This document shows, piece after piece, positions 1 to 64,000 of a DNA stretch of 64,000 nucleotides. Both the position numbers and the translations under genes were made by a program. This stretch comes from an uncultured Candidatus Berkelbacteria bacterium. GTDB taxonomy: Bacteria; Patescibacteriota; UBA1384; UBA12157. The stretch covers positions 17,956 to 81,955 of the forward strand of contig CAIRFN010000005.1 of NCBI GenBank assembly GCA_903877885.1, given 5' to 3'. The notes beneath the pieces are model-generated. The model searched no databases. It saw nothing but the letters and a program-made list of their open reading frames with translations, and was not told the DNA's origin. Position 1 is the stretch's first letter. Each line of letters starts with the position of its first letter.

Positions 1-165
1 AGCCTTGTCACTAATGCTCGTATGAGTATAAATCATGAAGATCACGCTCGTAGCGAATACATAATTAATATTCAACAACTCAAAGAAGAATTGCTTTCCA
101 GATTGGATAAAAATAATCCAGCCGAAATTGACACTACAATCCCCGACAATGTTGTTGGTTATTAA
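1..165 (+). CDS. 3' end of a CDS truncated by the window start (..HARSEYIINIQQLKEELLSRLDKNNPAEIDTTIPDNVVGY*); function unknown
   Basis: Open frame 1 from the window edge to TAA at 163-165. Followed by a hairpin terminator at 189-214. Confidence 0.4.
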   Translation, partial: SLVTNARMSINHEDHARSEYIINIQQLKEELLSRLDKNNPAEIDTTIPDNVVGY

Positions 166-187
166 AATATCAACGTTTTTTCCACCC

Positions 188-215
188 ACCCGTTTCTTAA
201 GAAACGGGTTTTTTA
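188..215 (+). terminator. Rho-independent terminator
   Basis: Perfect hairpin cccgtttc-ttaa-gaaacggg (189-208) followed by tttttt. Confidence 0.7.
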
Positions 216-277
216 GTCAAAATTTTACTATTATTTAATAATTCGTTATAATAGTAAGAGATATATTTAGGAGGGAT

Positions 278-871
278 ATGAATACAACACCAAATACCAA
301 TATTGAAACTGAACCGGTTATGCCATTGACAACGGATAAGACGCCGGTGATTGTACCGATTACAATGGGCGAAAAACCAAAAGAAACTTTATCTGACGGC
401 GCGCCTTTGGCTATGCCAACAACTATTGATGTCAAAGAAATGGCTGACACCGATGAAGGTCCATCTATCGATATTCCGAATAATGTCGATGAACTTGATA
501 TTCAAGCACCAGTCGAACCCGTTGCCGAAACACCAGTTGTTACGCCAGTTGAAGAAAAATCTGACAAGATGCCAAAAGAAGAAATTAAACCAGAAGTTAC
601 TGATAATGAAGATAAAGAAAATCTGGATGTTGCTCCAGCCATCGAAAGAATAACGGCCATGATTAACGCAACTGAAAACAGAATTAGAAATTTGCAAAAT
701 AACCAGAGATTAGTTCAAGTCGATATGGTTAATGCCGAAAAAAAGAATGCCGATATTGAACGACAAATGGCCGCTTCACAAAGTATTTTAGATGGTCTTA
801 AAGCGAATTTAGATCAATTACAACAAATTCAAACTTTCGCTGAATCAACCAAAACCGAAACTGAATCATAA
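278..871 (+). CDS. Hypothetical acidic protein with a C-terminal coiled-coil region
   Basis: 197-aa ORF with a GGAGG-like RBS (aggaggg) 6 nt upstream of the ATG. Downstream hairpin terminator. No family recognised. Confidence 0.5.
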   Translation: MNTTPNTNIETEPVMPLTTDKTPVIVPITMGEKPKETLSDGAPLAMPTTIDVKEMADTDEGPSIDIPNNVDELDIQAPVEPVAETPVVTPVEEKSDKMPKEEIKPEVTDNEDKENLDVAPAIERITAMINATENRIRNLQNNQRLVQVDMVNAEKKNADIERQMAASQSILDGLKANLDQLQQIQTFAESTKTETES

Positions 872-880
872 AATTTAACA

Positions 881-920
881 CAAACAAAAAAACACCCGAT
901 TTATTCAGGGTGTTTTTTTG
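881..920. terminator. Bidirectional rho-independent terminator between convergent genes
   Basis: Hairpin aacaccc-gatttattca-gggtgtt (891-914) flanked by an A-run upstream and a T-run downstream. It serves the plus gene ending at 871 and the minus RNase J gene ending at 937. Confidence 0.65.
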
Positions 921-936
921 ATACTAGCTACTAATT

Positions 937-2706
937 TTAGACTTCGATTATAACTGGAATAATCATTGGACGGCGTTCAGTTTCGGTAAATAAGAACTCA
1001 CCTAATTCCTGACGCATCGCTTTCTTAATATATTCCCAGTTAGCTGGATATTTTTCATTGTGTTTAGCAAAACCTTTTTTAATTTCCTGGCGAGCTTTGT
1101 AAACCAAGTCTTCGCGCTCGCGCATATAAATAAAACCGCGGGAAATAATATCAGGGCTGGTGACTAATTTGCCAGTTTCATGATCGACAGTCAAAATCAC
1201 CACGAAAATTCCGTCTTTGGCCATGGCTTGTCGATCACGTAAAACAATATTTCCGACATCGCCAACACCAAGACCATCGACTAGGACGTAAGAAGCATCA
1301 ACTTTTTGATGCGAGATACGCGCGCCTTTTTCATCAATTTCAATCACCGCACCATCTTCAATCACAAAAGTATTTGCTTCAGGAATACCTAATTCTTGAG
1401 CCAAACGAGCGTGTAAAACCAAATGTCTATATTCACCATGAATTGGCAAAAAATATTCAGGTTTAACGTTAGCAATCACAAGCTTTAATTCTTCGCGCTT
1501 GGCATGACCTGAAGAGTGAACTTTTTCGCGTTCCGAACCATAGAAGACATTGGCGCCCAAACGATACAAGTTATTGACCGTATCGTGATAGGTGCGTTCG
1601 TTTCCCGGAATAGCGCCGGCCGAAACCACGACCGTATCGCCTTTTTTAATTTTAATTTGTTTGTGTTCCCCTGTACTCATGCGAACCAAGGCCGAATATT
1701 CTTCGCCTTGGCTACCGGTACAGATAATGACCAGTTGATTGTCGGGAATTTTATCAGCCGAACGAAGGTCAGTCAAAATGCCTTTTGGCACTTTCAAATA
1801 TCCCAAGTTCATGGCAATATCAATCGCTTTTTCCATGCTACGACCCGCTACCGCCACCTTACGATGATGTTTTTGGGCCGAGTTGATTACGCCTTGAATA
1901 CGATCAAGTGCTGAGGCAAACGAAGTCACAATCATTCGGCCTTTGGCTTTACCAAAAATGCCGGCAATCGTGTCGTGAACCACGCTTTCCGCAATCGGAT
2001 TAGATTTAATTTCAACGTTAGTTGATTCGAGTAATAATAATTTAACACCGCGAGCGGCAAATTCACCCAGTTTAGAAAGAATCTTTTGCGATTCCAACTT
2101 GTTTGGATCGAGTTTAAAGTCGGCAATGTGGACAATTAAACCTTCCGGCGTGTCGATCACTAAACCGACATCGTCCAAGAAAGAGTGAGAAAATGGGATT
2201 AATTCAATCTTAAAAACACCGAGTTGGATTTTGTCGCCAGCTTTAACCACCCGAATTTGAGGTTTGAGTTCAGCTTCAGCCATTTTGCTTTCAATAAAAC
2301 CAGCGGTTAATTTTGTCGCGTAAAGCGGACATTGTAATTTTGGCCAGATGTAACTGATAGCGCCAATATGGTCTTCGTGACCATGAGTAAAAATCATCCC
2401 GCGGATTTTGCTTTTTCTTTCTTCAAGATAAGCCACGTTTGGAATGATTAAATCGATACCGAGCATTTCGGCGCGCGGAAACATAACACCACAGTCAACG
2501 ATAATAATATCATCGCCGTATTCATAAACCTGCATGTTTTTACCAATTTCGCCATTACCACCCATTGGGATGATTTTGAGCTTTTTGGCTTCTGGCGCCT
2601 TGTACGTTTGAATTGGTTTGGCAGCGTTCGATTGTTGTGGTTGCGTGTAGATTGGTCGTAGATTTGGATTTGTCCCAAAAGTTTTGGGATTTTGATTGTA
2701 ATTCAT
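937..2706 (-). CDS. rnj: Ribonuclease J (metallo-beta-lactamase/beta-CASP RNase)
   Basis: 589 aa. Metallo-beta-lactamase motif THGHEDHIGA. The N-terminal region MGGNGEIGKNMQVYEYGDDIIIVDCGVMFP is typical of RNase J. Confidence 0.9.
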   Translation of the reverse strand: MNYNQNPKTFGTNPNLRPIYTQPQQSNAAKPIQTYKAPEAKKLKIIPMGGNGEIGKNMQVYEYGDDIIIVDCGVMFPRAEMLGIDLIIPNVAYLEERKSKIRGMIFTHGHEDHIGAISYIWPKLQCPLYATKLTAGFIESKMAEAELKPQIRVVKAGDKIQLGVFKIELIPFSHSFLDDVGLVIDTPEGLIVHIADFKLDPNKLESQKILSKLGEFAARGVKLLLLESTNVEIKSNPIAESVVHDTIAGIFGKAKGRMIVTSFASALDRIQGVINSAQKHHRKVAVAGRSMEKAIDIAMNLGYLKVPKGILTDLRSADKIPDNQLVIICTGSQGEEYSALVRMSTGEHKQIKIKKGDTVVVSAGAIPGNERTYHDTVNNLYRLGANVFYGSEREKVHSSGHAKREELKLVIANVKPEYFLPIHGEYRHLVLHARLAQELGIPEANTFVIEDGAVIEIDEKGARISHQKVDASYVLVDGLGVGDVGNIVLRDRQAMAKDGIFVVILTVDHETGKLVTSPDIISRGFIYMREREDLVYKARQEIKKGFAKHNEKYPANWEYIKKAMRQELGEFLFTETERRPMIIPVIIEV

Positions 2707-2718
2707 ATAACTTTCTAG

Positions 2719-3285
2719 TTAATTAGATATTTGATTTATTTCCTCAAGAATTTGAGGGATTTTTTTAAAGTCATCTTTCATTGTCTCTTTTAAACTATTT
2801 TGATAGAGGGCGGCGGCTGGATGGTATAAAACCAAATAAACCTGGTCGGCTTTTTTGTAAGCCTTACCGTGAGAGGTAGAAACTGATTTAAAATGGGGAA
2901 AGAAGACCTGCATGGAATGTCGGCCTAAAGTTACAATTAACTTCGGCTTGATATTTTTGATTTGATCAAATAGGTATCGACTGGTACAGACACGGACTTC
3001 TTCCTCCAAGGGATCGCGGTTATGCGGCGGACGGCATTTTACTACATTAGTTATATATACGTCTTCTCGTTTTAAATTAATACTTTCAAGCATTTCGTCT
3101 AAAAACTGACCGGCTTGGCCCACAAAAGGGCGGCCTTCTTTGTCTTCCGATTCACCGGGACCTTCACCAATAAAAAGAATTTCAGTGCTAACCGCACCTT
3201 CTCCTGGAACTGCTTGAATTCGCCCCTTGTGTAGAGGACATTTCGTGCAAGATTTAATTTCCTGCGAAATCGAGTCTAGATCCAT
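2719..3285 (-). CDS. udg: Uracil-DNA glycosylase, family 4
   Basis: 188 aa. N-terminal CTKCPLHKGR Fe-S cysteine cluster and the GEGPGESEDKEGRPFVGQAGQFL motif of family-4 UDG. Confidence 0.85.
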   Translation of the reverse strand: MDLDSISQEIKSCTKCPLHKGRIQAVPGEGAVSTEILFIGEGPGESEDKEGRPFVGQAGQFLDEMLESINLKREDVYITNVVKCRPPHNRDPLEEEVRVCTSRYLFDQIKNIKPKLIVTLGRHSMQVFFPHFKSVSTSHGKAYKKADQVYLVLYHPAAALYQNSLKETMKDDFKKIPQILEEINQISN

Positions 3286-3455
3286 TTACAACTTTCTTGA
3301 GAACGTTAATATAGTTCAAAAAATAAAATTGATACTTCCAAGAGTCCTGCCCCGTGACGACGCACTATCATAATACGATGTAATCGATTTGATAGTAAGG
3401 AGTTCTACGGGGTCTTTTTAATCTGATGTAGCCCTACTATACCACGAATATGGCA

Positions 3456-3485
3456 ACTTGTCAAGTTTACTTGGATTAATCCAAG
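3456..3485. promoter_or_regulatory. Operator-like palindromes upstream of the membrane protein gene
   Basis: acttgtcaagt (11-nt palindrome) followed by a perfect 16-bp palindrome cttggattaatccaag (3470-3485), about 45 bp upstream of the TTG start at 3528. Confidence 0.4.
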
Positions 3486-3527
3486 CAGATTTTTTCAAAA
3501 TGTGTTAAAATAGAAAAAAGGAGCGGT

Positions 3528-4061
3528 TTGAAAACTATCAGTTTGAAGTTTGTAGATTTAATGGTCGGGATTGTTTTGGGCGCCGGGTTTTTATGGGTAA
3601 CCAACTTTCACCAACCTTGGCAATATTTAGCCTTTCTTTTCGTCTATTTAGATATTTTAGATTATTGGCTCGATCATAGTTCAGCCCAAGCCAAATTTCC
3701 ATCAAAACGGATTTTTGATCTAGTTCTAACTATTCTCACCGTTTTAGCCATATTTAGTTACACTTTTACGATTCAATTTGGTCTCTGGCCATTACTCCTT
3801 GCTTTCGGTTTGTTTAAATTTTTCGATTTTATCTGGCTTATTCGAGTCGAAAAACAACACAGACCGCATGGCGAAGAGAAAATGTTTGTAAATTCCTGGA
3901 TTATTTGTGATATTTTGGAAGTCGGCTTTGCTTTGGCTATGATTATTCTTTTACTACAAATATCGATTCAACCAATGACTCTACTTATAATTTTCATCAT
4001 TTTCCGTGTTCTCGTCTGGCTGCTCGCCACCCAATCGCATAAAAAATTGTTTTTAAACTAG
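3528..4061 (+). CDS. Polytopic membrane protein, hypothetical
   Basis: 177 aa with multiple hydrophobic helices. TTG start preceded by aaggag. Confidence 0.5.
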   Translation: MKTISLKFVDLMVGIVLGAGFLWVTNFHQPWQYLAFLFVYLDILDYWLDHSSAQAKFPSKRIFDLVLTILTVLAIFSYTFTIQFGLWPLLLAFGLFKFFDFIWLIRVEKQHRPHGEEKMFVNSWIICDILEVGFALAMIILLLQISIQPMTLLIIFIIFRVLVWLLATQSHKKLFLN

Positions 4062-4120
4062 TCAAATATTATAACTATGATATAATCATATCAGTTCTAT
4101 TTTGTTGAAGGAGAAAAACG

Positions 4121-4303
4121 ATGAGTTCCCTTGATCCGAAACGATTAGCCAGTCAACGATTTGAGGATATCTTACGAGCTGGCGCTTTAGAACAAAGCCG
4201 AAGAGCTGTTCGTGCCGAAGCAGAAGCTCGTAACCACATGAACAAAATCGCCGCCGAAATCCAACGCAAAAACCGGCTCTCCCAGGAGCAAAAACCTTCT
4301 TAA
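4121..4303 (+). CDS. Small hypothetical protein (60 aa, basic/helical)
   Basis: RBS ggagaaaaacg before the ATG. Terminator hairpin immediately downstream. Confidence 0.35.
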   Translation: MSSLDPKRLASQRFEDILRAGALEQSRRAVRAEAEARNHMNKIAAEIQRKNRLSQEQKPS

Positions 4304-4332
4304 CCTATTTACTATCCGCTTCTATTCCACCC

Positions 4333-4353
4333 AGCGGCCTCGGCCGCTTTTTT
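4333..4353 (+). terminator. Rho-independent terminator
   Basis: Hairpin agcggcc-tc-ggccgct followed by tttttt. It overlaps the stop codon of the convergent minus-strand gene. Confidence 0.65.
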
Positions 4354-4918
4354 AGTCCTTGATTTTTCTTAACGCTTGCCACTCGCTATTTAGTTCCAAT
4401 TTTTCAATCCAATCATTAATATATTTCTGGTCCAATTCAGATTGAGTATCGATAACGCTTTTAATATCTTCAAGCTGTCTGGTTGATTGACTTTCGCGAA
4501 ACCATAGAAGTTTGCTAATAATTAAATCTTCGGCAGAGATGAATTTCACATCATAATCAATATTTTTCGTTTTTAATCTCGAAAATGCTGATTTTTCAAA
4601 ATCGCTTTGATTAGTAATGAAAAAATCAAATTTTAAACCGCTTTCAGGATCAATAACATTAAATTCACTTTTATATTTTAGAGCATGTTCAATTAAATCT
4701 TTATCAACATAACCTTGTGGAAAGACATCTTGAACTTTCTGGCTAAAATCATTAACCGCTAAATTAGCCATTTTAATTACAATATCAATATCGGCCGTAA
4801 ATCGTGGTCGACCGTAAGTCGTCACCGCAAAACCGCCAGTGATATAATAAGGAATCTCAAGTTCATCAAGAATCTTGACGATTTTTACTAGATTTTCTAA
4901 TTCGGGATATTTGTTCAT
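4352..4918 (-). CDS. Nucleotidyltransferase-fold protein (minimal NTase-like)
   Basis: 188 aa. GGFAVTTYGRPRFTADIDIVI fits the hG[GS]..x..DhDh NTase signature. Confidence 0.5.
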   Translation of the reverse strand: MNKYPELENLVKIVKILDELEIPYYITGGFAVTTYGRPRFTADIDIVIKMANLAVNDFSQKVQDVFPQGYVDKDLIEHALKYKSEFNVIDPESGLKFDFFITNQSDFEKSAFSRLKTKNIDYDVKFISAEDLIISKLLWFRESQSTRQLEDIKSVIDTQSELDQKYINDWIEKLELNSEWQALRKIKD

Positions 4919-5139
4919 CTTTTAAATTATTTAAAAATTTACCGGCTCGAAAAAAGTTGATGGTTATTTCCAATTTCTTCTTGATTGGCATTTCACGGTA
5001 AATTTTATTTTGCATCTCTTGAACTTTGTTCATTTGATTTTAGTATAGCATAAAATTATAACCAAAAAGAACAGCCTTGCGACTGTTCTTTTAATATCTA
5101 TGATAGATTGCTTCGCCTGAGGGCTCGCAATGACTATTT

Positions 5140-7236
5140 TTATTCTACATCTTTCATACTTAAACTAACTCTACCTTTTTCTCGGTCGACTTCGACGACT
5201 TTGACTTTAACAATGTCGCCGACTTTAACCTTATCAGAAACTTTTTCAATTCTTTCGTTGGCAATTTGAGAAATATGAACCATACCGTCTTTGTTTGGCA
5301 GAATTTGCACAATAGCGCCAATCTCATTGCCGCGCATGCGGTCTTTCAAAATCTGAACGACTGGACCTTCAAAAACTTCACCGACTTTTGGTTCGCGCAT
5401 ACTGCCGGCAATAATTTCTTCGGCTTTTTTGGCCGCAGCCGCATCAGTCGAGGAAATCATGACCAAACCATCATCTTCGATATCGATGGAAATAATTTCA
5501 CCGCCGCCGCAATCTTCAATAATCTTGCGAATATTTTTGCCGCCTGGGCCGATTAATTCACCAATCTTTTCTGGTTCAATGCGAAGTGATGTAATTCGTG
5601 GCGCGTATGGTGATAGTTCCGCTCGAGGTTCGGCAATAACTTTTTCGATTTTAGCTAAAATAAAGTTAATACCTTCGCGAGCCTGAAGAGTCGCCTCTTC
5701 GAGCCATTCGACAGACAAACCTTTAAGTTTGGTGTCCATTTGACAGGCTGTAATACCATTTTTGGTTCCGGTTAATTTATAATCCATGTCGCCAGCAAAA
5801 TCTTCCAAACCTTGAATATCAGTCAAAACTTTATGTTTATCGCCTAATGTCATCAAACCCATAGCAATACCAGCCACTGGCGACTTAATCGGCACACCCG
5901 CATCCATCAAAGCCAAGGTTGAACCGCAAGTTGAAGCCATCGAGCTTGAACCGTTGGAGGCCAAAACTTCAGATACAACCCGAATCGTATATGGGAAATC
6001 TTCTTTAGACGGAATCACGGCAATCAAAGCTCGTTCGGCTAAAGCGCCATGACCAATTTCTCGGCGAGAAGTCCCGCGAATCGGTTTAACTTCGCCGGTA
6101 GAAAATGGTGGGAAATTATAGTGATGCATGTAGCGCTTAGTGCCTTCTTCTTCCATGGTTTCGATTGTTTGTTCTTCACCAGGAGCACCCAAAGTAACAA
6201 TACTCATAACCTGCGTTTGACCACGAGTAAATAAACCGGTGCCATGAGTTCGTGGCAACAAGCCAATTTCAATATCAATCGGACGAATTTCGTCTAATTT
6301 ACGGCCGTCAGGACGAATGCCTTTATCAACAATAGCGTGACGAACTTCTTTTTCCAATAAATCGGACAGAGTAGTTTTCAATTCCGATTGTTTGTAATCA
6401 CCTTCAAAATTTTTCAAAATATCAGCTTCAAAAGTCGCAATGTCATCATCGCGTTTGGCTTTGTCCATTTCAATCATCACATTGGCCAATTTGTCGCCCA
6501 AATATTTCTTAACATCAGCCACAATCGCCGCTTCACCTGGATCTTCGGTTGTGTGCTTGGTGTCGGCAATCAATTTCTTTTGAATTTCCAAACCTGGTTG
6601 TAACTCTTTTTGGCCAAATTCAATGGCTTTAATAAAATCGGCTTCGGTAACTTCTTTAGCACCAGCTTCCACCATCATGACCTTATCAGCCACACCGGCA
6701 ACAACTAAATCTAAAGTTGATAATTCCATTTCCGCTTCTGAAGGGTTGGCCACAAATTTGCCATCGATTAAACCAACGCGGACAGCCGAAACCGGGCCTT
6801 CAAAAGGCGCTGGGGTTTGGCTTAATGCCGCGGAGGCGGCAATAATAGCCAGAATGTCGGGATTATTTTCGCCATCATAAGATAAAACGGTGATAATCAC
6901 CTGAACATCATTACGATATTTTTTTGGAAATAGCGGTCGAATCGGTCGGTCAACCAAACGGCAAGTTAAAATTGCGCGTTCTGACGGGCGACCTTCGCGT
7001 TTGATAAATCGGCTGCCGGAAATTTTTCCGGCCGCATACAATCTTTCCTCGTAATCAACGAGTAACGGAAAATATTCCGCATCTTCTTTGGCTTTAGCTG
7101 AAACAACAGCAGTTGCCAAAACCACGGTATCGCCACAGCGAACCGTCACTGAACCAGACGCTAATTGCGCCAATTTACCAGTTTCGATGGACAATTGCTT
7201 GCCACCGAGCATGGTTGTGAAAACTTCACTTTTCAT
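5140..7236 (-). CDS. pnp: Polynucleotide phosphorylase (polyribonucleotide nucleotidyltransferase)
   Basis: 698 aa. Two RNase PH-like domains followed by C-terminal KH and S1 domains (..GPGGKNIRKI.., ..VGEVFEGPVVQILKD..). Confidence 0.95.
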   Translation of the reverse strand: MKSEVFTTMLGGKQLSIETGKLAQLASGSVTVRCGDTVVLATAVVSAKAKEDAEYFPLLVDYEERLYAAGKISGSRFIKREGRPSERAILTCRLVDRPIRPLFPKKYRNDVQVIITVLSYDGENNPDILAIIAASAALSQTPAPFEGPVSAVRVGLIDGKFVANPSEAEMELSTLDLVVAGVADKVMMVEAGAKEVTEADFIKAIEFGQKELQPGLEIQKKLIADTKHTTEDPGEAAIVADVKKYLGDKLANVMIEMDKAKRDDDIATFEADILKNFEGDYKQSELKTTLSDLLEKEVRHAIVDKGIRPDGRKLDEIRPIDIEIGLLPRTHGTGLFTRGQTQVMSIVTLGAPGEEQTIETMEEEGTKRYMHHYNFPPFSTGEVKPIRGTSRREIGHGALAERALIAVIPSKEDFPYTIRVVSEVLASNGSSSMASTCGSTLALMDAGVPIKSPVAGIAMGLMTLGDKHKVLTDIQGLEDFAGDMDYKLTGTKNGITACQMDTKLKGLSVEWLEEATLQAREGINFILAKIEKVIAEPRAELSPYAPRITSLRIEPEKIGELIGPGGKNIRKIIEDCGGGEIISIDIEDDGLVMISSTDAAAAKKAEEIIAGSMREPKVGEVFEGPVVQILKDRMRGNEIGAIVQILPNKDGMVHISQIANERIEKVSDKVKVGDIVKVKVVEVDREKGRVSLSMKDVE

Positions 7237-7393
7237 GAAATCCTTTCGAGCACGAGAACGCAGAACAAATATCAGTCAACAACTTTTGCTAACTCGTATC
7301 TGTTCTACCTGCCTCATGCATTATTATTAATTTTTAATTATCAAGTTCCAGGTGTCAATTATCTTTCGAATATTGATACCTGATATTTGATAA

Positions 7394-7648
7394 TTATTTT
7401 TTTAACCCTAAATCTTTAATCAATTTCTCGTATTTCTTGACTTCGTTTTTCTTGAGGTAATTCAGCAAACGGCGGCGTTTTCCCACCATCATCAAAAGTC
7501 CGCGACGAGAATCTTGATCTTTGTTGTGCTTTTTCAAATGTTTAGCTAATTCCAGAATCTTCTCTGTTAAAAGCGCAACTTGAACATCGGTTGAACCGGT
7601 GTCATTTTTGTGTGATTGGTACTTTTTGACCAAATCTTGTTTTTCCAT
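7394..7648 (-). CDS. rpsO: 30S ribosomal protein S15
   Basis: Sequence ..[50 protein letters not shown].. The start is trimmed to the internal ATG at 7648, which has an AGGAG RBS. The ORF track extends to 7681. Confidence 0.9.
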
Positions 7649-7776
7649 GTTTTTCTCCTGTTCGTTTATTCCAGATACCACCAGAATAAACCATCCCGAT
7701 AATCGGGCGATTAATTAATTCTTTAATTGATTGTAACAGAAAACTTGCCAAAAAGCAATAAATTCTGGTTAGTCAC

Positions 7777-7805
7777 ATTGACAAAAGCTCAAAAACATGG
7801 TAGTA
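7777..7805 (+). promoter_or_regulatory. Near-consensus sigma70-type promoter (TTGACA, 17-bp spacer, TAGTAT)
   Basis: ttgaca at 7777-7782 and tagtat at 7800-7805. It precedes the GC-rich gene at 7856. Confidence 0.55.
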
Positions 7806-7855
7806 TTTATCATTATGACTGATCTGGCTATCTAATCTGAAAGAAGGGTACGGAT

Positions 7856-8209
7856 ATGGTTATGGACGTGCGACACGTCAAAATCAACAACAACCTCTCG
7901 ATTATCGTAAGCTGCGGTAGAGTTACGATTAACGCAGGGCATGAATCGGATAACACCGGTTTGTCTTTCACCCTCCCCAATGATGTCAGCGAAGCGATCC
8001 TTGAAAGATCCGACACTGATGAACAACTGACCTGCAACTGCTACCCAATAGCTATGTTGCTACGAGGATTAGACTTAACGCTAACCGCTCTTCTGTATAG
8101 CGCAAAAAGCCCTGAAGAGTTTCAGGAAAGCTACGAGACGCTAAGTAGAGGCCTGGAAAACGTTAACCGCGACATGATATGCCTTATGCAAGCACGTCAA
8201 GGAAAGTAA
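7856..8209 (+). CDS. Hypothetical protein in a GC-rich single-gene island
   Basis: 117-aa ORF with higher GC than its surroundings. It has its own promoter and a strong terminator (8226-8257). Confidence 0.45.
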   Translation: MVMDVRHVKINNNLSIIVSCGRVTINAGHESDNTGLSFTLPNDVSEAILERSDTDEQLTCNCYPIAMLLRGLDLTLTALLYSAKSPEEFQESYETLSRGLENVNRDMICLMQARQGK

Positions 8210-8225
8210 TAGGCGTATCCGAGCA

Positions 8226-8257
8226 GGCGCCAGGGTTTCTACCCTGGCGCCTTTTTC
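8226..8257 (+). terminator. Rho-independent terminator
   Basis: Hairpin ggcgccaggg-tttcta-ccctggcgcc followed by ttttt. Confidence 0.75.
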
Positions 8258-8399
8258 ATTTTAGAGAACAGAAAATTTTGTTTATGACAATGACTTGACA
8301 AAGCTTGATTTCGAGAGAGAGTAAACCATTTAAAGCCCACCCCGGAGGCGGGCTTTAGGTTTAAATGATTTAGATGAAAGATTTTGATATAATTAATCT

Positions 8400-8834
8400 A
8401 TGCGAATTGAAATTGACCAAAGCGGAAAATTGGAAGACACACATAAACCTACTGTTGTGGGATTCTCGAATAGTACCAGCAAAACTGTGATTATTTTAGC
8501 AACCGAAAAGCAAAAATTGCAGAAATTTTTCCGCAATATTGGTAAACCAAATGTTTACCGTTACAAAACATTCGCTATCATGATTTTTCTCTTACTAGAG
8601 CACAAGCATTTGTCTCAAATAATTATTGATACCGAATATGTCGGTCAAGAAGCTGTAATCAAAAATTATTTGTTAGAACTATTCCGGAAAACCCGTAAAA
8701 ATTTGCTTAAAAATGTAATTATCTTTAAACAAATCGGCAAGAAATCACAAGCTCATATTGTGTCATACAATGCTTATAGGACCAAAAAAGCTGATCTTAA
8801 AATTTGCGCTAAAGATATTGAAAAATTTGTATAA
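8400..8834 (+). CDS. Hypothetical protein (144 aa)
   Basis: Intact ORF. No family recognised. Confidence 0.4.
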   Translation: MRIEIDQSGKLEDTHKPTVVGFSNSTSKTVIILATEKQKLQKFFRNIGKPNVYRYKTFAIMIFLLLEHKHLSQIIIDTEYVGQEAVIKNYLLELFRKTRKNLLKNVIIFKQIGKKSQAHIVSYNAYRTKKADLKICAKDIEKFV

Positions 8835-8969
8835 AAAAAGATCGAGTGTTTAATGAATATTTAAGGCTGGCCTAGCCCTCGATTTTCATCGAAGCGCCAT
8901 ACGGTCGATATCCCACCCGATTCTTGATTATATTATACTTTTAAATTTGATTTTTGTCAAGCTCAAAAA

Positions 8970-10127
8970 CTAGTTCTGTACTTTGCTTTTTTGCCAGTCG
9001 CGGATTTTTTGAATCACTTCATGACCACGAGTTTCGAGACTTTCACCAGCTAAATTGAAAGCCGCGGCGGCTTCGTGACCGCCGCCGCCAAATAATCTGG
9101 CGATAGCAGAAACGTCAACTCCGGCGCGAGCGGCCCGGAATGAGCCATGAAGACCATCATTTTTTTCAGAAAGTAACATCGCAAAATCAATGTTTGGCGC
9201 AGTTTTTAAGAGTTCATCTAAAACACCCGAAGAGGCCGAATCATCAGCGCCAGCATCTGCAAAATCTTGGCGCTTGATTGCCGACCAAATAAATTTGGAT
9301 TGAGCTTCGTCGTGAACATTTTCCAAAACTCGACCCCAAAGTTTTAAGGTAGATAAAGTTTTGGTTTTGAAAATCCATTTGATAATTTCTTGCTGTCTGG
9401 CTCCGGCGGCTACCAATTGCGCCGCCACAGTAAAAGATTTTGGGGTTGTATTAGCATTTTGAAAACTGCCGGTGTCGACAATAATACCGGTTAACAAAGC
9501 AGTGGCCACATCAACATCAAGCAAAGGTTTTTCGCGGCTAAGTGATTCAACCAAAGCGACCAAAATTTCCGCGGTCGAGGTTGCGGTTAAATCCACCCAG
9601 TTAACCTTACCAAAATAATCATTACCCGGGTGATGATCAATATTAACCACTGGAGTTTCATAAAATAAATCTGTATTTTTGTCGTAAATTGTGCCAAGTC
9701 GATCTAAATCTGGCGCATCCAAAACCACAATCAAATCATATTTAAACGCGCCTTGAGAGAAAGTCACATCTTCAGGTCGAAATGAACCGTTAATTGGAGT
9801 TATGACCACATTCAATTTATTTTCTTCTGGCAAATTTTTGTAAGATAATTTATCAACTTTAATTTTACTGGTATTAACCGAAATGATAAAATCTTTTGTA
9901 CCTGAAAAATTTGAACTTAAGTTTTCTTTACCAGGCAAAAATCGCAAATTTTCTGGTAAAACTTCAGAAGTCACGGCTGTCACTTCTTTGCCGAGTTTTT
10001 TGAGTACCAAAGACAGAGCAATCATTGAGCCCAAAGCATCACCATCTGGGTTGACATGGCTTAAAATCAAAACACGCTGTGCAGAACGCAACAATTCAAT
10101 TGTTTGCTGTTTGGGAGTTAATTCCAC
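8970..10127 (-). CDS. nrnA: DHH/DHHA1 phosphoesterase (NrnA-like oligoribonuclease and pAp phosphatase)
   Basis: 385 aa. N-terminal HVNPDGDALGS DHH motif and C-terminal GGGH DHHA1 motif. Confidence 0.85.
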   Translation of the reverse strand: MELTPKQQTIELLRSAQRVLILSHVNPDGDALGSMIALSLVLKKLGKEVTAVTSEVLPENLRFLPGKENLSSNFSGTKDFIISVNTSKIKVDKLSYKNLPEENKLNVVITPINGSFRPEDVTFSQGAFKYDLIVVLDAPDLDRLGTIYDKNTDLFYETPVVNIDHHPGNDYFGKVNWVDLTATSTAEILVALVESLSREKPLLDVDVATALLTGIIVDTGSFQNANTTPKSFTVAAQLVAAGARQQEIIKWIFKTKTLSTLKLWGRVLENVHDEAQSKFIWSAIKRQDFADAGADDSASSGVLDELLKTAPNIDFAMLLSEKNDGLHGSFRAARAGVDVSAIARLFGGGGHEAAAAFNLAGESLETRGHEVIQKIRDWQKSKVQN

Positions 10128-10200
10128 TTTTACCTCAAATTTACTTCAGTCTTATACTTTAGCAACTATTCAATATATTAGAAAGAGCCCGTTTTGTCAA

Positions 10201-10240
10201 CCCCGTTAGATATTTTTTCGGTTTTTTATATCTAACGGGG
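10201..10240. promoter_or_regulatory. 13-bp perfect inverted repeat with a U-rich loop between the divergent nrnA and rpsT genes
   Basis: ccccgttagatat ... atatctaacgggg, separated by tttttcggtttttt. No gene ends here, so it is not a simple terminator. Confidence 0.4.
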
Positions 10241-10324
10241 TCAAGGGTTTCAGATAACTCTTGCAAACTTTCTTCTCATATGATATTATCTAACTATTCA
10301 AATTAGAAAATCGAAAAGGAAAAA

Positions 10325-10633
10325 ATGCCAATTACCAAATCTGCGAAGAAATCATTAAAAGTTTCCCGCACCAAACAAGCTCAAAATTACACCAACGAAG
10401 TCAAATTAGAAAAAGCGATCCGCACTGCCGATGCCAAATCTGTTAACGATGTAGTTAGTTTAATCGACAAAGCGGCTAAAACCGGTTTGATGCACGACAA
10501 CAAAGCCGGCCGACTTAAGAGTCAGTTAGCCAAAAAATTCGGCACACCGGCTGTCGCCAAATCGAAAGTCGAAAGTAAAAAGTCTGTAAAGACAGAAAAA
10601 CCAAAAGTTGCTAAAAAAACAGCCAAGAAATAG
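10325..10633 (+). CDS. rpsT: 30S ribosomal protein S20
   Basis: N-terminus MPITKSAKKSLKVSRTKQAQN, a basic 102-aa protein. RBS aaaaggaaaaa. Confidence 0.9.
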   Translation: MPITKSAKKSLKVSRTKQAQNYTNEVKLEKAIRTADAKSVNDVVSLIDKAAKTGLMHDNKAGRLKSQLAKKFGTPAVAKSKVESKKSVKTEKPKVAKKTAKK

Positions 10634-10735
10634 TATTTAGTATCTGGCAGTAAGTATCTGGTATTAAAAATTATTATGTTCCCATACTAAATACCAGCTA
10701 CTAGATACCATATACCAATCAAAAGGAGTGGGAAA

Positions 10736-11344
10736 TTGAATCAAATATCTGAAAATGCGCCCAAAGAGAGCGTCAAACACAGACTATTTTACGGCGCTGG
10801 TTGCGCTTTTGAACTCACTAAATGGATTATTGTTTTAGTTATTGCTATTACAATGATTCATTTTTTTATTGCCACGATTGCAGTTGTCGATGGCGTTTCA
10901 ATGGAACCAAATTTCCACACCAACCAGATAGTTTTAGTCAATCGCTGGAACTATAACTTTGGTAAACCCGCCCGCGGCGATGCGGTGATTCTAAAATTCC
11001 CGGGCGATCCGGATCATAAAAAATACATCAAACGAATTATCGGTTTACCCGGAGAACATGTTAAAGTCGCCGGCGGCGAGGTTTACATCAATGGCCAAAA
11101 AATAAATGAACCATTTTTAGGCCAAGGCATTAAAACCTATAAACTCGATCCTACAGGTGTGCCTTTAACCAATGAAGTTTTAGATGTTACCGTCAAGCCT
11201 GATGAATACTTTATCATGGGTGATAACCGTCCGAATTCCAATGATTCTCGAACCTGGGGCACAGCCGGCCGCCGTTTCTTAATCGGCAAAGCCATGTTTG
11301 TAATCTGGCCAACCCAGGAAATAGTCCCGGAAGTTAAGTTCTAA
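10736..11344 (+). CDS. lepB: Signal peptidase I
   Basis: Catalytic Ser box GVSMEPNF, Lys box KRIIGLPGE and box E GDNRPNSNDSRTWG. TTG start preceded by aaggagtggg. Confidence 0.9.
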   Translation: MNQISENAPKESVKHRLFYGAGCAFELTKWIIVLVIAITMIHFFIATIAVVDGVSMEPNFHTNQIVLVNRWNYNFGKPARGDAVILKFPGDPDHKKYIKRIIGLPGEHVKVAGGEVYINGQKINEPFLGQGIKTYKLDPTGVPLTNEVLDVTVKPDEYFIMGDNRPNSNDSRTWGTAGRRFLIGKAMFVIWPTQEIVPEVKF

Positions 11345-11372
11345 AAAATAGTATCTGGTGTACAGAGTAACA

Positions 11373-11408
11373 AAGGACAGTCCTTAAACGCGTAAAAGGA
11401 CTGTCCTT
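11373..11408. repeat. REP-like palindromic element (aaggacagtcctt arms), copy 1
   Basis: aaggacagtcctt-aaacgcgtaa-aaggactgtcctt followed by tttt. Located between the convergent genes lepB and 11469..12995. Confidence 0.8.
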
Positions 11409-11468
11409 TTAAATTATAGATCGCCACGGTCTGCTGACCTCGCGATGACAATTTTTTTAGATCTATCT

Positions 11469-12995
11469 TTATTCTACTGTCGGGTCGTGGGATTTATCCA
11501 AACTAGTACCAACATATGTAATGAGTGGGAAAAGTTCTTCAGTAAAGGCTTCCAAAGTTACCACGGCGCTATCTGATTCATACCAATCCGGTTTGGCGAA
11601 ATTAGTTTCTTTAAATCTGTTAGCCCAAGTAATTTCATCGCCAAAAACAATAGCATAAGGCAAATATTTGTTAAACACGTCCTCTAAAGTCGCGCCGGCC
11701 TCAATCCGTTTATTCATCGTCAAATATTGCTTAAATTGCAACCATTGTCGCAGTGCCACTGAACCGGTCACACTGCGGACTGGCATCAACCCGGAAATAC
11801 TGATAATTACCCAAGAAGCGGCCATTTGACCGATCCAAAAAAATAAAACATATTTTGGATCCGGTCCATAAAAAGCGGTGTAGAAAAAACCGACCAAACT
11901 CAAGAAAAAAGCGACTACGCCAGTATTGCGCCAATAAGTATGAATCACCGCCGGATTTTGAACAAAATAACCATTTTTGGTCGCTTCATTATAGATATTC
12001 AAATAAACCTCGGCAATCTTGCGCGAAAAAATATGACGGCCAATTCTCATCTGAACATCCTCGCCCGTACTCTTATACATTTGCGGCATAAAAATTTTAC
12101 TAAGTAAAATCCGCTCAAATTCGTGTAATTGGGGCGAATGCTCCAAATCCAGGCTTTTTCGCTTACCAAAGGAAAAAGTGCCATCTTGATGGCGATTGAT
12201 AAATAAAAAGTTTCGACAAGCCAAATCAATCAAAGTGGCGGCGATTTCCCGAGAACCAACCCGGCCGTCCATCAGAGCGCCAACCACCGCCGGCGACATA
12301 CCGCTTGGCGGAACATTGACAATTTTTTTACTGATGTAAAAATATTGATCTTGACGGCGACGAATAATCATCCCGATTAAAATAATCCAGGTTAGCGCCG
12401 GAAAACCAATCGCAAAAATCAAGTAAGATTTAGTGGGAATTTGAGCTAAGAAAAAAATTAATTGCTTGAGCGGCGGCGGCGTTAAAATAGTTTTTGGTAG
12501 ATCGGCCACCACCGTATAAGAAGCGCTTTGATCAATGTTATCAGCCACAAAAACCAGGGTTCGGCTATCGGCTAAATATTCTCTATGCGATTCAATCCCA
12601 TGAACCGCGTAAACCCGTTGCGTAACCTGATCGGCAGTCACATCTTCAGGTAGATGCATCGTCACCGTAAAGTTGCTTAAAAACGAACCAGGACTATCGA
12701 GAGCTAAAATACTAATTTCATATGCATTTGGCAGAATTTTTAAATCATTGGATAGACTTTTCTTCTCGGTTAAAACCTGGCCATTAGAGGTTACGATCAC
12801 ATCCAGATTTTGCGGAGTCGCCGCCTGTTCAGCCGTCAATTTCACAAATTCGTTCGAAGCGCTGGTTTTACTCTGATTTTGCCAAATGGCGTAACCGCCA
12901 CCGACGGTGATTGCTAAAATTAAAAATACAAAAAACTTCCGCCAATAAATATTGGTATTGCGTAATAATAATTGGACTAATTCAAAATTAGTCAT
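11469..12995 (-). CDS. Membrane protein, DUF2207-like architecture (N-terminal TM, large extracytoplasmic domain, C-terminal TM cluster)
   Basis: The start is trimmed to the ATG at 12995 (MTNFELVQLLL..), which has a GGAGGGG RBS. The track extends to 13118. Confidence 0.5.
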   Translation of the reverse strand: MTNFELVQLLLRNTNIYWRKFFVFLILAITVGGGYAIWQNQSKTSASNEFVKLTAEQAATPQNLDVIVTSNGQVLTEKKSLSNDLKILPNAYEISILALDSPGSFLSNFTVTMHLPEDVTADQVTQRVYAVHGIESHREYLADSRTLVFVADNIDQSASYTVVADLPKTILTPPPLKQLIFFLAQIPTKSYLIFAIGFPALTWIILIGMIIRRRQDQYFYISKKIVNVPPSGMSPAVVGALMDGRVGSREIAATLIDLACRNFLFINRHQDGTFSFGKRKSLDLEHSPQLHEFERILLSKIFMPQMYKSTGEDVQMRIGRHIFSRKIAEVYLNIYNEATKNGYFVQNPAVIHTYWRNTGVVAFFLSLVGFFYTAFYGPDPKYVLFFWIGQMAASWVIISISGLMPVRSVTGSVALRQWLQFKQYLTMNKRIEAGATLEDVFNKYLPYAIVFGDEITWANRFKETNFAKPDWYESDSAVVTLEAFTEELFPLITYVGTSLDKSHDPTVE

Positions 12996-13145
12996 TGATT
13001 CCCCTCCGCTCATCCATGACCTATGGATATTATGTAGTTGAGCGCCCTCCGAATCTACACTGTCAGTAGAGGACGAAGCCCCTTTGACAGTAAAGATGTA
13101 GGATGGGCTATTTACCATTATAACAAAATTTCTAACTTTAAGCGA

Positions 13146-14177
13146 TTAACTCGCTAATTTAAGAACTAATAAGTCGAGGGCCACTTTTGGCTCAACCTGA
13201 CCGGTTTTCATCGCCAAATCGTTTTCCATTAATTCATGGTAGATTTTTTTCAGTTCTATCATATTGTAATTCTTAATTAAATTTAGGCTTTTACCGGCCA
13301 CAAACGGATGCAATCCAGCCCGTTTCGACAGCTCCCACTGCGAATTTACTCCGCGCTCGGCAAAATCCATCGTAATTAACAGGTTCCGATATTGATAAAC
13401 AATCATCGACAAAATATAGAGTTCATTTTCGCCATTATCTAAAAGTCGGTGTAATTCGTATAATGATTTTTTGACGTTTCGACTAGCGACCGCGTCAACC
13501 AGAGCAAAAATATCGCTGGAAGTTTGCGGTTTAACCAAGAGTTCGATATTTTGAACTGTAATAATATTGTCATCCTCGAGCCGGTGTGAGTCTTTATCGA
13601 ACACCGACATCGGGGATCCAGATCCCGGATCCTGAAGCCTTCCGGTCCGGGATGACAGACCTTTAAAAGTTGCAAGTTTGGCAATTTCATTTCCTAACCG
13701 CCACAAATCGGCGCCAACATATTCAAATAATTTTTGAACACCATCAGATGTAATCGTACCATTTAATTTAGCAACTTCTTCGCGAATCCAGGTTTTTGCA
13801 CCTTGTTCATCAAGCGGTTTAAATTCTTGGGTTTTTTGTTTAGCTAATTTTTTGTAAAGCGATGTCCGTTTATCTGGCACGCCTGCTTCAGCAAAAACCA
13901 AAACGGTTGTTTCCGGGACTTTCGGCAAAAATTCGCCGATTTTTTCTTGTTCATCCTTTTTTCCTTCTAACAACAAATTTTCAATAATCACCAGCCGACT
14001 TTTGGCTAAAAATGGATAGGCCAAAATCTGCCGAATCATAAAATCGGCTTTAGTCGTCTTGCCGTCAATCACCGCTAAATTTGTGTCCCCTAAAGACGCG
14101 GAAATATACTTTTCCTTCATCTCTTTAATTTTTTGTTTTAGTCTGTAAGTATCCTCGCCAAAAAGAAATAATATCAT
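13146..14177 (-). CDS. holA: DNA polymerase III delta subunit-like (HolA)
   Basis: 343 aa. N-terminus MILFLFGEDTYRLKQKIKEMKEKY and overall delta-subunit layout. It carries an in-frame family-A element at 13568-13657. Confidence 0.65.
   Translation of the reverse strand: MILFLFGEDTYRLKQKIKEMKEKYISASLGDTNLAVIDGKTTKADFMIRQILAYPFLAKSRLVIIENLLLEGKKDEQEKIGEFLPKVPETTVLVFAEAGVPDKRTSLYKKLAKQKTQEFKPLDEQGAKTWIREEVAKLNGTITSDGVQKLFEYVGADLWRLGNEIAKLATFKGLSSRTGRLQDPGSGSPMSVFDKDSHRLEDDNIITVQNIELLVKPQTSSDIFALVDAVASRNVKKSLYELHRLLDNGENELYILSMIVYQYRNLLITMDFAERGVNSQWELSKRAGLHPFVAGKSLNLIKNYNMIELKKIYHELMENDLAMKTGQVEPKVALDLLVLKLAS
13568..13657. repeat. Family-A MITE-like palindromic element (tgtcatcctcgag...gggatgaca) inserted in frame in holA
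   Basis: Termini tgtcatcctcgagccgg.. and ..ccggtccgggatgaca. Translated through as ..RLQDPGSGSPMSVFDKDSHRLEDDN.. Confidence 0.8.
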
Positions 14178-14257
14178 GGTTTGAGTATATCTGATTTTCT
14201 TGACTTTTCAACCTTTTTACGCTACAATTTGGACATTCGAACCTTGGAGGAAAGTCG

Positions 14258-14503
14258 ATGACGATATGCGATAAAATAAATCTGGCTATCCTCGAGTTCT
14301 GGCAAAATTATTGGGAAGAGTCAGAAGATCCGTACGGCGATTTTTTAAGCACGACTCGCGAAGAATTATTGCAAAATTTTTCACAGAAATTATCTGTTGC
14401 GCAAAAAAAACATTTTCTTCATTGCCCAGAATGTACCAGTTACTTTCACGGACACTATTTAATCCGTGAAGAAATGGCCGTCTACAACGACTTCAATGAC
14501 TAA
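14258..14503 (+). CDS. Small CxxC zinc-finger-like protein (81 aa)
   Basis: HCPECTSYFHGH motif. RBS ggaggaaag. Terminator downstream. Confidence 0.4.
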   Translation: MTICDKINLAILEFWQNYWEESEDPYGDFLSTTREELLQNFSQKLSVAQKKHFLHCPECTSYFHGHYLIREEMAVYNDFND

Positions 14504-14525
14504 AATTCTATTTTCAATCTTACTT

Positions 14526-14547
14526 GCCCCCTCGGGGGCTTTTTTTA
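14526..14547 (+). terminator. Rho-independent terminator
   Basis: gccccc-tc-gggggc followed by ttttttt. Confidence 0.7.
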
Positions 14548-14599
14548 TTGACTTTTGACCGAATTCTCGATACAATCTGGACATCAGAGGAGGTGTACC

Positions 14600-15637
14600 T
14601 TGTTTAACAACATCAATATCATTGGCGTTGGCTCGTTTGTACCAGATCGGGTTTTGACAAACTACGATATCGAGAATATGCGACCTGATGATATCGAGCC
14701 GGAAAATTGGACCAACGATGCCTGGATTTTTCCGCGCACCGGTATTCGTGAACGCCGAGTTGCTCATGACAGTTGGGCTTCGAGTGATTTAATGGTCAGA
14801 GCGGCAAAAAAAGCTTTGCTCGATGCCGAAATGACGATGAATGTTATCGACCTAATCGTCACTTCCACCAGTTTTCCAGACAAGGGTTTTAATAATCCAC
14901 GAACCTCGGAAATCGTCAAAGATAAACTTGGCGCTCGCCAAAAAACTCTCTCGGTTTGCGAAGATGCTGCTTGCGCTGGTTTTACCTGGGCTTTAGAACG
15001 GGCTTGCATGGAAATGTTAAGACACGATTTTAAACATGCCTTAGTCGTCTCTGGCGATAAGGTTACATCGGCCGTCAATTACCAAGACCGCTCAACCTGT
15101 ATTCTCTTTGGTGATGCTGCTGGCGCGGTCATTTTAGAGAAAAATTCTCGATTTGGTGGCATTTACAGAACCCTTCGCGAAACTAATACTAAATACATTG
15201 AGGCGATTGAAATTCCGGCTGGCGGTTCGGCTTTACCATATATCATCAACTCTAACCCGGCTGATTTCTATATCAAAATGCCCGGCGGCGCCGATATGTT
15301 GAAAGTGATTGGTGGCGAGGTTATTCCCCAGCTTTATAATGATTTGAAGCAATATGCCAGACGAGGTGAGGTCAAATTCATTATCCCCCACCAGGCTAAT
15401 GCCCGAATCATTAAAACGGCCAAACATTACCTCAAGAATTTCGCTGGCGAAGTTTTTGACGCCAATATCGAATGTTTTGGTAACACTTCTGGCTCCAGCG
15501 TGCCCCTGGCACTGGACACGATTTATCGCCAAGGCAAACTCGCGCCTGGCGATATGATTATTCTAATGGGTTTTGGCGCCGGTTTTATTTACGGCGCAAA
15601 CCTAATCGAATGGTCCTTGCCAATTTACAAACCTTAA
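14600..15637 (+). CDS. fabH: 3-oxoacyl-ACP synthase III (FabH)-like condensing enzyme
   Basis: Active-site Cys in CEDAACAGFTWAL, His in HQANARII and Asn in GNTSGSS. TTG start at 14600 after GGAGG. The track frame opens at 14555. Confidence 0.75.
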   Translation: MFNNINIIGVGSFVPDRVLTNYDIENMRPDDIEPENWTNDAWIFPRTGIRERRVAHDSWASSDLMVRAAKKALLDAEMTMNVIDLIVTSTSFPDKGFNNPRTSEIVKDKLGARQKTLSVCEDAACAGFTWALERACMEMLRHDFKHALVVSGDKVTSAVNYQDRSTCILFGDAAGAVILEKNSRFGGIYRTLRETNTKYIEAIEIPAGGSALPYIINSNPADFYIKMPGGADMLKVIGGEVIPQLYNDLKQYARRGEVKFIIPHQANARIIKTAKHYLKNFAGEVFDANIECFGNTSGSSVPLALDTIYRQGKLAPGDMIILMGFGAGFIYGANLIEWSLPIYKP

Positions 15638-15691
15638 CCAACACGCGGTGGCCTCCACCGCTTTTTAAATTCTGGCAATCTTCTAACAAAT

Positions 15692-15727
15692 AAGGACAGT
15701 CCTTCAGCGCGTTAAAGGACTGTCCTT
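15692..15727. repeat. REP-like palindromic element, copy 2
   Basis: aaggacagtcctt-cagcgcgtta-aaggactgtcctt followed by ttt. Located just after the fabH-like gene. Confidence 0.8.
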
Positions 15728-15735
15728 TTATTCTT

Positions 15736-15826
15736 TGTCATCCTCGAGCCGGAGGGTACTCCGACATCAAGGATCCAGAAAATTCCTGGATCCCAGATCC
15801 TGAAGCCTTCCAATCTGGGATGACAT
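15736..15826. repeat. Family-A MITE-like element, intergenic copy
   Basis: tgtcatcctcgagccggagggtactccgacatcaaggatccag + aaaattc + ctggatcccagatcctgaagccttccaatctgggatgaca. Confidence 0.8.
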
Positions 15827-15831
15827 AAAAA

Positions 15832-16803
15832 TTAAAACAAGCTCAACCGATTATCTTCCCTATTAGATTTATGAATTCTGGGAATTAAGGATTTAAACCC
15901 GAGGTCTAAAAAGAGTTTTTCCACTTTTTCCTTATCAAAATCGTGAATTTTGGCATCTGATAATTTAAACTCGATCGGCGCATCTGAAACAATTTGTGAC
16001 AATTTTTGGCTTAAATATGCTTGATCTTTGTACTCAATTAATAAGGAAAGAACTTTTTTGGAAATTTTTAACTTTTCTGATAGTTTTTGAATTTTGTCAT
16101 CCTGAGCTTGCGAAGGAACTTTTTTAGATTCTTCACTACCGTTCAGAATGACATTATATAAATTATCAAGTGTTTGAAATTTCTCGATTAGATTGCTGGC
16201 CGTTTTTTCACCTATTCCTGGAACTCCGGGAATATTGTCCGAAGAGTCGCCTTTGAGCGCCTTTAGGTCAACAAATTGACTTGGATTAACATTATACCGC
16301 TCTTTGACTTTATTCTCATCGTACATGACCGCTTGCTGGACACCGCGCGCCATCGAATAAACCTTTGTACTCTGATCAATCAGCTGAAAAGTATCCGAGT
16401 CACCTGTCACAATAATGTTTTCAATTCCACTATCTTCTATCCCCTTTATTATCGTTGCGGCAATATCTTCGCCTTCATATCCTTCGGCCGAAACAATCGG
16501 AATATTCATGGTCTCCAACACTTTTTTGCAATATTGAATTTGCGGCACCAAATCATCAGGCATCGGTTTGCGCGTCGCTTTGTAATCAACATATTCCAAG
16601 TGCCGTTTGGTTGGTTTGGGTAAATCAAAACAAGCCACCAAGTATTCAGGTTGGAGTTCTTTAATGGCAGCAAGTAAAGCCGAGGCAAAACCATAGGCCG
16701 CGTTAATCGGATGACCATCGCGCGTCAAAGTCGGCGGAATACCATAGAATGCCCTAAAAATTAAAGCAAACGAATCAATTAAAACCAAACGATTTTTTAT
16801 CAT
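15832..16803 (-). CDS. 5'-3' exonuclease (Pol I N-terminal-type / FEN-like)
   Basis: 323 aa. N-terminus MIKNRLVLIDSFALIFRAFYGIP with the acidic metal-binding clusters typical of 5'-nuclease domains. It carries an in-frame family-B element. Confidence 0.85.
   Translation of the reverse strand: MIKNRLVLIDSFALIFRAFYGIPPTLTRDGHPINAAYGFASALLAAIKELQPEYLVACFDLPKPTKRHLEYVDYKATRKPMPDDLVPQIQYCKKVLETMNIPIVSAEGYEGEDIAATIIKGIEDSGIENIIVTGDSDTFQLIDQSTKVYSMARGVQQAVMYDENKVKERYNVNPSQFVDLKALKGDSSDNIPGVPGIGEKTASNLIEKFQTLDNLYNVILNGSEESKKVPSQAQDDKIQKLSEKLKISKKVLSLLIEYKDQAYLSQKLSQIVSDAPIEFKLSDAKIHDFDKEKVEKLFLDLGFKSLIPRIHKSNREDNRLSLF
16095..16153. repeat. Family-B palindromic element (tgtcatcctgagc...gttcagaatgaca) in frame in the 5'-exonuclease gene
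   Basis: tgtcatcctgagcttgcgaaggaacttttttagattcttcactaccgttcagaatgaca. Translated as ..PSQAQDDKIQ.. Confidence 0.8.
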
Positions 16804-16835
16804 TATGAATATACTTTAACACAGCTCTCTATACC

Positions 16836-16864
16836 TTGACAAATGGGCGATTTTATGGTACAAT
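16836..16864 (+). promoter_or_regulatory. Near-consensus promoter TTGACA, 17-bp spacer, extended TGgTACAAT
   Basis: ccttgacaaatgggcgattttatggtacaat. It drives the GC-rich lipoprotein gene. Confidence 0.55.
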
Positions 16865-16954
16865 TTATTGTTGCAAAGTTGACTTAGTCAATTGTGACCG
16901 TTAGCAATTTTGCTGACATCGACCCCCGCCCGAGGCGGGAGAAGGAACCTTAAA

Positions 16955-17446
16955 ATGAAAACTTCCCTGAACTTGATGGTAATGGTTGTACTGGCGGTTT
17001 TTTCGGCGCTCCTGATGACAGGTTGCGGCGAAACGGCCGATCCGGGCAATCTCGCCGCCAAATCGTCAATCGCCATCACCGGCGATGTCTCCCCGACCGC
17101 CAACGGCGCGACGTTCCATGTCTGCCTGACCAACCCGAATCCCGGCACGGTCAGTAAGAACGTGAAGGCGAATATCTTCATCAACCCAAACAGGAAGCTG
17201 GAAGTCTTTGCTGAAACCACCGTGGGTACAAACATCACCAGTTGGCTGTACCTCGACATCCCCAATGGGATGAAAATCGGTACCGTGACCCTGTGCCAGT
17301 GGGACGTCGAGAACAACTGGATTGTTGTTCCGATTGACCCAGTCATGGCAAAAAACCCCAGGAGCATCGACGTCGGCGACATCCTGGCACAGACGCCAAC
17401 AACACAAAACCAACGCTACCTTTATGGAACGTTGGTCCCCAAATAA
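16955..17446 (+). CDS. Lipoprotein (signal peptide with LMTGC lipobox) in a GC-rich island
   Basis: MKTSLNLMVMVVLAVFSALLMTGCGE. The start is trimmed to the ATG at 16955. Markedly higher GC than the flanks. Own promoter and terminator. Confidence 0.55.
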   Translation: MKTSLNLMVMVVLAVFSALLMTGCGETADPGNLAAKSSIAITGDVSPTANGATFHVCLTNPNPGTVSKNVKANIFINPNRKLEVFAETTVGTNITSWLYLDIPNGMKIGTVTLCQWDVENNWIVVPIDPVMAKNPRSIDVGDILAQTPTTQNQRYLYGTLVPK

Positions 17447-17464
17447 CACCGCAATAAAATGCGA

Positions 17465-17502
17465 AACTCCCCCTTTCATTACGATTGGGGGAGTTTTGTT
17501 TT
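17465..17502 (+). terminator. Rho-independent terminator
   Basis: aactccccc ... gggggagtt followed by ttgtttt. Confidence 0.7.
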
Positions 17503-17506
17503 AAAA

Positions 17507-17531
17507 TATGAAGTATGAATCATGAAGTATG
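17507..17531. repeat. Left 25-bp inverted repeat flanking the four-helix-bundle gene
   Basis: gaagtatgaatcatgaagtatggat is an imperfect reverse complement of 17914-17938. Confidence 0.6.
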
Positions 17532-17533
17532 GA

Positions 17534-17911
17534 TTACGGTAAATGACTTTTAGAGCTTTTAATTAAACCGGTTAATAATTTATGAACTATAACTGTTTTG
17601 TTAGCTAAATCAATAAAAATTTTGTTATCAATGTAGCCTATATCTCGCGCGATTAATAACTGATTCTGGAGCTCAGCTACAGAACCTTGAGAAATAGCAT
17701 AAAATTGGATTTTATCTTTATATGATTGACGACAAAATCCCTCGGCAATATTTGAGGTGATTGAGACTGCACATCTTTGAATTTGATTTGTTAAACTAAA
17801 AATTTCGCTTTTAGGAAAATTTTTTGCCGCTTTATATATCCCTAAAACAAGTTCATGCCCTGTTTGCCACGCGTTTAAATCTGTGAATGATTTAATCGAT
17901 TTCCCTTCCAT
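17534..17911 (-). CDS. Four-helix-bundle protein (23S rRNA intervening-sequence protein family)
   Basis: 125 aa. Characteristic ..AWQ..HELV..IYK..FPK.E...L..Q..R...S...NIAEG.. pattern. Confidence 0.8.
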   Translation of the reverse strand: MEGKSIKSFTDLNAWQTGHELVLGIYKAAKNFPKSEIFSLTNQIQRCAVSITSNIAEGFCRQSYKDKIQFYAISQGSVAELQNQLLIARDIGYIDNKIFIDLANKTVIVHKLLTGLIKSSKSHLP

Positions 17912-17913
17912 AA

Positions 17914-17938
17914 TTCATACTCCATGATCCATACTTCT
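17914..17938. repeat. Right 25-bp inverted repeat flanking the four-helix-bundle gene
   Basis: attcatactccatgatccatacttc. About 22 of 25 positions match the reverse complement of the left repeat. Confidence 0.6.
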
Positions 17939-17941
17939 ACC

Positions 17942-19258
17942 CTATCCATCCATTCTCTTTAACAACGCGTCGCGAGCGATTTTGCGGTCAGACCAAGGAA
18001 TTTTCTTTTCGCCAACCACCATACATTCCTCGGCGCCTTTGCCGGTAATGAGAACTATATCATCTTTGTGAGCAATTTTAATAGCCTTTTCAATCGCCTC
18101 TTTGCGATCAAAAATCTGGAAAAAGTTCTCGTTTAAAACTTTGGGATTTTTGCTATCAGCGCCGCGAGGCACGCCGCCGGAGACTTCCTCGATAATTTTT
18201 TGAGCGTCCTCGGTATATGGATCTTCGTTCGTCACAATCACAATATCGGCAAATTTACCAGCTAAGGCGCCCAAGATTGGCCGTTTGGTTTTATCACGAT
18301 CGCCGCAAGAACCCAAAACCGAAATAATTCGAGCTTTTTTAGCCATATCCAAGGTTTGATAAACTTTCTCCAAAGCGTCTGGCGTATGAGCGTAATCAAT
18401 AATGACAGCAAAACTTTGGCCTATATCCACTTTTTCCATTCGACCTGGAACCACATCCATTTCTTCGAGTGCTTGTTTGGCCACATCCAAATGAATTTTT
18501 AAAGCATAGGCCACACAAATCGCAGCCAAAGCATTATAAATATTAAACTTGCCGGGCAAATTAGAATTAACCGCAATTTGACTGGTTGGAGTGACAATCG
18601 TAAACATTGAACCAGTTGGTTCTAGAATAATTTTTTTAGCTAAAATTTCAGGTCGAACCTGACGCGTGGTTTGAGCATTTTCAATACCGTAAGTGATAAT
18701 ATCGCGAGCTGGTAAAGCCGCAAGCTGATCAATTGTTTTTTCATCATCATTATTTAAAATATTAATCGTTTTGCCAGTCGAAAAAAGTTTGGTTTTAACC
18801 TTGCGATATTCCTCAAAAGTCTTATGATAATCCAGATGGTCGTGCGTCATATTGGTCATAATGGCAATCTGATAATTGATCCCATAAGTGCGATATTGGC
18901 TAATGGCGTGAGAAGAAGTTTCCAAAACCACCCAATGACAGCCAGCTTTAAGGCATCGACTCAAAAACTTTTGAACCGCAAATGGCGAGTCGGTGGTCAT
19001 TTTAGTCGTATTAACCCACTCTTCTTTACCAATCTTAAAATTAATCGTCGTGGCCATACCCACACGGTAATTGGCTTTTTCCAAAATTCTGGCAATCATA
19101 TTACAAGTCGTGGTTTTGCCGTTTGTACCAGTCACACCGATAATTTTGAGTTTTCGACCAGGAAAACCATAAATCATGGCCGCCAAAACGCCTCGGGCGA
19201 AATGCGTCCAAATGATAAATGATTCAGGTAAAATTGATTTAAGATAAGATTTAATCAT
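17942..19258 (-). CDS. murE: Mur ligase, MurE-like (UDP-MurNAc-L-Ala-D-Glu : diamino acid ligase) with a short N-terminal domain
   Basis: GVTGTNGKTTT P-loop, DHLDYH, GKFNIYNALAA, GRMEKV, IIDYAHTPDALEKV and ITGKGAE motifs. Confidence 0.75.
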   Translation of the reverse strand: MIKSYLKSILPESFIIWTHFARGVLAAMIYGFPGRKLKIIGVTGTNGKTTTCNMIARILEKANYRVGMATTINFKIGKEEWVNTTKMTTDSPFAVQKFLSRCLKAGCHWVVLETSSHAISQYRTYGINYQIAIMTNMTHDHLDYHKTFEEYRKVKTKLFSTGKTINILNNDDEKTIDQLAALPARDIITYGIENAQTTRQVRPEILAKKIILEPTGSMFTIVTPTSQIAVNSNLPGKFNIYNALAAICVAYALKIHLDVAKQALEEMDVVPGRMEKVDIGQSFAVIIDYAHTPDALEKVYQTLDMAKKARIISVLGSCGDRDKTKRPILGALAGKFADIVIVTNEDPYTEDAQKIIEEVSGGVPRGADSKNPKVLNENFFQIFDRKEAIEKAIKIAHKDDIVLITGKGAEECMVVGEKKIPWSDRKIARDALLKRMDG

Positions 19259-20217
19259 TTCCTTCTCATCTTCTCGATAAACTTAAATAAATTATACCAG
19301 CATTTGCTGTAAATAATATCCCAACTTCCGACTGTTTGGTATTTGATGCCGCCAAATTGCTCTTTAAATTGAGTGATACCGGCGTATTTATGTTTTTTGT
19401 CATTCTGAGCTTGCGAAGAATCTATAGATCCTTCACTGCGTTCAGGATGACTATTAAATGGCGCTACTGCTAATAAATCATAAAACTTGCAACCTTTGGC
19501 TTTGGCGATTTTAATCGCCTCCCAGTGCATTAGGTATGGTGCCATTACATTGCGATATTTTGATAAGCTTGCTCCATAAAGATAAGTCGCCATTTCGTCA
19601 AAAAAAGTAAAAATTCCAGCCGCCACGGGAATATCATTATATTTAACAACCAAAAGTTCAACGGAATTTATTTCTTTTAAGGTTTGAATTAATTTAGCAA
19701 AATATTTTTTTGGTCTGATTTGAAAACCATCTCGGCTAGCCGTTTCCTTAAAAATTTCGTAAAATTCGTCAATATTTTGTGATTTTTCAACAACTAAACC
19801 ATGTTTTTGCCCTACTTTAATATTATATCGGCCTTTTGGTTTCATTTTGGCCAAAATTTCTTCTTCAGATTTTGTTATATCCACAATTTGACGATATTCT
19901 GGCTGAATCTCTTCAAACGATTTAATGAGATGATTTTTCTTCAAAATTGTTGTAATTTTTCCACCAAAAACCGAGTTTTTTTGATTCAAAAAATCTAACC
20001 TTAAAAATATCGAGTGGGATTTTTTAGAAATTTCTTTAATTTTTGGTAAAAATTTGGGGAAATTGATTTTGTAAAAATCGACTTCCGGCGAGTACAGAAA
20101 ACTAAAACCCAGTGGTAATGGTTTTTCCAAAACTAAAACCTCATCAACCCAATGGGCTTTCCAACCTTGACTTTCGCGAAGCGCAGCCCATTCCTTTGTT
20201 TGTAGAATTGATTTCAT
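19255..20217 (-). CDS. FemAB-family peptidoglycan interpeptide aminoacyltransferase (FemX-like)
   Basis: 320 aa. N-terminus MKSILQTKEWAALRESQGW and overall Fem-family layout. It overlaps murE by 4 nt. It carries an in-frame family-B element. Confidence 0.65.
   Translation of the reverse strand: MKSILQTKEWAALRESQGWKAHWVDEVLVLEKPLPLGFSFLYSPEVDFYKINFPKFLPKIKEISKKSHSIFLRLDFLNQKNSVFGGKITTILKKNHLIKSFEEIQPEYRQIVDITKSEEEILAKMKPKGRYNIKVGQKHGLVVEKSQNIDEFYEIFKETASRDGFQIRPKKYFAKLIQTLKEINSVELLVVKYNDIPVAAGIFTFFDEMATYLYGASLSKYRNVMAPYLMHWEAIKIAKAKGCKFYDLLAVAPFNSHPERSEGSIDSSQAQNDKKHKYAGITQFKEQFGGIKYQTVGSWDIIYSKCWYNLFKFIEKMRRK
19398..19452. repeat. Family-B palindromic element in frame in the femX-like gene
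   Basis: tgtcattctgagcttgcgaagaatctatagatccttcactgcgttcaggatgac. Translated as ..HPERSEGSIDSSQAQND.. Confidence 0.8.
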
Positions 20218-20246
20218 ACTATAATTAGTATATAATAAATTATCTT

Positions 20247-21482
20247 ATGATGAAAGAAAAAATGAAAATATTAGCCATTGAATCAAGTTGTGACGAAACC
20301 GCGGCCGCCGTTATTGAAAATAATAACGGTGAGATTAAGATACATTCAAACATAATTTCTAGTCAAATTGATATTCACAAACAATTTGGTGGCGTTTTTC
20401 CCGAAATTGCTTCGCGTGCTCATGCCGAAAATATTATTCCGGTGATTAAAGAATCTTTAATTAATAGTATTGATGATGTCGATCTAATCGCTGTCACTGA
20501 CGGACCAGGTTTAATCGGTTCGCTTTTGGTTGGCGTCAATGTAGCCAAAACCTTGAGTTTCGCAAATAATATTCCGATCTTACCAATCAACCACTGGCTT
20601 GGTCATATCTATTCCTGTTTTACCGATGATAAAAATTTACCTCGATTCCCTCTTCTCGCCCTTATTGTTTCCGGTGGTCATACTGGTTTGGTGTTGATGA
20701 AAAGTCATACCGAGTACATTCAAATCGGCGCTACACTTGATGACGCCGCTGGCGAAGCTTTTGATAAAGTAGCAAAACTCTTAGAATTAGGTTATCCTGG
20801 CGGACCGGCGATTTCAGCTGCGGCTGAAGAATATAAAAAAGAATGTCATTCCGGTCCAGATGGTAATACTGGAACCGGAATCCAGGCCTGGATTCCCGAT
20901 GTCGAGTTGCCACTCGGCTCGAGAATGACAATTTCCTTTCCGAGAGCCATGCTTAATTCTAAAGATTATAATTTAATGTCAATTAAATTTCCGCGGGCCA
21001 TGATGCAATCAGGGAACTATAATTTCTCATTTTCAGGGTTAAAAACTTCTGTACTAAACAAAGTTCGAACTTTAACTGAAAATTGGAAATTGAGAACTGA
21101 AAATTTTGCCCCCGTAGTTGCCTATGAATTTCAACAATGCGTCATTGATATTTTAATTGGTAAAACTTTGAAAGCGGCTGAAGAATTTAAGCCAAAATCA
21201 ATTCTTCTTTGCGGCGGCGTTTCAGCAAATAAGGAATTAAGAGAACAAATGAAAAAAGCTATTTTGTCATTCCGGACCCCTCCTGTCATTCCGGACCGGT
21301 TGGCAACAGGATCCGGAATCCAGGAAAAAACGAATGACAAGATTAATTTTTTCTGTCCGCCCATCGAATTAACCGGCGATAACGCGGCCATGATCGGTAT
21401 TGCCGCAGCCTATCAAATCAACGCTGGCGTTAAACCAACTACATATAATAATGTAAATGCGAACTCAAATTTGAAATTGTAA
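20247..21482 (+). CDS. tsaD: tRNA N6-adenosine threonylcarbamoyltransferase TsaD (Kae1/Gcp family)
   Basis: (M)KILAIESSCDETAAAVIEN.. N-terminus with the His metal site. At 411 aa it is longer than typical, because of two in-frame element insertions plus a 17-codon tandem duplication. An alternative start exists at the ATG at 20262. Confidence 0.9.
   Translation: MMKEKMKILAIESSCDETAAAVIENNNGEIKIHSNIISSQIDIHKQFGGVFPEIASRAHAENIIPVIKESLINSIDDVDLIAVTDGPGLIGSLLVGVNVAKTLSFANNIPILPINHWLGHIYSCFTDDKNLPRFPLLALIVSGGHTGLVLMKSHTEYIQIGATLDDAAGEAFDKVAKLLELGYPGGPAISAAAEEYKKECHSGPDGNTGTGIQAWIPDVELPLGSRMTISFPRAMLNSKDYNLMSIKFPRAMMQSGNYNFSFSGLKTSVLNKVRTLTENWKLRTENFAPVVAYEFQQCVIDILIGKTLKAAEEFKPKSILLCGGVSANKELREQMKKAILSFRTPPVIPDRLATGSGIQEKTNDKINFFCPPIELTGDNAAMIGIAAAYQINAGVKPTTYNNVNANSNLKL
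20844..20930. repeat. Family-A MITE-like element in frame in tsaD (copy 1)
   Basis: tgtcattccggtccagatggtaatactggaaccggaatccag gc ctggattcccgatgtcgagttgccactcggctcgagaatgaca. Translated as ..CHSGPDGNTGTGIQAWIPDVELPLGSRMT.. Confidence 0.8.
21263..21340. repeat. Family-A MITE-like element in frame in tsaD (copy 2, with a duplicated left terminus)
   Basis: ttgtcattccggacccctcc tgtcattccggaccggttggcaacaggatccggaatccag gaaaaaacgaatgacaa. Translated as ..ILSFRTPPVIPDRLATGSGIQEKTNDK.. Confidence 0.75.
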
Positions 21483-21489
21483 CCTTAAT

Positions 21490-21880
21490 GTACACCCTGG
21501 AAGTGTACATTGGTTTGAACTAATATAAAGAGAACGCCCCTGGCAAGCCAGGGGCGGTAGGAAAGATGGATAGGGATTGGGAAAGAAAAGAATGAAAAGT
21601 AGGCGTTGCGATGCCTCGAGTGATGAAGAGATGTGCTAGACTTAGAACGAGTGGACAGATGCGGTCTGAACGAAGCCTTCTTGCGAAGGACAAGTGAACG
21701 TAGAGCCCTAAGGCTCGGACAGTGATGGTCTAGGCGGCAGCCCGAAATGCTGGCGAGTCGCAACCGAGAACACCAAAGAGGTGTCGAACATGACAAAGCA
21801 ACGCCTTATAAATATCGTAGTTCTCACTAAAACCTTTGTCAAGACCTTAAAAATCTGATAAGATAAAATAAATTAATGAG
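21490..21880. ncRNA. Candidate structured non-coding RNA in a GC-rich block with many tetraloop hairpins, between tsaD and valS
   Basis: No plausible ORF on either strand; the only long frame is S/R/L-rich junk. Hairpins at tgtacaccctggaagtgtaca, cccctggcaagccagggg, gccttcttgcgaaggc and gagccctaaggctc. GC is clearly elevated against the flanks. Identity unknown. Confidence 0.3.
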
Positions 21881-21888
21881 AAAATATT

Positions 21889-24039
21889 ATGCAAGAATTA
21901 CCATCAAATTACAATTATAAAGAAACTGAAGACAAAATTTATGCGCTGTGGGAAGAAGCCGGCGCGTTTAAACCAGTTATTGATCCTAATCAAAAACCAT
22001 ATACGATTGTGATTCCGCCACCAAATGTGACTGGTTCTCTTCATATGGGTCATGCTTTAAATAACACAATTCAAGATATTTTAATTCGTCGCTCTCGGAT
22101 GCGTGGCGTGCCAACTCTATGGATTCCCGGAACTGATCATGCCGGTATTGCTACTCAAAATGTGGTGGAAAAAAAGTTGGCTAAAGAAGGCAAAACTCGT
22201 CAAGAACTTGGGCGCGAAGAGTTCACCAAAGAAGTTTGGGATTGGGTTGATCAATATGGCAACACTATTATTGGACAGCTCAAGAAAATGGGTTGTTCTT
22301 GCGATTGGTCCAGACAGCGTTTTACCATGGATGAAGGCTATTCAGAAGCGGTTAAAGTCGCGTTCAAAAATTACTATGATAAGGGTTATATTTATCAAGG
22401 TGAACGAGTGATCAACTGGTGTACCCGTTGTCAAACTGCCTTATCTGATATCGAAGTCGAACATATTGATCAAAACGCTAAACTATATTTTTTTAAATAT
22501 GATAAAAATTTTCCGATCACCATTGCCACTACGCGACCAGAGACAAAGCTTGGCGATACAGGTGTAGCGGTCAATCCGAAAGACAAAAGATATCAGGATT
22601 ACATTGGTAAAACTTTCAAGGTTAATTTTTGCGGTGTCGACCGCGAGATTCGGGTTTTTGCTGACATTAGTATTGATATAACCTTTGGCACTGGCGCCGT
22701 CGGAGTCACTCCAGCGCATTCTTTGGTTGACTATGAAATGGCCGAAAAAAATGGCTTGGATATTATTAAAGTGATTGATCAATATGGGAAAATGACCAAA
22801 GAAGCGGGAACAGAATTTGAAGGTTTGAAAGCAACTGAAGCGCAAGCCAAAGTCATCGAAATGTTGGAAAAAGCTGGGCTGATGGAAAAAGTGGAAGAAA
22901 TCCAAAACGCGATCAGTGTGTGTTATCGCTGTAATCGACCGATTGAGCCTCAACCGTCAAAACAATGGTTTTTAAAGATGTCGGAATTAGCAAAACCAGC
23001 GATTGAAGCGGTTAAATCTGGTCAAATTAAATTCACACCAGACCGTTGGACCAAAGTTTATTTAGACTGGATGGAAAATTTGCGCGACTGGTGCATTTCT
23101 CGCCAAATCTGGTGGGGGCACACCATTCCAATTGAAGGCGAAACTGATGTTTTGGACACTTGGTTTTCGTCAGCCTTGTGGCCGTTTGCCACACTTGGTT
23201 GGCCCAATAAAACTGAAGACCTAAAATATTTTTATCCGACCACCACACTTTCCACTGCCCGCGATATTATTTATCTGTGGGTGGCACGAATGATTTTTTC
23301 AGGGCTTGAATTTACCAACGAAATTCCATTTTCACAGGTTTATATTCATCCAACGGTTTTCAATAAAGAAGGTAAACGCATGTCCAAATCTTTGGGCACC
23401 GGCGTCGATCCTTTGGAACTGATCGAGAAATACGGTGCCGATGCCACGCGATTTGGTCTTACCTATATTAATACCGGGATTCAAGATTTGAAATTTGACG
23501 AAGAAGCTATTGGTGCTGGCAAAAAATTTGCCAATAAGTTGTGGAATATCACCAGATTCATGTTGATGAGCATTTGTCATTCCGGTCCGGATGGCTCCGG
23601 AACCGGAATCCAGGAAAATGATAATCTGGATTCCAGATCAGGTTGCCAACCAGTCTGGAATGACAAGATGGAACCAAGAACTGAAGCCGATAAAATCATT
23701 CTTGAAAAACTTAATGCCGTTATTAAATCAACTGACAAAAATCTTGATGAATTTAAATTTGGCCAAGCGGCGCATGATTTGTATGATTTCGTCTGGCACG
23801 ATTTGGCCGACGTATATATAGAAGAAAGCAAAGTGACCGCGAACGGTCATCCCGAGCCGAAGTCCGGCGAGGGAACCCCTGATTTTTCAGTATTACTTTA
23901 TGTAATAGTAACTTCGATTAAACTTTTGCACCCGATTATGCCGTTTGTAACAGAAGAAATCTGGCAAAAACTCTACGAAGATAAATTAGTTGATGAAAGA
24001 ATGCTGATTACGGCAAAATGGCCAAAAGCACAAGAATAG
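21889..24039 (+). CDS. valS: Valyl-tRNA synthetase (compact form)
   Basis: PPPNVTGSLHMGHAL HIGH region, KMSKS (GKRMSKSLG) and anticodon-binding region. Carries an in-frame family-A element at 23575-23665. Confidence 0.9.
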   Translation: MQELPSNYNYKETEDKIYALWEEAGAFKPVIDPNQKPYTIVIPPPNVTGSLHMGHALNNTIQDILIRRSRMRGVPTLWIPGTDHAGIATQNVVEKKLAKEGKTRQELGREEFTKEVWDWVDQYGNTIIGQLKKMGCSCDWSRQRFTMDEGYSEAVKVAFKNYYDKGYIYQGERVINWCTRCQTALSDIEVEHIDQNAKLYFFKYDKNFPITIATTRPETKLGDTGVAVNPKDKRYQDYIGKTFKVNFCGVDREIRVFADISIDITFGTGAVGVTPAHSLVDYEMAEKNGLDIIKVIDQYGKMTKEAGTEFEGLKATEAQAKVIEMLEKAGLMEKVEEIQNAISVCYRCNRPIEPQPSKQWFLKMSELAKPAIEAVKSGQIKFTPDRWTKVYLDWMENLRDWCISRQIWWGHTIPIEGETDVLDTWFSSALWPFATLGWPNKTEDLKYFYPTTTLSTARDIIYLWVARMIFSGLEFTNEIPFSQVYIHPTVFNKEGKRMSKSLGTGVDPLELIEKYGADATRFGLTYINTGIQDLKFDEEAIGAGKKFANKLWNITRFMLMSICHSGPDGSGTGIQENDNLDSRSGCQPVWNDKMEPRTEADKIILEKLNAVIKSTDKNLDEFKFGQAAHDLYDFVWHDLADVYIEESKVTANGHPEPKSGEGTPDFSVLLYVIVTSIKLLHPIMPFVTEEIWQKLYEDKLVDERMLITAKWPKAQE
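23575..23665. repeat. Family-A MITE-like element in frame in valS
   Basis: tgtcattccggtccggatggctccggaaccggaatccag...ctggattccagatcaggttgccaaccagtctggaatgaca. Translated as ..CHSGPDGSGTGIQENDNLDSRSGCQPVWNDK.. Confidence 0.8.
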
Positions 24040-24049
24040 ATAAATTTTG

Positions 24050-24068
24050 AAATTCGAATTTTGAATTT
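24050..24068. repeat. Outer 19-bp inverted repeat, left arm (aaattcgaattttgaattt)
   Basis: Its reverse complement is identical to 24481-24499. Lies within gaaattc-type short tandem repeats. Confidence 0.75.
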
Positions 24069-24074
24069 TTTCTT

Positions 24075-24451
24075 TGTCATTCCAGACCGGCCGGAGGCAG
24101 GATCTGGAATCCAGAATAAAATGAATAATTATTATGTGTATATTTTGACTAGCAGAAGAAACGGCACTTTATATATTGGCGTAACTAATGATCTGATTAA
24201 AAGAATATGGGAACATAAAAACCATAGTAAAAAAGGATTTACAGAAAAATATAACATTTGCCAATTGATATACTTTGAGCAAACTAATAATATAAACTCC
24301 GCTATTAATAGAGAAAAACAATTAAAATCATGGAATAGAAAATGGAAACTTGACTTAATTGAGAAAGTCAATCCTGATTGGAAAGATTTATATCAAGAAT
24401 TGTTGTAACTGGATTCCCGATGTCGGATGCCATCCGACTCGAGAATGACAA
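24075..24451 (+). mobile_element. Full-length family-A element carrying a GIY-YIG nuclease ORF between its two terminal modules
   Basis: Left module tgtcattccagaccggccggaggcaggatctggaatccag (24075-24114). ORF 24121-24408. Right module ctggattcccgatgtcggatgccatccgactcgagaatgaca (24410-24451). The short MITE copies (e.g. 38811-38904) are these two modules joined directly. Confidence 0.75.
24121..24408 (+). CDS. GIY-YIG nuclease family protein (UPF0213/YhbQ-like, about 95 aa)
   Basis: ..YYVYILTSRRNGTLYIGVTNDLIKRIWEHKN.. with the GIY...YIG motifs. The start is trimmed to the ATG at 24121. The track frame is open from 24061 through the left terminal module. Confidence 0.85.
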   Translation: MNNYYVYILTSRRNGTLYIGVTNDLIKRIWEHKNHSKKGFTEKYNICQLIYFEQTNNINSAINREKQLKSWNRKWKLDLIEKVNPDWKDLYQELL

Positions 24452-24480
24452 TTGGATAATTAAAAATTGATTCGAAATTC

Positions 24481-24499
24481 GAAATTCAAAATTCGAATT
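24481..24499. repeat. Outer 19-bp inverted repeat, right arm (aaattcaaaattcgaattt)
   Basis: Exact reverse complement of 24050-24068. Confidence 0.75.
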
Positions 24500-24514
24500 T
24501 AATTGAAAGTTACT

Positions 24515-24982
24515 ATGTCTTTTACAAAACTCCTCATTATTCTATCTATCTTATTATTCGGTTTGAGCCTTTCGCTCGTGGTTTTTAAAGTTACCTATAA
24601 TAATCAGACGAAAGATATTAAGACTAAAAATCAACAAATTCTCGATCAATATAGTAATAATATTAAAACCGAAAATGATGCTTATAAATTAACTGTCGCT
24701 GGACTACATCAACTGGATGTGAATTTGCCGGATTTAGCTTTAATCAGTTTGAAACAAGCCACAGTTGCTAATCCCAGTTATCGCGATGGTTGGCTGGCAT
24801 TGGGGTCAGCTCAATTTGACACTGCGAATTTCAATAATGCTCTTATCTCTTTCCAAACCGCGGCCAAACTCGATCCAATTTTTCCTGAAACCTATCGTCT
24901 TCTCCAGATAACTTACAATAAACTCGGTCAAAATGACGCGTCTAAACTTGCGCAAACAAAATACGAATTGTTAGCAAAATAG
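24515..24982 (+). CDS. Membrane-anchored TPR-repeat protein
   Basis: N-terminal TM helix (LLIILSILLFGLSLSLVVF) followed by TPR-like repeats (..GWLALGSAQFDTANFNNALISFQTAAKLDP..). The ATG at 24515 is the likely start; the in-frame TTG at 24503 is an alternative. Confidence 0.5.
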   Translation: MSFTKLLIILSILLFGLSLSLVVFKVTYNNQTKDIKTKNQQILDQYSNNIKTENDAYKLTVAGLHQLDVNLPDLALISLKQATVANPSYRDGWLALGSAQFDTANFNNALISFQTAAKLDPIFPETYRLLQITYNKLGQNDASKLAQTKYELLAK

Positions 24983-25036
24983 TTTTTGTGTTATACTTTA
25001 TATATATTTCATAAATCATGGTAGGTCGGAGGGGCT

Positions 25037-27475
25037 ATGTTTAATAAATTCAAAAAGAACTTCATCAAGTTTATGATCGGCGTATTATTAGTAGTCTCTT
25101 TTATGCCGAATATTATTGACGCTCAAAAAACCGAATTTGATCGCTGGCAACAAAAAGTAGCTATTCAAAATAATCATTGGCAACAATTAAATGAGCAAGC
25201 TAAAGCAGTTGCTGAAAAATTACAATCAGCTGACAAAAATCCTCTAGGACTAGCCACAGCTAAAGCGGCTGGAAATTATCCAGTTAAAGGTCTTCGAGTA
25301 GCCTTAGACATTTTTGATCGATATACTAATGATGCTACCTATCGACCAAATTACTGGTGGGATTCAGCACCGCTTCCGACTGGTACAAATCTGGCCGATA
25401 TTCAATTTGATATCTCTCTAAGCGCTCCTAATTATAACCTTATTAATAGAACTCTTGTTAGTACTGCCAAAGGTTCTGATTTTCCTAATGACGACAATCT
25501 AAAATGTAATAATGCTGACAAAACCAATTGCGGTACCGTTATGGTCACGGTTAAAACAATGTTGAACCAAAATGGTAATCGAACAGAAATTGGTTCTTCC
25601 TTAGCTTCATTGGTAGTTCCGAATTTAAGCGATCGTGCAAGTAAATTGGCCGCTAGTGCTATTGATAATGATTATAATCCCGCAACATTAAGCACAAGCA
25701 GCACTAGTTCTATTGATAATTCTGACTATCCACCAGCGCCAGACGGTACTACCAGAATGACTGGTGAGCAATGTCAAAACGACCCGGTATGCAGTACTTT
25801 ACCAACATTTGGCGTGCTCGCAGAACCAACTGCTGTATGGGGTGATATAGCTCCAATTGGCATACTGGCATACAATGCTAAAAGTATTGCCAAAATTACT
25901 TTGAGCATTTCTGATCCAGTTTCCAATAAATCATTTTATAAAGACGATTTTACTAACGTTAAAAAACAGGATCAAATATATTATGAATATGATTGGGACA
26001 CTTTACTAGCTCAAACTAATGTCGATAGTGCTAATTCTACCCACACTGCTTTAGCCGAATTTTACAAAGATAATGGTAAAGGCGGTTTTACTTCTATCGG
26101 CCGAGCTACTGCTACGATTAAAATTACTGCTTTCAGTAGTTTCGATCCAATGACTGATGGTTTCTGGGGCGGCTATTTAAGAAATGATGGTAGCTATAGC
26201 CAAGATTGGAAAGTAAAACTTGGTTGTGATAAAAGTGCTGATCTTTGCAAAGATATCGATTCAACTAAAACTGCTATAAGTACAGCAATTGCTAGCGGTC
26301 AAGTTACAGAACAAGATGTTAATGATCTGATAAAAAGTTTCTCTCGTTATAATACCCAATTAAGCAAATCTAGTAGCGGAAACGATGAAACAATGATGCA
26401 GACTGTAGCTAATTGTTATAATATGACTGATTTAATTGGAGTAGTTAATGATCAGATGGATACCAAAGTTGGTATCCCTATTAGCGATATGGACGAAGCT
26501 TTCTTAAAATCACCTGAAAGTATTACTATCTTGCAAGTAGTTAACCAATATAGTTCACGGATTGCTTCTTATAATCCACAAACTCTTGATGAATGGAAAG
26601 CAATGCCTTTTTGGCCACAAATGAGTAATGAGATACTAAATAAGATTAGCCGCGATCCAGCCAATCTTATTAATTCTATTGACGATGTTACACCAGCAAG
26701 TTTAGACACTACGACAACCGCAAGCAACCACAATTCTTTTGCTCTTTTTATGAACCCAACTGGAGTCGCAAAAGCAACTGACCCAATAGGTTTCGTGACC
26801 GATGGCGCCTTCCTTATTGCAGATACAATTAAAATGTTTAGAGATCCAAGTATTGGAAATGCCGCCTGGATATTGGGCGATGTTGCGCTCGGGGCAGTAG
26901 ATGTTGTTCTTGGCGGTGGCGGCGAACTTCATGCCGCTATTGCTAGTGGTAAAGCTGCTATTTGGATGGCTACACATTTTCCGAAAGTAGTTGAAGTATA
27001 TAGAGTAACTAAGGGCGTAATTGCATCGGCTAAAATTGGCGAACGGGTTGGTGCATTTTTAACTAGGATCGGTGGTGGCGCAATTAAGGAAGCAATTATT
27101 AAAGGTGGTACAGCGGTCACTGAATATCTTGCAGCTCATCCAAATCTTGCTAAAATTGTCGATAGAATCAACCCTTTTAAAGCCAAATATTGGGCTTGGG
27201 CGCCAGGAATAGCTAAGAAATTTATCACCAAAGCCAAAGCTGCCGCTTGGTTTGTTTTTGATCATATTATTCCATTCGCCAACCTTGCTGCCCACGTTGC
27301 TGGAGATTCAGGTAAATGTGAATACTGCGCAGATGCAAAAAAGTGGTGGACATGGTTTACTCCAAGCGGAGCTATTCTAAACACCTTATGTGAGCTTCAA
27401 TGTGTAATTATCAACTGGATTGCCAGCGCGGTTGGCTTTGTTGTGGATAAGGTTTTACTACCAAGTATCCTTTAA
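25037..27475 (+). CDS. Large secreted/surface protein (812 aa) with a Gly/Ala-rich hydrophobic C-terminal region
   Basis: N-terminal signal/TM MIGVLLVVSFMPNIIDAQ. Long S/T/N-rich extracellular region. The C-terminal 250 aa are rich in G/A/I and amphipathic. No family recognised. Confidence 0.5.
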   Translation: MFNKFKKNFIKFMIGVLLVVSFMPNIIDAQKTEFDRWQQKVAIQNNHWQQLNEQAKAVAEKLQSADKNPLGLATAKAAGNYPVKGLRVALDIFDRYTNDATYRPNYWWDSAPLPTGTNLADIQFDISLSAPNYNLINRTLVSTAKGSDFPNDDNLKCNNADKTNCGTVMVTVKTMLNQNGNRTEIGSSLASLVVPNLSDRASKLAASAIDNDYNPATLSTSSTSSIDNSDYPPAPDGTTRMTGEQCQNDPVCSTLPTFGVLAEPTAVWGDIAPIGILAYNAKSIAKITLSISDPVSNKSFYKDDFTNVKKQDQIYYEYDWDTLLAQTNVDSANSTHTALAEFYKDNGKGGFTSIGRATATIKITAFSSFDPMTDGFWGGYLRNDGSYSQDWKVKLGCDKSADLCKDIDSTKTAISTAIASGQVTEQDVNDLIKSFSRYNTQLSKSSSGNDETMMQTVANCYNMTDLIGVVNDQMDTKVGIPISDMDEAFLKSPESITILQVVNQYSSRIASYNPQTLDEWKAMPFWPQMSNEILNKISRDPANLINSIDDVTPASLDTTTTASNHNSFALFMNPTGVAKATDPIGFVTDGAFLIADTIKMFRDPSIGNAAWILGDVALGAVDVVLGGGGELHAAIASGKAAIWMATHFPKVVEVYRVTKGVIASAKIGERVGAFLTRIGGGAIKEAIIKGGTAVTEYLAAHPNLAKIVDRINPFKAKYWAWAPGIAKKFITKAKAAAWFVFDHIIPFANLAAHVAGDSGKCEYCADAKKWWTWFTPSGAILNTLCELQCVIINWIASAVGFVVDKVLLPSIL

Positions 27476-27489
27476 ATAAATTTAAATCA

Positions 27490-30063
27490 ATGAAAAAATT
27501 TCTTATTACAAATTCCGGGCTGTTTTTAACGATTTTAATCGGTTTAATTTTATTAGGCTGTTTTGGTATTCACCAGCACCTTAATGCTGATTTTTTAAGT
27601 TTAGCTCCTGGAGTCGCCCATGCCGAACCTTTAGACCAAGAATTGAGAACCGGCGGACCAGCTTGGATCTACACCGTTTGGCGCATTACTTTAAGTTTAG
27701 CCAATGTTTTTGTTGGCGTAATTTTATTATTTTTCGCGTTTGTCAATATTGCCCATATTGATTACGACACGCTCCAGCTTAAAAAAACTTTTCCTGGTTT
27801 GATTACTGGCATTATTATGGCTAACTTCAGTTTGGTTATCTGTCGAATGATGGTCGATATTGCCTCAATCTTAACCTTAACTTTTACTCAAGATTCCACA
27901 GCAATGGTTAATGGTATTCTCTGCTCTTTAACCTTTACTCCTCAAACTACTACTAGTGGGCTGGTCACTTTAGGTATTGCTGTCGGTGCTATTTCCGCCT
28001 TCGGCGGCCCCTTATTATTACTTTTGATTTTAATTTTGGTGGCAGTATTTTTAGGTGTTCTTTTCTTGTCGTTAATGATGCTAATTCGTAAATCAATCAT
28101 CGAAGTTTTAGCCGCCGTTGCTCCTTTAGCCTTCATTATGCTCGCCTTTCCCCCAACCGAAACCTATTTTAAAAAATGGTGGGAATGGTTTTTAAGTTGG
28201 ACTTTTATGGGTCCAATTATGATGGCTTTACTTTGGATTGCTGGTCAAGTCGGCGGCCATTGCGGCGACCCGTTTAGTATGACTCGTACCTTAGCGGTTT
28301 TGGCTTTGGTTTATTTAGCCGCCACTGTTCCATTTAGTATGGGCGGAGTGATTATGGGCGCGATTAAAAAAACTGCTCAAGGTGCCTACAAAGTTGCTTC
28401 TAATAATCCTTGGAGCAAAGCCAGCACGGCAAAAATGAAACAGAAAGCTGGAAACTGGTTTAATAAAACTGGTATTGGTCAATCGTGGCGCAATGCCGAA
28501 GCAACAACCGAAGATTATAACAAACTTTATGATACTCAAGCTAAAGGCGCTCAAGATGAAGCAAGAAGAGGACGAGCACCAAGGGAACAAAGCGAGATCG
28601 ATATGCAAATGAAAGCCGCTCAAGATATCACTGCCGATATCAGTGCAAGAGTTGAAGAAAATTTAAACCGAATGGAAGCTGGTCAACTTCTTGATGGTTT
28701 AACGAATGACGATGTTCAACGCTTTACTGGTCACGCTACCGCACAAGCAGCTGCTAGCCAATTTGTTCGCAATGCCGCTAGAGTTAATCAAGCCAAAAAA
28801 GCAATTGCTAAACGACGTGCTTTAGATATTTTTACTATGGCTCGTCATAATAACGAAGCTAATACTCAAGTAAGAAATGCGATGAGAGCAAGATTGACTG
28901 AAACAGAACTTCCAACAAATGATCCAAATTATCATGCTTTTGTAAATAACCAGGACGGTGTTACAGCCACAGTTTATGATTCAAATAGGCAAGCCAGAGG
29001 TCGGCAAAATTTTACTCATGCTGACTTAGTCGACCAGGCTGCAGATTGGAGACTTAACGGTAAAAAAGCTGCACAAGGGAGTCAACAACAACAAGAATGT
29101 TTTCGAATCGCTCAAGAATATGAGCAACAAGCACAAGCCTTCCAAGATGCCAATCCACAAGTATATGACTATCAAGCAGTACTTGACCGAAATTTATCAG
29201 GTCGTCAATTTGCAGAAATTAATACTGTTCATGTAGATGAAGCTAAAACTGAAGAAATGAATACTACAGGTTTCAATGTCCTTGCAGATACAAGAAAACG
29301 AAATCCTGGCGATTTAAGAAGATTTGGTACCGCAGAAATTCGCGGTACAGACGAAGACTTTGATCGATTTTTAAGAGGAGAGCAACATTTGAATGAAGGT
29401 TTTGGAAATGACGCCTCTCTAATTAAACGAGACGCGACAATGGGTCATGCAAGAAAAGGTGTCAGTAGTGGTGATGTAGCGGGTGTATATGCACTTAATG
29501 ACATTGTAAATCGCATCCAAGAAGCTAGAGAAGTTTGGCGCGGCGATCCTAATCATATACGAACTGTACGTAATGTCCATGGCCAAGATATTCAAATTGA
29601 TGAAGGGGAGTCTAAGGCTAATTTATTTCAAGATAGCCTCGAACGCCTGACTATTCCAGCTCAAAGACAACACATGGAAGAGCAAATCTATAATCAATAC
29701 CGTGAATCATTGCCTCCAGCAGCACAAGCTCATTTGCGAGATCTTACTGGACTAAATCCAACACAAAGACAAACGGAGGTTAATTCACTATTACCCGGTC
29801 AAAGAACAGTCGCATTACGTAATTTTGATCTAACTCGTTTATCTCCTTCTGACCGAGGTGATGGAATTATTCATAAATCATTTTTAAGAAATGTCTATGG
29901 TGGTGTAGAACGTGATGAAAATTTACGTTTTGGTGAAAGTTCTGGCGCAACAGCGGGGAGATCACCGGCCGCCGGTGATGCCCACCCGCTTACTAATCCA
30001 ACACCCAGAAACCAACAAGGTCAGAATCCTGGACAAAATCCAGGCCCAGGAACCGGTCCATAA
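27490..30063 (+). CDS. Polytopic membrane protein (857 aa): about 8 N-terminal TM helices plus a long hydrophilic C-terminal domain with a Gln/Pro-rich tail. Possibly VirB6/TrbL-like
   Basis: The TM cluster spans residues ~1-300. The C-terminus is ..NPTPRNQQGQNPGQNPGPGTGP. The VirB6-like assignment is architectural only. Confidence 0.5.
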   Translation: MKKFLITNSGLFLTILIGLILLGCFGIHQHLNADFLSLAPGVAHAEPLDQELRTGGPAWIYTVWRITLSLANVFVGVILLFFAFVNIAHIDYDTLQLKKTFPGLITGIIMANFSLVICRMMVDIASILTLTFTQDSTAMVNGILCSLTFTPQTTTSGLVTLGIAVGAISAFGGPLLLLLILILVAVFLGVLFLSLMMLIRKSIIEVLAAVAPLAFIMLAFPPTETYFKKWWEWFLSWTFMGPIMMALLWIAGQVGGHCGDPFSMTRTLAVLALVYLAATVPFSMGGVIMGAIKKTAQGAYKVASNNPWSKASTAKMKQKAGNWFNKTGIGQSWRNAEATTEDYNKLYDTQAKGAQDEARRGRAPREQSEIDMQMKAAQDITADISARVEENLNRMEAGQLLDGLTNDDVQRFTGHATAQAAASQFVRNAARVNQAKKAIAKRRALDIFTMARHNNEANTQVRNAMRARLTETELPTNDPNYHAFVNNQDGVTATVYDSNRQARGRQNFTHADLVDQAADWRLNGKKAAQGSQQQQECFRIAQEYEQQAQAFQDANPQVYDYQAVLDRNLSGRQFAEINTVHVDEAKTEEMNTTGFNVLADTRKRNPGDLRRFGTAEIRGTDEDFDRFLRGEQHLNEGFGNDASLIKRDATMGHARKGVSSGDVAGVYALNDIVNRIQEAREVWRGDPNHIRTVRNVHGQDIQIDEGESKANLFQDSLERLTIPAQRQHMEEQIYNQYRESLPPAAQAHLRDLTGLNPTQRQTEVNSLLPGQRTVALRNFDLTRLSPSDRGDGIIHKSFLRNVYGGVERDENLRFGESSGATAGRSPAAGDAHPLTNPTPRNQQGQNPGQNPGPGTGP

Positions 30064-30224
30064 CCGCAAGGTCCTAACCCTGGTCCAATTCCAGCACCTA
30101 GACCGGCTGGTGCTCCAAATCCTGCGCCACAGCCGCCACAAAGTCCACAAAACCCACCAGCGCCAACTGGGCCGGCCGGTGCCCCGCCAGTAGTTTAGTA
30201 AACATATAATTAAGTTAAAAAAAT

Positions 30225-31046
30225 ATGAACAATGATTTAGATGACAATTCATACCTTCAAGGACCAACTGCCGAAACCTTAGCTATGGCTGATGAATTAA
30301 CAGCTAATGATTTTGAAACGCTAAAAAATCAGTACGGCGAGAAGAAACTATTTGATAAAGTTTTTCGATTTGACGCTAATTACTATTCGGCGGCCGATGA
30401 ATTAAGAGCTAGACGGCATCAACTGGTCATCAATTTTTATCCAACCGATAAAGATCTTTCCTTGTCTAACAAACAAAAAAATCAAATTGTTGATCTTTTA
30501 GCTAATTCCCCAACTGACGCTAATCAATTACTAATAGATCTAAAAACAGTCAATCCAGATCTAACGATTAACCCTGGAATAGATGTTAATAGTATTATTG
30601 CGCGAAGTCAATTGATTAAAAATGCGTTTTCTGTACTTGAAAATCTAATGCTTGATAATTTTAGTTATGACTATCTTCAAGACACAATGTTATTCTATAA
30701 AATCGAAGATCAAAAGCTAGCGGAACTTGAAATTCAAATTAAAAATATCTCTGAAAAAATGGCTGATCAACTCGAAAAATTAGCTAAAAACGATTTTAAA
30801 ACTGATGAAACAATCGCGACCGACGCAATTGGAATATTAGCCAAACTCGGTCGAACGCAACTATTTGTCAGTGAAGGAAATGAAGGAAAGAACCTAGGTC
30901 AATTAGTTGAAATCTTTGGCCGATTCGATTTAGCTCTAACTGCGGCAAAAAATTTAAAGACAAAAATCTCTGGCACCAATGACAATCTAGAGCAGTCAGC
31001 ATTAGCAGAAATTAAGCTACTTCTAAAAAACGATATCGATATTTAA
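30225..31046 (+). CDS. Hypothetical protein (273 aa)
   Basis: Intact ORF with AT-rich native composition. No family recognised. Confidence 0.45.
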   Translation: MNNDLDDNSYLQGPTAETLAMADELTANDFETLKNQYGEKKLFDKVFRFDANYYSAADELRARRHQLVINFYPTDKDLSLSNKQKNQIVDLLANSPTDANQLLIDLKTVNPDLTINPGIDVNSIIARSQLIKNAFSVLENLMLDNFSYDYLQDTMLFYKIEDQKLAELEIQIKNISEKMADQLEKLAKNDFKTDETIATDAIGILAKLGRTQLFVSEGNEGKNLGQLVEIFGRFDLALTAAKNLKTKISGTNDNLEQSALAEIKLLLKNDIDI

Positions 31047-31086
31047 AATCAACTGGATTTGACAGATTATTCCCCCTTGACAACAG

Positions 31087-31115
31087 GGGAGTTTTGTGGT
31101 ATATTTATATGTTCT
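31087..31115 (+). promoter_or_regulatory. Near-consensus promoter TTGACA, 17-bp spacer, extended TGgTATATT
   Basis: ccttgacaacaggggagttttgtggtatatt. It sits within a weak cccc/gggg hairpin and drives the GC-rich gene at 31279. A second TTGACA lies at 31069. Confidence 0.5.
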
Positions 31116-31278
31116 GAAATTGATGAGGTGAAAGATTATTTTACCCCTCAAGTCAGTTGCATAGATTGACAATTGAATACAAATATTACTCTGACCCAGT
31201 GGGCAAATTAGCCCCTGGCAAGGCACCAGTTTAACCTGATGCTGCGTCCGGGCTGATGAGGCCCAAGGAGAAAGAAAA

Positions 31279-32241
31279 ATGCAGAAATTCCTCTTGATTG
31301 CCATGATGGCAATCACTCTGTTATCCCTCACCAACAGCGCCTTCGGTCAGAAGGTGGTTGGAACACTGGTCGTCAAAGCGACAACCAGTACGACAACAAG
31401 CGGTGTTCCTGTGCCTGACGGTGCAGTTGAACAGCCGCCAACGCCGAAAGCGCAAACAACCCCTGCGCCAGTAGTGTCCGACCGTGTCAATATCAATGAC
31501 CTTCGGGTCAAAAAATTGACAATCGACAACGTGAAAGTACATGTCGATCGTCGGTCAGGTAATGTCGTAGCGGACGGGGCAAGACCAGCAAGTCATCATG
31601 TTGCCCGTCGCCCGACCATCGGAACCAGTCCGGTCGTAGTCAAAAAAATCTCCGGATTAGAGACGACTGTCTACGGCGGCAGGAAGTCGACTGGTTTGGT
31701 CGGGAAAGTCGCAAAAATCGACACTCGGCTAACCGACGCCGAGACTAACATCTCGACATTAAATGAAAACTGCACCACAGCCCAAACAACTGCAGATGGA
31801 GCTAAAACAGCTGCAGAGGAAGCCAAAGCGATGGCAACTGGAGCTAACGAGAAAATAAATAGTTTAGCTGCCGGAATCGGGCTGACTAAGTGGGTTGCCT
31901 GGATCGCTTTGATCTTGGCGATTTGCTTGGCCTGCTTGGCTGGCTATAACTACTTCCGAAAGGAAAGAACTGGTGTGAGTAAGGACGAGCTTGACACTTT
32001 AGGGCGTCAGGTTGTTATTAACAATATCAACCTCAAGGATCAGCTTGAAGGAATCAACCGAGAGATCGCCGATCTTAAGCGAAGTATCAACACTTCGTCG
32101 GAACCCGACGCCGAACCGGAGGCAACCCCTAGGCCGCCGTTCGACTTCTCGCGTTTTCACATGCCAAAACCCGAGCCTGAACCGCTCGCCGCGACTAAGG
32201 AAGATCTTCAGGGCGCAGTCGACGACGCGGTCATAGCATAA
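31279..32241 (+). CDS. Secreted protein with signal peptide, coiled-coil region and a single C-terminal TM anchor. GC-rich island gene
   Basis: MQKFLLIAMMAITLLSLTNSAFGQ signal. TM at LTKWVAWIALILAICLACLAGY. GC clearly above the flanks. AAGGAG RBS 8 nt before the ATG. Confidence 0.5.
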   Translation: MQKFLLIAMMAITLLSLTNSAFGQKVVGTLVVKATTSTTTSGVPVPDGAVEQPPTPKAQTTPAPVVSDRVNINDLRVKKLTIDNVKVHVDRRSGNVVADGARPASHHVARRPTIGTSPVVVKKISGLETTVYGGRKSTGLVGKVAKIDTRLTDAETNISTLNENCTTAQTTADGAKTAAEEAKAMATGANEKINSLAAGIGLTKWVAWIALILAICLACLAGYNYFRKERTGVSKDELDTLGRQVVINNINLKDQLEGINREIADLKRSINTSSEPDAEPEATPRPPFDFSRFHMPKPEPEPLAATKEDLQGAVDDAVIA

Positions 32242-32248
32242 CACAACA

Positions 32249-32296
32249 AAACCCCAACGAAATCTTGCAGGAGGCAAGAGAGTAGTTGGGGTTTTA
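32249..32296 (+). terminator. Rho-independent terminator (long stem)
   Basis: aaaccccaac...cttgcaggaggcaag...gttggggtttt. Confidence 0.65.
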
Positions 32297-32311
32297 AAAT
32301 ACTTAAAAATA

Positions 32312-32348
32312 GATTCCGGATCCTGTCGCCAACCGGTCCGGAATGACA
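32312..32348. repeat. Family-A solo half-module
   Basis: gattccggatcctgtcgccaaccggtccggaatgaca. Confidence 0.65.
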
Positions 32349-32355
32349 TTTGACG

Positions 32356-33969
32356 TCACATCAAATTCCAATTCATCTTAATATCAACCTTGCCTTTATT
32401 AGGCGGTAATTTGATTCTATTTGGCACGAATAAGCCCTCGCTTAAACCAGCTATTTCGCAGAAATTTTCCATAGCCGTCTTAGGAACAAATTTTCCTTCA
32501 TACCAACCACCGGCTGCATCAATTTCTTTTTGCATAAGGTCCGAAGCAATCTTTTCATACTGATTTTGTAAACTTATTCGTTTAATGAAATTCCAGGCGC
32601 CTTTGGCTGCTTTAATTTCTTGGCGTAAATGATCTAATGACATTGAGCCGGAAATAGTTTCCATAGATCGTTCAGCTCTTTCGGTTGGCTCTAGTATTGA
32701 AGCCGACCCGGCACCAACTCCACCACTGCCGCTGGCTTCTATAATCGGCGCCGAAGGCGGTAAAACCGGTTCTGGCGCACTTTCGGCTGGTTCTGACGGT
32801 ATTGCGGGTGATTCAAATACCGAAGGCGCAGCTGGCGTCGCCGGTAATTCTGGACTTGACACTGGCACTGGAGCGACTGCCGGTTGAGGTAAATCGTTTA
32901 ATTTCCACGGCGAATTTTCGCCTTCTGCTGGCTTACGCGGTTTGGAACCAAAAATCTTCGCGCCTAAAATACCGAAAGCCGACGCTATTTGAGCCCAATC
33001 CTTAAATTCCAAACCACGACCTAAAACATGACCAATCTCGTCAACAAAAGGTTCGATCGTTAATTTTGCCCCCATTTGAATGGCTTCAGCAGATGCCCTC
33101 GCATACTCGGACATATTATTATATATGAAATGACCGCCATGCATATTCCAGACAACCCTGTGACCAGCATCAAGTGCCACTTGGCCAACCTTTGTCGCCT
33201 CCGCCGCTTTATGAAAACCAAGGGGAATACCATTGAGTAAACCTGTTGCCAAAGTCGCGACCGATGATACAATCCCTCGACCTAATTTCCAGTTCTGTTC
33301 GCTTTTCATATTTTTCTGCTGCGCTTCAATGACAGCATTTTCTTTTTCTTTAATGCCAATTATCAGATCTGCAAAATTATCATCGGTCATTTCTGCACCA
33401 TGTTCGCGTAGAGCTAACTTTGCTACTTCAATTGCTTCTGTTAATTCATTTTGAGCCGCCAGTTCTAAATTAGTACGCTTATTACCCCAACCAACTTCTT
33501 CAACAACTTGAATTAAGCCGTCAATACCAACCTGTAATCCCTTGCTCCAAAGCGGAGCGGTAAAAACACCAGCACCACTCATTACCATCACTGTCGCTGT
33601 ACCAAGACCGCCAGAAACTTTAGATAAAATTCCCATCCACTTGCGATATCGCGGCGTTTTTTCCCATTCGCCAAGAGTATCTAGCTCAATACTTCCATCT
33701 TCTTTTTCTGTGTAAAATCTTTCACCGACACGATTAAAAAATTGATTGATTTCGCCAAGTGTTTTACTTCCAAACGCCCCTTTGTATCTTTCAGCGGCTC
33801 TGGCGTCATCACGATCAACTAATTCTTTAATTTCATCAATCAACCATTGTTCATAGTTTAATGGCTCTTCTTCAGGTTCAACTGGCGTTTCATGAAGCGT
33901 GATTTCAGGACCTAATTCTGGCCTGACAGTGGCTTCGGCAGAATGATCAATCGGAGTTGTTTCTTGCAT
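32356..33969 (-). CDS. Hypothetical protein (537 aa) with a Pro/Ala/Ser-rich linker
   Basis: Intact ORF with the low-complexity stretch ..PAVAPVPVSSPELPATPAAPSVFESPAIPSEPAESAPEPVLPPSAP.. No family recognised. Confidence 0.5.
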   Translation of the reverse strand: MQETTPIDHSAEATVRPELGPEITLHETPVEPEEEPLNYEQWLIDEIKELVDRDDARAAERYKGAFGSKTLGEINQFFNRVGERFYTEKEDGSIELDTLGEWEKTPRYRKWMGILSKVSGGLGTATVMVMSGAGVFTAPLWSKGLQVGIDGLIQVVEEVGWGNKRTNLELAAQNELTEAIEVAKLALREHGAEMTDDNFADLIIGIKEKENAVIEAQQKNMKSEQNWKLGRGIVSSVATLATGLLNGIPLGFHKAAEATKVGQVALDAGHRVVWNMHGGHFIYNNMSEYARASAEAIQMGAKLTIEPFVDEIGHVLGRGLEFKDWAQIASAFGILGAKIFGSKPRKPAEGENSPWKLNDLPQPAVAPVPVSSPELPATPAAPSVFESPAIPSEPAESAPEPVLPPSAPIIEASGSGGVGAGSASILEPTERAERSMETISGSMSLDHLRQEIKAAKGAWNFIKRISLQNQYEKIASDLMQKEIDAAGGWYEGKFVPKTAMENFCEIAGLSEGLFVPNRIKLPPNKGKVDIKMNWNLM

Positions 33970-33972
33970 AAT

Positions 33973-34311
33973 TTACTCCTTTTGACTTTTTACTTTTTTG
34001 GCCAAGTCGATCAGTTTGATTTTTTCCAACAAGGTTTCTTCAACCACTAACTGACCAAGATTGATGTTTTTGCTTTCCAAAAACTTTAGAGTTTCCTCGT
34101 CTTGATCTTTAGCCATCAAATCAGTAAAAATCGATTTGTCTGCTTCAGCCAATAAATCGTCGATTCTAACCGCCACCCGACTTTGAATCCCCCGATTTAA
34201 CTGGTTTATGAGTTCCGCTTTTTTATCATCTGACAGATGGTCAAGTCCCATGAGTTCAAAGATATCGCCTTCGATTAAATCTTCCGGCGTAACATTAACT
34301 AAGTTAGACAT
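33973..34311 (-). CDS. Hypothetical protein (112 aa)
   Basis: Intact ORF. RBS ggaggcaaatg. Directly upstream of, and co-oriented with, the 537-aa gene. Confidence 0.4.
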   Translation of the reverse strand: MSNLVNVTPEDLIEGDIFELMGLDHLSDDKKAELINQLNRGIQSRVAVRIDDLLAEADKSIFTDLMAKDQDEETLKFLESKNINLGQLVVEETLLEKIKLIDLAKKVKSQKE

Positions 34312-34350
34312 TTGCCTCCTTACTTTACCTTTCTAGCATAGATTAACCTC

Positions 34351-34379
34351 TTGACAAATGTCAAATTATATGGTATATT
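34351..34379 (+). promoter_or_regulatory. Near-consensus promoter whose -35 lies in the palindrome TTGACAAATGTCAA. 17-bp spacer, extended TGgTATATT
   Basis: cctcttgacaaatgtcaaattatatggtatatt. It shares the CTCTTGACAAAT(A)GTCAA motif with the promoter at 36780. Confidence 0.55.
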
Positions 34380-34448
34380 ACGATGTTATTGCTAGAAGAA
34401 TATTTTAGCAATTTAGTATATTAAAAATCAAGCTTAAGGAGAGGAAAA

Positions 34449-34949
34449 ATGCCAGAAAAGACTACCGGTGAGCCGGTGAAGTTCATCCCTTTGTCCATGG
34501 TTGGTTCTCTCGTCAATATGGTTGTTGAGAAAATCAAGGCATGGCTGGTCACCACCTATTTAAAATCGATCATTGATCGATTGGAAAAAGTCGAAGCGGA
34601 TTTAAACCCGCCCGACGAGTTCTTCACACAGCAATTCGATGTGATTAACGAAGGGATAAAAAAAATCATCGATGAGCGCTTGGCGAAGGTTCGTCAGGAG
34701 GTCTACGACCAACTGAAGCAAGAGCTTAGTTCGTCGCTGACGATTCTCTCCTCCGAGGAAGAAGCCAAGACGATCGAGCAGGCTCGCGCCGAGCGCGATG
34801 CTCGAAACAAAGAGTTGCGCGACATTGCTCCACCAACGCCGCCTGCGCCAACTCCAACGACTACCGTCAAACGCACAGAGCGCGTCGTCAAACCCGACAC
34901 CGCTACCCCCACCGTCAAGAAGCCGCGGCTCGCGCCACCGAGCATCTAA
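34449..34949 (+). CDS. Hypothetical coiled-coil protein with a Pro/Thr-rich C-terminus. GC-rich island
   Basis: 166 aa. AAGGAG RBS. Elevated GC. Confidence 0.45.
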   Translation: MPEKTTGEPVKFIPLSMVGSLVNMVVEKIKAWLVTTYLKSIIDRLEKVEADLNPPDEFFTQQFDVINEGIKKIIDERLAKVRQEVYDQLKQELSSSLTILSSEEEAKTIEQARAERDARNKELRDIAPPTPPAPTPTTTVKRTERVVKPDTATPTVKKPRLAPPSI

Positions 34950-34966
34950 AATCAAGGAGAAGGAAC

Positions 34967-36037
34967 ATGGGAATCGAAACCAAAGAACCCCGCCAAATCG
35001 GGGCGCTGAACATTATGCTATCAGGACTTGTCCTGGATGAGCAGAACCCTCCGAAGGATGGATGGGTCTACTACAAAATGATGGAAAATGAAACCCTGGT
35101 ATTAAATTTTGTCGACAGTCGCGAAAAAGTCCTCGAAGCGGCCGAAGCCGTATTTAACACCTCGGCAGAAATTTCCGTGGCCAAACGCGCGCACAAGGAA
35201 TTCAAAGCGCTTTTGGTTGGGTACAAAGAGGCTGTCACCGCCTTTGAAAAAGCGGTTCATAGCCCAGGCGTAGTACAAACGCAAGAGGTTATCGGTCTCG
35301 GCGGTCGTAATCGTTGGCAACGGATAATTATCTACGACCTCGAAGATGAAGAGATCGAGGGTGATATGGTCGCCTGTCGAATCTACGGTGATGCCCGGAG
35401 TTGGTTTTTTAACCCGTTCTGGTGTGTGAACCTGGATAACGGCGGCGTCTACCCGGTTTTGGCACCGATCGGTAAACAAGCGGTCATCGTCGACCGTAAC
35501 GGTAGCACCATCCGGTTCTGCTGTTACTCTCACGAAGACGGTTGGGTTGTCGAGACATTCGACAAGCGTAAGCCTGTCAAAGCGCCACCGACACTACCGA
35601 AAACGACCGAGAAACTGGCACCGCCCCCACCGCCTGACGACAAACCGGAAGCAACAGTGATATCGGAAGTCCCCATCATCTGCCCGGAATGTGAAGCCGA
35701 AATCGGCGTACCGTTCCTCGACTATCAGGAGGCAGGCACGATTAGCTGTCCGAACTGTAAAACCAGTATCGGACCATTAATCAATGGCTCCACCCTCCTG
35801 ACCGCCGACGCCGTCGGTGTCAAGGTGGGACTGAATGAACAAATGATAGTGACGCTCGGCGAACAAAACCAGCCGATCTACACCATCGCCGGATTGGCCG
35901 GTATGGGCGACAGCGATCTTCGCAAGATGCTAAAGCTCAAACGAACATCGGAAGCGGCCACGATTATCTTGGCTGCCCAGGCATTTATGCCTGACGACAA
36001 TCCCGAGGAAGATGCGGATCAGGAGGATCCGCAATAA
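34967..36037 (+). CDS. Hypothetical protein with a C-terminal zinc ribbon (CPECEAEIG...CPNCKTSIG). GC-rich island
   Basis: 356 aa. AAGGAG RBS. Elevated GC. Tandem terminators downstream. Confidence 0.5.
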   Translation: MGIETKEPRQIGALNIMLSGLVLDEQNPPKDGWVYYKMMENETLVLNFVDSREKVLEAAEAVFNTSAEISVAKRAHKEFKALLVGYKEAVTAFEKAVHSPGVVQTQEVIGLGGRNRWQRIIIYDLEDEEIEGDMVACRIYGDARSWFFNPFWCVNLDNGGVYPVLAPIGKQAVIVDRNGSTIRFCCYSHEDGWVVETFDKRKPVKAPPTLPKTTEKLAPPPPPDDKPEATVISEVPIICPECEAEIGVPFLDYQEAGTISCPNCKTSIGPLINGSTLLTADAVGVKVGLNEQMIVTLGEQNQPIYTIAGLAGMGDSDLRKMLKLKRTSEAATIILAAQAFMPDDNPEEDADQEDPQ

Positions 36038-36055
36038 CATCAAAAGGAGGAATTA

Positions 36056-36121
36056 GGCCGGCTCGAAAGAGCCGGCCTTTTCCATACTTAAAAGCCCGGC
36101 GCGTAAGCGCCGGGCTTTTTC
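36056..36121 (+). terminator. Tandem rho-independent terminators
   Basis: ggccggctc-gaaa-gagccggcc tttt, then agcccggcgc-gtaa-gcgccgggct ttttt. Confidence 0.75.
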
Positions 36122-36139
36122 GTGGCATCAAAATGCCAA

Positions 36140-36703
36140 CTAAAAATCGATAAAAAGATAGGAAGGACCGCGGGAAAAATTCCAATCCACCATTCGGCCG
36201 CCGTTTAAGGCCGGACCAAGAATCAATTGAACGAAATCGCCGCGATCGTAATGGTTGAGAAAAAACCCTCGAACCGAGAGATTTTGTTGCCGTAAGCAAC
36301 CGAGGAACTCGATATTCCTTTCAATCGAGAGCTCGCCAGACATATCGGCATTCGGCGTCAGCCACTTGAGTTGCAATTTGGTCTTCGGAACTTTGGACTC
36401 AACCGAGTCCGCCTCTTCCTGAACCTTAACCAATTCTACTAGCCAAGCATCTTGCAGCTGGCTAATAAGATGAGCAATAATCCTTCCGGGAATAATCATA
36501 TTCCGGAAGGCTTCAACAGGTTCGCCGGCGCCTTTAATCGACCTACCATGAAACTCGTGCTCATATTCGCCACCCAAAGCAGCAGAAAGAGCATTTTGCG
36601 TTTCACGGTCAGCTTCGCGCCGCGGCCAACTGATAATATCATGGCCGAGAATGTTTTCCAGCCGGATTATAGAAATCCGATCCACTGGCAAAATCATCGC
36701 CAT
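36140..36703 (-). CDS. Hypothetical protein (187 aa), GC-elevated
   Basis: Intact ORF. No family recognised. Confidence 0.45.
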   Translation of the reverse strand: MAMILPVDRISIIRLENILGHDIISWPRREADRETQNALSAALGGEYEHEFHGRSIKGAGEPVEAFRNMIIPGRIIAHLISQLQDAWLVELVKVQEEADSVESKVPKTKLQLKWLTPNADMSGELSIERNIEFLGCLRQQNLSVRGFFLNHYDRGDFVQLILGPALNGGRMVDWNFSRGPSYLFIDF

Positions 36704-36763
36704 TTCCTCCTTTTTTTATTCAATTTTCAAAGAACATTGTATTATACCTTAAAATTGTCTGAA

Positions 36764-36833
36764 TGTCAAGAGAAAGCTCTTGACAAATAGTCAACAATGT
36801 AGTATAGTTGGTTGTTATCTTCCGGAAGATAAC
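36764..36833 (+). promoter_or_regulatory. Promoter plus operator complex: a TGTCAAGA-n6-TCTTGACA palindrome overlapping the -35, TTGACA, 17-bp spacer, TATAGT, then a perfect 20-bp palindrome gttatcttccggaagataac
   Basis: tgtcaagagaaagctcttgacaaatagtcaacaatgtagtatagt... The palindrome at 36814-36833 sits at about +5 to +25. Confidence 0.55.
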
Positions 36834-36938
36834 ATTGGCAAAGAGAAAAGGAGTTTCGTAGCTAAGAAGTTCGTAAGCTACGTAGCGCATTACAGATAGT
36901 TTCTGCCTAATCAAGCCTATACACAAGGAGACGAGTCA

Positions 36939-37664
36939 ATGCAACTCGCAGATTTCGTCAAAGACACAAATCCGGAGACCTATGCTGCCTTAACAAATGA
37001 GACAACGCAGGCCGAGGGAGCGACGCAAGTGCCGAGAAGTACACAACGGCCGATGCCAATCGCTGCAAATGTCCTGGACACCAGCAACTTCATCTTTAAC
37101 ACCAAAGTGATGACCCTGATGTTCCCGTTACCGCAGTCAGCGGCAACAATCACTGTCCCGATTCGTGATCGCGGTCAAAAGGCCGGCTTCAAACTGAAGC
37201 CGATTCACGACTTAAAATTCACAATCGTCGGGTACCCGACCGGTCGGATCCTTAGCACTATTGCCAAGAAAATGTCCGACCATCAGTTTGATTCCTTTGT
37301 CTGGCAAATCGAACAGCTCATTCGCCAAACAAACTGGAATTGGCAAGTCGCCGCCGATAAGGCTGGCAATGCCCAGTATTGGGAACTTTCCCGCGCTTAC
37401 CTGGAAGAGGTCAACTCACCGGATGGTAAAGGCAAGTATACCAGAGAAAACCGCCGCGGTTCAATCATCGCCTTGATCGATCTGCCGGGGTTGGAAGGTT
37501 TCTACTGCGAGCTGGAAAAGCTCGTCAGTAAGGCCGCTAACAAATCGACCACCCTGCCACGACCTGCCACCTACATCACCCTGATGGTGAAAGGTGCTAA
37601 TCAGGACGGCATTGGCATAAGCTCTCCCGACGAATTGGAAACGTACAAAGTCAAACGATGGTAA
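36939..37664 (+). CDS. Hypothetical protein (241 aa), GC-elevated
   Basis: AAGGAG RBS. Strong terminator at 37717-37741. Confidence 0.5.
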   Translation: MQLADFVKDTNPETYAALTNETTQAEGATQVPRSTQRPMPIAANVLDTSNFIFNTKVMTLMFPLPQSAATITVPIRDRGQKAGFKLKPIHDLKFTIVGYPTGRILSTIAKKMSDHQFDSFVWQIEQLIRQTNWNWQVAADKAGNAQYWELSRAYLEEVNSPDGKGKYTRENRRGSIIALIDLPGLEGFYCELEKLVSKAANKSTTLPRPATYITLMVKGANQDGIGISSPDELETYKVKRW

Positions 37665-37716
37665 TATTTTCTCTGGGAGGAGAGCAGTCGAAACAGGAGG
37701 TCTAGACTTAAATCAC

Positions 37717-37741
37717 AGCGCTCATGATGAGCGCTTTTTAA
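37717..37741 (+). terminator. Rho-independent terminator
   Basis: agcgctca-tga-tgagcgct followed by ttttt. Confidence 0.75.
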
Positions 37742-37752
37742 ATACAGACCAA

Positions 37753-37788
37753 AAGGACAGTCCTTCAGCGCGTTAAAGGACTGTCCTT
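37753..37788. repeat. REP-like palindromic element, copy 3
   Basis: aaggacagtcctt-cagcgcgtta-aaggactgtcctt tt. It is followed by a ttgataccagatacc motif. Confidence 0.8.
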
Positions 37789-37839
37789 TTGGATAATCTG
37801 ACACTTGATACCAGATACCAAATGCTATATACTTGACCC

Positions 37840-38793
37840 ATGACCATACAACAAATTTTTGAACTCGGAATTAAATTAGGCGTTAAAAACGATCCTCGAG
37901 GAAAAGTCGGCGTCAAACGCTGGCTTGATTTGCAAAAAAAGAAATTCGATAAAATCTCGAAAGAAGAAAAAGAATTTTTTGATTTAGAACGTTTAACCAA
38001 CCCTTATGCTGATAGTCGAATTTTATTTGACAATAAAAAACCAATCAAACGAATGGCGGCCGGGATTGATATTAATGTTGGCGAAATTGCCTTGTTAAAC
38101 ACACTTGAACCAAAAGTTGATTTAGTTATGGCTCATCATCCGGAAGGTAAAGCTCTGGCCGCGCTTGATGAAGTGATGCACTTACAAGCCGATCTGATGG
38201 CCAGTTACGGTGTCCCGATCAATGTAGCCGAAGGCGTGATGCGCGAACGAATTGAAAAAGTTTCTCGTCAAATTTCACCAAGTAATCATAAGCAAGCAGT
38301 TGATGCCGCGAAACTGGTTGATTTGCCAATGTTTTGTTTGCATACTCCTTGCGACAATTTAGTTTTCCAATTTTTGCAAAATTTAATGGATACGAAAAAA
38401 CCGGAAACTGTGGCTGAAATTGTGGAAATCCTCCAAAAAGTACCGGAATATCGCCTGGCGACTTTAGATAAAGCCGGTCCGCGAATTTTCGCTGGCAGTC
38501 CAGAAAATCGCTGTGGTAAAATCGTGGCCTTTGATATTACCGGCGGCACATCAGGTTCAAAAGAAGTTTATCCAGAATTAGTTCGAGCCAGCATTGGCAC
38601 GGTTATCGGTATGCATATGAATGAAGAAAACCGCGAAGAAGCGCTCAAAAATCATTTGAATATTGTCATCGCCGGCCATATTTCCTCCGACTCACTTGGT
38701 ATGAATTTATATTTAGATGAACTCGAAAAAGAAGGAATCGAGATAATTCCGATTAGTGGGTTGATCCGCGTAAAAAGAAGTAAGAAAAGTTAA
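37840..38793 (+). CDS. Nif3-family dinuclear metal centre protein (YqfO/YbgI-like)
   Basis: 317 aa. AHHPEG, HTPCDN and IVIAGHISSDSLGMN motifs. Possible TTGATA, 17-bp spacer, TATACT promoter at 37806-37834. Confidence 0.7.
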   Translation: MTIQQIFELGIKLGVKNDPRGKVGVKRWLDLQKKKFDKISKEEKEFFDLERLTNPYADSRILFDNKKPIKRMAAGIDINVGEIALLNTLEPKVDLVMAHHPEGKALAALDEVMHLQADLMASYGVPINVAEGVMRERIEKVSRQISPSNHKQAVDAAKLVDLPMFCLHTPCDNLVFQFLQNLMDTKKPETVAEIVEILQKVPEYRLATLDKAGPRIFAGSPENRCGKIVAFDITGGTSGSKEVYPELVRASIGTVIGMHMNEENREEALKNHLNIVIAGHISSDSLGMNLYLDELEKEGIEIIPISGLIRVKRSKKS

Positions 38794-38810
38794 AATTTAT
38801 AACTGTAGAC

Positions 38811-38904
38811 TGTCATTCCAGACCGGACGGCGTCAGGATCTGGAATCTAGGATAATTGTTTCTGGATTCCCGATGTCGGATTGCCATCCGACTCGGGAAT
38901 GACA
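38811..38904. repeat. Family-A MITE-like element, intergenic reference copy
   Basis: tgtcattccagaccggacggcgtcaggatctggaatctag gataattgttt ctggattcccgatgtcggattgccatccgactcgggaatgaca. The whole element is a long imperfect palindrome. Confidence 0.85.
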
Positions 38905-38921
38905 AAGAAAAATATAACAAA

Positions 38922-40070
38922 TTATTTATTAACTTCTTTCTTCAGTTCTTCCACTTTATCCGTTCTCTCCCAAGGTAAATCTAATTCTGGTCTACCGAAA
39001 TGGCCATAGGCGGCAATTTTTTGGTAGATTGGTTTTCGAAGATCTAAGGCTTGGATAATCATCCCTGGTCGTAAATCAAAAACTTTACTCACCGCTTGAG
39101 CGATTTTATCGTCTTCAATGGTGCCAGTACCAAACGTATCAATTCGCACCGACATTGGTTCAGCTCGACCGATGGCATAAGCAATCTGCACTTCACAGCG
39201 TTCGGCTAATTTTGCGGCAACGATATTCTTGGCCACCCATCTGGCCGCATAGCTACCCGACCGATCAACTTTACTCGGATCTTTTCCAGAGAAACAACCG
39301 CCACCGTGACGCGCATAGCCACCATAAGTATCAACAATAATTTTGCGGCCGGTCAGTCCAGTATCACCTTGCGGCCCACCAATCACAAACCGACCGGTGG
39401 TGTTGACATAGTAGTTTGTATTTTGAAGCAAGGATTTAGGGATAACTTTTTCAATTACTTTCTCGATAATTTCTTTTTTTAAGATCGATGTTTTAATATT
39501 TTCATCATGTTGTGCCGCAATTAAAACCGATTCGATGCGGACTGGTTTGTCGCCATCATATTCAACTGTAACCTGGCTTTTGCCGTCTGGTCGCAAGCCT
39601 TTGACAATCCCCTTTTTTCGAACTTCAGCCAAGCGTTGGCAAAGTTTGTGAGCCAAAACAATTGGCAAAGGCATTAATTCTTTGGTTTCGCGACAAGCAT
39701 AACCAAACATCAAACCTTGATCACCGGCGCCTAGATTTTCCAAGTCTTCGACCAAAGGACAGTCCTTTTGTTCCTTTAAGGACTGTCCTTTACTAAACGC
39801 ATCAACACCCTGTGCAATATCGGCTGATTGTTCCTTAACCGCCACCATTACACCGGAAGTTTCCCAGTGAAAACCATATTCGGCATTTGTATAGCCAATT
39901 TGTTTAATGACGTTGCGAGCGATTTTCGGAATATCGACATATGTTTTAGTGGTAATTTCTCCAGCGATAATACAAACGCCGTTGGTCAGCAATGTTTCGC
40001 AAGCGACTCGTCCTTGCGGATCGTCAGTTAAAATTGCATCGAGTACCGCATCACTAATCTGATCAGCCAT
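38922..40070 (-). CDS. metK: S-adenosylmethionine synthetase
   Basis: [35 protein letters not shown] and the rest of the canonical MetK sequence. Carries an in-frame REP-like insertion at 39765-39800 (..[17 protein letters not shown]..). Confidence 0.95.
39765..39800. repeat. REP-like palindromic element inserted in frame inside metK
   Basis: aaggacagtcctt-ttgttccttt-aaggactgtcctt. It adds about 12-16 residues relative to the conserved MetK loop before GAGDQG. Confidence 0.8.
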
Positions 40071-40183
40071 TTTGTCAAGGATGCCCTTCAGTAACAGATT
40101 CTGATGTAAAGAATTTATTCATAGGACTATCTCCTTTCTAGAGCATAAAGCTTCCTCATATTTTTTATATTTATCTAATTTTT

Positions 40184-40277
40184 TGTCATTCCAGACCGGA
40201 TGGCATCAGGATCTGGAATCCAGAGTTAATTATTTCTGGATTCTTGATGTCGGAGTACCCTCCGGCTCGAGAATGAC
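40184..40277. repeat. Family-A MITE-like element in the metK 5' leader, between the riboswitch terminator and the start codon
   Basis: tgtcattccagaccggatggcatcaggatctggaatccag...ctggattcttgatgtcggagtaccctccggctcgagaatgaca. Confidence 0.8.
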
Positions 40278-40292
40278 ATAAAAAAACAAAAA

Positions 40293-40412
40293 TCACCGCA
40301 AGCGGTGAAATATATAAAAACATCTTTCCCGCAAGGGGTCGGAGGTAGCACCTAAATTAATGGGTTGCTGGTGGATCATCGGGCCGAATCCCTCACCACA
40401 CTCTTGATATTA
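40293..40412 (-). ncRNA. SAM-I (S-box) riboswitch with an intrinsic terminator, upstream of metK
   Basis: Minus-strand read: AUCAAGAGUGUGGUGAGGGAUUCGGCCCGAUGAUCCACCAGCAACC...GGUGCUACCUCCGAC. This matches the conserved SAM-I core AGAGnGGnGGAGGGAnnGGCCCGAUGAnnCCnnGCAACC...GGUGCUA. It is followed by a terminator tcaccgcttgcggtga plus a T-run at 40280-40308. Confidence 0.8.
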
Positions 40413-40528
40413 AAATTAATTTTTAACTAAATTTATCATATTATAACCATCTAACTTTTGTCAAACTCTTGCCTGGAAACAATTTTTGCTTTAAGATGTA
40501 AATATTAAATTTATATTTTAGGAGCAAA

Positions 40529-40957
40529 ATGAGCCACCACAAAAGTCAAACAATTTTAGTTCGTTGTCCCGATGATCGCTACAGTCCCGGTGAAATGCTA
40601 CACGCCGGACTGAAAGAAATTTTAAATTGCGAAGATTGTTTGGTTCGCTATGAGCCGAACGGTTTTGGCGGCGCCATGGAATTTTGCCACCCGGAAACTC
40701 AAACTGCTTGGCTCTGGCGCTTTAAAATCGCCGGCACACTTGAACCAAAAATCCAAAGATTAATCGTCATTAATCACACGCCTGGTTGTGGTGCGGTTTG
40801 CGCTGAATTTGGCCCGTTTGCTTCTGACGACGATGAAAAAAATAAACACCTCGAACTCTTGAGCCAAGCCGCGGAATTTATTGGAAAACACGCGCCCGAA
40901 ATTCAGTTCATTGGCTACCTTCAAACCCCCGAAGGCGTCAAAAAAATTATCGGTTAA
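40529..40957 (+). CDS. Hypothetical Cys-containing protein (142 aa)
   Basis: Intact ORF. RBS taggagcaaaATG. No family recognised. Confidence 0.4.
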   Translation: MSHHKSQTILVRCPDDRYSPGEMLHAGLKEILNCEDCLVRYEPNGFGGAMEFCHPETQTAWLWRFKIAGTLEPKIQRLIVINHTPGCGAVCAEFGPFASDDDEKNKHLELLSQAAEFIGKHAPEIQFIGYLQTPEGVKKIIG

Positions 40958-41047
40958 ATTTTAAACTCTTGATTTTTAGTTTTGTTTAATATATCCTGAA
41001 AATTACCTAAGCGAAAGTTTGGGTAATTTTTTTAGGGAGGGCGCACC

Positions 41048-41560
41048 ATGCCAGACAATGTAAAGCGAATGTTAGAAATTAAGTGCAACGAAGCGCGTTA
41101 TCGTGAGCTAAATCATCCGCTTCGGCGCGGGCTTAAAGCGATCCGTGCATTCCAACATCGTTATGAGGGCCACAAGATCTTTAGTGATGGAGAATGGGGC
41201 GGGCTTCATTACCTGGTCTATGGATCAGAAAAACATTGGCGCGATTCATTTGATTTTGCGATTAATGTAGCCCGTATTACCAGTATCGTCGGCATCCTTC
41301 ATTTGGATTGTGCTTGGGCCAAATGGAAAATGGAGCAATTAAATATTGGATATAGTCTTGAAACAGAAATGGAATTTTGCTTAAGAACAGCTCGAGCATC
41401 AACACTACTCCTTAACTACTATGCTTCAGGAATTCCTTTTGAGATCTTTCTTCATCATGAAGAAGAGCCTTACGAGGCATATCTATTTAACCCAATCAGA
41501 ACAATTTTTGAACCATTCACTATTCCGTTGGTTGAAAAAAACCAAATCATATCCTCATAA
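41048..41560 (+). CDS. Hypothetical protein (170 aa)
   Basis: RBS agggagggcgcaccATG. Terminator follows. Confidence 0.4.
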   Translation: MPDNVKRMLEIKCNEARYRELNHPLRRGLKAIRAFQHRYEGHKIFSDGEWGGLHYLVYGSEKHWRDSFDFAINVARITSIVGILHLDCAWAKWKMEQLNIGYSLETEMEFCLRTARASTLLLNYYASGIPFEIFLHHEEEPYEAYLFNPIRTIFEPFTIPLVEKNQIISS

Positions 41561-41564
41561 CTTT

Positions 41565-41588
41565 ACCCCGCTTCGGCGGGTTTTTTTA
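41565..41588 (+). terminator. Rho-independent terminator
   Basis: cccgc-ttcg-gcggg followed by ttttttt. Confidence 0.7.
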
Positions 41589-41669
41589 ATCTAATTTTAT
41601 CAAATTGAACCGTGCGTAAATTTCTAACGGGGTTGATTTTTCTTGACTCGTGTGTTAGCCTAGAAAAGT

Positions 41670-42413
41670 ATGAATATTTCTTTAGCTGCCGAAAAAATAA
41701 TTGAATTTGGACCCGTTGCTATTACCAACACCATGCTGGTCACTTGGGTAGCAGTGGTGCTTTTAATAACATTATCGTATTTTGCCACCAAGCATATGAC
41801 CAAAGTTCCAGGTAAATTACAAAACTTTTTTGAGTTTGTAGTCGAAGCCTTATTAAATTTGATTGATAATATTACTCAAGATCGCAAACAAAGCTTGAGA
41901 TTTTTACCACTTGTGGCCACCATTTTTCTGTTTATTATCACCTGCAATTGGATGGGTTTAATTCCCGGTTTTGAAACGATTGGCCGTTGGACAGTCGAAA
42001 ATGGCCATCAAGTCTTGGTACCATTTTTACGTTCACCGGCATCGGACTTAAATACCACCATTGCTCTAGCGCTTATTGCCATGGTTTCGGTTCAAATTAT
42101 CGGTATCAGTAGCGTTGGCTTTTTCCGTTACATTAAAAAATTTGTTAACTTCAAAGGCCCGATTGAATTTTTTGTCGGCGTCGTTGAAAGCATTTCCGAA
42201 TTTGCTAAAGTCATTTCCTTTAGTTTTCGTTTATTTGGCAATGTTTTCGCCGGCGGCGTTTTATTAGCAGTCGTTTCCAGCCTATTACCACTTATCGTTC
42301 CGATTCCTTTTTATGGCATGGAACTGTTTGTCGGTTTCATTCAAGCTTTGGTTTTTGCCATGTTAACCACTGTATTTTTACAGATGGCAACTGTTGCTCA
42401 CGACGAACACTAA
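41670..42413 (+). CDS. atpB: F0F1 ATP synthase subunit a
   Basis: 247 aa and polytopic. Conserved C-terminal region ..FRLFGNVFAGGVLL.. with the essential Arg. Confidence 0.9.
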   Translation: MNISLAAEKIIEFGPVAITNTMLVTWVAVVLLITLSYFATKHMTKVPGKLQNFFEFVVEALLNLIDNITQDRKQSLRFLPLVATIFLFIITCNWMGLIPGFETIGRWTVENGHQVLVPFLRSPASDLNTTIALALIAMVSVQIIGISSVGFFRYIKKFVNFKGPIEFFVGVVESISEFAKVISFSFRLFGNVFAGGVLLAVVSSLLPLIVPIPFYGMELFVGFIQALVFAMLTTVFLQMATVAHDEH

Positions 42414-42425
42414 ATTTTAAATTAA

Positions 42426-42677
<252 letters not shown>

Positions 42678-42739
42678 ACCCAGACACGCAGCAAGAAAAA
42701 ACTTGCTGTTGCTTGAGTTTAATAATATCGGAGGTTATT

Positions 42740-43222
42740 TTGGAAGCACTTGGTATTGATGGAAAACTTTTACTTGGTCAGATAGTCAATTTTTTGATTC
42801 TTTTTGGCGCGCTCGGATATTTCTTATATAAACCAGTGGTAAAAATGTTGACTGATCGCCAAAACACCATTGCCGATTCTTTGGAAAACGCCAAAAAAAT
42901 TGAAGAAAACTTGGCTAAATCAGAAGCCAAAACTAAAGCAGCTTTGGAATTAGCTCAAAGCGAAGCCCGAAAAGTGCTGGAAGAAGCAATTAAATTAGCT
43001 TCTGATCAGAAAAACAAAATCCTAGCCGAAGCCCAAACCCAATCAGATCGAATTATTGCCAGCGCCAAAGCCGAAGCCAAACAAGCCAAAGATGATGTTG
43101 TGGCTGACGCCAAAAAAGAATTGTCTTCTGTGGTTTTGGCCGCGTTGGATAAAATTATTGGTCATGATATTGATGAAACCACCAAAGAAAAATTAACCAA
43201 GAATGCAATTGAAGAAATCTAA
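42740..43222 (+). CDS. atpF: F0F1 ATP synthase subunit b
   Basis: N-terminal TM followed by a long charged helix. TTG start at 42740 after GGAGG. The track opens at an upstream TTG at 42713. Confidence 0.8.
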   Translation: MEALGIDGKLLLGQIVNFLILFGALGYFLYKPVVKMLTDRQNTIADSLENAKKIEENLAKSEAKTKAALELAQSEARKVLEEAIKLASDQKNKILAEAQTQSDRIIASAKAEAKQAKDDVVADAKKELSSVVLAALDKIIGHDIDETTKEKLTKNAIEEI

Positions 43223-43605
43223 TGAAAATTTCTCCTAATAATTTTGCGAACGCTTTAATCGATTCTGCAGAGCCCGATAATCTTAAAATTATTGCTCGTA
43301 ATTTTTGGTACAAATTGCAAAAAAATAAACAATACAAAGATTTTGCAAAAGTTTTGGACGCGATTGATCTTGAATCAGCAAAAATTCAAAACAAAATTTT
43401 AGCGAAAATTTATTCAAAAAATGAATTAACCGATCAAGATAAGCAAACCATTAATGAAAAATTAGAAAAAAAGTTTCAAAAAGCAATTGTTTTGAAAAAT
43501 ATTATTGGCAAGAATATCACGGGTATAATTATCAAGATTGATGATAAAATAATTGATCTTTCCCTTGAGGGAAAACTCGATAAAATTAAACGGCTTTTTA
43601 ATTAA
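43222..43605 (+). CDS. atpH: F0F1 ATP synthase subunit delta (short form)
   Basis: Position in the operon between b and alpha. 127 aa with an OSCP-like C-terminus (..IIGKNITGIIIKIDDKIIDLSLEGKL..). Start overlaps the atpF stop. Confidence 0.65.
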   Translation: MKISPNNFANALIDSAEPDNLKIIARNFWYKLQKNKQYKDFAKVLDAIDLESAKIQNKILAKIYSKNELTDQDKQTINEKLEKKFQKAIVLKNIIGKNITGIIIKIDDKIIDLSLEGKLDKIKRLFN

Positions 43606-43614
43606 GGAAGTAAA

Positions 43615-45129
43615 ATGAGTAATTACAACATTGTTGAAGAACTAAAAAAAGAGATTATGGATTTTGACACTAACGCCAAAGAAGAATCTGCTGGCGAAGT
43701 AGCCGAAATCGGTGACGGTATTGCTAAAATTTACGGCCTTCGTGATGCCAAAAACGGCGAACTTCTAACCATTCATACTTCCACCTCCGAGGTGGCCGCA
43801 ATGGTTTTAAACCTTGAAGAAACCACTATCGGCGCCATTATTTTGGGCGATTACAAAAAAATTCAAGCTGGTGATAAAGTCAGTACCACCGGAAATGTGG
43901 CTGAAATTCCTGTTTCCGAGGAAATTATCGGTCGTGTCGTTGATCCACTCGGCGTTCCACTTGATGGCAAGGCTGATATCAAAGCTGTTAAATCAATGCC
44001 AATCGAAAAAGTCGCGCCTGGCGTTATTACTCGACTGGGCGTTTCTGTGCCGCTTCAAACCGGTATTAAAGCAATTGATGCTCTGATTCCGATTGGTCGC
44101 GGTCAACGCGAACTCATTATTGGCGATCGCGGCACAGGGAAAACCGCCATCGCCATTGATACTATTATTAACCAAAAAAATCTGCCAAAAGAAAACAGAC
44201 CGATTTGTATTTATGTGGCTATTGGTCAAAAGAAATCCAAAGTTGCCCGCATCGCCGCGATTTTGGAAGAACACGGCGCCATGGAATACACCACCATTGT
44301 TTTGGCCGGCGCTTCAGATCCAGCGCCGCTATCTTACATTGCCCCATATTCTGGTTGCGCTATTGGCGAATATTTTATGGAACAAGGCAAAGATGTTTTG
44401 ATTGTTTTTGATGATTTAACCAAGCACGCTTGGGCTTATCGCCAAGTTTCTTTGTTACTTCGCCGCCCACCAGGTCGCGAAGCTTATCCAGGCGATGTTT
44501 TCTATCTCCACTCTCGATTATTGGAACGCTCTGCTCGTTTAAACAAAGATTTTGGCGGCGGCTCAATGACAGCTTTACCAATCATCGAAACCCAAGCGGG
44601 CGATGTTTCCGCTTATATTCCAACCAATGTTATTTCCATTACCGACGGCCAGATTTTCTTGGAATCCGATCTTTTTTACCAAGGTATTCGACCAGCTTTA
44701 AACATCGGTATATCGGTATCACGTGTCGGCGGCGCCGCTCAAATTAAAGCGATGAAAAAAGTCGCGGGAAAATTAAAATTGGAAATGGCTCAATATCGTG
44801 AACTGGCAGCTTTCGCTCAATTTGCATCAGATTTGGATGCCGATACCAAAAAAACCATTGAGCGTGGCAAACGCATGACCGAGGTGATGAAACAGCCACA
44901 ATATCAACCAATGCCAGTCGAAGAACAAGTGGTGATTTTGTACGCGGTTTCCAACGGTTATTTGGATGGTTATGATGTTACTGAAATTCAAGATATTGCC
45001 AAGGAATTGACCATCAAAGCCCAAAGCGAGGGCAAAGCCATTTTAGCCGAAATCCGCGAAAAATCAGTTATTGACGAAGCCTTAGAAGCCAAACTAAAAT
45101 CGTTTTTAGAAAAAAATACGAAAAAATAA
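43615..45129 (+). CDS. atpA: F0F1 ATP synthase subunit alpha
   Basis: GDRGTGKT Walker A plus the complete conserved alpha-subunit sequence. Confidence 0.95.
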
Positions 45130-45136
45130 TTTTAAA

Positions 45137-45527
45137 TGTCATCCTCGAGCCGGTTTGAGCTTTGTCGAAAACCGACATCAAGGATCCATCAAAATAAAAA
45201 GCTATTTCGTTTACATTTTAGCCAGTCAGAAAAACGGAACATTATATATCGGTGTTACAAATGATATTATAAGAAGGATTTGGGAGCACAAAAATAAAGC
45301 TATTCAAGGTTTTACAGATAAATATAGAATTGATAAATTAGTTTATTTCGAAGAAACACCAGATATTAATTCAGCTATTAAGAGAGAAAAACAATTAAAA
45401 TTATGGAGCCGTTCCTGGAAAATAGATTTGATAGAAAAGAATAATCCTGATTGGAAAGATTTATATCAAGATTTGTTATAATGGATCCTTGATGTTGGAG
45501 CGCTTCGCTTCCAACTCGAGGATGACA
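45137..45527 (+). mobile_element. Second full-length family-A element carrying a GIY-YIG ORF between its terminal modules, inserted between atpA and atpG
   Basis: Left module tgtcatcctcgagccggtttgagctttgtcgaaaaccgacatcaaggatcca. ORF to 45481. Right module tggatccttgatgttggagcgcttcgcttccaactcgaggatgaca. Confidence 0.75.
45155..45481 (+). CDS. GIY-YIG nuclease family protein (second copy)
   Basis: ..YFVYILASQKNGTLYIGVTNDIIRRIWEHKN..REKQLKLWSRSWK.. The frame is open from a TTG inside the left terminal module. There is no ATG near the conserved N-terminus, so the start is uncertain. Confidence 0.75.
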   Translation: MSFVENRHQGSIKIKSYFVYILASQKNGTLYIGVTNDIIRRIWEHKNKAIQGFTDKYRIDKLVYFEETPDINSAIKREKQLKLWSRSWKIDLIEKNNPDWKDLYQDLL

Positions 45528-45548
45528 AAAAAAGATAAAAACTTTAGT

Positions 45549-45611
45549 ATGTCATTCTCGAGCCGAATGGTAATTCGACCTGCCTGACGGCAGGCAGGCA
45601 TCAAGAATCCA
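45549..45611. repeat. Family-A solo module with an embedded 20-nt palindrome (cctgcctgacggcaggcagg)
   Basis: tgtcattctcgagccgaatggtaattcgacctgcctgacggcaggcaggcatcaagaatccaa. Confidence 0.7.
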
Positions 45612-45617
45612 ACTGTA

Positions 45618-45659
45618 TGTCATTCTCGAGTCGGATGGGATCCGACATCAAGAATCCAG
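45618..45659. repeat. Family-A solo module, tandem direct copy
   Basis: tgtcattctcgagtcggatgggatccgacatcaagaatccag. Confidence 0.7.
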
Positions 45660-45712
45660 ATAAATAAAAAAGGCCAATGCGTAAACGCAAAGGCCGAAAT
45701 CCGGTCTTAAAG

Positions 45713-45958
45713 CTACTTTCGGAAAAACATAGCTATCAGACCAACAATTATGCTACCGATATAAGCGATTGGATGTTGTGCAAAACCGAGAGTCAACATC
45801 CATGAAATCGCTCCACTTGCACCGACGGCGGTAGATAGACCAGAATCTGGACCCATAACAGCCAGAAAGAAAAGGAAGCTTAATATCAGAGTTGCGATCA
45901 TCAGTGATGCGTACATTAACGTAGCAACACCAAAGAATCTTCCTATTCGGTAAGTCAT
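45713..45958 (-). CDS. Small hydrophobic membrane protein (81 aa), antisense to and inside the atp operon
   Basis: Intact ORF with 2-3 TM helices. RBS ggagggaacgaaATG on the minus strand. Weak terminator-like hairpin plus a T-run downstream of its stop. Confidence 0.4.
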   Translation of the reverse strand: MTYRIGRFFGVATLMYASLMIATLILSFLFFLAVMGPDSGLSTAVGASGAISWMLTLGFAQHPIAYIGSIIVGLIAMFFRK

Positions 45959-46025
45959 TTCGTTCCCTCCAACAAAAATCTATCAGAAGTATACCATAAT
46001 AAGCATTAAAAGTCAATAGAATATT

Positions 46026-47066
46026 ATGCCAAGTACACAAGAATTTCGTAGAAGAATTAAATCGGTCAGTTCGACCAAACAGATTACCAAAGCAATGGAA
46101 ATGATTGCTTCTATTAAGATGCAAAAATCTGTCAAAACTATTGCCCAGGCTCGAGCCTATATCCAAAACGCATGGAATATTTTACATTTACTGTCTGAAA
46201 AAATATTAAGCGACGATCACGCGCTGATTAATCCTAAAGATCATGCCAAAAAAACAGCCGTGATTTTAATTACTTCTGACCGCGGTTTATGCGGTTCATA
46301 TAATTCAGAAGTGATCAAGAAGCTAACATCATTCAAAAATGTCATCCTCGAGACGGAGGGTACTCCGACATCAAGGATCCAGGACCTGGATTCCAGATCT
46401 GGTTCCCAACCAGTCTGGAATGACAATACGATTGATATCATTGCCATCGGTAAAGTCGGCGCCGCGTTTGTTAACAGATATAAAATCGGCAAACTGATCG
46501 CTGAATTTAAAGGTTTTGAAAATAATATTTCCGTTGAAGATGTCATTCCGATTTCCAAACTGACGAATGGTGAATATATGGCTGGAAATTATGACAAAGT
46601 GGTAGTGATTTATTCTCATTTCATTTCTTCGCTTAAACAAGTCCCGGTCGTCAAACAAATTTTGCCAATTGTCGAAGATCATATCGATCATCCGGAATTA
46701 TGGGAAGGAAATAATGTCATCCTCGAGCCGGAGGGTACTCCGACATCAAGGATCCAGGACCTGGATTCCCGATCCGGAGGCCATCCGGTCGAGAATGACA
46801 AAAACAATACTGAATACAAATTTGAACCCAATCCTGATGAAGTTTTTGATGGCGTCTTGCGACAAATTTTACGCACCCAAATTTTCGGTGCCATTTTAGA
46901 AGCCAACGCTTCTGAACATTCGGCCCGTATGGTGGCCATGAAAAATGCCACCGACAATGCCACCGATTTAGTTGATGAATTAAAATTAGTATATAACAGC
47001 ATCCGCCAAGGAAACATCACTTCGGAAATCGCCGAAATTAGTGGTGCCGCCGAGGCGATGAAATAA
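46026..47066 (+). CDS. atpG: F0F1 ATP synthase subunit gamma (lengthened by two in-frame MITE insertions)
   Basis: Conserved N-terminus (..RRRIKSVSSTKQITKAMEMIASIKMQK..) and C-terminus (..NSIRQGNITSEIAEISGAAEAM). At 346 aa it is longer than typical. Confidence 0.9.
   Translation: MPSTQEFRRRIKSVSSTKQITKAMEMIASIKMQKSVKTIAQARAYIQNAWNILHLLSEKILSDDHALINPKDHAKKTAVILITSDRGLCGSYNSEVIKKLTSFKNVILETEGTPTSRIQDLDSRSGSQPVWNDNTIDIIAIGKVGAAFVNRYKIGKLIAEFKGFENNISVEDVIPISKLTNGEYMAGNYDKVVVIYSHFISSLKQVPVVKQILPIVEDHIDHPELWEGNNVILEPEGTPTSRIQDLDSRSGGHPVENDKNNTEYKFEPNPDEVFDGVLRQILRTQIFGAILEANASEHSARMVAMKNATDNATDLVDELKLVYNSIRQGNITSEIAEISGAAEAMK
46340..46425. repeat. Family-A MITE-like element in frame in atpG (copy 1)
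   Basis: tgtcatcctcgagacggagggtactccgacatcaaggatccag gac ctggattccagatctggttcccaaccagtctggaatgaca. Translated as ..VILETEGTPTSRIQDLDSRSGSQPVWND.. Confidence 0.8.
46715..46800. repeat. Family-A MITE-like element in frame in atpG (copy 2)
   Basis: tgtcatcctcgagccggagggtactccgacatcaaggatccag gac ctggattcccgatccggaggccatccggtcgagaatgaca. Translated as ..VILEPEGTPTSRIQDLDSRSGGHPVEND.. Confidence 0.8.
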
Positions 47067-47077
47067 CAGGAGTATAA

Positions 47078-48500
<1,423 letters not shown>

Positions 48501-48501
48501 G

Positions 48502-48711
48502 ATGCTAAACTTCATAAACAGCTATTGGATTTTAATAATTCCAGTAATTACCTTAATTATTGGTTTGCTATTTCTATCTATTGGCACCAAGAATAACAAT
48601 AAAAATTTAATTATATTTTCAAAAATTATTAGTATTTTTAGTTTTGTTATAATCTGTTATTTAGTATTTGTGACTTTTATGATTTACTTAAGTATGAAAC
48701 CTTTGAATTAA
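48502..48711 (+). CDS. Small hydrophobic protein (69 aa) between atpD and atpC
   Basis: Two predicted TM helices and very AT-rich. Possibly a real small membrane protein or a spurious ORF. Confidence 0.3.
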   Translation: MLNFINSYWILIIPVITLIIGLLFLSIGTKNNNKNLIIFSKIISIFSFVIICYLVFVTFMIYLSMKPLN

Positions 48712-48712
48712 A

Positions 48713-49123
48713 ATGAAAACATTTAATCTAAAATTAATTTCTCCAACTGGTATTAAATACGAAGCCTCGGCAACGGCGGCTTTTTTGCCGACTGCCGAAG
48801 GTACGATTGAAATTTTGCCAGATCACATGCCGCTGATTGCGCTTTTGTCACCCGGAGAAATTATTATTAAAAATAATGCTGAAACTAAAAGTCTTGTCAC
48901 CGATGGCGGCTTAGTGGAGATTGCCGATAACGTGGTTAAGATTTTGGCTGATGAAGCTGAAGAAGCGCATAACCTAGATGAGATGAAAATTTTGGAAGCC
49001 AAAAAAGCGGCTGAAAATCGTTTGGCTAATGCCAAAGACGATGTTGAACATGCCGACGCCGCCGCGCATTTAGAAAAACAATTATCAAAGTTGACGTTCC
49101 TTAAACGTCGTAGACATAAATAA
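48713..49123 (+). CDS. atpC: F0F1 ATP synthase subunit epsilon
   Basis: N-terminal beta-sandwich (..LKLISPTG..ASATAAFLPTAEGTIEILPDHMPLIALL..) plus a C-terminal helical hairpin. Confidence 0.85.
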   Translation: MKTFNLKLISPTGIKYEASATAAFLPTAEGTIEILPDHMPLIALLSPGEIIIKNNAETKSLVTDGGLVEIADNVVKILADEAEEAHNLDEMKILEAKKAAENRLANAKDDVEHADAAAHLEKQLSKLTFLKRRRHK

Positions 49124-49124
49124 T

Positions 49125-49170
49125 TGTCATCCTGAGCGTAGCGAAGGATCTATCATAACGCGTCGCAAGC
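49125..49170. repeat. Family-B element, degenerate or truncated copy
   Basis: tgtcatcctgagcgtagcgaaggatctatcataacgcgtcgcaagc. Left terminus is intact; the right terminus is missing. Confidence 0.55.
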
Positions 49171-49210
49171 ATCAAAAATAATTATATAAAATCAAATTTT
49201 TCTCACAAAA

Positions 49211-49238
49211 AAATCACCAAAAAAATGGTGATTTTTTT
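49211..49238 (+). terminator. Rho-independent terminator ending the atp operon
   Basis: aaatcacc-aaaaaaa-tggtgattt followed by ttttttt. Confidence 0.7.
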
Positions 49239-49558
49239 AAATATTTTTATTTAGACCAAAAAATGTCACCAAAATATCCCCTACTCATATCGTTCGAGCC
49301 AGCAGGCGAGAACTATTTCACCAACTGTCAATTCCTAATAACTTATGATTTAAGGTCAAAATTTTAAATCAAGGTGATTTTTCGGCTGTCACGCCAAATT
49401 GTCGCATTTTCGCTATTTTGATATCATCACTCTCGATTTATAACCTGATATTTGAATTACAATTATTTTTCTGATTTTTTATTATTTTCATCATTTTTTC
49501 ATTTTTTTTAAAAATCAAAAAAATCAATTTTTTTAATATTTTTTTACTCTTCCTCTAC

Positions 49559-49649
49559 TGTCATTCTCGACCGGACGGCCTCCGGATCGGGAATCTAGAA
49601 ATATAATCCTGGATCCCAGATCCTGTTTGACAACCGGTCTGGGATGACA
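49559..49649. repeat. Family-A MITE-like element, intergenic
   Basis: tgtcattctcgaccggacggcctccggatcgggaatctag...cctggatcccagatcctgtttgacaaccggtctgggatgaca. Confidence 0.8.
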
Positions 49650-49651
49650 GA

Positions 49652-49679
49652 TAAAAAAACCGCCAATTAATTAGCGGTT
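49652..49679 (-). terminator. Rho-independent terminator for the minus gene 49685..49879
   Basis: aaccgccaattaattagcggtt preceded on the plus strand by aaaaaaa, which is a T-run on the minus strand. Confidence 0.6.
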
Positions 49680-49684
49680 GAAAT

Positions 49685-49879
49685 TTATTGTGATTGTTTT
49701 TCGGCAAGACGAGCCATTGCTTCTTCCATGTATTGAGCATGCAAAAATCCATCAGGATATTCACCTTCTTCAAAACAACGCGGTAGAGCATTGCCAATCA
49801 ATTCTGAATCAGATACTCTCTGACTTCGGCGAATCGCGTTTCGATGCGCTAGTTCTCTAACCCGAAGATAATTCTTCAC
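49685..49879 (-). CDS. Small hypothetical protein (64 aa)
   Basis: RBS ggaggaagtcc before the ATG. Terminator downstream. No family recognised. Confidence 0.4.
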   Translation of the reverse strand: MKNYLRVRELAHRNAIRRSQRVSDSELIGNALPRCFEEGEYPDGFLHAQYMEEAMARLAEKQSQ

Positions 49880-49897
49880 TGGACTTCCTCCTATGAA

Positions 49898-50335
49898 TTA
49901 AAGAATTGGCAAAATATTCTTTTCAAATTGATAGATGAGCCATTCGGCAATAAATTCTGTAAAACCAAGTGGAATCATCATTGAGCCAAATAGAAAGAAC
50001 ACTACTAAGATTCTGGATGCTTGGTTAACAGATTGGTTAATTGATTCTGTTCCAATAAAAATCAAAATCTCTAAGAGAGCGCAGATCAGCAATAGATTGG
50101 CGCACACCGACATTACGATAATCGATTCTAAATATTTACTCTCAAACAATACTATTCCAAACTTTAATTTTGGCAAAATAAAAGCAAATACTAAAAGTAA
50201 AATCGACAGGCAAAAACTTGCCATTAGTAGAATCCAAAACCAATGCCAACATTGCACTACATCAATCATCTTGCTATCCCCACTTTCGATTGTAAGGTTC
50301 TGATTCAATATTCTCATACTAAAGTTGAATGTCAA
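49898..50335 (-). CDS. Membrane protein, hypothetical (145 aa, about 4 TM)
   Basis: Intact ORF with hydrophobic helices. Confidence 0.4.
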   Translation of the reverse strand: MTFNFSMRILNQNLTIESGDSKMIDVVQCWHWFWILLMASFCLSILLLVFAFILPKLKFGIVLFESKYLESIIVMSVCANLLLICALLEILIFIGTESINQSVNQASRILVVFFLFGSMMIPLGFTEFIAEWLIYQFEKNILPIL

Positions 50336-50401
50336 TAATAATTTATTTTATTGGCAGACAATTTGAGTTGTGATACAATGAAAACAGTATTTGGTATTTC
50401 A

Positions 50402-50516
50402 GCCCATCCTTCATCTTTACTGTGCAACCGACTCCGTCGTGTACGCACAGTGCAGATTGCGGAGGGCGACATCCTATCATATTTTTTAAATAAATGAGTG
50501 TCGGAGGGGTATAGTG
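50402..50516 (+). promoter_or_regulatory. Conserved ~115-nt 5' leader element, copy A, upstream of the T4SS-like operon
   Basis: About 80% identical to the reverse complement of 62448-62558. Both end in gtgtcggagggg, which is the SD, plus a start codon. It contains the cggagggcgaca / tgtcggagggg complementarity. Confidence 0.5.
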
Positions 50517-50552
50517 CAGTTTCAAGTACCACAAAATATGGTCAAGCTATAA
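50514..50552 (+). other. 12-codon decoy ORF (VQFQVPQNMVKL*) that duplicates the RBS and the first 8 codons of the gene at 50647
   Basis: ggaggggtataGTGcagtttcaagtaccacaaaat at 50503 matches ggaggggtataGTGcaatttcaagtaccgcaaaat at 50636. Confidence 0.45.
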
Positions 50553-50646
50553 CTATCATATTTTAAGGTAGCTTGCCGCGGAATTTTGCGGATAGCTAAA
50601 CGAAAATTTTTCCAAAAATATAGATTACTAATCACGGAGGGGTATA

Positions 50647-51150
50647 GTGCAATTTCAAGTACCGCAAAATATAGATCTCGAAGACAAGATTGTCGGGCCA
50701 TTGACCTTGACGCAGTTTTTGTATGTCTTAGGCGGCGGCCTTGTTGATTACATTATGTTTCAATCTTTTGCCGCTAATTATTTTGGGCTTTTTCTGGTTC
50801 TTGGTATCCCAGTCGCTTTACTTGCTTTAGGATTAGCTTTTTTTAAAGTCCAAGAACAGCCTTTGTCACATTTTATCACAGTTGGAATTTTATATTTATT
50901 TAAACCAAAAACTAGACTATGGAAAAGAGAAGAAAGCTATCCAACAGTTCTAACTGAACCAACAAAAAAAGAAAAAAAGGAAAATGAAAATGTGGCAATT
51001 CCAAAACATCATCTTGAAAAAAGTGAGCTGGAACAATTAGCCTACAAATTAGATACTTTTCAAGTAGATACGCCGGTTGAAGAAAAGAAAAAATTTGGCG
51101 CAGTTTCCGCCGCTTTCGAACAATTATTGAAGGAAGATAAAAAGAAGTAA
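50647..51150 (+). CDS. Small 2-TM protein, VirB3-like / PrgI-like component of Gram-positive-type T4SS (tentative)
   Basis: 167 aa. GTG start after GGAGGGG. Hydrophobic hairpin LYVLGGGLVDYIMF...LVLGIPVALLALGLAFF followed by a charged tail. First gene of the operon that contains VirB4. Confidence 0.45.
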   Translation: MQFQVPQNIDLEDKIVGPLTLTQFLYVLGGGLVDYIMFQSFAANYFGLFLVLGIPVALLALGLAFFKVQEQPLSHFITVGILYLFKPKTRLWKREESYPTVLTEPTKKEKKENENVAIPKHHLEKSELEQLAYKLDTFQVDTPVEEKKKFGAVSAAFEQLLKEDKKK

Positions 51151-51163
51151 CCAGGAGGGGATC

Positions 51164-51865
51164 TTGGCTCAACAAAAACCGCCACAACCAAAACCGATTG
51201 TCAGCACCCAAAGTTTTTTGGCTTTTTCTGAAGTCCACGAGGGAATTATAATTACTAAAAATGGTGAACTCCGAGCGATTTTAATGGCCAGCTCGATTAA
51301 CTTTTCCTTAAAATCCGAACAGGAACAAACGGCTATTGTTTATGCTTATCAAAATTTTCTTAACTCCCTATCTTTTCCTGTTCAAATTATGATGCAATCG
51401 CGCAAACTTGATCTAACAAAATATATTGCCAAACTTAAAGAGATTGCCAAAGTTCAGGGCAACGAATTATTGCGCGGCCAAACCATTGATTATATTTATT
51501 ACATCGAACGATTAGTTAAAGTCGCCAATATTATGGATAAAAAGTTTTATGTTGTTATTCCTTTTATGCCGCCTTCCACGACCCAAATTAAACCTTCTGC
51601 TGGTTTATTTGGTAATAAAAAAGAAGCTAGCGGCCCTAAAATTACACCGAAGGATTTTGAAAAATATCAAACCGAAATTTTACAGAGACTTCAAGTAATT
51701 CAATCTGGTTTAGGTTCAATTGGAGTCCGTACAGCGCAACTTAATACCCAACAAATTGTCGAGTTGATGTACGGTATTTATAACCCAGAAGAAGCGGAAA
51801 AAGAAAAATTAATCAATTTTAATCATCTAAATTCTGATTTAGTCGAAAGCGAAGTCGAAAAATGA
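51164..51865 (+). CDS. VirB4/TraC-family N-terminal domain encoded as a separate ORF
   Basis: ..FSEVHEGIIITKNGELRAILMASSINFSLKSEQEQTAIVYAYQNFLNSLSFPVQIMMQSRKLDL.. matches the N-terminal domain of conjugative VirB4-type ATPases. Its stop overlaps the next ATG (ATGA). Confidence 0.6.
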   Translation: MAQQKPPQPKPIVSTQSFLAFSEVHEGIIITKNGELRAILMASSINFSLKSEQEQTAIVYAYQNFLNSLSFPVQIMMQSRKLDLTKYIAKLKEIAKVQGNELLRGQTIDYIYYIERLVKVANIMDKKFYVVIPFMPPSTTQIKPSAGLFGNKKEASGPKITPKDFEKYQTEILQRLQVIQSGLGSIGVRTAQLNTQQIVELMYGIYNPEEAEKEKLINFNHLNSDLVESEVEK

Positions 51866-53685
51866 ATAATCAAAATCAACCACAATCAATACCAACGCCA
51901 ACACAAAATAAATTACCTGCCGGTGTTTCTCAAGGTATGAACTCGGTTTTTGATCTAATTGCCCCGCCGTCATTTGAGGCTAAACCAAATTATCTAAAAA
52001 TCGGTGGCATTTTTACTCGAACTCTGTTTGTATTCACTTATCCTCGCTTTGTCCAAACCAACTGGTTAAGTCCGATTATCAACTACGATATTACAATGGA
52101 TATTTCCATGTTTATTCACCCAATCGGATCTAAAGAAACCATGGATACTCTCAAGAAAAAAGCAGCTCAACTCGAATCGAGCGAACAAATTGATGCGGAA
52201 AAGGGCATGGTTCGCGATCCGGAACGCCAAACTGCTATTTCCGATATTGAAAATTTACGCGATACTTTGCAGCGCGGCGAAATGAAATTATTCCAATACG
52301 CGCTTTATTTTACCATTTACGCTCAAAGCGAGGATGAATTAAACACTATTACCGAGCAATTAGAGTCAACCTTGGGTGGCATGTTGATTTATACCAAACA
52401 AGCGCTATTGCAAATGGAACAAGGTTTTAATTCCACTATTCCGCTTTTTCTTGATCAGCTAAATATTCTTCGCAATCTGGACACTGCTTCGCTTTCCACC
52501 ACTTTTCCATTTACTTCTTCAACATTAAGTTCGAATGATGGTATTCTCTACGGCATTAATCGCCATAACAATTCTTTGATTTTGTTTGACCGATTCAAAT
52601 TAGAAAATGCTAATTCTGTTGTTTTTGCTAAATCCGGTTCCGGTAAATCGTATACAATTAAACTGGAAGCTCTTCGATCATTGATGCTCGGTACCGATAT
52701 TATTGTGATCGACCCGGAAAATGAATATAAAGCCTTGTGCGAAGCGGTTGGTGGTAATTACTTGAATATTTCCATCAACTCCGATAAACGAATTAACCCG
52801 TTTGATTTGCCGGTGGCTGGTGTGGGTTTACAAAACGATGCCACTGGTGAAGATATTTTAAGAAGTAATATTACAACTTTACAGGGTTTGATTTCTTTAA
52901 TGCTTGGCGAAATGACTCAAGATGAAGACGCGATTTTGGAAAAGGCTTTATATGCCACTTACGCCTTGCGCGATATCACCGCCGACCCTAATACTCAAAG
53001 AAATAAGCCACCGGTTCTAGCCGATCTTCAATCAATTTTGGCTGACACAACCGGCGCTGATAGTATGGTCAAACGTTTAGAGCGATACACTAATGGTACA
53101 TTTCGAGGTTTATTTGATCAACCAACCAACTTTGATTTAGGCGGCGGCATGACTGTTTTTAGTGTCAGAGATTTGGAAGACGCGCTTCGGCCGATTGGCA
53201 TGTATATGGCTCTGAACTATATTTGGCAAAGAGTTCGTTTTAATGTCAAAAAACGAATTATGATTATTGATGAAGCCTGGTGGATGATGCAATACGAAGA
53301 TTCTGGTAAATTTCTTTATGCTTTAGCTAAACGCGGTCGTAAATATTTCCTTGGTTTAACCATTATTTCTCAAGATGTAGAAGATTTCATTGGTAGTAAA
53401 TATGGCCGTGCCGTGGTCAACAACTCTTCAATGCAAATTTTAATGAAGCAAAACCCGGCATCAGTCGATAAAATTGCTTCGATTTTCGGTTTAACTGAAG
53501 GTGAAAAGTTTATGTTACTTGAATGCGAAGTTGGTGAAGGTTTATTCTTTGCCGGACTCAATCATGTGGCTATCAAAGTCGTTGCCAGTTATTCTGAAGA
53601 CCAATTAATCACCACTAACCCGCAAGAAATTCTCGAACAACAAGCAAAAGCTAAAGAAGAAAAAGCTGCGGCCGAAACAAATTAA
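51862..53685 (+). CDS. VirB4-family conjugal transfer / type IV secretion ATPase (ATPase domain)
   Basis: Walker A VVFAKSGSGKSYT, Walker B MIIDEAWWMM and a TrbE/CagE-like C-terminal region. Confidence 0.8.
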   Translation: MNNQNQPQSIPTPTQNKLPAGVSQGMNSVFDLIAPPSFEAKPNYLKIGGIFTRTLFVFTYPRFVQTNWLSPIINYDITMDISMFIHPIGSKETMDTLKKKAAQLESSEQIDAEKGMVRDPERQTAISDIENLRDTLQRGEMKLFQYALYFTIYAQSEDELNTITEQLESTLGGMLIYTKQALLQMEQGFNSTIPLFLDQLNILRNLDTASLSTTFPFTSSTLSSNDGILYGINRHNNSLILFDRFKLENANSVVFAKSGSGKSYTIKLEALRSLMLGTDIIVIDPENEYKALCEAVGGNYLNISINSDKRINPFDLPVAGVGLQNDATGEDILRSNITTLQGLISLMLGEMTQDEDAILEKALYATYALRDITADPNTQRNKPPVLADLQSILADTTGADSMVKRLERYTNGTFRGLFDQPTNFDLGGGMTVFSVRDLEDALRPIGMYMALNYIWQRVRFNVKKRIMIIDEAWWMMQYEDSGKFLYALAKRGRKYFLGLTIISQDVEDFIGSKYGRAVVNNSSMQILMKQNPASVDKIASIFGLTEGEKFMLLECEVGEGLFFAGLNHVAIKVVASYSEDQLITTNPQEILEQQAKAKEEKAAAETN

Positions 53686-53687
53686 TT

Positions 53688-54941
53688 TTGTTTATTATGA
53701 TCAACCAAACGGTAAATAAACTAAAAGCCCTTAAGAATCGTAAAGGCGCGATTGGGATTATTATTGCTATTTGTATAGTAATTTTTCTTTTGATTCTCTT
53801 AATCGCTTTTGCCGCCGCTATAATTGGTAGTCACCAGGGCGCAAATTCTACCGGCGGATTAATCACTGGTACTGATACCGGAGGTTGCACTGGTGGGAAA
53901 TTACCACAAAGCGTTTTAGATCTTATTAATCAAAACAAACCGGTTTATCAGGCCGCAGCCAAAGCCGAAGGAATTGATTGGGAAATGTTGGCTGCGGTTC
54001 ATTATCGCGAAGCGACCAATAACCCCAACGGATCGTTGATGAGTGGTGAAAAAATTGGAACAGTAAATCCGGATAATGGTAAAACTTACAATACTTTATA
54101 CGATAGCGCAGTCGCCGCCGCTCAATCTTTAAAATCCCGTGTTAATGGTCTAAGAGTTGGTTCAGATAGTGACACAATTAAAAAGGCTTTTTTGGGACAT
54201 AATCGAGGTGACAGATATACAAAAGGTGGATGTAGTCTTGATTCTTCACCATATGTTATGAATCAATTTGATGCTGCCCATACAAATATGGCTTATCCAT
54301 CAAATCTAATTTGCGAACCAAAAAGTACTGCCGGAAGAACCGAAACAAAACTTGGCGCTTTCACTGTTTACTCAATCTTAAAAGGCAATATTGCTGGTAG
54401 TGCTACTTGCACCCAAACGAGCGGACCAGCCGCCACAGGTAGTTGCGCTGATATTTTGCCAGCCGCGGAAAAATATTTCGGACTAAATTATTCACAAGCT
54501 AGTCACTGTGGCCCAAATACAATCGGACCAGCTGGTGTAACTGCTGTTGATTGTTCTGGTTATGTTTCCAGGGTTTATCGTGATATTGGTATCGCATCAA
54601 AAAACTGGTGTACAAGAACCGCAACTATACCTAACGATTCCACTTTAGTCTTAATTACAAACGATCTTTCTAGGGCACCACAATTAGCTCAACAGGGCGA
54701 TTTAATCTTAACCGGAAGTCACGTCGTTATCTATGTTAACAATAATACTGTTTATGCTTCTCGCGGCGAAACAGCCGGTGGCCCACAAAAGGAGACTGTT
54801 AGAAGTGGTGTTTGGAATGTCAAAAACCTCGCAGCCACTCATGGTTGGGTCGGACTTTATCGGGCCAAGGCCTGCACACTCCAACAACCAGCCGCCTTAA
54901 TTCAATCGGCTGTAAATAATGCCTTAAAGGTGAAAAAATGA
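53688..54941 (+). CDS. Membrane-anchored cell-wall hydrolase with a C-terminal NlpC/P60 (Cys-His) peptidase domain, possibly a VirB1-functional analogue
   Basis: N-terminal TM. C-terminal DCSGYVSRVY (catalytic Cys) ... GDLILTGSHVVIYV (His). Confidence 0.6.
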   Translation: MFIMINQTVNKLKALKNRKGAIGIIIAICIVIFLLILLIAFAAAIIGSHQGANSTGGLITGTDTGGCTGGKLPQSVLDLINQNKPVYQAAAKAEGIDWEMLAAVHYREATNNPNGSLMSGEKIGTVNPDNGKTYNTLYDSAVAAAQSLKSRVNGLRVGSDSDTIKKAFLGHNRGDRYTKGGCSLDSSPYVMNQFDAAHTNMAYPSNLICEPKSTAGRTETKLGAFTVYSILKGNIAGSATCTQTSGPAATGSCADILPAAEKYFGLNYSQASHCGPNTIGPAGVTAVDCSGYVSRVYRDIGIASKNWCTRTATIPNDSTLVLITNDLSRAPQLAQQGDLILTGSHVVIYVNNNTVYASRGETAGGPQKETVRSGVWNVKNLAATHGWVGLYRAKACTLQQPAALIQSAVNNALKVKK

Positions 54942-55954
54942 ACAAGAAATTTATTTATTTAATTATTGGCATAGTAATTATCCTTTTCGGTCTGATTGTT
55001 TTAATCGCGATTACTGTAGCTAAACCAGTAGAAAGTTTAGTTAATCCAGATAAAGATGCCATTAGCTTATCTACCTTATCCTCCGACTCTCAATATCTTT
55101 TTTACTATGATCAAAAATCAAGTATTAAAAGATGGAATTTGCAAACAAACCAAGTTGAAGATTGGCTACAATTTCCTTTTTCCAAAATTGATAATATTAG
55201 TTATTCACCAGATAAAAGTTTGGCAATTGTTTATTGGAGTAACCCTAATGATGTCACCGATATTCATACTTGGTTAGTTGATTTAACTAATAAAAAAATT
55301 ATTAAAGAGATTAGTCAAAATATTTCCAATAGTGCTTGGTCACCTGATGGCGAACAATTAGTAACCCAATATTGGAATGAAAAACAAAACAAATTTGAAA
55401 TCGATCTATACCAAACTGATGGCACGAATCTTAAAAAAATCTCCGATGATGACGCCGGCGATATAAATCTGTTATGGCCAAATTCCAAAACTGTAATTTA
55501 TTTTCCAATGGCTTCCGAAGCCAGTCAAAACGATGTAAATGCAATTAATTTACAAACTTTAAAACAAACAACTATCTTACAAAATAAAGCTGTGATTAAT
55601 GCAAAAAATTTGATTGATCAAAACACCTTTATAGTCGATTTAATGTCTGATAATTTAATAACCGAAGAAGTGGCAAGTTACAATTTGTTAAATAATAAAT
55701 TATCAATCATTAAATCTGGAACAAACTTAAACAAAATTACTCCAATTTCAACCACGAATAATTTTTATGTTGCCATCAGACCAGATAAACAAACTACAGA
55801 TGATATTATTAAAATCAATTCCGATACCAATAAAACCGAAAATGTTCGAACCAAATTACCAGGTAAAATTGATGCCACAAATTTAGCTGTTTCGGCTGAC
55901 AATAAATATTTGTATTTTATATCAGATAAAAATTTCTATCGGTTAAAATTGTAA
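54938..55954 (+). CDS. Membrane-anchored beta-propeller protein (TolB/PD40-like repeats)
   Basis: N-terminal TM, then repeated SPDK/SPDG-containing blades (YSPDKSLAIVYWS, WSPDGEQLVT). Confidence 0.45.
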   Translation: MNKKFIYLIIGIVIILFGLIVLIAITVAKPVESLVNPDKDAISLSTLSSDSQYLFYYDQKSSIKRWNLQTNQVEDWLQFPFSKIDNISYSPDKSLAIVYWSNPNDVTDIHTWLVDLTNKKIIKEISQNISNSAWSPDGEQLVTQYWNEKQNKFEIDLYQTDGTNLKKISDDDAGDINLLWPNSKTVIYFPMASEASQNDVNAINLQTLKQTTILQNKAVINAKNLIDQNTFIVDLMSDNLITEEVASYNLLNNKLSIIKSGTNLNKITPISTTNNFYVAIRPDKQTTDDIIKINSDTNKTENVRTKLPGKIDATNLAVSADNKYLYFISDKNFYRLKL

Positions 55955-55966
55955 ATAGGAGACTAA

Positions 55967-56671
55967 ATGAAAAAAGGCTTATCAAAAATTATTATAATTA
56001 TCTTAATAACAATATTTGTATTGATTATTGTTGGTCTTTATTTTTATCTAGCTAAAAAACCTCAACCAAAACCAGTTTCTTCGCCAACTCAACTAACACA
56101 ATTAAATCAGTTGCCAATTGAAACCAATGATTTTAAAATTACTTATGATCCCGATCAAAATACTCTAACAATTACTCCAAATATTTTATTTGATTCAACT
56201 CAAACTCCCAGCGACTTTTTCAAAAAAAATTGGGATCAGTATAATACTGACGCGCATGTTGCCTTGAAATATCTTGAAGATCATCAACTTGGTAAAACTT
56301 TCCGGACTAACTTTGGGATTAAAATCGTGTGGTGGCAACAGGCCTGGTGGCCAGCCGGTAAGGGTAGCGATCTGCTCGACGGAGCGATTATTGCACCAGC
56401 GAGCGATTTATATCAAACCTTAGTCAATGAAACGAGCGATTACTCAATTAAACTGGCTAACCAACCTAATTATGATTTGGAAGTTGATTTATACGCGACT
56501 TTAAATGGTTCGGATAATCCTGAAGCTGACCAAATAAAATTACAAAATTATCTTGATGAACTAAAAGCTTTCAAAAAAGAGGTTTTTGATTATATTAAAT
56601 CAAAAAACCTTGATCTAACCAAAATCAGAATTTATTGGATTCCGAGCGATGCCAAGGATATTCAGATTTAA
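55967..56671 (+). CDS. Membrane-anchored hypothetical protein (234 aa)
   Basis: N-terminal TM IIIIILITIFVLIIVGLYFYL. Last gene of the co-directional operon. Confidence 0.4.
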   Translation: MKKGLSKIIIIILITIFVLIIVGLYFYLAKKPQPKPVSSPTQLTQLNQLPIETNDFKITYDPDQNTLTITPNILFDSTQTPSDFFKKNWDQYNTDAHVALKYLEDHQLGKTFRTNFGIKIVWWQQAWWPAGKGSDLLDGAIIAPASDLYQTLVNETSDYSIKLANQPNYDLEVDLYATLNGSDNPEADQIKLQNYLDELKAFKKEVFDYIKSKNLDLTKIRIYWIPSDAKDIQI

Positions 56672-56720
56672 AAAAGAGGCCTTGTAAGCCTCTTGGGGAT
56701 TGAAATTTATTTTTTATATT

Positions 56721-57584
56721 TTATTCGTCGGGGTTAAAATCAAATGAATAAGTTTTTTTTGTTATATTGTAAGTCAAACTAAAAAGTGGAACTGCAACCT
56801 TATATTTTTTGTATATAGTCAAGTCATTTAAAACAAAAGGGACTCCGATTTCATTTTTAATCCGCAATGGACTACTATGAATTGACCATTTAGATAGAGC
56901 GTAATATTTTAAATAATCTGAAAAATATTTCTTTGCAATTAATCTAGTAGCTGGGTCTATCTGTTGAATCAGATTGTTTATTTCAGTTTGATTTTTAGCT
57001 GCCATTAATTGATAACCAAAATTAATTATTCCAGGCACAAGATCTTGGTTTAAGGTTGCTAATACATCAGGTGTTAAAACAACCTTTTTTTGATTCTCGG
57101 CGAATTCACTCATTGGTAAATGGATCAATTTATAGGAAATCACATTCGGCCCATCCCAATGAGCATTTTCCACTGTATCCATTTTTAAACTCGCTACCTG
57201 GCAATATTTTTTTTCATAACCGACTAGCCAATAAATTATTTTTGTCAAAGGATCATATACGCCTAAATAGTCATGAAAATCACGCTGACTAACCTTCCCA
57301 TCATCCGGAATTTTATCAGCCACAATCATTAGCCAACCATCATCTGACCAGTCAAAACTAACAGTTTGAACCGCTGGCTCACAATTTTGCCTATCAAGCC
57401 AGGTAATTTGTTGCCAAATTTTACCTTTGTCGTAACTTATTTCCAATTTTTGACCATAATAAAGTTCATTCTGAACCAGCCGAGCCATTACCTGCGGCAT
57501 TTTTGGTGATGATACTGCTTTATCTTGCGCTACTATCGCAGTTGATAAAAACAGAAACACTAATACAATTGTCAAAGTACGCAT
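56721..57584 (-). CDS. Secreted hypothetical protein
   Basis: Signal peptide MRTLTIVLVFLFLSTAIVAQDKA. The start is trimmed to the ATG at 57584. The track extends to 57614. Confidence 0.45.
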   Translation of the reverse strand: MRTLTIVLVFLFLSTAIVAQDKAVSSPKMPQVMARLVQNELYYGQKLEISYDKGKIWQQITWLDRQNCEPAVQTVSFDWSDDGWLMIVADKIPDDGKVSQRDFHDYLGVYDPLTKIIYWLVGYEKKYCQVASLKMDTVENAHWDGPNVISYKLIHLPMSEFAENQKKVVLTPDVLATLNQDLVPGIINFGYQLMAAKNQTEINNLIQQIDPATRLIAKKYFSDYLKYYALSKWSIHSSPLRIKNEIGVPFVLNDLTIYKKYKVAVPLFSLTYNITKKTYSFDFNPDE

Positions 57585-57696
57585 CGAATTTCCTCCTAAG
57601 GATAAGTTGGTCATATTCTACATCATTAGACAATATTATTCAAGACATGATATGATAAAATTGAAAAATTATATTGATCTATTTTAGGAGGGGAAC

Positions 57697-60600
57697 ATGG
57701 CCGACGATAATATTAAATTTACCACTAAAACCAACCAAACCTTTGATGTTGAGGTTGAAAAAACCAAAAGTTCGACCGAAAAAACTGAATTAGGTACTAC
57801 TACTTCGACTGCTGGATCAGAAAATAATAGTGGAAAAGCTTCACCAAGTCAAACTGGATCGACTGAACAATCCTCTAAACCCGGTTCTACCCAATCCCAA
57901 CCACAAAATAATAATCAACCAGAAAATCAGCAAAATCAACAAGATCAGCAAAACCAAAAAAACAAAGAAGAAAAAGAAAAAGCTGATCAAAAAGATAAGG
58001 ATAAAGAAAAAGAAAAAGCCGAAAAAGAAGGCCAAGAACCAAAAGAAAAACCAGCCGAAGGTGAGAAACCTGGCGAACCAGGTCAACCAGCCGAAGGTAC
58101 TCCGGGCGAAGGTATCGGCAATGAACCAGCTGGTGTACCTGAAGGCGGATTACCAGAAGGAGCTGGCCCAGTTGGAACAGAAGCGGGGACAACCGGTTTA
58201 GGTGGTGAAGCGGCAGTCGGTGGCGAAGGCGCAGCCGCGGCTGGTGCTGAAGGAGCAGCCGTAGCCGAAGGTGCCGCTGTCGCCGAGGGAGCAGCAGTTA
58301 CTGAAGGCGTGGCTGTAGCCGAGGGAGCCGCGGTGGCTGCTGGCGCTACTGCCGGTGCGCCGGTTTTATTAATCGTTTTAGGAGTTTTAGTAGTTATTGT
58401 ATTGATTCTTTTGGTAATTTTTGGCGTCATGGCTTGCCAAGCCGATCAAGGCGAATTTGGCAAAGGAACCAAACAAGAAGCCGGACCAAATTATACCAAT
58501 ACCAAAACAGTCTTAGCTAGCGCCGGAACACCAGCTAAAAGCGCTCAAGGCAACACTGTTAGCGGTCAAAATAAAATTAATCTTAATGCCACTGATCAAA
58601 AATATATTGCTGCCGGTAGCACCGACAAACGGTTGATGGATGCCTTGCACTATGTTGACCAAAAACATCTAAGTCTTGGTGTTAGTCACGTTATTTCTGG
58701 CTATAACGGCTCGGCGAAAGTTAGTTACAATTCTAATACCTTGGCTTCCGAAATTGATGCCAAATATAGTCTATTTCATCCGGTAGGCATTAGCTATGCC
58801 GCGCTAGATTATTCAAACATTCCTGATTTAACCGAATCTGGCGCCTTGGACAATTCTCAAGTGACAGCCAATGTTTCGGCCCACCAAGAAGGTTTGGCAA
58901 TTGATATTTCTACGATTGATTTTGTCTATCACGACCACGAATATGATCCGCTCTGCCCAGATGGTTTTCCACCGTTTGACAAGGTTTGGTATAGCGACGG
59001 TAGTTCGGATTCTAGTGGTATTTTGGGTAGCTTAATTAATCCCGAGGGTTTAAAAGCTAATTTAGATAGTTTGACTTCGCAAATCACGAATTTAACTGCA
59101 TCTTTAAACGATTCAACTATTACCAAAATTTTAAATCAAGCTAATCCCGATCAAGCCAGCAATCTATTGAAAATCGTTCAAAATGCCAGTAAAAATAGTA
59201 ATGGCGATTTGGCTAGTATTAATAATATTTTCCAACAAAACAACGACTCTGTTAATGCTCTGCAAGCCCAAGTTGCTAAATACGCTGGCGCCATTAACGC
59301 CAGTTCTCAAGACCAAGCGACAAAAGATAAAGAAACTAACGCTCTAATTAAAATTCAAGCAATGGTTGAGTCTAATACTAGCCAATGGAGCCAAATCGGC
59401 AATGTGACTGGCATCCATACTGGTAGCATCCAACGAGATATTGATGATCTTAGTGATTTAGCTAATGGTCAATTCGACCCAAATCGCACTAATGATTTGA
59501 TTAACCACTTAACGAGCGATTTTAACAGTATTACCAATTTTAAGGGCATCAGTGGCTTAGGCCAAGCCAGCCAGTTGACTCAAAGTTTTGGTGATATTAC
59601 CAAATATCTAACCAACGGTAATAGTTCCGATGTTAATGCTATGGCCGATACTTTTAATAAATTTATTTCTGATCCTGGTATCAGTTCTGGTGGTCTTGGT
59701 TCAAGTTCTAAAAATTTCAACACAGTATTAAATGATTTGAGTAAAAATCCGAGTTTAAAAAGTTTAGCTAATTTGGATATTGCAAAGTTGGGAAACCTTG
59801 GTGATTTTGGTAAATTAACTAATCTGGCCAATTTGGATAATTTATCCAATCTCACTAAAATCGGCGGTTTAGGTAGTTTAAGTAGTTTGCCTGGTTTAAG
59901 CAATTTAAGTAATATTCCAGGTGTTAGTGGATTAATTAGTGGTCTAAGTGGGCTTTTGGGCGGCAATGAATTATTACGCATTCCCTGCTCCAGCTACAGC
60001 CCAGTACCAGATTCGAGTAACCAGTTGCCATCGATTCCCGGGTTAAGTCAAGCTCTTGGAACAGTTACTAATAGTTTAAACCAATTGAATAATGTGATGA
60101 ATACTTCAGTTATAGACGCCTTAAATAAAATTGATCCAACATTAACAAAACAACTTCAAAACTCGATTTCTCAAATAACTGGCATTGCCCCAGGTCAACA
60201 AGCGACCGATATCAATGCTATCACCAGCCAAAAACTGGCTTCTAACCTCTCGACTGTTAAAGATTTATTTAATAAAAATTCCGATACGGTTAATTTATTA
60301 CAAAAACAAGTCAGCCAAATTGCGTCGGCAATTAATCATTCCTCTCAAGATCAGAATACTAAAAATCAAGAAACTCAGGCTTTAGTTAAACTTCAAGCCA
60401 TGGTTGAAACTAATTCTAACCAATGGAATCAATTTATGTCTGATTCTGTTAACCAAAGAGGAATGATCGATCAAGACCTTAGTTTCATCAATTATGTCAC
60501 CGGCCAAAACTCGAATAAAGTCGATGCCAATACGGTTAAAGGTGTACTTGATCGAGCAATCAACGATATTCAAGCGACAAATTTTAATCAAAACAATAGT

Positions 60601-61437
60601 CAGGTTGCTCAAGCCAGAGATTTAAATACTGCCTTTAACGATATTACTAATCAGTTAAAAACAATTTTACCAACAAACGGTTCGACTAGTTTTAGCGCAA
60701 GCCAAGCCAATCAAATTGCTGATACATTTCAGAATTTCTTAAAATCAGATTCTAATCCAGCCACCGGCACTAAAAACTTCTCTAGCATCATGAATACTTT
60801 AAGTAAAAATCCTGATTTGAAAGCTTTAGCCAACTTGGATGTCAGTAAACTTGGTGATCTGGGAGATTTTGGCAATCTTAGTAAATTGGCAAATGTTGGC
60901 AATTTAAGCAGTCTCACAAATATTGGCGGCTTAGGCAGCCTTGGTAGTTTAACTGGTTTTTCTAAAATTGCTTCTAGCCTGGGTAATATTCCCGGATTAG
61001 GCAGTCTCTTTGGCGGTCTGACCGGCGGTACCAATACGACCTGGAACGGTTTGCCAGCCGTCGCTATTCCGATTCAAGTGGGTTGGCAAGATCGAAAACC
61101 ATCAGTCGGCTGGATCACTGGCGATTCCAGTAATTTGATTACCAATGCTATTACTAATGCTTTGGTTAATTATTTCGTTTATCAACCGGAAGCGCGTCGC
61201 AAAACCCATCAACTGGTTGGTGAATTATTACAATTTCCATATGATATGGTAGCAGCAAGTGGTAAATCTAGCGATAAATATAATTATCGCTTAAGCCAGA
61301 TTATTACTTACTCTGATGAACGCGATGTCAAACCATTTTGGGATAAATTAACCGATCTCTATGGTTTACCTCGCACATCAAATCTTGGTCTTTTTGCCAT
61401 GCCAGAAGCTTGGGATCATGTTCACATCGGATACTAA
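57697..61437 (+). CDS. Giant surface protein (1246 aa) with three regions: an acidic/low-complexity N-terminus with a Gly/Ala/Val/Glu repeat, a single TM, and two ~350-aa tandem repeat units
   Basis: RBS taggaggggaacATG. TM helix PVLLIVLGVLVVIVLILLVIFGVMA. Repeat units around aa 490-800 and 820-1110, e.g. ..NTVLNDLSKNPSLKSLANLDIAKLGNLGDFGKL.. vs ..SIMNTLSKNPDLKALANLDVSKLGDLGDFGNL.. Confidence 0.6.
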   Translation: MADDNIKFTTKTNQTFDVEVEKTKSSTEKTELGTTTSTAGSENNSGKASPSQTGSTEQSSKPGSTQSQPQNNNQPENQQNQQDQQNQKNKEEKEKADQKDKDKEKEKAEKEGQEPKEKPAEGEKPGEPGQPAEGTPGEGIGNEPAGVPEGGLPEGAGPVGTEAGTTGLGGEAAVGGEGAAAAGAEGAAVAEGAAVAEGAAVTEGVAVAEGAAVAAGATAGAPVLLIVLGVLVVIVLILLVIFGVMACQADQGEFGKGTKQEAGPNYTNTKTVLASAGTPAKSAQGNTVSGQNKINLNATDQKYIAAGSTDKRLMDALHYVDQKHLSLGVSHVISGYNGSAKVSYNSNTLASEIDAKYSLFHPVGISYAALDYSNIPDLTESGALDNSQVTANVSAHQEGLAIDISTIDFVYHDHEYDPLCPDGFPPFDKVWYSDGSSDSSGILGSLINPEGLKANLDSLTSQITNLTASLNDSTITKILNQANPDQASNLLKIVQNASKNSNGDLASINNIFQQNNDSVNALQAQVAKYAGAINASSQDQATKDKETNALIKIQAMVESNTSQWSQIGNVTGIHTGSIQRDIDDLSDLANGQFDPNRTNDLINHLTSDFNSITNFKGISGLGQASQLTQSFGDITKYLTNGNSSDVNAMADTFNKFISDPGISSGGLGSSSKNFNTVLNDLSKNPSLKSLANLDIAKLGNLGDFGKLTNLANLDNLSNLTKIGGLGSLSSLPGLSNLSNIPGVSGLISGLSGLLGGNELLRIPCSSYSPVPDSSNQLPSIPGLSQALGTVTNSLNQLNNVMNTSVIDALNKIDPTLTKQLQNSISQITGIAPGQQATDINAITSQKLASNLSTVKDLFNKNSDTVNLLQKQVSQIASAINHSSQDQNTKNQETQALVKLQAMVETNSNQWNQFMSDSVNQRGMIDQDLSFINYVTGQNSNKVDANTVKGVLDRAINDIQATNFNQNNSQVAQARDLNTAFNDITNQLKTILPTNGSTSFSASQANQIADTFQNFLKSDSNPATGTKNFSSIMNTLSKNPDLKALANLDVSKLGDLGDFGNLSKLANVGNLSSLTNIGGLGSLGSLTGFSKIASSLGNIPGLGSLFGGLTGGTNTTWNGLPAVAIPIQVGWQDRKPSVGWITGDSSNLITNAITNALVNYFVYQPEARRKTHQLVGELLQFPYDMVAASGKSSDKYNYRLSQIITYSDERDVKPFWDKLTDLYGLPRTSNLGLFAMPEAWDHVHIGY

Positions 61438-61460
61438 AAAGTAGACGGTATCCGACAATA

Positions 61461-61495
61461 AAGGACTGTCCTTCAACGCGCTAAAGGACAGTCCT
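61461..61495. repeat. REP-like palindromic element, copy 5
   Basis: aaggactgtcctt-caacgcgcta-aaggacagtcctt tttt. Followed by atacttgatactaaatcctaaatactagatac. Confidence 0.8.
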
Positions 61496-61540
61496 TTTTA
61501 AATACTTGATACTAAATCCTAAATACTAGATACTAATTTT

Positions 61541-61813
61541 ATGATGGATAAAATTAGTGGATTTTTAAGCCACAACTCAAAATATCAAAGGCTGTCCGGG
61601 CCGCTTCGCGCCGCTCAAGTTTGTGATACAGCACGCGAACTTGGCCTTAATCGTTTCGGCGTTGCAAGTTTCAAAGACGGGCTTCTAACGCTTACCGTCG
61701 AAAATTCCATGGCCGGGGCCAACTTGCAAATGGAAATACCAGAAATAATCCAATCTGTGAATACTAAAATTGGACAAGAGTTAGTCAAAAAAATTAGATT
61801 TAAAATTCAGTAG
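61541..61813 (+). CDS. DUF721-like small protein (DciA-like fold candidate)
   Basis: 90 aa. ..GLLTLTVENSMAGANLQMEIPEIIQSVNTKIGQELVKKIRFK.. resembles the DUF721 consensus. Low-certainty call. Confidence 0.4.
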   Translation: MMDKISGFLSHNSKYQRLSGPLRAAQVCDTARELGLNRFGVASFKDGLLTLTVENSMAGANLQMEIPEIIQSVNTKIGQELVKKIRFKIQ

Positions 61814-61823
61814 CTTTACCTAA

Positions 61824-61859
61824 AAGGACAGTCCTTCAGCGCGTTAAAGGACTGTCCTT
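61824..61859. repeat. REP-like palindromic element, copy 6
   Basis: aaggacagtcctt-cagcgcgtta-aaggactgtcctt t. Located between convergent genes. Confidence 0.8.
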
Positions 61860-61877
61860 TATTGTTTGTGATTTTTC

Positions 61878-62447
61878 TTAAAATATCTGCGGCAAATGCA
61901 TAAAGCTGGCAAAGATGTTCGGCAAAAACGAAACGAAATATAAAAATAACGAAATAAAAACACCGTAGAGCAAAACCCGAATTGACCAATTAAGGTAAAA
62001 CTTGCGCGGCACATTGGAATATTTGGTTAAATTATAGGTCTCTAAAATATAGGCATCATAAATTTTGTTCTCATTAGCCAAGGTATCCAAAACCTGTTTT
62101 TGATATTCGTCTTCGGATTTACCGCTGATTTGATGATGGTAAAACAGACTTTCACTCTGACCTTTTTTGGTCGCAAAATGACTTGGTTTCAAAGCCATTA
62201 AAGCAAAAAACATAGAAATAACTACAGATATTAAAGCAGCAATAAAAAATACGCTTTGAGCCCATTGGGCTTCAAAATTTGTGGCAAAAAAGACAATCAA
62301 AGCCGAGTTAAAACCAATCATAATATTGGTTCTTAAGTCCAACATATTGCGAATTTCAATCTGTTTATTTAAAATATCAGACACAAAAGTCACCCGCTCC
62401 AGAGCGCCCAATTCCCCATCCCATTTAATTTCTTCTTTAGTTTGCAT
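61878..62447 (-). CDS. Membrane protein (3 TM) with a cytoplasmic N-terminal domain. Function unknown
   Basis: Start trimmed to the ATG at 62447 after GGAGGGG. The track uses the GTG at 62462. Preceded by conserved leader copy B. Confidence 0.5.
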   Translation of the reverse strand: MQTKEEIKWDGELGALERVTFVSDILNKQIEIRNMLDLRTNIMIGFNSALIVFFATNFEAQWAQSVFFIAALISVVISMFFALMALKPSHFATKKGQSESLFYHHQISGKSEDEYQKQVLDTLANENKIYDAYILETYNLTKYSNVPRKFYLNWSIRVLLYGVFISLFLYFVSFLPNIFASFMHLPQIF

Positions 62448-62558
62448 CTTCCCCTCCGACACACATTAATTTAAAAATATGATAGTTTGTCGCCCTCCGA
62501 TACTCGCACTGTTCGTACACTACGAAGTAGGTTGAACAGTAAGAGTTTAGGATGGGCA
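62448..62558 (-). promoter_or_regulatory. Conserved ~115-nt 5' leader element, copy B
   Basis: The reverse complement aligns with 50402-50516 over gcccatcct...ttactgtNcaaccNactNcgtNgtgtacgNacagtgc...cggagggcgaca..ctatcatattttt..gtgtcggagggg. Confidence 0.5.
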
Positions 62559-62628
62559 AACAATAAAACACTTATTATATATTTATCATATCACAAACAT
62601 TTATCAAAACGTATTAGTTAAATTACTT

Positions 62629-62641
62629 AAGGACAGTCCTT
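62629..62641. repeat. REP-like single arm (aaggacagtcctt)
   Basis: A self-complementary 13-mer followed by tttt. Confidence 0.55.
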
Positions 62642-62656
62642 TTAGTTTCATAGATT

Positions 62657-63088
62657 TTAAATATCTTTCCCTTGCTGCCAAAGTAAATTAAAATAGTTCA
62701 AATATGTTTTAGCCAGAACTGGATTTTTAATTTCAATCACCGAAACTGGTTCATCGAAAATTTGCATCGCAATATAATCCTCAATCACCAACATGTTTGC
62801 CGGCGTTTCTAAATTAGTAGGAATAACTCGCACTTCGTAAAGTTCGTTGTTGTCTGATTTTCTCTTATCAACTTCGGAAACATGGTACTCAACCATTTTC
62901 ATCACAATATTTTTCTTTTTGCGAATCCGATCATAGCGATGTTGCTTACTTCCCATCAACTCATACCAGCGATCACCAATGACACCCAAGACATAAATCG
63001 TACTACCCTCTTTCATCCGACTGATATAATTCAAACTAAAATTTTGAAAACCTTCCAAACCTTCGTAAATCACGATCTCTTGTTTCAC
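62657..63088 (-). CDS. Hypothetical protein
   Basis: The ORF is open to 63148, but the first 20 codons lie in the foreign GC-rich fragment. Probable GTG start at 63088 (VKQEIVIYEG..). Confidence 0.35.
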   Translation of the reverse strand: MKQEIVIYEGLEGFQNFSLNYISRMKEGSTIYVLGVIGDRWYELMGSKQHRYDRIRKKKNIVMKMVEYHVSEVDKRKSDNNELYEVRVIPTNLETPANMLVIEDYIAMQIFDEPVSVIEIKNPVLAKTYLNYFNLLWQQGKDI

Positions 63089-63536
63089 TGCCGACCTGCA
63101 GACCGGGACGGTCTGCACCGAGGTAAATTTAGAAAAAAACCTCGGCAACCGTTTCGGCCTTTGGGCCTATGCGGCCCAGTCGGAGAATTGGGGCGAGGTT
63201 TACGCCGGCCCAAGTTACGCGCCAGCAAAAAATTTTCAAGTCGGCATCGCCGCCGGCACCGAATCCAACCAGCCCCGCGTCCGCTTCGGCGGCTTCGCGT
63301 GGATCGGAATGGGCCGTTTCTCTCTCATCGCATTAGGCGAGGACGGCGGATCGGGAACCTGGTGGAAGCTAGAGGGTAAATATACCCTCGATGCCAAAAC
63401 CAATATTGGCGTCATGGAAGACGCCAACAAAAAAACCAGTCTTCTTATCGAGCGCAAGCTCGACAATAGCTTAACGCTCCGCGGCCGTTTTTACGGCAAC
63501 GGAGCAGGCGATTTGGGATTAAAAATCGCCTTCTAG
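63069..63536 (+). pseudogene. GC-rich fragment encoding the C-terminal part of an outer-membrane beta-barrel-like protein (no start codon until Met63309). Likely a foreign gene remnant
   Basis: Frame open from 63069: ..NRFGLWAYAAQSENWGEVYAGPSYAPAKNFQVGIAAGTESNQPRVRFGGFAWIGMGRFSLIALGEDGGSGTWWKLEGKYTLDAKTNIGVMEDANKKTSLLIERKLDNSLTLRGRFYGNGAGDLGLKIAF*. The C-terminus shows the alternating-hydrophobic pattern ending in Phe. GC is very much higher than the flanks. Confidence 0.4.
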
Positions 63537-63544
63537 AAAATTAA

Positions 63545-63572
63545 CCCCGCATAGAAATGTGCGGGGTTTTTC
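63545..63572 (+). terminator. Rho-independent terminator of the GC-rich fragment
   Basis: ccccgcat-agaa-atgtgcgggg followed by ttttt. Confidence 0.7.
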
Positions 63573-63613
63573 GTATTCAAAAATTATATTTGCATGATTT
63601 AATCAAGAAGCTA

Positions 63614-63644
63614 TTGACATGTTCGCTATTTGTTCGTGTATAAT
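63614..63644 (+). promoter_or_regulatory. Promoter: TTGACA, 17-bp spacer, TGTATAAT
   Basis: ctattgacatgttcgctatttgttcgtgtataat. It drives the RhuM-family gene. Confidence 0.5.
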
Positions 63645-63670
63645 ATAATTATATAAAGAAAAGAGATCTC

Positions 63671-64000
63671 ATGGACAAACAAAAAAGTCGGGGTCAAATC
63701 ATCATCTACCAAACGCCGGAGGGCGAAAACAAAATCGAAGTTAAAATGGAGGAGGAAACCATCTGGTTGACACAAGAGCAAATGTCAACATTATTCAATA
63801 AAGATAGAAGAACCATTACTGAACATATCGGAAATATTTTTAAGGAGAACGAGCTTAGTAAAATTTCAGTATGCCGGAAATTCCAGCATACTGCCGCTGA
63901 TGGTAAAAAGTACAAAGTCAATTTCTACAATCTCGATGTAATTATCTCTGTTGGATATCGTGTTAAATCAATCCAAGGAACTCAATTTCGCATCTGGGCT
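63671..64000 (+). CDS. RhuM-family virulence-associated protein, 5' part (truncated by the window end)
   Basis: MDKQKSRGQIIIYQTPEGENKIEVKMEEETIWLTQEQMSTLFNKDRRTITEHIGNIFKENELSKISVCRKFQHTAADGKKYKVNFYNLDVIISVGYRVKSIQGTQFRIWA matches the conserved RhuM N-terminal domain. Confidence 0.7.
   Translation, partial: MDKQKSRGQIIIYQTPEGENKIEVKMEEETIWLTQEQMSTLFNKDRRTITEHIGNIFKENELSKISVCRKFQHTAADGKKYKVNFYNLDVIISVGYRVKSIQGTQFRIWA

Follow-up and report, generated by a model that had tools for sequence, protein, structure and literature searches.

A probable Ssn-associated double-hairpin repeat read in frame within holA of an uncultured Candidatus Berkelbacteria bacterium

With respect to repeat architecture and linked genes, the closest described parallel to the locus reported here is the system of NTS/SRM repeats and Ssn nucleases, which includes the dRS3/NIME repeats of Neisseria. 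SsnA of Neisseria meningitidis is a 94-aa GIY-YIG protein that binds a hairpin repeat, NTS (CGTCATTCCCGCGMAVGCGGGAATCYRG), exclusively in the form of single-stranded DNA (Chenal et al., Nat Commun 2025, PMC11893778). Cleavage takes place a few nucleotides upstream of the NTS, and both the GTC head and the C that follows the palindrome are critical. The gene itself is arranged as NTS-ssnA-NTS, a layout that is IS-like. In N. meningitidis, SsnA and NTS modulate transformation, and 2% of the NTS copies are genic. Beyond Neisseria, more than 300 SRMs have been counted in Rickettsia (all from PMC11893778).

Rickettsia is also the source of the best precedent for repeats that are translated. Rickettsia palindromic elements (RPE) are palindromic repeats that occur in frame in housekeeping genes (Ogata et al. 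2000, 2002, via PMC10969869). Going by the SRM count in Rickettsia (PMC11893778), a relationship between RPE and SRMs is possible. Other groups of small repeats that can be compared are REP/BIME sequences with their RAYT enzymes (IS200/IS605-like Y1) and classical MITEs such as Correia, ERIC, and Nezha. We know of no agent by which in-frame palindromes of the RPE type are spread, and we found no description of elements of this kind in the literature on CPR/Patescibacteria.

Our results concern a 90-nt element in the holA gene of an uncultured Candidatus Berkelbacteria bacterium. The window, by which we mean the whole stretch of DNA that was analyzed, is 64,000 nt long (GCA_903877885.1, contig CAIRFN010000005.1, positions 17,956-81,955, forward strand). 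The ORF at 13146..14177 is a genuine HolA. Specifically, it matches PF06144 (DNA_pol3_delta, 1.3e-15) and PF21694 (DNA_pol3_delta_C, 2.9e-27), it reaches 225 bits against TIGR01128 (holA; cut-off 80) in a match that falls into two stretches, and the profile of its orthologs matches the delta subunit of Bacillus subtilis (PDB 3ZH9_B, E 7e-44). The features that are needed to follow the element are these:

13146..14177, minus strand: holA, DNA polymerase III delta subunit, 343 aa (Pfam, TIGR01128, and PDB matches)
13568-13621, plus strand: module B, long-loop variant, TGTCATCC-TCGAGCCGGTGT...ACACCGACATCGG-GGATCCAG
13618-13657, minus strand: module A, TGTCATCC-CGGACCGGAAGGCTTCAGGATCCGG-GATCTGG
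predicted peptide from the HolA insert region: LQDPGSGSPMSVFDK
15736..15825, B then A on the plus strand: closest paralogous two-module copy, 90 nt, 79% identity

The element occupies positions 13568-13657. On the plus strand it reads TGTCATCCTCGAGCCGGTGTGAGTCTTTATCGAACACCGACATCGGGGATCCAGATCCCGGATCCTGAAGCCTTCCGGTCCGGGATGACA (90 nt), starting with TGTCATCCTCGAGCCGG and ending with GGTCCGGGATGACA, and it is bounded by the inverted termini TGTCATCC and GGATGACA. Its two modules, B and A, stand head to head, overlapping by 4 nt and leaving no spacer. All 13 of the 13 consensus hairpin pairs are intact in module A, which ends in TGG, unlike the YAG of family modules. On the minus strand, the element is read in frame as 30 codons (...KLATFKG-LSSRTGRLQDPGSGSPMSVFDKDSHRLEDD-NIITV...), corresponding to nt 521-610 of the gene, from position 2 of codon 174 to position 1 of codon 204. 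An earlier note on this DNA had described a two-module, 30-codon element read through on the minus strand of holA at exactly these coordinates. The position, the build, the termini at both ends, and the open frame were all borne out.

The composition and folding of the element set it apart from its surroundings. Its GC content is 0.56 vs a window mean of 0.40, and as a single strand it folds to -41.6 kcal/mol as RNA (z -3.1) and -19.5 kcal/mol as DNA (z -2.8). A compact fold that is closed by the element's own termini would suit an intron- or intein-like segment that is removed before the protein functions; a related idea is that holA is a decaying pseudogene. We regard either possibility as extremely unlikely. 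All delta motifs are conserved in an intact ORF, and a segment of 90 nt is too short to hold an intein or a group I or II intron. In addition, Rfam returned nothing on the element, either in a gathering scan of the whole window or in a permissive scan of 13400-13800, and a terminator scan found no intrinsic terminator there. The sole Rfam match in these scans is a SAM riboswitch, which lies away from the element. One weak promoter-like match (9 of 12) on the minus strand overlaps the element, and we rejected the creation of a promoter by the element, as the number of such matches does not exceed the shuffle background.

The holA element belongs to a dispersed family of repeats, as the earlier note had also proposed. 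The window contains 22 instances of the motif TGTCATYC-N20-46-GRATCYAG, vs 0.01 expected from dinucleotide-preserving shuffles. Two modules are combined at nine loci of 86-95 nt, among them the closest paralogous copy, which is intergenic and 2.1 kb from the holA element. Apart from the holA copy, the window has a long-loop B module only at 45137-45189, just ahead of a GIY-YIG gene, and this copy is the closest relative of the holA B module within the window. When 15 type-A modules were aligned, 97.4% of the cells were standard pairs; slid controls of this alignment were 7-55% paired. Furthermore, 6 of the 13 type-A pairs have changed on both sides (25 cells), and none of 500 shuffles reached the observed covariation. 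The nine two-module copies are flanked by neither a target-site duplication nor a common target sequence. A tRNA origin of the repeats was also considered and rejected, since the window contains no tRNA genes.

Two units in the window link the repeat family to genes for small nucleases:

24075..24450, plus strand: SRM-ssn-SRM unit 1, consisting of module A at 24075-24114 (+), a GIY-YIG ORF, and an inverted module B at 24409-24450 (-)
45137..45527, plus strand: SRM-ssn-SRM unit 2, consisting of the long-loop module B at 45137-45189 (+), a GIY-YIG ORF, and an inverted module at 45481-45527 (-)

The ORF of unit 1 runs from an ATG at 24121 to 24408 and encodes 95 aa (PF01541, 1.8e-14). Unit 2 is located between atpA and atpG. 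Its ORF extends from 45155/45200 to 45481 (PF01541, 1.9e-16), with an uncertain start codon, the sole upstream start being a TTG within the module. By eye, the catalytic spacing Y7/Y18/E65 of the window GIY-YIG protein parallels Y6/Y17/E64 of N. meningitidis SsnA. A search for a solved Ssn structure yielded only 1ZG2, a distant UPF0213 entry, and higher-ranked WD40 structures were discarded as spurious sums over repeats.

The association of these genes with repeats extends well beyond the window. Homologs of the GIY-YIG protein at 55-73% identity occur in many phyla. Across 80 homologous loci, TGTCATY was found upstream (within 150 nt) at 30, RATGACA downstream at 32, and both at 23, with a chance expectation of about 2%. 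The Neisseria NTS consensus was present at 25 of the 80 loci when up to 2 mismatches were allowed, and at 51 the published SRM pattern was matched on one or both sides. Unit 1 is a candidate source of a trans-acting ssDNA nuclease that would recognize the repeat family.

The likeness to the NTS/SRM system is one of architecture. Each of the 22 window modules has the oriented motif TGTC-AT(T/C)CC...GG(A/G)AT-C-(C/T)AG, which follows the GTC plus ATTCC...palindrome...GGAAT plus C-YRG plan of NTS/SRM repeats (compare CGTCATTCCCGCGMAVGCGGGAATCYRG with TGTCATTCCAGACCGG...CAGGATCTGGAATCCAG in the window). In both systems there are many dispersed copies along with a single-domain GIY-YIG gene of about 95 aa between inverted copies, and in other phyla canonical NTS flank genes for homologs of the window protein. 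Yet there are differences. The window hairpins are 12-25 nt longer, the copies are mostly inverted pairs with the two-module, MITE-like build, and about half of the loci are genic and translated, compared with 2% genic in N. meningitidis. The host here is a patescibacterium, and recognition of the repeats by its Ssn is putative. The published SRM pattern, HGTCWYN(0-2)YYVSBRHN(0-5)WNVSBRGN(0-2)RNCYNB, has 0 matches in the window; with a loop of 0-30 nt it has a single match, which is module A of holA. The pattern misses the window modules because their stems and loops are longer.

Taken together, we think it probable that the holA element is a repeat of the NTS/SRM class tied to the GIY-YIG genes of the window and, as part of the same judgment, that it is a MITE-like, non-autonomous, Ssn-associated repeat, selfish or neutral, which is tolerated in a linker of the protein. 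The lack of matches to the published SRM pattern in the window and the missing target-site duplications count against this explanation, as does the fact that we know of no GIY-YIG nuclease that acts as a transposase, nor of any demonstration that NTS/SRM repeats transpose. A further difficulty, the sharing of the filled site with one relative, is taken up below.

The element can also be compared with the other described systems. Like RPE, it is an in-frame, translated palindrome of a kind that is found in unrelated housekeeping genes at fold-permissive sites, and both lack an obvious transposase and target-site duplications. Unlike RPE, which measure about 100-150 nt, it is 90 nt long, it occurs in another phylum, and a candidate partner gene, ssn, shares its termini. 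We detected no similarity in sequence to RPE: a search with NCBIfam for RPE-domain models found no family for five insert peptides at E values up to 10. By this comparison, the holA element is functionally analogous to RPE.

The REP/BIME and RAYT system shares with the window its ssDNA hairpin repeats, a small nuclease gene within inverted copies of its own repeat, and the absence of target-site duplication. However, the window enzyme is a GIY-YIG protein (PF01541) and not HUH/Y1_Tnp, REPs are essentially extragenic, and the window modules are without the conserved GTAG-type head. Classical MITEs are likewise less than 100 nt in size, have terminal inverted repeats and many copies, and are sometimes intragenic with in-frame fusions. 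The holA element has the terminal inverted repeats and the small size (90 nt) of a MITE. With regard to a parent element, the ssn units share its termini and encode a GIY-YIG enzyme, which is not an established transposase. Unlike classical MITEs, the holA repeat has neither a target-site duplication nor an IS-type transposase with the same termini.

Comparison with orthologs indicates that the insertion in the window holA is a derived state. The closest relatives of the window HolA are from Candidatus Berkelbacteria and other Patescibacteria. Four of them (P0003, P0004, P0005, and P0007; 312-313 aa, 68-74% identity, or 71-74% when only shared columns are counted) are without the insert, with linkers that read KLTTY-NSE/NQK/NPK-IT and nothing between. 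At the DNA level, the Berkelbacteria locus of P0007 (L001, GCA_964547745.1) has the same FabH-like / holA / DUF2207 synteny as the window, and the element is absent. More broadly, a basal linker of 6 residues is present in 91 of the 120 closest homologs, and B. subtilis delta (3ZH9) is also without the insert. The earlier note had reasoned that a peptide conserved in delta subunits from unrelated taxa would speak against an inserted element. Such conservation was not seen, and a homologous insert was present only in P0002.

Because repeats can mislead assemblers and one relative shares the insert, we also considered that the insert is an assembly artifact, or else an ancestral linker since lost from the other lineages. 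This is the least probable of the explanations, and we give it almost no credence. An identical HolA protein is found on 13 contigs, and three independent assemblies drawn from these, made with different assemblers from different samples, show 0 nt differences across the gene, its insert, and its flanks. The insert is therefore not an assembly artifact and is fixed in that population. The element also has family members scattered over unrelated loci, and homologs without the insert have a uniform linker of 6 residues.

The relative that shares the insert is informative about what has been conserved. In P0002 (locus L003), a two-module element of canonical build and 84 nt in length occupies the corresponding position, with its orientation unchanged. 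It reads TGTCATTCCAGACCGG...GGAATCCAG-TT-CTGGATCC...GAGGATGACA, preceded by AAAGGAG and followed by G. The arms of the two elements differ by compensatory changes (ATCCCGGA/TCCGGGAT vs ATTCCAGA/TCTGGAAT), and the insert peptides have diverged (SSRTGRLQDPGSG vs SFQTGRRQDLESS). Judged from this pair, it is the DNA palindrome that is preserved between the window and P0002 and not the peptide. The phylogeny of the protein does not follow the presence of the insert. In neighbor-joining (NJ) trees, the window HolA and P0002 were sisters in 19 of 300 bootstraps, and P0002 grouped with P0005, which has an empty site, in 182 of 300. This conflict, which weighs against our preferred explanation, means that the filled site could reflect either a single early insertion with later losses or recombination, or two separate insertions at one and the same nucleotide.

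The domain II-III linker of HolA has been hit more than once. Among the 120 closest homologs, the linker is expanded in about 26. P0052 (L087) and P0108 (L088) have TGTCAT...ATGACA elements of other subfamilies directly after a Tyr codon, and further TGTCAT...ATGACA elements occur in this linker in P0076 and P0059. It is certain that the same linker was hit independently in other Patescibacteria.

Structural modeling suggests why an insertion at this site could be harmless. AlphaFold2, run with the ortholog alignment, gave HolA a mean pLDDT of 84.9. Values below 50 were confined to residues 178-188 and 190-201, both within the insert, and the flanking domains averaged 85-94 per ten-residue block. 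The helices beside the insert (158-171 and 208-214) and all three domains were modeled confidently. The insert is positioned in the linker from the last helix of domain II (H158-171) to the start of domain III, at a site whose counterpart in B. subtilis delta (3ZH9) is a short linker, KLCTF-IGDRE-EIT. The 30-residue insert has a high content of Ser, Gly, Asp, Arg, and Pro, and the model predicts disorder for it. We infer that it is translated and kept in HolA as a solvent-exposed, harmless loop that is neutral for delta function.

An alternative is that the loop is an adaptation at the protein level, either as a longer hinge between the clamp-opening part of delta and the collar or as a new interaction surface. 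Two observations are in keeping with this: every population sampled carries the insert in fixed, identical form, and the same linker is expanded in the fraction of homologs given above. Nevertheless, we consider such an adaptation very unlikely. Besides the predicted disorder, the inserts of different lineages are unrelated in sequence and read in differing frames, the peptides of the window and of P0002 diverge at positions where the palindrome has been kept in the DNA, and most orthologs do with a linker of 6 residues.

Copies in other genes of the window bear on the same question. About half of the element loci (approximately 7 of 16) are genic, with copies in holA, valS, tsaD (two sites), and atpG (two sites). 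Outside holA, the frame and orientation of reading vary among the genic copies (CHSGPDG..., VIPDRLA..., VILETEG..., SSRTGRL...), which argues against selection for one peptide. The spacers of genic copies are short and GC-rich, or there are none, and they are open in the frame that is used. Intergenic copies, in contrast, have AT-rich spacers of 7-12 nt with stops in most frames, and 3 of 4 have a length that is not a multiple of three. This contrast in spacers and frames supports a selection filter acting on insertions. In 44 metagenomic contigs, about 8 of 45 copies of the B-type module were in long open frames, some of which encode the same GSPMS...RLEDD reading.

The presence of copies in several essential genes within one 64-kb window could also mean that the repeats serve a function at the DNA level. 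Specifically, hairpins in holA, atpG, tsaD, and valS might be kept for Ssn cleavage of incoming homologous ssDNA, thereby limiting allelic replacement or regulating recombination during natural transformation. The effect of SsnA/NTS on transformation in N. meningitidis (PMC11893778) lends this idea some appeal, as do the compensatory changes that keep the hairpin even in coding DNA. We hold it to be unlikely, however. Only 2% of NTS are genic in Neisseria (PMC11893778), many of the copies in the window are intergenic, and the closest orthologs are without the insert. In addition, upkeep of the palindrome is equally expected if a nuclease substrate is needed for spread.

We return to the Ssn-associated repeat as our preferred explanation and outline how it may have come to reside in holA. 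A double-hairpin derivative of SRM-ssn-SRM termini would have inserted secondarily in the domain II-III linker and survived the selection filter at this permissive site. The insert may have been tolerated because it is stop-free in frame, is a multiple of three in length, and is located in a linker, so that it would add only a hydrophilic, disordered surface loop of 30 residues. The peptide would then be a by-product, and the conserved entity would be the DNA palindrome. Modules might be spread by Ssn proteins, or by host repair of ssDNA after Ssn nicking just outside the TGTCAT termini. Each strand of a two-module element has a forward module at its 5' end, and Ssn would accordingly nick outside both termini on opposite strands. 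This geometry, as deduced from module order, is suggestive, but GIY-YIG enzymes have no known part in strand transfer.

A stronger version of this mechanism can be entertained, in which the SRM-ssn-SRM units are true mobile elements whose GIY-YIG ssDNA nuclease mobilizes double-hairpin derivatives in trans, allowing them to colonize the loops of essential proteins. We view this version as doubtful. The module geometry outlined above would fit it. If it were true, it would amount to a transposition-like route without a DDE or HUH enzyme. It would also imply that the essential-protein loops of streamlined Patescibacteria are routinely colonized and remodeled, with the holA linker as a recurrent landing site.

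Within a single small genome, the locus combines a long-stem Ssn-type repeat with candidate genes for the cognate nuclease, which this repeat brackets, and with several translated copies in essential genes. As such, it bears on the role of Ssn nucleases outside Neisseria and on the origin of their hundreds of repeats. It offers a setting in which to test whether Ssn proteins act on repeats or mobilize them, and to what extent repeats reshape the proteins of reduced genomes. There are practical consequences for annotation as well. The published SRM pattern overlooks this long-stem variant, and gene callers and profile HMMs split or under-score proteins that carry such inserts, as illustrated by the two separate stretches in which TIGR01128 matched holA.

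The hairpin-module element occurs in frame in other protein-coding genes of the window, as follows.

20247-21482, plus strand: TsaD-like gene (PF00814, 3e-81, match in two pieces)
21889-24039, plus strand: class I aminoacyl-tRNA synthetase gene, Val/Ile/Leu type, with an element at 23575-23665
46026-47066, plus strand: ATP synthase gamma subunit gene (atpG), with two in-frame elements, 46340-46425 and 46715-46800
19255-20217, minus strand: FemAB-like gene, with a module of a second subfamily near 19398

The TsaD-like gene carries a two-module copy at 20844-20930, translated in frame as ..ECHSGPDGNTGTGIQAWIPDVELPLGSRMTI.., and a 1.5-module copy at 21265-21339, likewise in frame and translated as ..SFRTPPVIPDRLATGSGIQEKTNDK... 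The two-module element of the aminoacyl-tRNA synthetase is read in frame (..CHSGPDGSGTGIQENDNLDSRSGCQPVWNDK..) immediately N-terminal to the anticodon-binding domain. P0242, the orthologue nearest to the gamma subunit at 82% identity, lacks element 46715-46800; P0243 has it at the identical position, and P0247 and P0255 carry other inserts of the SRM type (VIPAQAGILDPRVKPEDD) there. Where relatives have a conserved Cys-rich loop (ExCxC...C..C), the window gene instead has element 46340-46425. Within the same ATP synthase operon, between atpA (end 45129) and atpG (start 46026), a second SRM-ssn-SRM unit, that is, an ssn reading frame between inverted modules, occupies 45137-45660 together with two extra modules (45550 and 45618). 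Its ssn reading frame lacks an ATG, and the sole upstream start is a TTG located within a module.

The second subfamily of modules, TGTCATYCTGAGC..GCGAAGRATC, was found near 19398, at 16095-16153 and at 49125. The copy in the FemAB-like gene is in frame and translated as ..HPERSEGSIDSSQAQNDK.., and in the homologue P0052 (locus L087) an element of this subfamily occupies the holA linker. HolA orthologues also have a second insertion hotspot, in the delta N-terminal domain after EGKK (alignment A1, columns 105-160), whose inserts are rich in Lys, Ala, Gly and Ser (e.g., SASPKAGETSPKGGET). A class of RLQTTA... inserts sits in the linker between domains II and III. Both are probably other repeat families; the orthologues in which these inserts were noted were P0006, P0010, P0013, P0019, P0030, P0089, P0100 and P0106. 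The long-loop, B-type module of holA was seen in another organism as well, amid an open frame of ~500 aa and in a frame identical to that in holA (..QDRESGSPMSDSVRLEDDMKN..):

L105, 3892-3933: B-type module, metagenome contig Ga0172374_1004624

Other repeat families share the window. Double palindromes of the form AAAGGACAGTCCTT-N8-10-AAGGACTGTCCTTT lie at gene ends and look like shared bidirectional terminators; one directly adjoins the intergenic two-module element at 15736. Members of a third family (58-92 nt, ~79% identity) are in part palindromic, and one lies directly 3' of holA, within the leader of a DUF2207 gene. A tRNA identity was ruled out for this family.

11372-11417, 15691-15736, 37752-37797, 39754-39799, 61460-61505, 61823-61868: double palindromes
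13052-13109, 50401-50493, 62466-62557: third family

An intergenic two-module copy (40184-40278) has a SAM riboswitch as its neighbour, and a promoter-like box, CTTGACAA-N..-TGGTATA(T/A)T (extended -10), recurs 5' of several genes.

40317-40413, minus strand: SAM riboswitch (RF00162, 57.6 bits)
16835-16860, 31076-31101, 34350-34375, 36769-36818: promoter-like box

Follow-up and report, generated by a model that had tools for sequence, protein, structure and literature searches.

Hairpin-armed elements and their host genes

The window, i.e. the whole 64-kb stretch of Berkelbacteria DNA that was analysed, carries 19 elements; two arm families, A and B, are distinguished (Table 1). The gene-less inverted doublets span 55–96 nt, and conserved genes contain half of the copies as in-frame insertions, with in-frame insertions accounting for 9 of the 19 elements. 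All of the intragenic copies (9 out of 9) keep the reading frame and avoid the stop-containing frame of the arm. Besides the doublets, single arms are found at 49125, 32309 and 45618.

Table 1. Positions of the arm-bearing elements and of the two genes that host family B doublets.
Feature	Position	Strand	Description
Host gene, 5'-3' exonuclease of the flap endonuclease type	15832..16803	-	323 aa; Pfam 5_3_exonuc_N and 5_3_exonuc
Family B doublet	16095-16153 (59 nt)	.	arms 16095-16119 and 16127-16153, 7-nt centre; inside the 5'-3' exonuclease gene
Host gene, FemAB-family (FemX-like) peptidyltransferase	19255..20217	-	320 aa; Pfam FemAB
Family B doublet	19398-19452 (55 nt)	.	arms 19398-19422 and 19427-19452, 4-nt centre; inside the FemAB-family gene
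Family B single arm, intact	49125..49151	+	TGTCATCCTGAGCGTAGCGAAGGATCT; starts 2 nt past the atpC stop codon; fits the pan-bacterial consensus
Full-length element	24075..24450	+	A left arm, putative Ssn-type GIY-YIG ORF 24121-24408 (95 aa), A right arm
Full-length element 2	45137..45527	+	A2-type arm, putative Ssn-type GIY-YIG ORF 45155/45197-45481, A2-type arm
Family A gene-less doublet	23575..23665	.	in frame in valS
Family A gene-less doublets within genes	13568-13657, 20844-20930, 21265-21339, 46340-46425, 46715-46800		
Family A gene-less doublets between genes	15736-15825, 38811-38904, 40184-40278, 49559-49649		

The family B doublet of the exonuclease gene has the sequence TGTCATCCTGAGCTTGCGAAGGAAC-TTTTTTA-GATTCTTCACTACCGTTCAGAATGACA and encodes residues V218-K237 of the protein (peptide VILNGSEESKKVPSQAQDDK), while the doublet of the FemX-like gene, TGTCATTCTGAGCTTGCGAAGAATC-TATA-GATCCTTCACTGCGTTCAGGATGACT, is translated as SHPERSEGSIDSSQAQNDK. 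The first-pass annotation had described both palindromes as being read through in frame, and its coordinates and quoted peptides agree with the ORFs. The peptide that would span the junction of a translated insert is ...FNSHPERSEGSIDSSQAQNDKK.... When folded as RNA, both doublets form hairpins on either strand, with z-scores of -4.9 to -6.1 and none of 200 shuffled sequences folding as well.

Comparison with orthologous proteins, which the first-pass annotation had suggested, revealed orthologs that lack each of the two inserts. In particular, 10 out of 31 exonuclease orthologs had no insert of any kind at the site (IE-KIxGK; 298-311 aa), and in the shortest FemX-like orthologs the loop was reduced to APEG-xE-xHKYAGI. 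Judged from these protein alignments, both family B elements are insertions into their host genes, because close orthologs are found without them. In the predicted structures the inserts fall in low-confidence surface loops (pLDDT < 50 at exonuclease residues 225-228 and FemX residues 258-273), and the rest of both proteins is well modelled. The same two protein loops are occupied by different arm variants in related lineages: the exonuclease orthologs of loci L204 and L205 carry other arm variants in the loop that holds the insert here, and L204 has a B-type doublet in a second loop.

The family B copy that follows atpC had been read as a degenerate palindrome, but it is instead one intact arm without a partner. 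A partner arm was looked for downstream of 49125-49151 and none was found, and the folding test gave no fold for this interval.

Arm structure and association with Ssn-type nuclease genes

The family B arm measures 25-27 nt and is laid out as (T)GTC | AT-YCT-GA-GC-(3-4 nt loop)-GC-GA-AGR-AT | C. Here a short hairpin, which contains two tandem G.A mismatches, is preceded by GTC and followed by C. In a set of 155 arms from 120 loci across phyla, the two bases closing the arm-internal hairpin covary (C-G in 100 arms, T-A in 51 and mismatched in 4; Fisher p = 6e-36). The base 5' of the arm is T in 123 of these 155 arms, and the stem is followed by ATC in 123 and by ACC in 26 more. Within the window, GTCAT is present in all five B arms and the preceding T in four of them; ATC follows the stem in four out of five, and the arm at 16095 has AAC. 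The left and right arms of a single window element differ from each other (C..G vs T..A, and the compensatory stem variants GAGC..GCGA vs GAAC..GTGA), yet each is self-complementary; therefore, it is the arm hairpin that is conserved, rather than the long palindrome. As isolated DNA the B arm folds weakly (-0.9 to -2.7 kcal/mol, no better than shuffled sequences), under parameters that model tandem G.A poorly.

Both the specific and the general form of the arm are enriched in the window: TGTCATYCTGA with at most one mismatch occurs 7 times vs 1.75 expected, and the general arm (GTCAY, hairpin, ATC) 29 times vs 1.4 expected. The B arm was recovered in at least 12 phyla, with about 4 chance matches estimated under the assumption of equal base frequencies.

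This layout is that of the Neisseria NTS and of the Ssn-related motifs, SRMs (Chenal et al. 2025, Nat Commun 16:2388; PMC11893778). The Ssn nuclease of Neisseria, a single-domain GIY-YIG protein of ~94 aa, binds its hairpin motif solely as single-stranded DNA and cuts a few nucleotides 5' of it, and its gene lies between two inverted copies of the motif (NTS-ssnA-NTS) (PMC11893778). [quoted passage not shown] As in SRMs, the B arm is a hairpin repeat within the range of 20-50 nt, with an oriented (C/T)GTC flank upstream of the palindrome and a C just after it.

Each of the two full-length elements of the window has a GIY-YIG ORF centred between its family A arms, with PF01541 as the sole domain (E 1e-14 and 2e-16). 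The second ORF is without an ATG and has a TTG start inside the arm. Residues Y7, Y18, R28, H32 and E65 are invariant in the GIY-YIG alignment, at positions shifted by one from Y6, Y17 and E64 of N. meningitidis SsnA, so that both ORFs show the features of the Ssn family (cd10448), namely a single GIY-YIG domain, a length of ~94 aa and the catalytic Tyr, Tyr and Glu. Among 80 homologous metagenome loci, 54 had, within about 160 nt, GTCAY on the upstream and RTGAC on the downstream side, and in 13 of those 54 the flanking arms match the NTS over the 27 nt that follow its first base. The proteins of these 13 NTS-type loci are 54-67% identical to the GIY-YIG proteins of the window, and by this indirect route we consider the window ORFs to be probable Ssn-type nucleases. 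The family is large (5,248 clusters at 50% identity, with E<=1e-10), and ssn homologs that are 65-76% identical were found in unrelated phyla.

B-type arms flank ssn homologs at no fewer than six loci from other bacteria, on both sides at four of them (L030, L100, L146 and L183) and also at L011 and L174. Inverted copies around an ssn (GIY-YIG) gene thus occur inside the window for family A and only outside it for family B; neither the 64 kb nor the upstream sequence that was recovered (7.4 kb) contained an ssn gene flanked by B arms.

The published SRM search pattern, HGTCWYN(0-2)YYVSBRHN(0-5)WNVSBRGN(0-2)RNCYNB, had no match in the window, and none of the A or B arms fits it. This pattern serves for narrow searches and does not define the motif, because it detects arms at only 32 out of 86 ssn loci vs 64 out of 86 with GTCAY on both sides. 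Since the B arm is missed by it, SRM counts per genome are underestimates.

Proposed origin of the family B doublets

We consider it probable that the family B copies are gene-less doublets of the Ssn-related-motif (SRM/NTS) hairpin repeat, mobilised in trans by an Ssn nuclease. Each doublet comprises two inverted arms, each of which would serve as a recognition hairpin for the nuclease, and the doublets would be non-autonomous derivatives of an arm-ssn-arm unit. The nuclease acting on family B could be a B-specific paralogue encoded elsewhere in the genome or a cross-reacting A-type enzyme, and the element at 24075..24450 is a candidate source of the mobilising nuclease. In a gene-dense Berkelbacteria genome most insertions would land in genes, and an insertion would survive only where a surface loop tolerates it, where the arm is read in either of its two stop-free frames and where the element's length preserves the reading frame. 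The enzyme would stay intact apart from an added loop of 18-20 residues. Elements with and without the gene that share the same arms, together with the independent reuse of protein loops, are comparative signatures of mobility.

The first-pass annotation had connected the two families through their common terminus, and this relationship holds beyond chance: both have (T)GTCAT, a hairpin and ATC, and both flank homologous GIY-YIG genes. The shared TGTCAT corresponds to the conserved Ssn determinants (GTC governing cleavage, AT opening the hairpin), because A and B arms both flank Ssn-type genes and share the NTS layout. The suggestion of a common mobilisation mechanism, possibly with the same nuclease, was therefore largely right with regard to the terminus, which coincides with Ssn-critical positions; mobilisation by Ssn is the part that we infer, and no experiment in which an Ssn nuclease transposes DNA is known to us. 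The cargo part of the suggestion, on the other hand, did not hold: the interior of the doublets amounts to 4-7 nt, the families differ in the stem of the recognition hairpin, and what full-length elements actually carry as cargo is the nuclease gene. Inverted arms would offer one cleavable site per strand, and a simple IS200/IS605-like excision model does not apply directly.

The arms could also be recognition sites domesticated by the host rather than mobile DNA, as has been suggested for the NTS of Neisseria, with Ssn cutting incoming single-stranded DNA that bears the motif, transformation or recombination being modulated in this way, and the in-frame copies marking or protecting essential genes. 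In Neisseria, SsnA does reduce how much NTS-bearing DNA is integrated upon transformation, and the NTS copies are concentrated around particular genes (PMC11893778); the single arms of the window, which exist beside the doublets, would also suit such a role. However, domestication leaves unexplained why the motif sits in different loops of conserved genes across lineages and why precise arm-ORF-arm and arm-arm pairs occur, and it still needs an insertion process, so we regard it as unlikely. The domesticated-site and mobile-element views are compatible with each other.

It is considerably less likely that the doublets are classical MITEs, that is, elements that arose by deletion from an insertion sequence with a DDE transposase and TGTCAT terminal inverted repeats and that this transposase moves, with the nearby GIY-YIG genes as passengers. 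Terminal inverted repeats, small size, many copies and gene-less forms are all what a MITE would display, and TG...CA termini are common among DDE elements. However, no direct repeats or target-site duplications are visible at the flanks of the elements, and the parent insertion sequence with a transposase that a MITE implies does not appear: the only type of ORF between the arms is the ~95-aa GIY-YIG gene, both here and at the 54 of 80 independent loci. In addition, the stems covary as hairpins with GTC and C fixed, which is consistent with a hairpin recognised in single-stranded form but not with a double-stranded inverted repeat.

Removal of the inserts before the protein is made, as an mRNA-hairpin intervening sequence or an intein-like segment that leaves the enzymes unaltered, is very unlikely: the transcripts would fold into stable RNA hairpins (-21 to -23 kcal/mol) and the inserts are modelled as disordered, but Rfam gave no match, not even at E<=1, 55-59 nt is far too short for group I/II introns or inteins, RNase III-type excision without ligation would destroy an mRNA, and the consistent frame-keeping and stop avoidance of the nine intragenic copies is expected solely if they are translated.

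Beyond mobilisation of the family B doublets by Ssn, we put forward, only tentatively and with less than even confidence, that arm-ssn-arm units and gene-less doublets may form a true class of prokaryotic transposable elements, distinct from the recognised insertion-sequence families, in which a GIY-YIG single-strand nuclease is guided by DNA hairpins. Such elements may have repeatedly remodelled surface loops of essential proteins in the Candidate Phyla Radiation (CPR), with the same loops struck independently across lineages, and perhaps also as the palindromic elements of Rickettsia.

Relation to known repeat systems

The B arm outside the published SRM pattern, the gene-less doublet form and the dense in-frame insertions are newly described here. 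The B arm represents a second, very widespread arm variant that is invisible to that pattern, in a system whose enzyme side was published as late as 2025. The analysis also links Ssn repeats to Rickettsia-type in-frame palindromes, two subjects unconnected so far in the literature searched, extends them to the CPR, and offers a candidate enzyme for the 25-year-old question of what spreads in-frame palindromic elements. When they occur in predicted proteins, peptides such as CHPERSEGS, VILSEAKDL and AQDDK can now be recognised during annotation as arm-derived.

The closest system is NTS/SRM. As there, an oriented hairpin repeat with 5' (C/T)GTC-AT and 3' AT-C has arms of about 25-28 nt, inverted copies bracket a gene for a ~95-aa single-domain GIY-YIG protein, the spread covers multiple phyla, and stem variants differ by genome. 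Unlike the published SRM, neither the B stem (YCTGAGC...GCGAAGR, tandem G.A) nor the A arms with their long loops conform to the degenerate pattern. Gene-less doublets, in-frame copies in conserved genes and a Patescibacteria (CPR) host are points absent from Chenal et al. 2025, whose only remark on Rickettsia is that it has more than 300 SRMs (PMC11893778). The present variant, unlike published Ssn/NTS, is known from sequence alone.

According to PMC10969869, the Rickettsia palindromic elements (RPEs; Ogata et al. 2000, 2002) measure about 100-150 bp and have no known mobilising enzyme. On that description, the elements of the window resemble RPEs in being palindromes inserted in frame, as fold-compatible peptides, into housekeeping genes that are not related to each other, in a genome that is small and gene-dense and contains several families. 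They differ in their size (55-96 nt, with the 55-59 nt of family B not fitting the RPE range) and in being tied to a nuclease gene.

REP/REPIN-RAYT systems share with our elements the coexistence of single hairpins and inverted doublets, a short conserved 5' motif beside the hairpin, repeats on both sides of an enzyme gene that is present once or in few copies, and recognition of hairpins in single-stranded DNA. Our elements fall outside this group: the flanked gene encodes a GIY-YIG enzyme and not an IS200/IS605-like Y1 HUH tyrosine enzyme, and the motif is GTCAT, i.e. GTC(AT), and not GTAG. Finally, REPs are nearly always confined to one species and to intergenic DNA, whereas near-identical B arms occur across at least 12 phyla.

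Family B doublets in the exonuclease and FemX-like genes

Both family B doublets (two inverted arms, each GTCAT, a hairpin and ATC, without a gene) lay exactly where the first-pass annotation had placed them, and the in-frame read-through that it had reported for the 5'-3' exonuclease and FemAB-family (FemX-like) genes was borne out by ORF translation. The third copy, past atpC, had been taken for a decayed palindrome and is instead a single intact arm. RNA hairpin folding of both doublets, on either strand, was far above that of shuffled sequence (z -4.9 to -6.1). A known RNA family was ruled out as the identity of the elements, since Rfam gave no match at them (around the family B copies none even at E<=1), nor across 18 loci with canonical copies. 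A terminator role for the intragenic copies was also rejected, as the terminator scan did not pick them up. The exact host proteins recur on independent contigs (7 and 9), and a second assembly was identical to the window (100% across 14 kb), so an assembly artefact is unlikely as the source of the inserts. Their best homologs point to Candidatus Berkelbacteria (Patescibacteria/CPR) as the host.

The first-pass annotation had described the two copies as insertions, and the ortholog alignments indicate that they are. The insert was missing in 10 out of 31 aligned exonuclease orthologs (...LYxN IE-KIxGK...; 298–311 aa), and the window protein had about 25 extra residues at this position in the same alignment. 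The shortest FemX-like loop among 120 orthologs was APEG-xE-xHKYAGITRFKEQFGG, and the window protein was about 18 residues longer there. The same two loops were recurrently occupied by other inserts in other lineages: HSEAQVEESPANAGSSIRERSFATARDD in ortholog P0025, VIASETKQSIKIKDCHALSGLAMT in P0035 (with a second loop also filled, VSHPERSEGSPANAGL...TAQNDN), and (C/R)HPEPxGEGS...AQND(K/R) in P0129 and P0135. As DNA, the P0025 and P0035 inserts were inverted GTCAT arm pairs (locus L204, 1825–1922 and 2217–2287; locus L205, 3692–3777). The AlphaFold models were confident overall (mean pLDDT 87 for the exonuclease and 92 for FemX). In the exonuclease model, the ends encoded by the arms lengthen two helices, with an unmodelled centre between them (residues 225–228, pLDDT <50), and in the FemX model residues 258–273 form a loop between a strand and a helix (pLDDT <50).

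We counted 19 members of this superfamily in the window, single arms included, and 9 of the 19 lay inside long ORFs with the frame kept: one each in an unnamed ORF, the exonuclease and the FemX-like gene, and two each in tsaD, valS and atpG. The seven copies outside the exonuclease and FemX-like genes were family A doublets, apart from one truncated copy and a single arm with a third type of stem (GGTCATCCCGAGCCGAAGTCCGGCGAGGGAACC, read through as GHPEPKSGEGTP). One of the arm's three frames contains TGA and the surviving copies use the other two, giving the peptides VIL.. or.HPE.. (left) and AQ(D/N)DK (right).

The only Rfam match over the window was a SAM riboswitch, and a family A doublet ends about 40 nt from it. 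A near-perfect 38-nt palindrome, with six copies, all intergenic, looks like a repeated terminator module; its copy at 15692–15727 was terminator-like in the terminator scan. We also found a type IV secretion or conjugation-like gene cluster, read from precomputed Pfam hits of the identical contig L203 (2951–8975), and a 12-nt-periodic GC-rich repeat (GAAGGxGCAGCC-like) that codes for an Ala/Glu/Gly-rich low-complexity stretch. A possible link of the arms to the PF05635 gene was discarded: no arm flanks this gene, and longer elements lack such an ORF.

Coordinates of the repeat elements, their host genes and other features in the window
Feature	Position	Strand	Details
Family B doublet 1	16095-16153		59 nt; TGTCATCCTGAGCTTGCGAAGGAAC / TTTTTTA / GATTCTTCACTACCGTTCAGAATGACA; translated as VILNGSEESKKVPSQAQDDK
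Host of doublet 1	15832..16803	-	ORF with both Pfam domains of 5'-3' exonuclease
Family B doublet 2	19398-19452		55 nt; TGTCATTCTGAGCTTGCGAAGAATC / TATA / GATCCTTCACTGCGTTCAGGATGACT; translated as SHPERSEGSIDSSQAQNDK
Host of doublet 2	19255..20217	-	ORF of FemAB-family protein
Single family B arm	from 49125		TGTCATCCTGAGCGTAGCGAAGGATCT; 2 nt past atpC stop codon
Seven other in-frame copies	13568-13657, 20844-20930, 21265-21339, 23575-23665, 23845-23880, 46340-46425, 46715-46800
Unnamed host ORF	13149-14207		353 aa
ssn element 1	24075-24450		TGTCATTCCAGACCGGCCGGAGGCAGGATCTGGAATCCAG-aataaa-ATG...TAA-CTGGATTCCCGATGTCGGATGCCATCCGACTCGAGAATGACA
AT-rich inverted repeats	24040-24072, 24460-24500		AAATTTTGAAATTCGAATTTTGAATTTT / TTCGAAATTCGAAATTCAAAATTCGAATTT
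ssn element 2	45137-45527		TGTCATCCTCGAGCCGG...GACATCAAGGATCCA-...-TAA-TGGATCCTTGATGTTGGAGCGCTTCGCTTCCAACTCGAGGATGACA
Second ssn ORF	45155-45481
Single A2-type arms	45550-45612, 45618-45660		direct orientation
Family A doublet	40184-40278
SAM riboswitch, RF00162	40317-40413	-	57.6 bits
PF05635 gene	17534-17911	-	23S-rRNA-intervening-sequence protein / bAvd-like four-helix-bundle; E 1e-35; between exonuclease and murE genes
38-nt palindrome	11372-11409, 15691-15727, 37749-37792, 39754-39799, 61460-61497, 61823-61860		AAAGGACAGTCCTTCAGCGCGTTAAAGGACTGTCCTTT(T)
Secretion or conjugation-like cluster	~50650-56700		PrgI, TraC-like, TraG-type P-loop ATPase, NlpC/P60
12-nt-periodic repeat	58200-58331		within 1246-aa ORF 57697-61437

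Structure and distribution of the B arm

We scanned 185,579 species (one genome each) with the query GTCATYCTGAGCNNNGCGAAGRA and matched the B arm at at least 120 loci, against about 4 estimated by chance under equal base frequencies. The matches spanned at least 12 phyla, with Acidobacteriota, Chloroflexota, Nitrospirota, Verrucomicrobiota, Bacteroidota (including cultured Hymenobacter, Lacinutrix and Mucilaginibacter), Planctomycetota, Gemmatimonadota, Omnitrophota and Bdellovibrionota, and also Clostridia, Saccharibacteria, Gracilibacteria, Coxiellaceae and Desulfovibrio. Among the matches listed, 84 of 154 arms were paired with an inverted partner at most 1.5 kb away, forming elements mostly of 60–115 nt, and a long open frame held at most 6 of the 53 B doublets in other phyla, an upper bound because long open frames arise by chance in GC-rich genomes.

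Arm positions 6 and 22 covaried among the matches listed (C-G 100, T-A 51, mismatched 4; Fisher p = 6e-36); in the same set the stem was followed by ATC in 123/155 arms, a T stood before in 123/155, and the three loop bases were variable. The arm is thus GTC, then AT-YCT-GA-GC-NNN-GC-GA-AGR-AT, then C: a short hairpin containing two tandem G.A mismatches. Within the window, the arms of one element were unlike each other (C..G vs T..A; GAGC..GCGA vs GAAC..GTGA) and yet each was self-complementary, so the conserved unit is the arm hairpin and not the long palindrome. A sister variant, GTCATTGCGAG...GCAATC (L204 2217–2287; also loci L154 and L171), shares the core GAG..GAAG with the B arm and has the outer stem TTGC/GCAA in place of TCCT/AGGA, a compensatory change that further supports the hairpin. 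A Berkelbacteria-like exonuclease gene carries this variant in frame, and the variant also flanks ssn genes (encoding Ssn-type GIY-YIG nucleases) at metagenome loci. The isolated B arm folded only weakly as DNA under standard parameters; we attribute this to the way the energy model treats G.A pairs, but it remains a caveat.

Ssn-type nuclease genes between the arms

Longer versions of the elements in the genome set contain a small ORF, and an iterative search recovered two homologs of it in the window itself. Both belong to the GIY-YIG class (PF01541, E 1e-14 and 2e-16), and each gene occupies the exact centre of a family A element; the doublets of this family that lack a gene consist of these two arms alone, joined at CCAG...CTGG. 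When an alignment of six such proteins was scanned against metagenome contigs, at least 590 relatives were confirmed; among the best 80 of these, 54 had GTCAY on the upstream side and RTGAC on the downstream side, no more than about 160 nt away. The typical locus was (T)GTCAT-TCCCGC-GAAG-GCGGGA-ATCCAG ... ORF ... CTGGAT-TCCCGC-CTTC-GCGGGA-ATGAC(A), with many covarying stems. Family B arms bracket the ssn gene at four loci (L030, L100, L146, L183) and adjoin it at two others (L011, L174), and the Ssn proteins of B-flanked genes showed only a weak tendency to co-cluster (five sequences). The first-pass annotation had suggested a mobilisation mechanism common to both families, possibly one nuclease, with divergent cargo. 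The shared nuclease-based mechanism was largely right, with Ssn-type genes between A arms in the window and B arms at other loci; the cargo idea was wrong.

The window Ssn-type proteins retain the catalytic residues Tyr, Tyr and Glu, shifted by one position from the Neisseria numbering. Homologs 65–76% identical occur in Doudnabacteria, Rhodocyclales, Thermotogae (Defluviitoga), Nitrospirae and Dadabacteria, and the family comprises 5,248 clusters (50% identity) at E<=1e-10, a distribution that fits horizontal spread.

The second ssn ORF lacks an ATG; its sole in-frame start is a TTG within the left arm of its own element, which would make the N-terminus (MSFVENRHQGSIKIK) arm-encoded. Such arm-encoded extensions also occur in many database homologs (e.g. 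SFPRKRESS, WIPDQVGNDK, LDSRLRGND). The first ssn element has AT-rich inverted repeats on both sides and is thus nested in another palindrome. In other orthologs, the exonuclease and FemX loops that hold the family B inserts are filled by peptides of this repeat type (EIRNSKFEIRNS, KSEFLISNQ, NPKQIQNSKFKI), which suggests a third repeat class with a preference for the same sites. Just downstream of the second element lie two single arms of the A2 type (the family A variant bracketing the second ssn gene), the first interrupted by a GC-rich hairpin (CCTGCCTGACGGCAGGCAGG); this cluster resembles the mosaic repeat arrays of Neisseria.

Proposed spread and relation to known repeat systems

A literature search with the commonest, NTS-type arm string led to the Ssn system, known since 2025, while a search with the B-arm string returned only primers. 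Ssn is a single-domain GIY-YIG family (~94 aa, cd10448) that binds the NTS, a 28-nt hairpin repeat (CGTCATTCCCGCGMAVGCGGGAATCYRG), only in single-stranded form and cuts a few nucleotides 5' of it; the NTS loop is dispensable and specificity varies among homologs (Chenal et al. 2025, PMC11893778). The typical locus has inverted repeats around the gene (NTS-ssnA-NTS), which the authors liken to an insertion sequence, and divergent repeat versions, named SRMs, number >300 in Rickettsia, Wolbachia and Neisseria (PMC11893778). The B arm resembles the NTS in having GTC, a palindrome with AT at its start and end, and then C. Among the metagenome loci of the best 80 relatives (of at least 590), 13 had arms that fit the NTS definition over the 27 nt following its first base (4 of the 13 also fit the first base, C), and their proteins were 54–67% identical to the two Ssn-type proteins of the window. 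No window arm matched the degenerate SRM pattern given in that paper, and of 86 ssn loci only 32 yielded arms with it, so the published census would have missed families A and B. The words in-frame, intragenic, Patescibacteria and RPE are absent from that paper (PMC11893778).

We propose that doublets would be spread in trans by an Ssn nuclease, and that selection would leave only in-frame copies in tolerant loops. Three points count against this account in its simple form: neither the window nor the 7.4 kb recovered beyond it contains an ssn gene with B arms at its flanks (the 7.4 kb had no ssn gene of any kind and no new arms, other assemblies being identical); no target-site duplication was found at the elements; and, because the arms are inverted, there is only one cleavable site per strand. 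Mobility may go together with a domesticated role like that in Neisseria transformation.

Among other repeat systems, REP/RAYT fits the doublet architecture, but the gene linked here is a GIY-YIG and not a Y1 transposase. The Coxiella QMITE elements, of the REP GTAG type, are unrelated. Our analysis adds to the Ssn system a pan-bacterial arm variant lying outside the published motif, and a clear CPR case of such repeats behaving as in-frame selfish insertions. Their in-frame intragenic pattern is that described for the Rickettsia palindromic elements by Ogata et al. 2000, as far as it is summarised in PMC10969869; compared with that summary, the window elements are shorter and come with a candidate enzyme.

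What the first reader, a model, noticed from the sequence alone, without database searches (positions are those of the whole stretch)
17507..17938. Four-helix-bundle (23S IVS-type) gene carried as a cassette flanked by 25-bp inverted repeats
Genes of this family are classically found inside rRNA intervening sequences. Here the gene is free-standing but bracketed by imperfect 25-bp inverted repeats: gaagtatgaatcatgaagtatggat and attcatactccatgatccatacttc.

This suggests it moves as a small cassette or forms a long stem. It may be an IVS-like element now outside rRNA.
Basis: partly seen in the sequence, partly recalled or inferred. Interest (0 to 1): 0.55.

Follow-up and report, generated by a model that had tools for sequence, protein, structure and literature searches.

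The report
Four-helix-bundle gene inside heptamer-repeat palindrome

Summary
Two 30-nt arms (17510-17539 and 17908-17937, 26/30 complementary) bracket a 125-aa minus-strand PF05635 gene exactly. The Shine-Dalgarno sequence (SD) and AUG lie in one arm and the stop codon in the other.

This layout is a family trait. In 71 of 82 Patescibacteria homologues the flanks are inverted heptamer arrays with diverse sequences. PF05635 genes of Xanthomonadales, cyanobacteria, Riemerella and Azospirillum are also flanked by heptamer arrays, mostly inverted. The published Coxiella 23S IVS also has tandem heptamers ahead of its ORF and an RNase III-cut terminal stem.

None of the 85 genes examined lies in rRNA, so free-standing is the norm and the rRNA IVS is probably the special case.

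ORF-less heptamer hairpins occur in the same genomes. One orthologous site is bare in the window, holds an empty hairpin in 15 relatives, and holds a PF05635 gene in the hairpin loop in one relative.

The gene here is old and under purifying selection (dN/dS about 0.04). No transposase or target-site duplication was found. There is no G·U-over-A·C bias, so an RNA stem is predicted but not shown.

Most likely it is an insulated IVS-type cassette; its mobility and the protein's role remain inferred.

The parts
17908..17937 (-). 5' arm of the cassette on the sense (minus) strand: four heptamers GAAGTAT GGATCAT GGAGTAT GAATTAT + GG. It contains the SD GGAG (17920-17923) and the start codon (17909-17911). 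It begins 4 nt after the stop codon of the Mur ligase gene (17942-17944).
17534..17911 (-). 125-aa gene of the PF05635 family (23S rRNA intervening-sequence protein / S23p / 'four helix bundle protein'). The protein is basic (pI 9.3).
   Evidence: Pfam E=1.3e-35; XCC0516 / PDB 2GSC E=9e-18; more than 3000 homologues; dN/dS about 0.04 against the L089 orthologue; pI
17510..17539 (-). 3' arm on the sense strand: CC GTAATCC ATACTTC ATGATTC ATACTTC. This is the inverted complement of the 5' arm and contains the stop codon TAA (17534-17536).
17467..17503 (.). G+C-rich hairpin CTCCCCC-N13-GGGGGAG with T/A runs on both sides, directly outside the 3' arm. It is probably a bidirectional terminator for the femAB-mur-4HB transcript and for the convergent ORF 16910-17446. 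The same hairpin follows the orthologous cassette in L089.
   Evidence: read from sequence; L089 comparison. Not listed by the terminator scan, whose loop limit is 8 nt.
10636..10719 (.). ORF-less heptamer-array hairpin of the same kind: GTATTTA GTATCTG GCAGTAA GTATCTG GTATTAA, a loop, then TACTAAA TACCAGC TACTAGA TACCATA TACCAAT. It lies between rpsT and the next gene.
   Evidence: fold -21.6 kcal/mol, z = -4.3
24040..24503 (+). Second loaded hairpin. Inverted heptamer arrays 24040-24076 and 24465-24503 (GAATTTT/GAAATTC type) bracket a small GIY-YIG gene (24121-24408) together with that gene's own GTCATTCC...GGAATGAC palindromic units.
   Evidence: arm duplex -25.3 against -7.1 +/- 2.7 kcal/mol; GIY-YIG Pfam label
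37796..37834 (.). Solo heptamer array (NNNATAC type, that is GTATNNN on the minus strand). It lies between a repeated hairpin and the ATG of gene 37840-38793.
61499..61540 (.). Solo heptamer array (TAAATAC x5, GTATTTA on the minus strand) directly upstream of the small ORF 61541-61813.

Best explanation
The feature is an IVS-type cassette: a PF05635 (S23p) gene housed in the loop of a palindrome whose arms are inverted arrays of about four heptamer repeats.

It lies at the 3' end of the femAB-mur operon and is most likely transcribed by read-through; no convincing promoter of its own was found. In the transcript the two arms would pair into a stem of about 30-37 bp. That stem buries the SD, the AUG and the stop codon.

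By analogy with ORF-bearing 23S rRNA IVSs of the same build, the stem would be a substrate for RNase III. Cleavage would cut the cassette RNA away from the host transcript and limit translation of the gene. This self-insulating design would explain why such cassettes are tolerated between tightly packed operon genes and occasionally inside rRNA.

The arrays gain, lose and shuffle units by slippage or conversion. ORF-less hairpins of the same kind are scattered in the same genomes.

Shown here: the anatomy, its conservation in orthologues and across phyla, purifying selection on the protein, and the series bare site / empty hairpin / loaded hairpin at one orthologous site.

Inferred: co-transcription, stem formation in vivo, RNase III cleavage, and any mobility.
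For: Anatomy and significance of the arms.

Patescibacteria homologues (82 cassettes):
- Cognate inverted-flank score has median 26.5, against 14 for non-cognate, direct-orientation or shuffled flanks.
- 71/82 exceed the shuffled 95th percentile; Mann-Whitney p = 2e-26.
- Lag-7 autocorrelation of both flanks is 0.50 against a background of 0.27-0.30.
- Arms end about 4 nt from the ATG and begin about 3 nt after the stop, with about 4 units per arm.
- The G-rich array is upstream in 50 of 52 cases and never the reverse.

Orthologues after the Mur ligase gene keep arms of the same class, with 2 to 8 units. Synonymous sites are saturated (pS 0.72-0.78) while pN is 0.09.

Coxiella 23S IVS (PMC4990558): a 28-bp terminal stem, an SD followed by three tandem GACAGAT heptamers before the S23p ORF, copy number varying between strains, and RNase III cutting at the first repeat.

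Other phyla: XCC0516 orthologues in Xanthomonas, Dyella and Lysobacter sit between accB and accC, flanked by inverted GGGAATC-type arrays. Of 16 plasmid-borne genes from cyanobacteria, Riemerella and Azospirillum, about 11 have inverted heptamer-like arrays by eye.

ORF-less hairpins at the femAB|mur junction occur in 15 of 16 relatives (z = -2.5 to -6.2). A PF05635 gene sits in the loop of the homologous hairpin in L087.
Against: - There is no RNA-specific signal. Arm mismatches give 32 G·U against 29 A·C, and 100 of 161 are transversions. The 16 operon-internal hairpins are no more stable on the sense strand than on the antisense strand (p = 0.56).
- Some cyanobacterial genes have direct or one-sided arrays that cannot form a stem: Pseudanabaena, Nostoc 7120, Stanieria, Oscillatoria.
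- Whether unit order is mirrored beyond array-level similarity is inconclusive.
- No transcript data exist, and no RNase III gene was sought.
- A stem that hides the SD and AUG sits uneasily with strong purifying selection on the protein, which implies that the protein is made.
Confidence: 0.5

Rival explanations
1. The heptamer arrays are binding sites for the encoded protein, a basic toroidal pentamer related to the nucleic-acid-binding DGR protein Avd. About four to five repeat cores would wrap one pentamer. Binding to its own flanks would autoregulate the gene. Binding to the dispersed ORF-less arrays would make this a cognate protein-repeat system organised like REP/RAYT. On this reading the inverted symmetry is secondary. 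This rival is not exclusive of the stem model.
For: - Arms consist of a conserved 4-nt core (GAAT 30, GTAT 17, GTAG 5, GATT 4 cassettes) plus 3 variable positions.
- Transversions are the majority of arm mismatches (100 of 161), which no pairing model predicts.
- Core class follows protein similarity: the nearest protein neighbour shares the class in 73% of cases against 38% under permutation, p < 0.0005.
- Other arrays in the same locus share the class of the gene's arms in 60% against 32%, p = 0.004.
- Direct or one-sided arrays still accompany the gene in some cyanobacteria.
- There are about 4 units per arm. The closest solved relative, XCC0516, has five chains in the entry and is described as a toroidal pentamer in PMC4990558.
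- Family pI has median 9.5.
- Avd homology is stated in PMC10053308.
- In Xanthomonas the gene's flanks are the same GGGAATC unit that is dispersed genome-wide.
Against: - There are no binding data.
- The class-protein correlation could reflect shared descent or host lineage alone.
- 98 of 162 non-flanking arrays fit none of the four core classes.
- Cassettes in one genome can carry different classes (L028, L079, L087).
- Covarying residues (positions 63, 64, 120) were not corrected for phylogeny.
Confidence: 0.3
2. It is a DNA-level mobile element. The arrays act as terminal inverted repeats, or as portable homology, and the cassette is copied into new intergenic sites or into the loops of existing hairpins. 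Transfer would be by a trans-acting enzyme, or by gene conversion between arrays. ORF-less hairpins would be its non-autonomous or decayed forms.
For: - Occupancy is patchy at two orthologous sites. At the mur|exo junction the cassette is present in the window, L087-L089 and L092. It is absent in L090, L091 and L093. Mur directly abuts Exo in L109, L111, L114, L123, L125 and L143.
- At the femAB|mur junction there is the bare / empty hairpin / loaded hairpin series, with the L087 arms homologous to the empty hairpin of L093.
- Cassettes sit between operon genes in many lineages: accB|accC, cas6|cas4, and between the two ribonucleotide reductase subunit genes.
- No strand bias in hairpin stability fits a DNA-level palindrome.
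- A GIY-YIG nuclease gene occupies another heptamer hairpin in the window.
Against: - No transposase, integrase or HUH domain was found.
- No target-site duplication is visible at the arm ends.
- The gene is single-copy in the window.
- The cassette at this site is ancient and vertically inherited.
- The Xanthomonadales cassette is fixed at accB|accC across genera.
Confidence: 0.15
3. It is the accessory (Avd) gene of a diversity-generating retroelement.
For: There is a weak PF22296 bAvd match (30.2 bits). PF05635 is homologous to Avd (PMC10053308).
Against: - The bAvd score is below the Pfam cut-off of 40.
- Neighbours within 10 kb are femAB, a Mur ligase, a 5'-3' exonuclease, TsaD, an aaRS and similar genes, with no reverse transcriptase.
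- No template or variable repeat pair was found around the gene.
Confidence: 0.02

Closest known systems
ORF-bearing 23S rRNA intervening sequences (Coxiella burnetii, Leptospira; S23p ORF)
   Same: The protein family is the same (PF05635). Terminal inverted repeats of about 28-30 bp enclose the ORF. Tandem heptamers with variable copy number lie between the stem and the start codon, and the SD lies inside the stem region (PMC4990558).
   Different: The cassette is not in rRNA: it lies after a Mur ligase gene, and there is no rRNA in the window or in any of the 85 homologous loci. The gene here is intact and under purifying selection, whereas the Coxiella ORF is decaying and apparently untranslated. 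RNase III cleavage is untested here.
Heptameric simple-sequence-repeat arrays: GGGAATC in Xanthomonas, GGGGAYT in Nostoc (Rehm et al. 2015, PMC4692102)
   Same: These are tandem 7-nt units, mostly intergenic, about four units long, and often in convergent inverted pairs. The XCC0516 gene of Xanthomonas is itself flanked by these very units. The GAAT core is shared with the commonest Patescibacteria class.
   Different: That work treated the arrays as G-quadruplex-forming SSRs and does not mention the PF05635 gene: searches for XCC0516, S23 and 'ribosomal protein' gave 0 occurrences. The window's units are A+T-rich and cannot form G-quadruplexes.
REP/BIME elements and REPtrons (RAYT gene flanked by inverted REPs)
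   Same: A single gene is bracketed by inverted copies of a short repeat that also occurs as dispersed ORF-less hairpins in intergenic and intra-operon positions. Repeat class tracks protein lineage.
   Different: The protein is a four-helix bundle and shows no HUH/Y1 transposase match. The repeats are tandem heptamer arrays rather than a single imperfect palindrome. The comparison with REP/RAYT rests on my own knowledge of those systems and was not tested here.
bAvd, accessory protein of diversity-generating retroelements
   Same: It has a homologous fold and sequence family and a basic, pentameric assembly.
   Different: There is no reverse transcriptase and no template/variable repeats nearby, and the bAvd score is below the cut-off.

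Membership tests
PF05635 23S_rRNA_IVP / S23p / 'four helix bundle protein' | Sequence match above the curated Pfam threshold over the full domain | tested here: met
   122.3 bits against a cut-off of 33.8, profile positions 2-106 of 106
PF05635 23S_rRNA_IVP / S23p / 'four helix bundle protein' | Homology to the solved family members (XCC0516, 2GSC) | tested here: met
   phmmer E=9.4e-18 to 2GSC and 4.8e-4 to 2RLD. The conserved R..S..SN..EG motif is invariant across 23 relatives.
PF05635 23S_rRNA_IVP / S23p / 'four helix bundle protein' | Homopentameric toroid | not testable with these tools
   Only inferred from 2GSC (5 chains) and from the description in PMC4990558
23S rRNA intervening sequence (IVS) | Inserted in a 23S rRNA gene (helix 25 or 45) | tested here: not met
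   No rRNA in the window (Rfam). No rRNA similarity in any fetched locus. The neighbours are protein-coding genes.
23S rRNA intervening sequence (IVS) | Complementary termini able to form a long stem that encloses the element | tested here: met
   30-nt arms, 87% complementary; duplex -44.7 kcal/mol against -17.1 +/- 3.1; fold z = -7.2
23S rRNA intervening sequence (IVS) | S23p ORF in the loop, preceded by tandem heptamers (Coxiella type) | tested here: met
   compared with PMC4990558
23S rRNA intervening sequence (IVS) | Excision from the transcript by RNase III | not testable with these tools
   Needs transcript-end mapping or an in vitro cleavage assay
Diversity-generating retroelement (Avd accessory gene) | Adjacent reverse transcriptase and template/variable repeat pair | tested here: not met
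   No RT among the called neighbours within 10 kb. No such repeat pair. bAvd score 30.2, below the cut-off of 40.
Transposon / MITE with terminal inverted repeats | Target-site duplication, several near-identical copies, and a transposase in cis or in trans | tested here: not met
   No direct repeat at the arm ends. Single copy in the window. The only Pfam domains are PF05635 and bAvd. A trans-acting enzyme elsewhere in the genome cannot be excluded.
REPtron-like organisation (gene flanked by inverted copies of a dispersed repeat) | The same repeat class also dispersed as ORF-less hairpins in the genome | tested here: inconclusive
   The window has one ORF-less hairpin and two solo arrays of GTAT type. 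The same-locus class match is 60% against 32%. However, many arrays fall in no class, and whole genomes were not available.
REPtron-like organisation (gene flanked by inverted copies of a dispersed repeat) | HUH/Y1 (RAYT) transposase | tested here: not met
   The only Pfam matches are PF05635 and bAvd

The most novel reading that the evidence does not exclude
PF05635 proteins are the cognate partners of bacterial heptamer tandem-repeat arrays. On this reading there is a pan-bacterial protein-repeat system. The gene is bracketed by arrays of its own heptamer class. ORF-less arrays and hairpins of that class spread through intergenic and intra-operon sites. The classical ORF-bearing rRNA IVS is merely the case where such a unit landed in rRNA. 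This would give a function to a large orphan protein family, and a cause for the long-noted excess of heptameric repeats in bacterial genomes (GGGAATC in Xanthomonas, heptamer repeats in Nostoc and Calothrix).
Probability: 0.3. Interest if true: 0.8.

Novelty: new variant of a known kind. Interest (0 to 1): 0.62.

Why it matters
The S23p / 'four helix bundle protein' family has thousands of members and solved structures, yet no known function outside its DGR relative Avd. ORF-bearing rRNA IVSs have been unexplained since the 1990s. The over-representation of heptameric tandem repeats in bacteria has also lacked a cause.

The evidence here ties the three together. PF05635 genes from five phyla were found flanked by heptamer arrays. 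The bona fide Coxiella IVS shares the design. The GGGAATC repeat of Xanthomonas flanks the very gene whose structure was solved.

This gives a concrete, testable hypothesis in a tractable organism: Xanthomonas, at accB-XCC0516-accC. It also explains why these genes appear inside operons and cas loci.

I found no paper in the searchable library that makes this link. That library omits most subscription journals, so prior description cannot be excluded.

Tried and rejected
- G·U versus A·C test on 52 cassettes: 32 vs 29, no sense-strand RNA signal.
- Sense versus antisense folding energy of 16 operon-internal hairpins: no bias.
- Unit-order permutation tests for a true mirrored palindrome. With strict arrays only 5 cassettes qualified and gave no signal. 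Looser versions gave z of about 1.5 but are biased by flanking units or by alignment selection. Overall inconclusive.
- Search for other copies of the gene or arms in the window: none.
- Search for rRNA in the window and in all loci: none. I therefore could not examine CPR rRNA-borne copies directly.
- Small GIY-YIG genes do not share heptamer flanks as a general rule. Of 3 homologues, only L037 has a heptamer array, upstream only. The two with readable flanks (L042, L037) carry GTCATCC-type palindromic units instead. The window's GIY-YIG probably sits in a pre-existing heptamer hairpin.
- I recalled a link of PF05635 to the HEPN superfamily. The HEPN survey (PMC3710099) does not mention this family, so I dropped the idea.
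- Residue-to-core-class covariation (positions 63, 64, 120) is not corrected for phylogeny and is kept only as a lead.
- DGR reading rejected.
- No structure prediction or fold search was run, because the sequence match to 2GSC already answers the fold question.

Full report
**1. What is there**

The repeat finder extends them to 30-nt arms, 17510-17539 and 17908-17937, 87% complementary and 368 nt apart. Between them, on the minus strand, lies a 125-aa ORF (17534-17911). It matches PF05635 23S_rRNA_IVP over the whole profile (E = 1.3e-35, 122 bits against a cut-off of 33.8).

The arms are not plain inverted repeats. Each is four tandem heptamers. On the sense strand the 5' arm reads GAAGTAT GGATCAT GGAGTAT GAATTAT GG. 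The fit to the gene is exact:
- The start codon (17909-17911) and a GGAG 8 nt upstream of it lie inside the 5' arm.
- The stop codon (17534-17536) lies inside the 3' arm.
- The 5' arm starts 4 nt after the stop codon of the upstream Mur ligase gene (17942-19258, same strand).
- The 3' arm is followed by a G+C-rich hairpin at 17467-17493 that also closes the convergent ORF 16910-17446.

Chance is excluded:
- The unit pattern occurs 4 times, all in the arms, against 0.65 expected.
- The arm-arm duplex is -44.7 kcal/mol against -17.1 +/- 3.1 for shuffled partners.
- The whole element folds with z = -7.2.

The gene and its arm sequence are single-copy in the window. The window has no rRNA or tRNA.

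**2. The host and the locus**

The exact protein occurs on 18 contigs with the same neighbours: TsaD, femAB, Mur ligase, the 4HB gene, and a 5'-3' exonuclease. Its relatives are Patescibacteria (CPR).

The block TsaD / femAB / mur / exo is syntenic across relatives whose Mur ligase is 37-82% identical. The cassette after mur is present only in the closest ones:
- L087-L089, with 4HB 85-86% identical.
- L092, with 4HB 69% identical.

It is absent in L090, L091 and L093. In L109, L111, L114, L123, L125 and L143 the mur gene directly abuts exo.

Against the orthologues, synonymous sites are saturated (pS 0.72-0.78) while pN is 0.09. This gives dN/dS of about 0.04 where it can be computed. The protein is therefore functional, and the cassette has been inherited vertically for a long time.

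Despite that divergence the arms stay in the same class. The 5' arm is 25/30 identical to that of L087. Units are shuffled, and their number ranges from 2 (L092 3' arm) to 8 (L087 3' arm).

**3. The architecture is a family trait**

I fetched 80 genome loci with homologues of 53-67% identity from across the Patescibacteria. Nearly every gene is bracketed by inverted heptamer arrays, and the sequences differ from locus to locus: GAATNNN, GTATNNN, GTAGNNN, GATTNNN and others.

Quantitatively (unless stated):
- The cognate inverted-flank score has a median of 26.5. It is 14 for non-cognate pairs, for the direct orientation and for shuffles.
- 71 of 82 cassettes exceed the shuffled 95th percentile, and 51 of 82 exceed the non-cognate 95th percentile.
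- Mann-Whitney p = 2e-26.
- Both flanks show lag-7 autocorrelation of 0.50 against about 0.28 at other lags.
- The G-containing array is upstream of the gene in 50 of 52 cases and never the reverse.
- Arms are about four units long. They end about 4 nt before the ATG and start about 3 nt after the stop.

None of the 85 genes is in rRNA.

**4. The link to true IVSs and to other phyla**

The Coxiella burnetii 23S IVS is a textbook ORF-bearing IVS (PMC4990558). It has:
- a 28-bp terminal stem;
- an SD followed by three tandem GACAGAT heptamers before the S23p start;
- heptamer copy number that varies among strains;
- RNase III cleavage at the first repeat.

That is the same design as in the window.

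The closest solved structure to the window protein is XCC0516 of Xanthomonas campestris (2GSC, E = 9e-18). I retrieved its orthologues in Xanthomonas, Dyella and Lysobacter. In all three the gene sits between accB and accC and is flanked by inverted GGGAATC-type heptamer arrays.

GGGAATC is the heptamer repeat that Rehm et al. (PMC4692102) described at about 186 sites in X. campestris, 70 of them convergent pairs. They did not connect it to this gene.

Sixteen plasmid-borne PF05635 genes were examined by eye:
- About 11 have inverted heptamer or heptamer-like arrays. Examples are Nostoc edaphicum GTAGGGA, N. punctiforme GTCAGGA, Calothrix brevissima GGGTGTA, Geminocystis AAAAGGG, Riemerella GGTTYAA and Azospirillum GACRGAG. 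The last resembles the Coxiella unit.
- Four have direct or one-sided arrays. Pseudanabaena, between cas6 and cas4, has CYAAAAG x14 and x10 in direct orientation. The others are Nostoc 7120 (two plasmids), Stanieria and Oscillatoria.
- One, Calothrix 7716, has none.

**5. ORF-less relatives, and a three-state site**

Heptamer arrays are abundant in these genomes. I found 305 arrays and 106 inverted pairs in about 505 kb. The main spacing peak is 350-400 nt, which is the 4HB ORF. A second group lies at 0-100 nt and has no ORF.

The window itself has:
- an ORF-less hairpin after rpsT (10636-10719, z = -4.3);
- two solo arrays (37796-37834 and 61499-61540);
- a second loaded hairpin that holds a GIY-YIG gene (24040-24503).

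The most telling case is the femAB|mur junction:
- In the window the two genes overlap by 4 nt, with no hairpin.
- In 15 of 16 relatives the junction holds a 77-190-nt heptamer-array hairpin. Every sequence is different, and each is significantly stable (z = -2.5 to -6.2).
- In L087 a 119-aa PF05635 gene sits in the loop of that hairpin. Its arms are visibly homologous to the empty hairpin of L093.

Since only one of about 20 relatives is loaded, the simplest reading is that an ORF was gained into an existing hairpin, or that the hairpin was converted by a loaded one. Deletion in all the others cannot be excluded.

**6. How it works: what is and is not supported**

*The RNA-stem / RNase III model.* It rests on the anatomy, on the strong predicted stem, and on the experimentally characterised Coxiella homologue.

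It explains several things:
- why the SD, start and stop codons are inside the arms;
- why cassettes are tolerated between operon genes (accB|accC, cas6|cas4, femAB|mur) and in rRNA;
- why no promoter of its own is evident.

The data do not show RNA-level selection:
- Arm mismatches give 32 G·U against 29 A·C, and most are transversions.
- The operon-internal hairpins are equally stable on either strand.
- Some cyanobacterial genes have arrays that cannot pair.

*The protein-binding model.* The alternative is that the arrays are sites for the protein itself. Four observations favour it:
- The arms have a core-plus-spacer structure.
- Heptamer class tracks protein similarity (73% against 38%, p < 0.0005).
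- Heptamer class tracks other arrays in the same locus (60% against 32%, p = 0.004).
- The family is basic, with median pI 9.5.

Those correlations could, however, reflect descent alone. The two models are compatible. I rank the insulated IVS-type cassette first (0.5) and the cognate protein-repeat system second (0.3).

*Active DNA mobility.* It has only presence/absence evidence. There is no enzyme, no target-site duplication and no recent copies (0.15).

*DGR role.* It is excluded for practical purposes.

**7.

- The IVS likeness is real and deeper than suspected.
- Free-standing cassettes are the norm and the rRNA IVS the exception.
- Movement is inferred, not shown.
- The stem is predicted, not demonstrated.

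The window's cassette is a new member of a recognisable kind. I found no description of the following in the searchable literature, which excludes most subscription journals:
- the recognition that this kind is defined by inverted heptamer arrays;
- that it spans several phyla;
- that it includes ORF-less hairpins;
- that it coincides with the enigmatic heptamer repeat families.

**8. Limits**

- Most loci are metagenome fragments, so genome-wide counts were impossible.
- Array calling used one threshold. Shuffles of the window gave about 0.2 arrays, against 10 observed.
- The count of about 11 in 16 for other phyla is by eye.
- Core-class assignment left 26 of 83 cassettes as 'mixed'.

Noticed in passing
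window 24040-24503: A small GIY-YIG nuclease gene (24121-24408) is bracketed by its own GTCATTCCAGAC...GAGAATGAC palindromic units. The whole unit sits between inverted heptamer arrays (24040-24076 and 24465-24503). It looks like a selfish gene lodged in the loop of a heptamer hairpin.
   Followed up: partly
window 23576-23664; also 20845, 21266, 21285, 38812/38892, 40185, 46413, 49560/49637, 32336, 13645; FemAB insert about 19395-19450 (-): A dispersed palindromic element with GTCATTCCRGAC...GTCYGGAATGAC termini gives 23 matches against 5.6 expected. Copies lie in frame inside protein-coding genes. One is an 89-nt copy in the aaRS gene 21889-24039 (peptide CHSGPDGSGTGIQENDNLDSRSGCQPVWND). Others are in the TsaD-like gene, and one is in FemAB (SHPERSEGSIDSSQAQNDKK). 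The termini are the same units that flank the GIY-YIG gene, so these look like its ORF-less derivatives.
   Followed up: partly
window 11372-11409, 15691-15728, 37752-37789, 39754-39791, 61460-61497, 61823-61860, 62628-62642: This is a third repeat family: the hairpin AAAGGACAGTCCTT-N9-AAGGACTGTCCTTT, with 21 half-site matches against 0.03 expected. It lies mostly at gene ends, like a terminator. Two inverted copies bracket the small ORF 61541-61813. Two copies are each followed by a solo heptamer array.
   Followed up: partly
window 16910-17446 (+): This ORF has 54-59% G+C in a 40% G+C genome. It has a lipoprotein-like signal (..LLMTGC), no Pfam match, and no homologue in any syntenic relative. 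It sits between the cassette and the exonuclease gene, so it is probably a recent foreign insertion. Gene callers chose the opposite-strand ORF (17066-17479) instead.
   Followed up: partly
L087 4203-4663: A close relative carries a second, divergent PF05635 gene (119 aa) between femAB and mur. Its array orientation is reversed: the pyrimidine-type TTTCTAA array is upstream and the TTAGAAA array downstream. The strong G-rich-upstream rule therefore has exceptions.
   Followed up: yes
L097/L098 4312-4354; L099 4317-4360: In some relatives a solo heptamer array follows the Mur ligase stop codon with no PF05635 gene. In L097 it is GAGATGA GAAATGA GAGATGA followed by a terminator hairpin. In L099 it is TTAGTAA TTAGTGA followed by an unrelated ORF. 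These may be remnants of the cassette or its precursors.
   Followed up: no
L185 (Pseudanabaena plasmid, between cas6 and cas4); L193 (Anabaena 90, next to cas4): PF05635 genes sit inside cas operons. In Pseudanabaena the gene is flanked by very long direct arrays, (CTAAAAG)x14 and (CCAAAAG)x10. Such arrays next to cas genes could contribute to the reported 'CRISPR association' of this family.
   Followed up: no
L171-L179 (Xanthomonas, Dyella, Lysobacter): The structurally solved XCC0516 family gene is fixed between accB and accC across Xanthomonadales genera. The accC start codon directly abuts the 3' heptamer array.
   Followed up: partly
window 40317-40413 (-): SAM riboswitch (RF00162, 57.6 bits), the only Rfam match in the window.
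   Followed up: no
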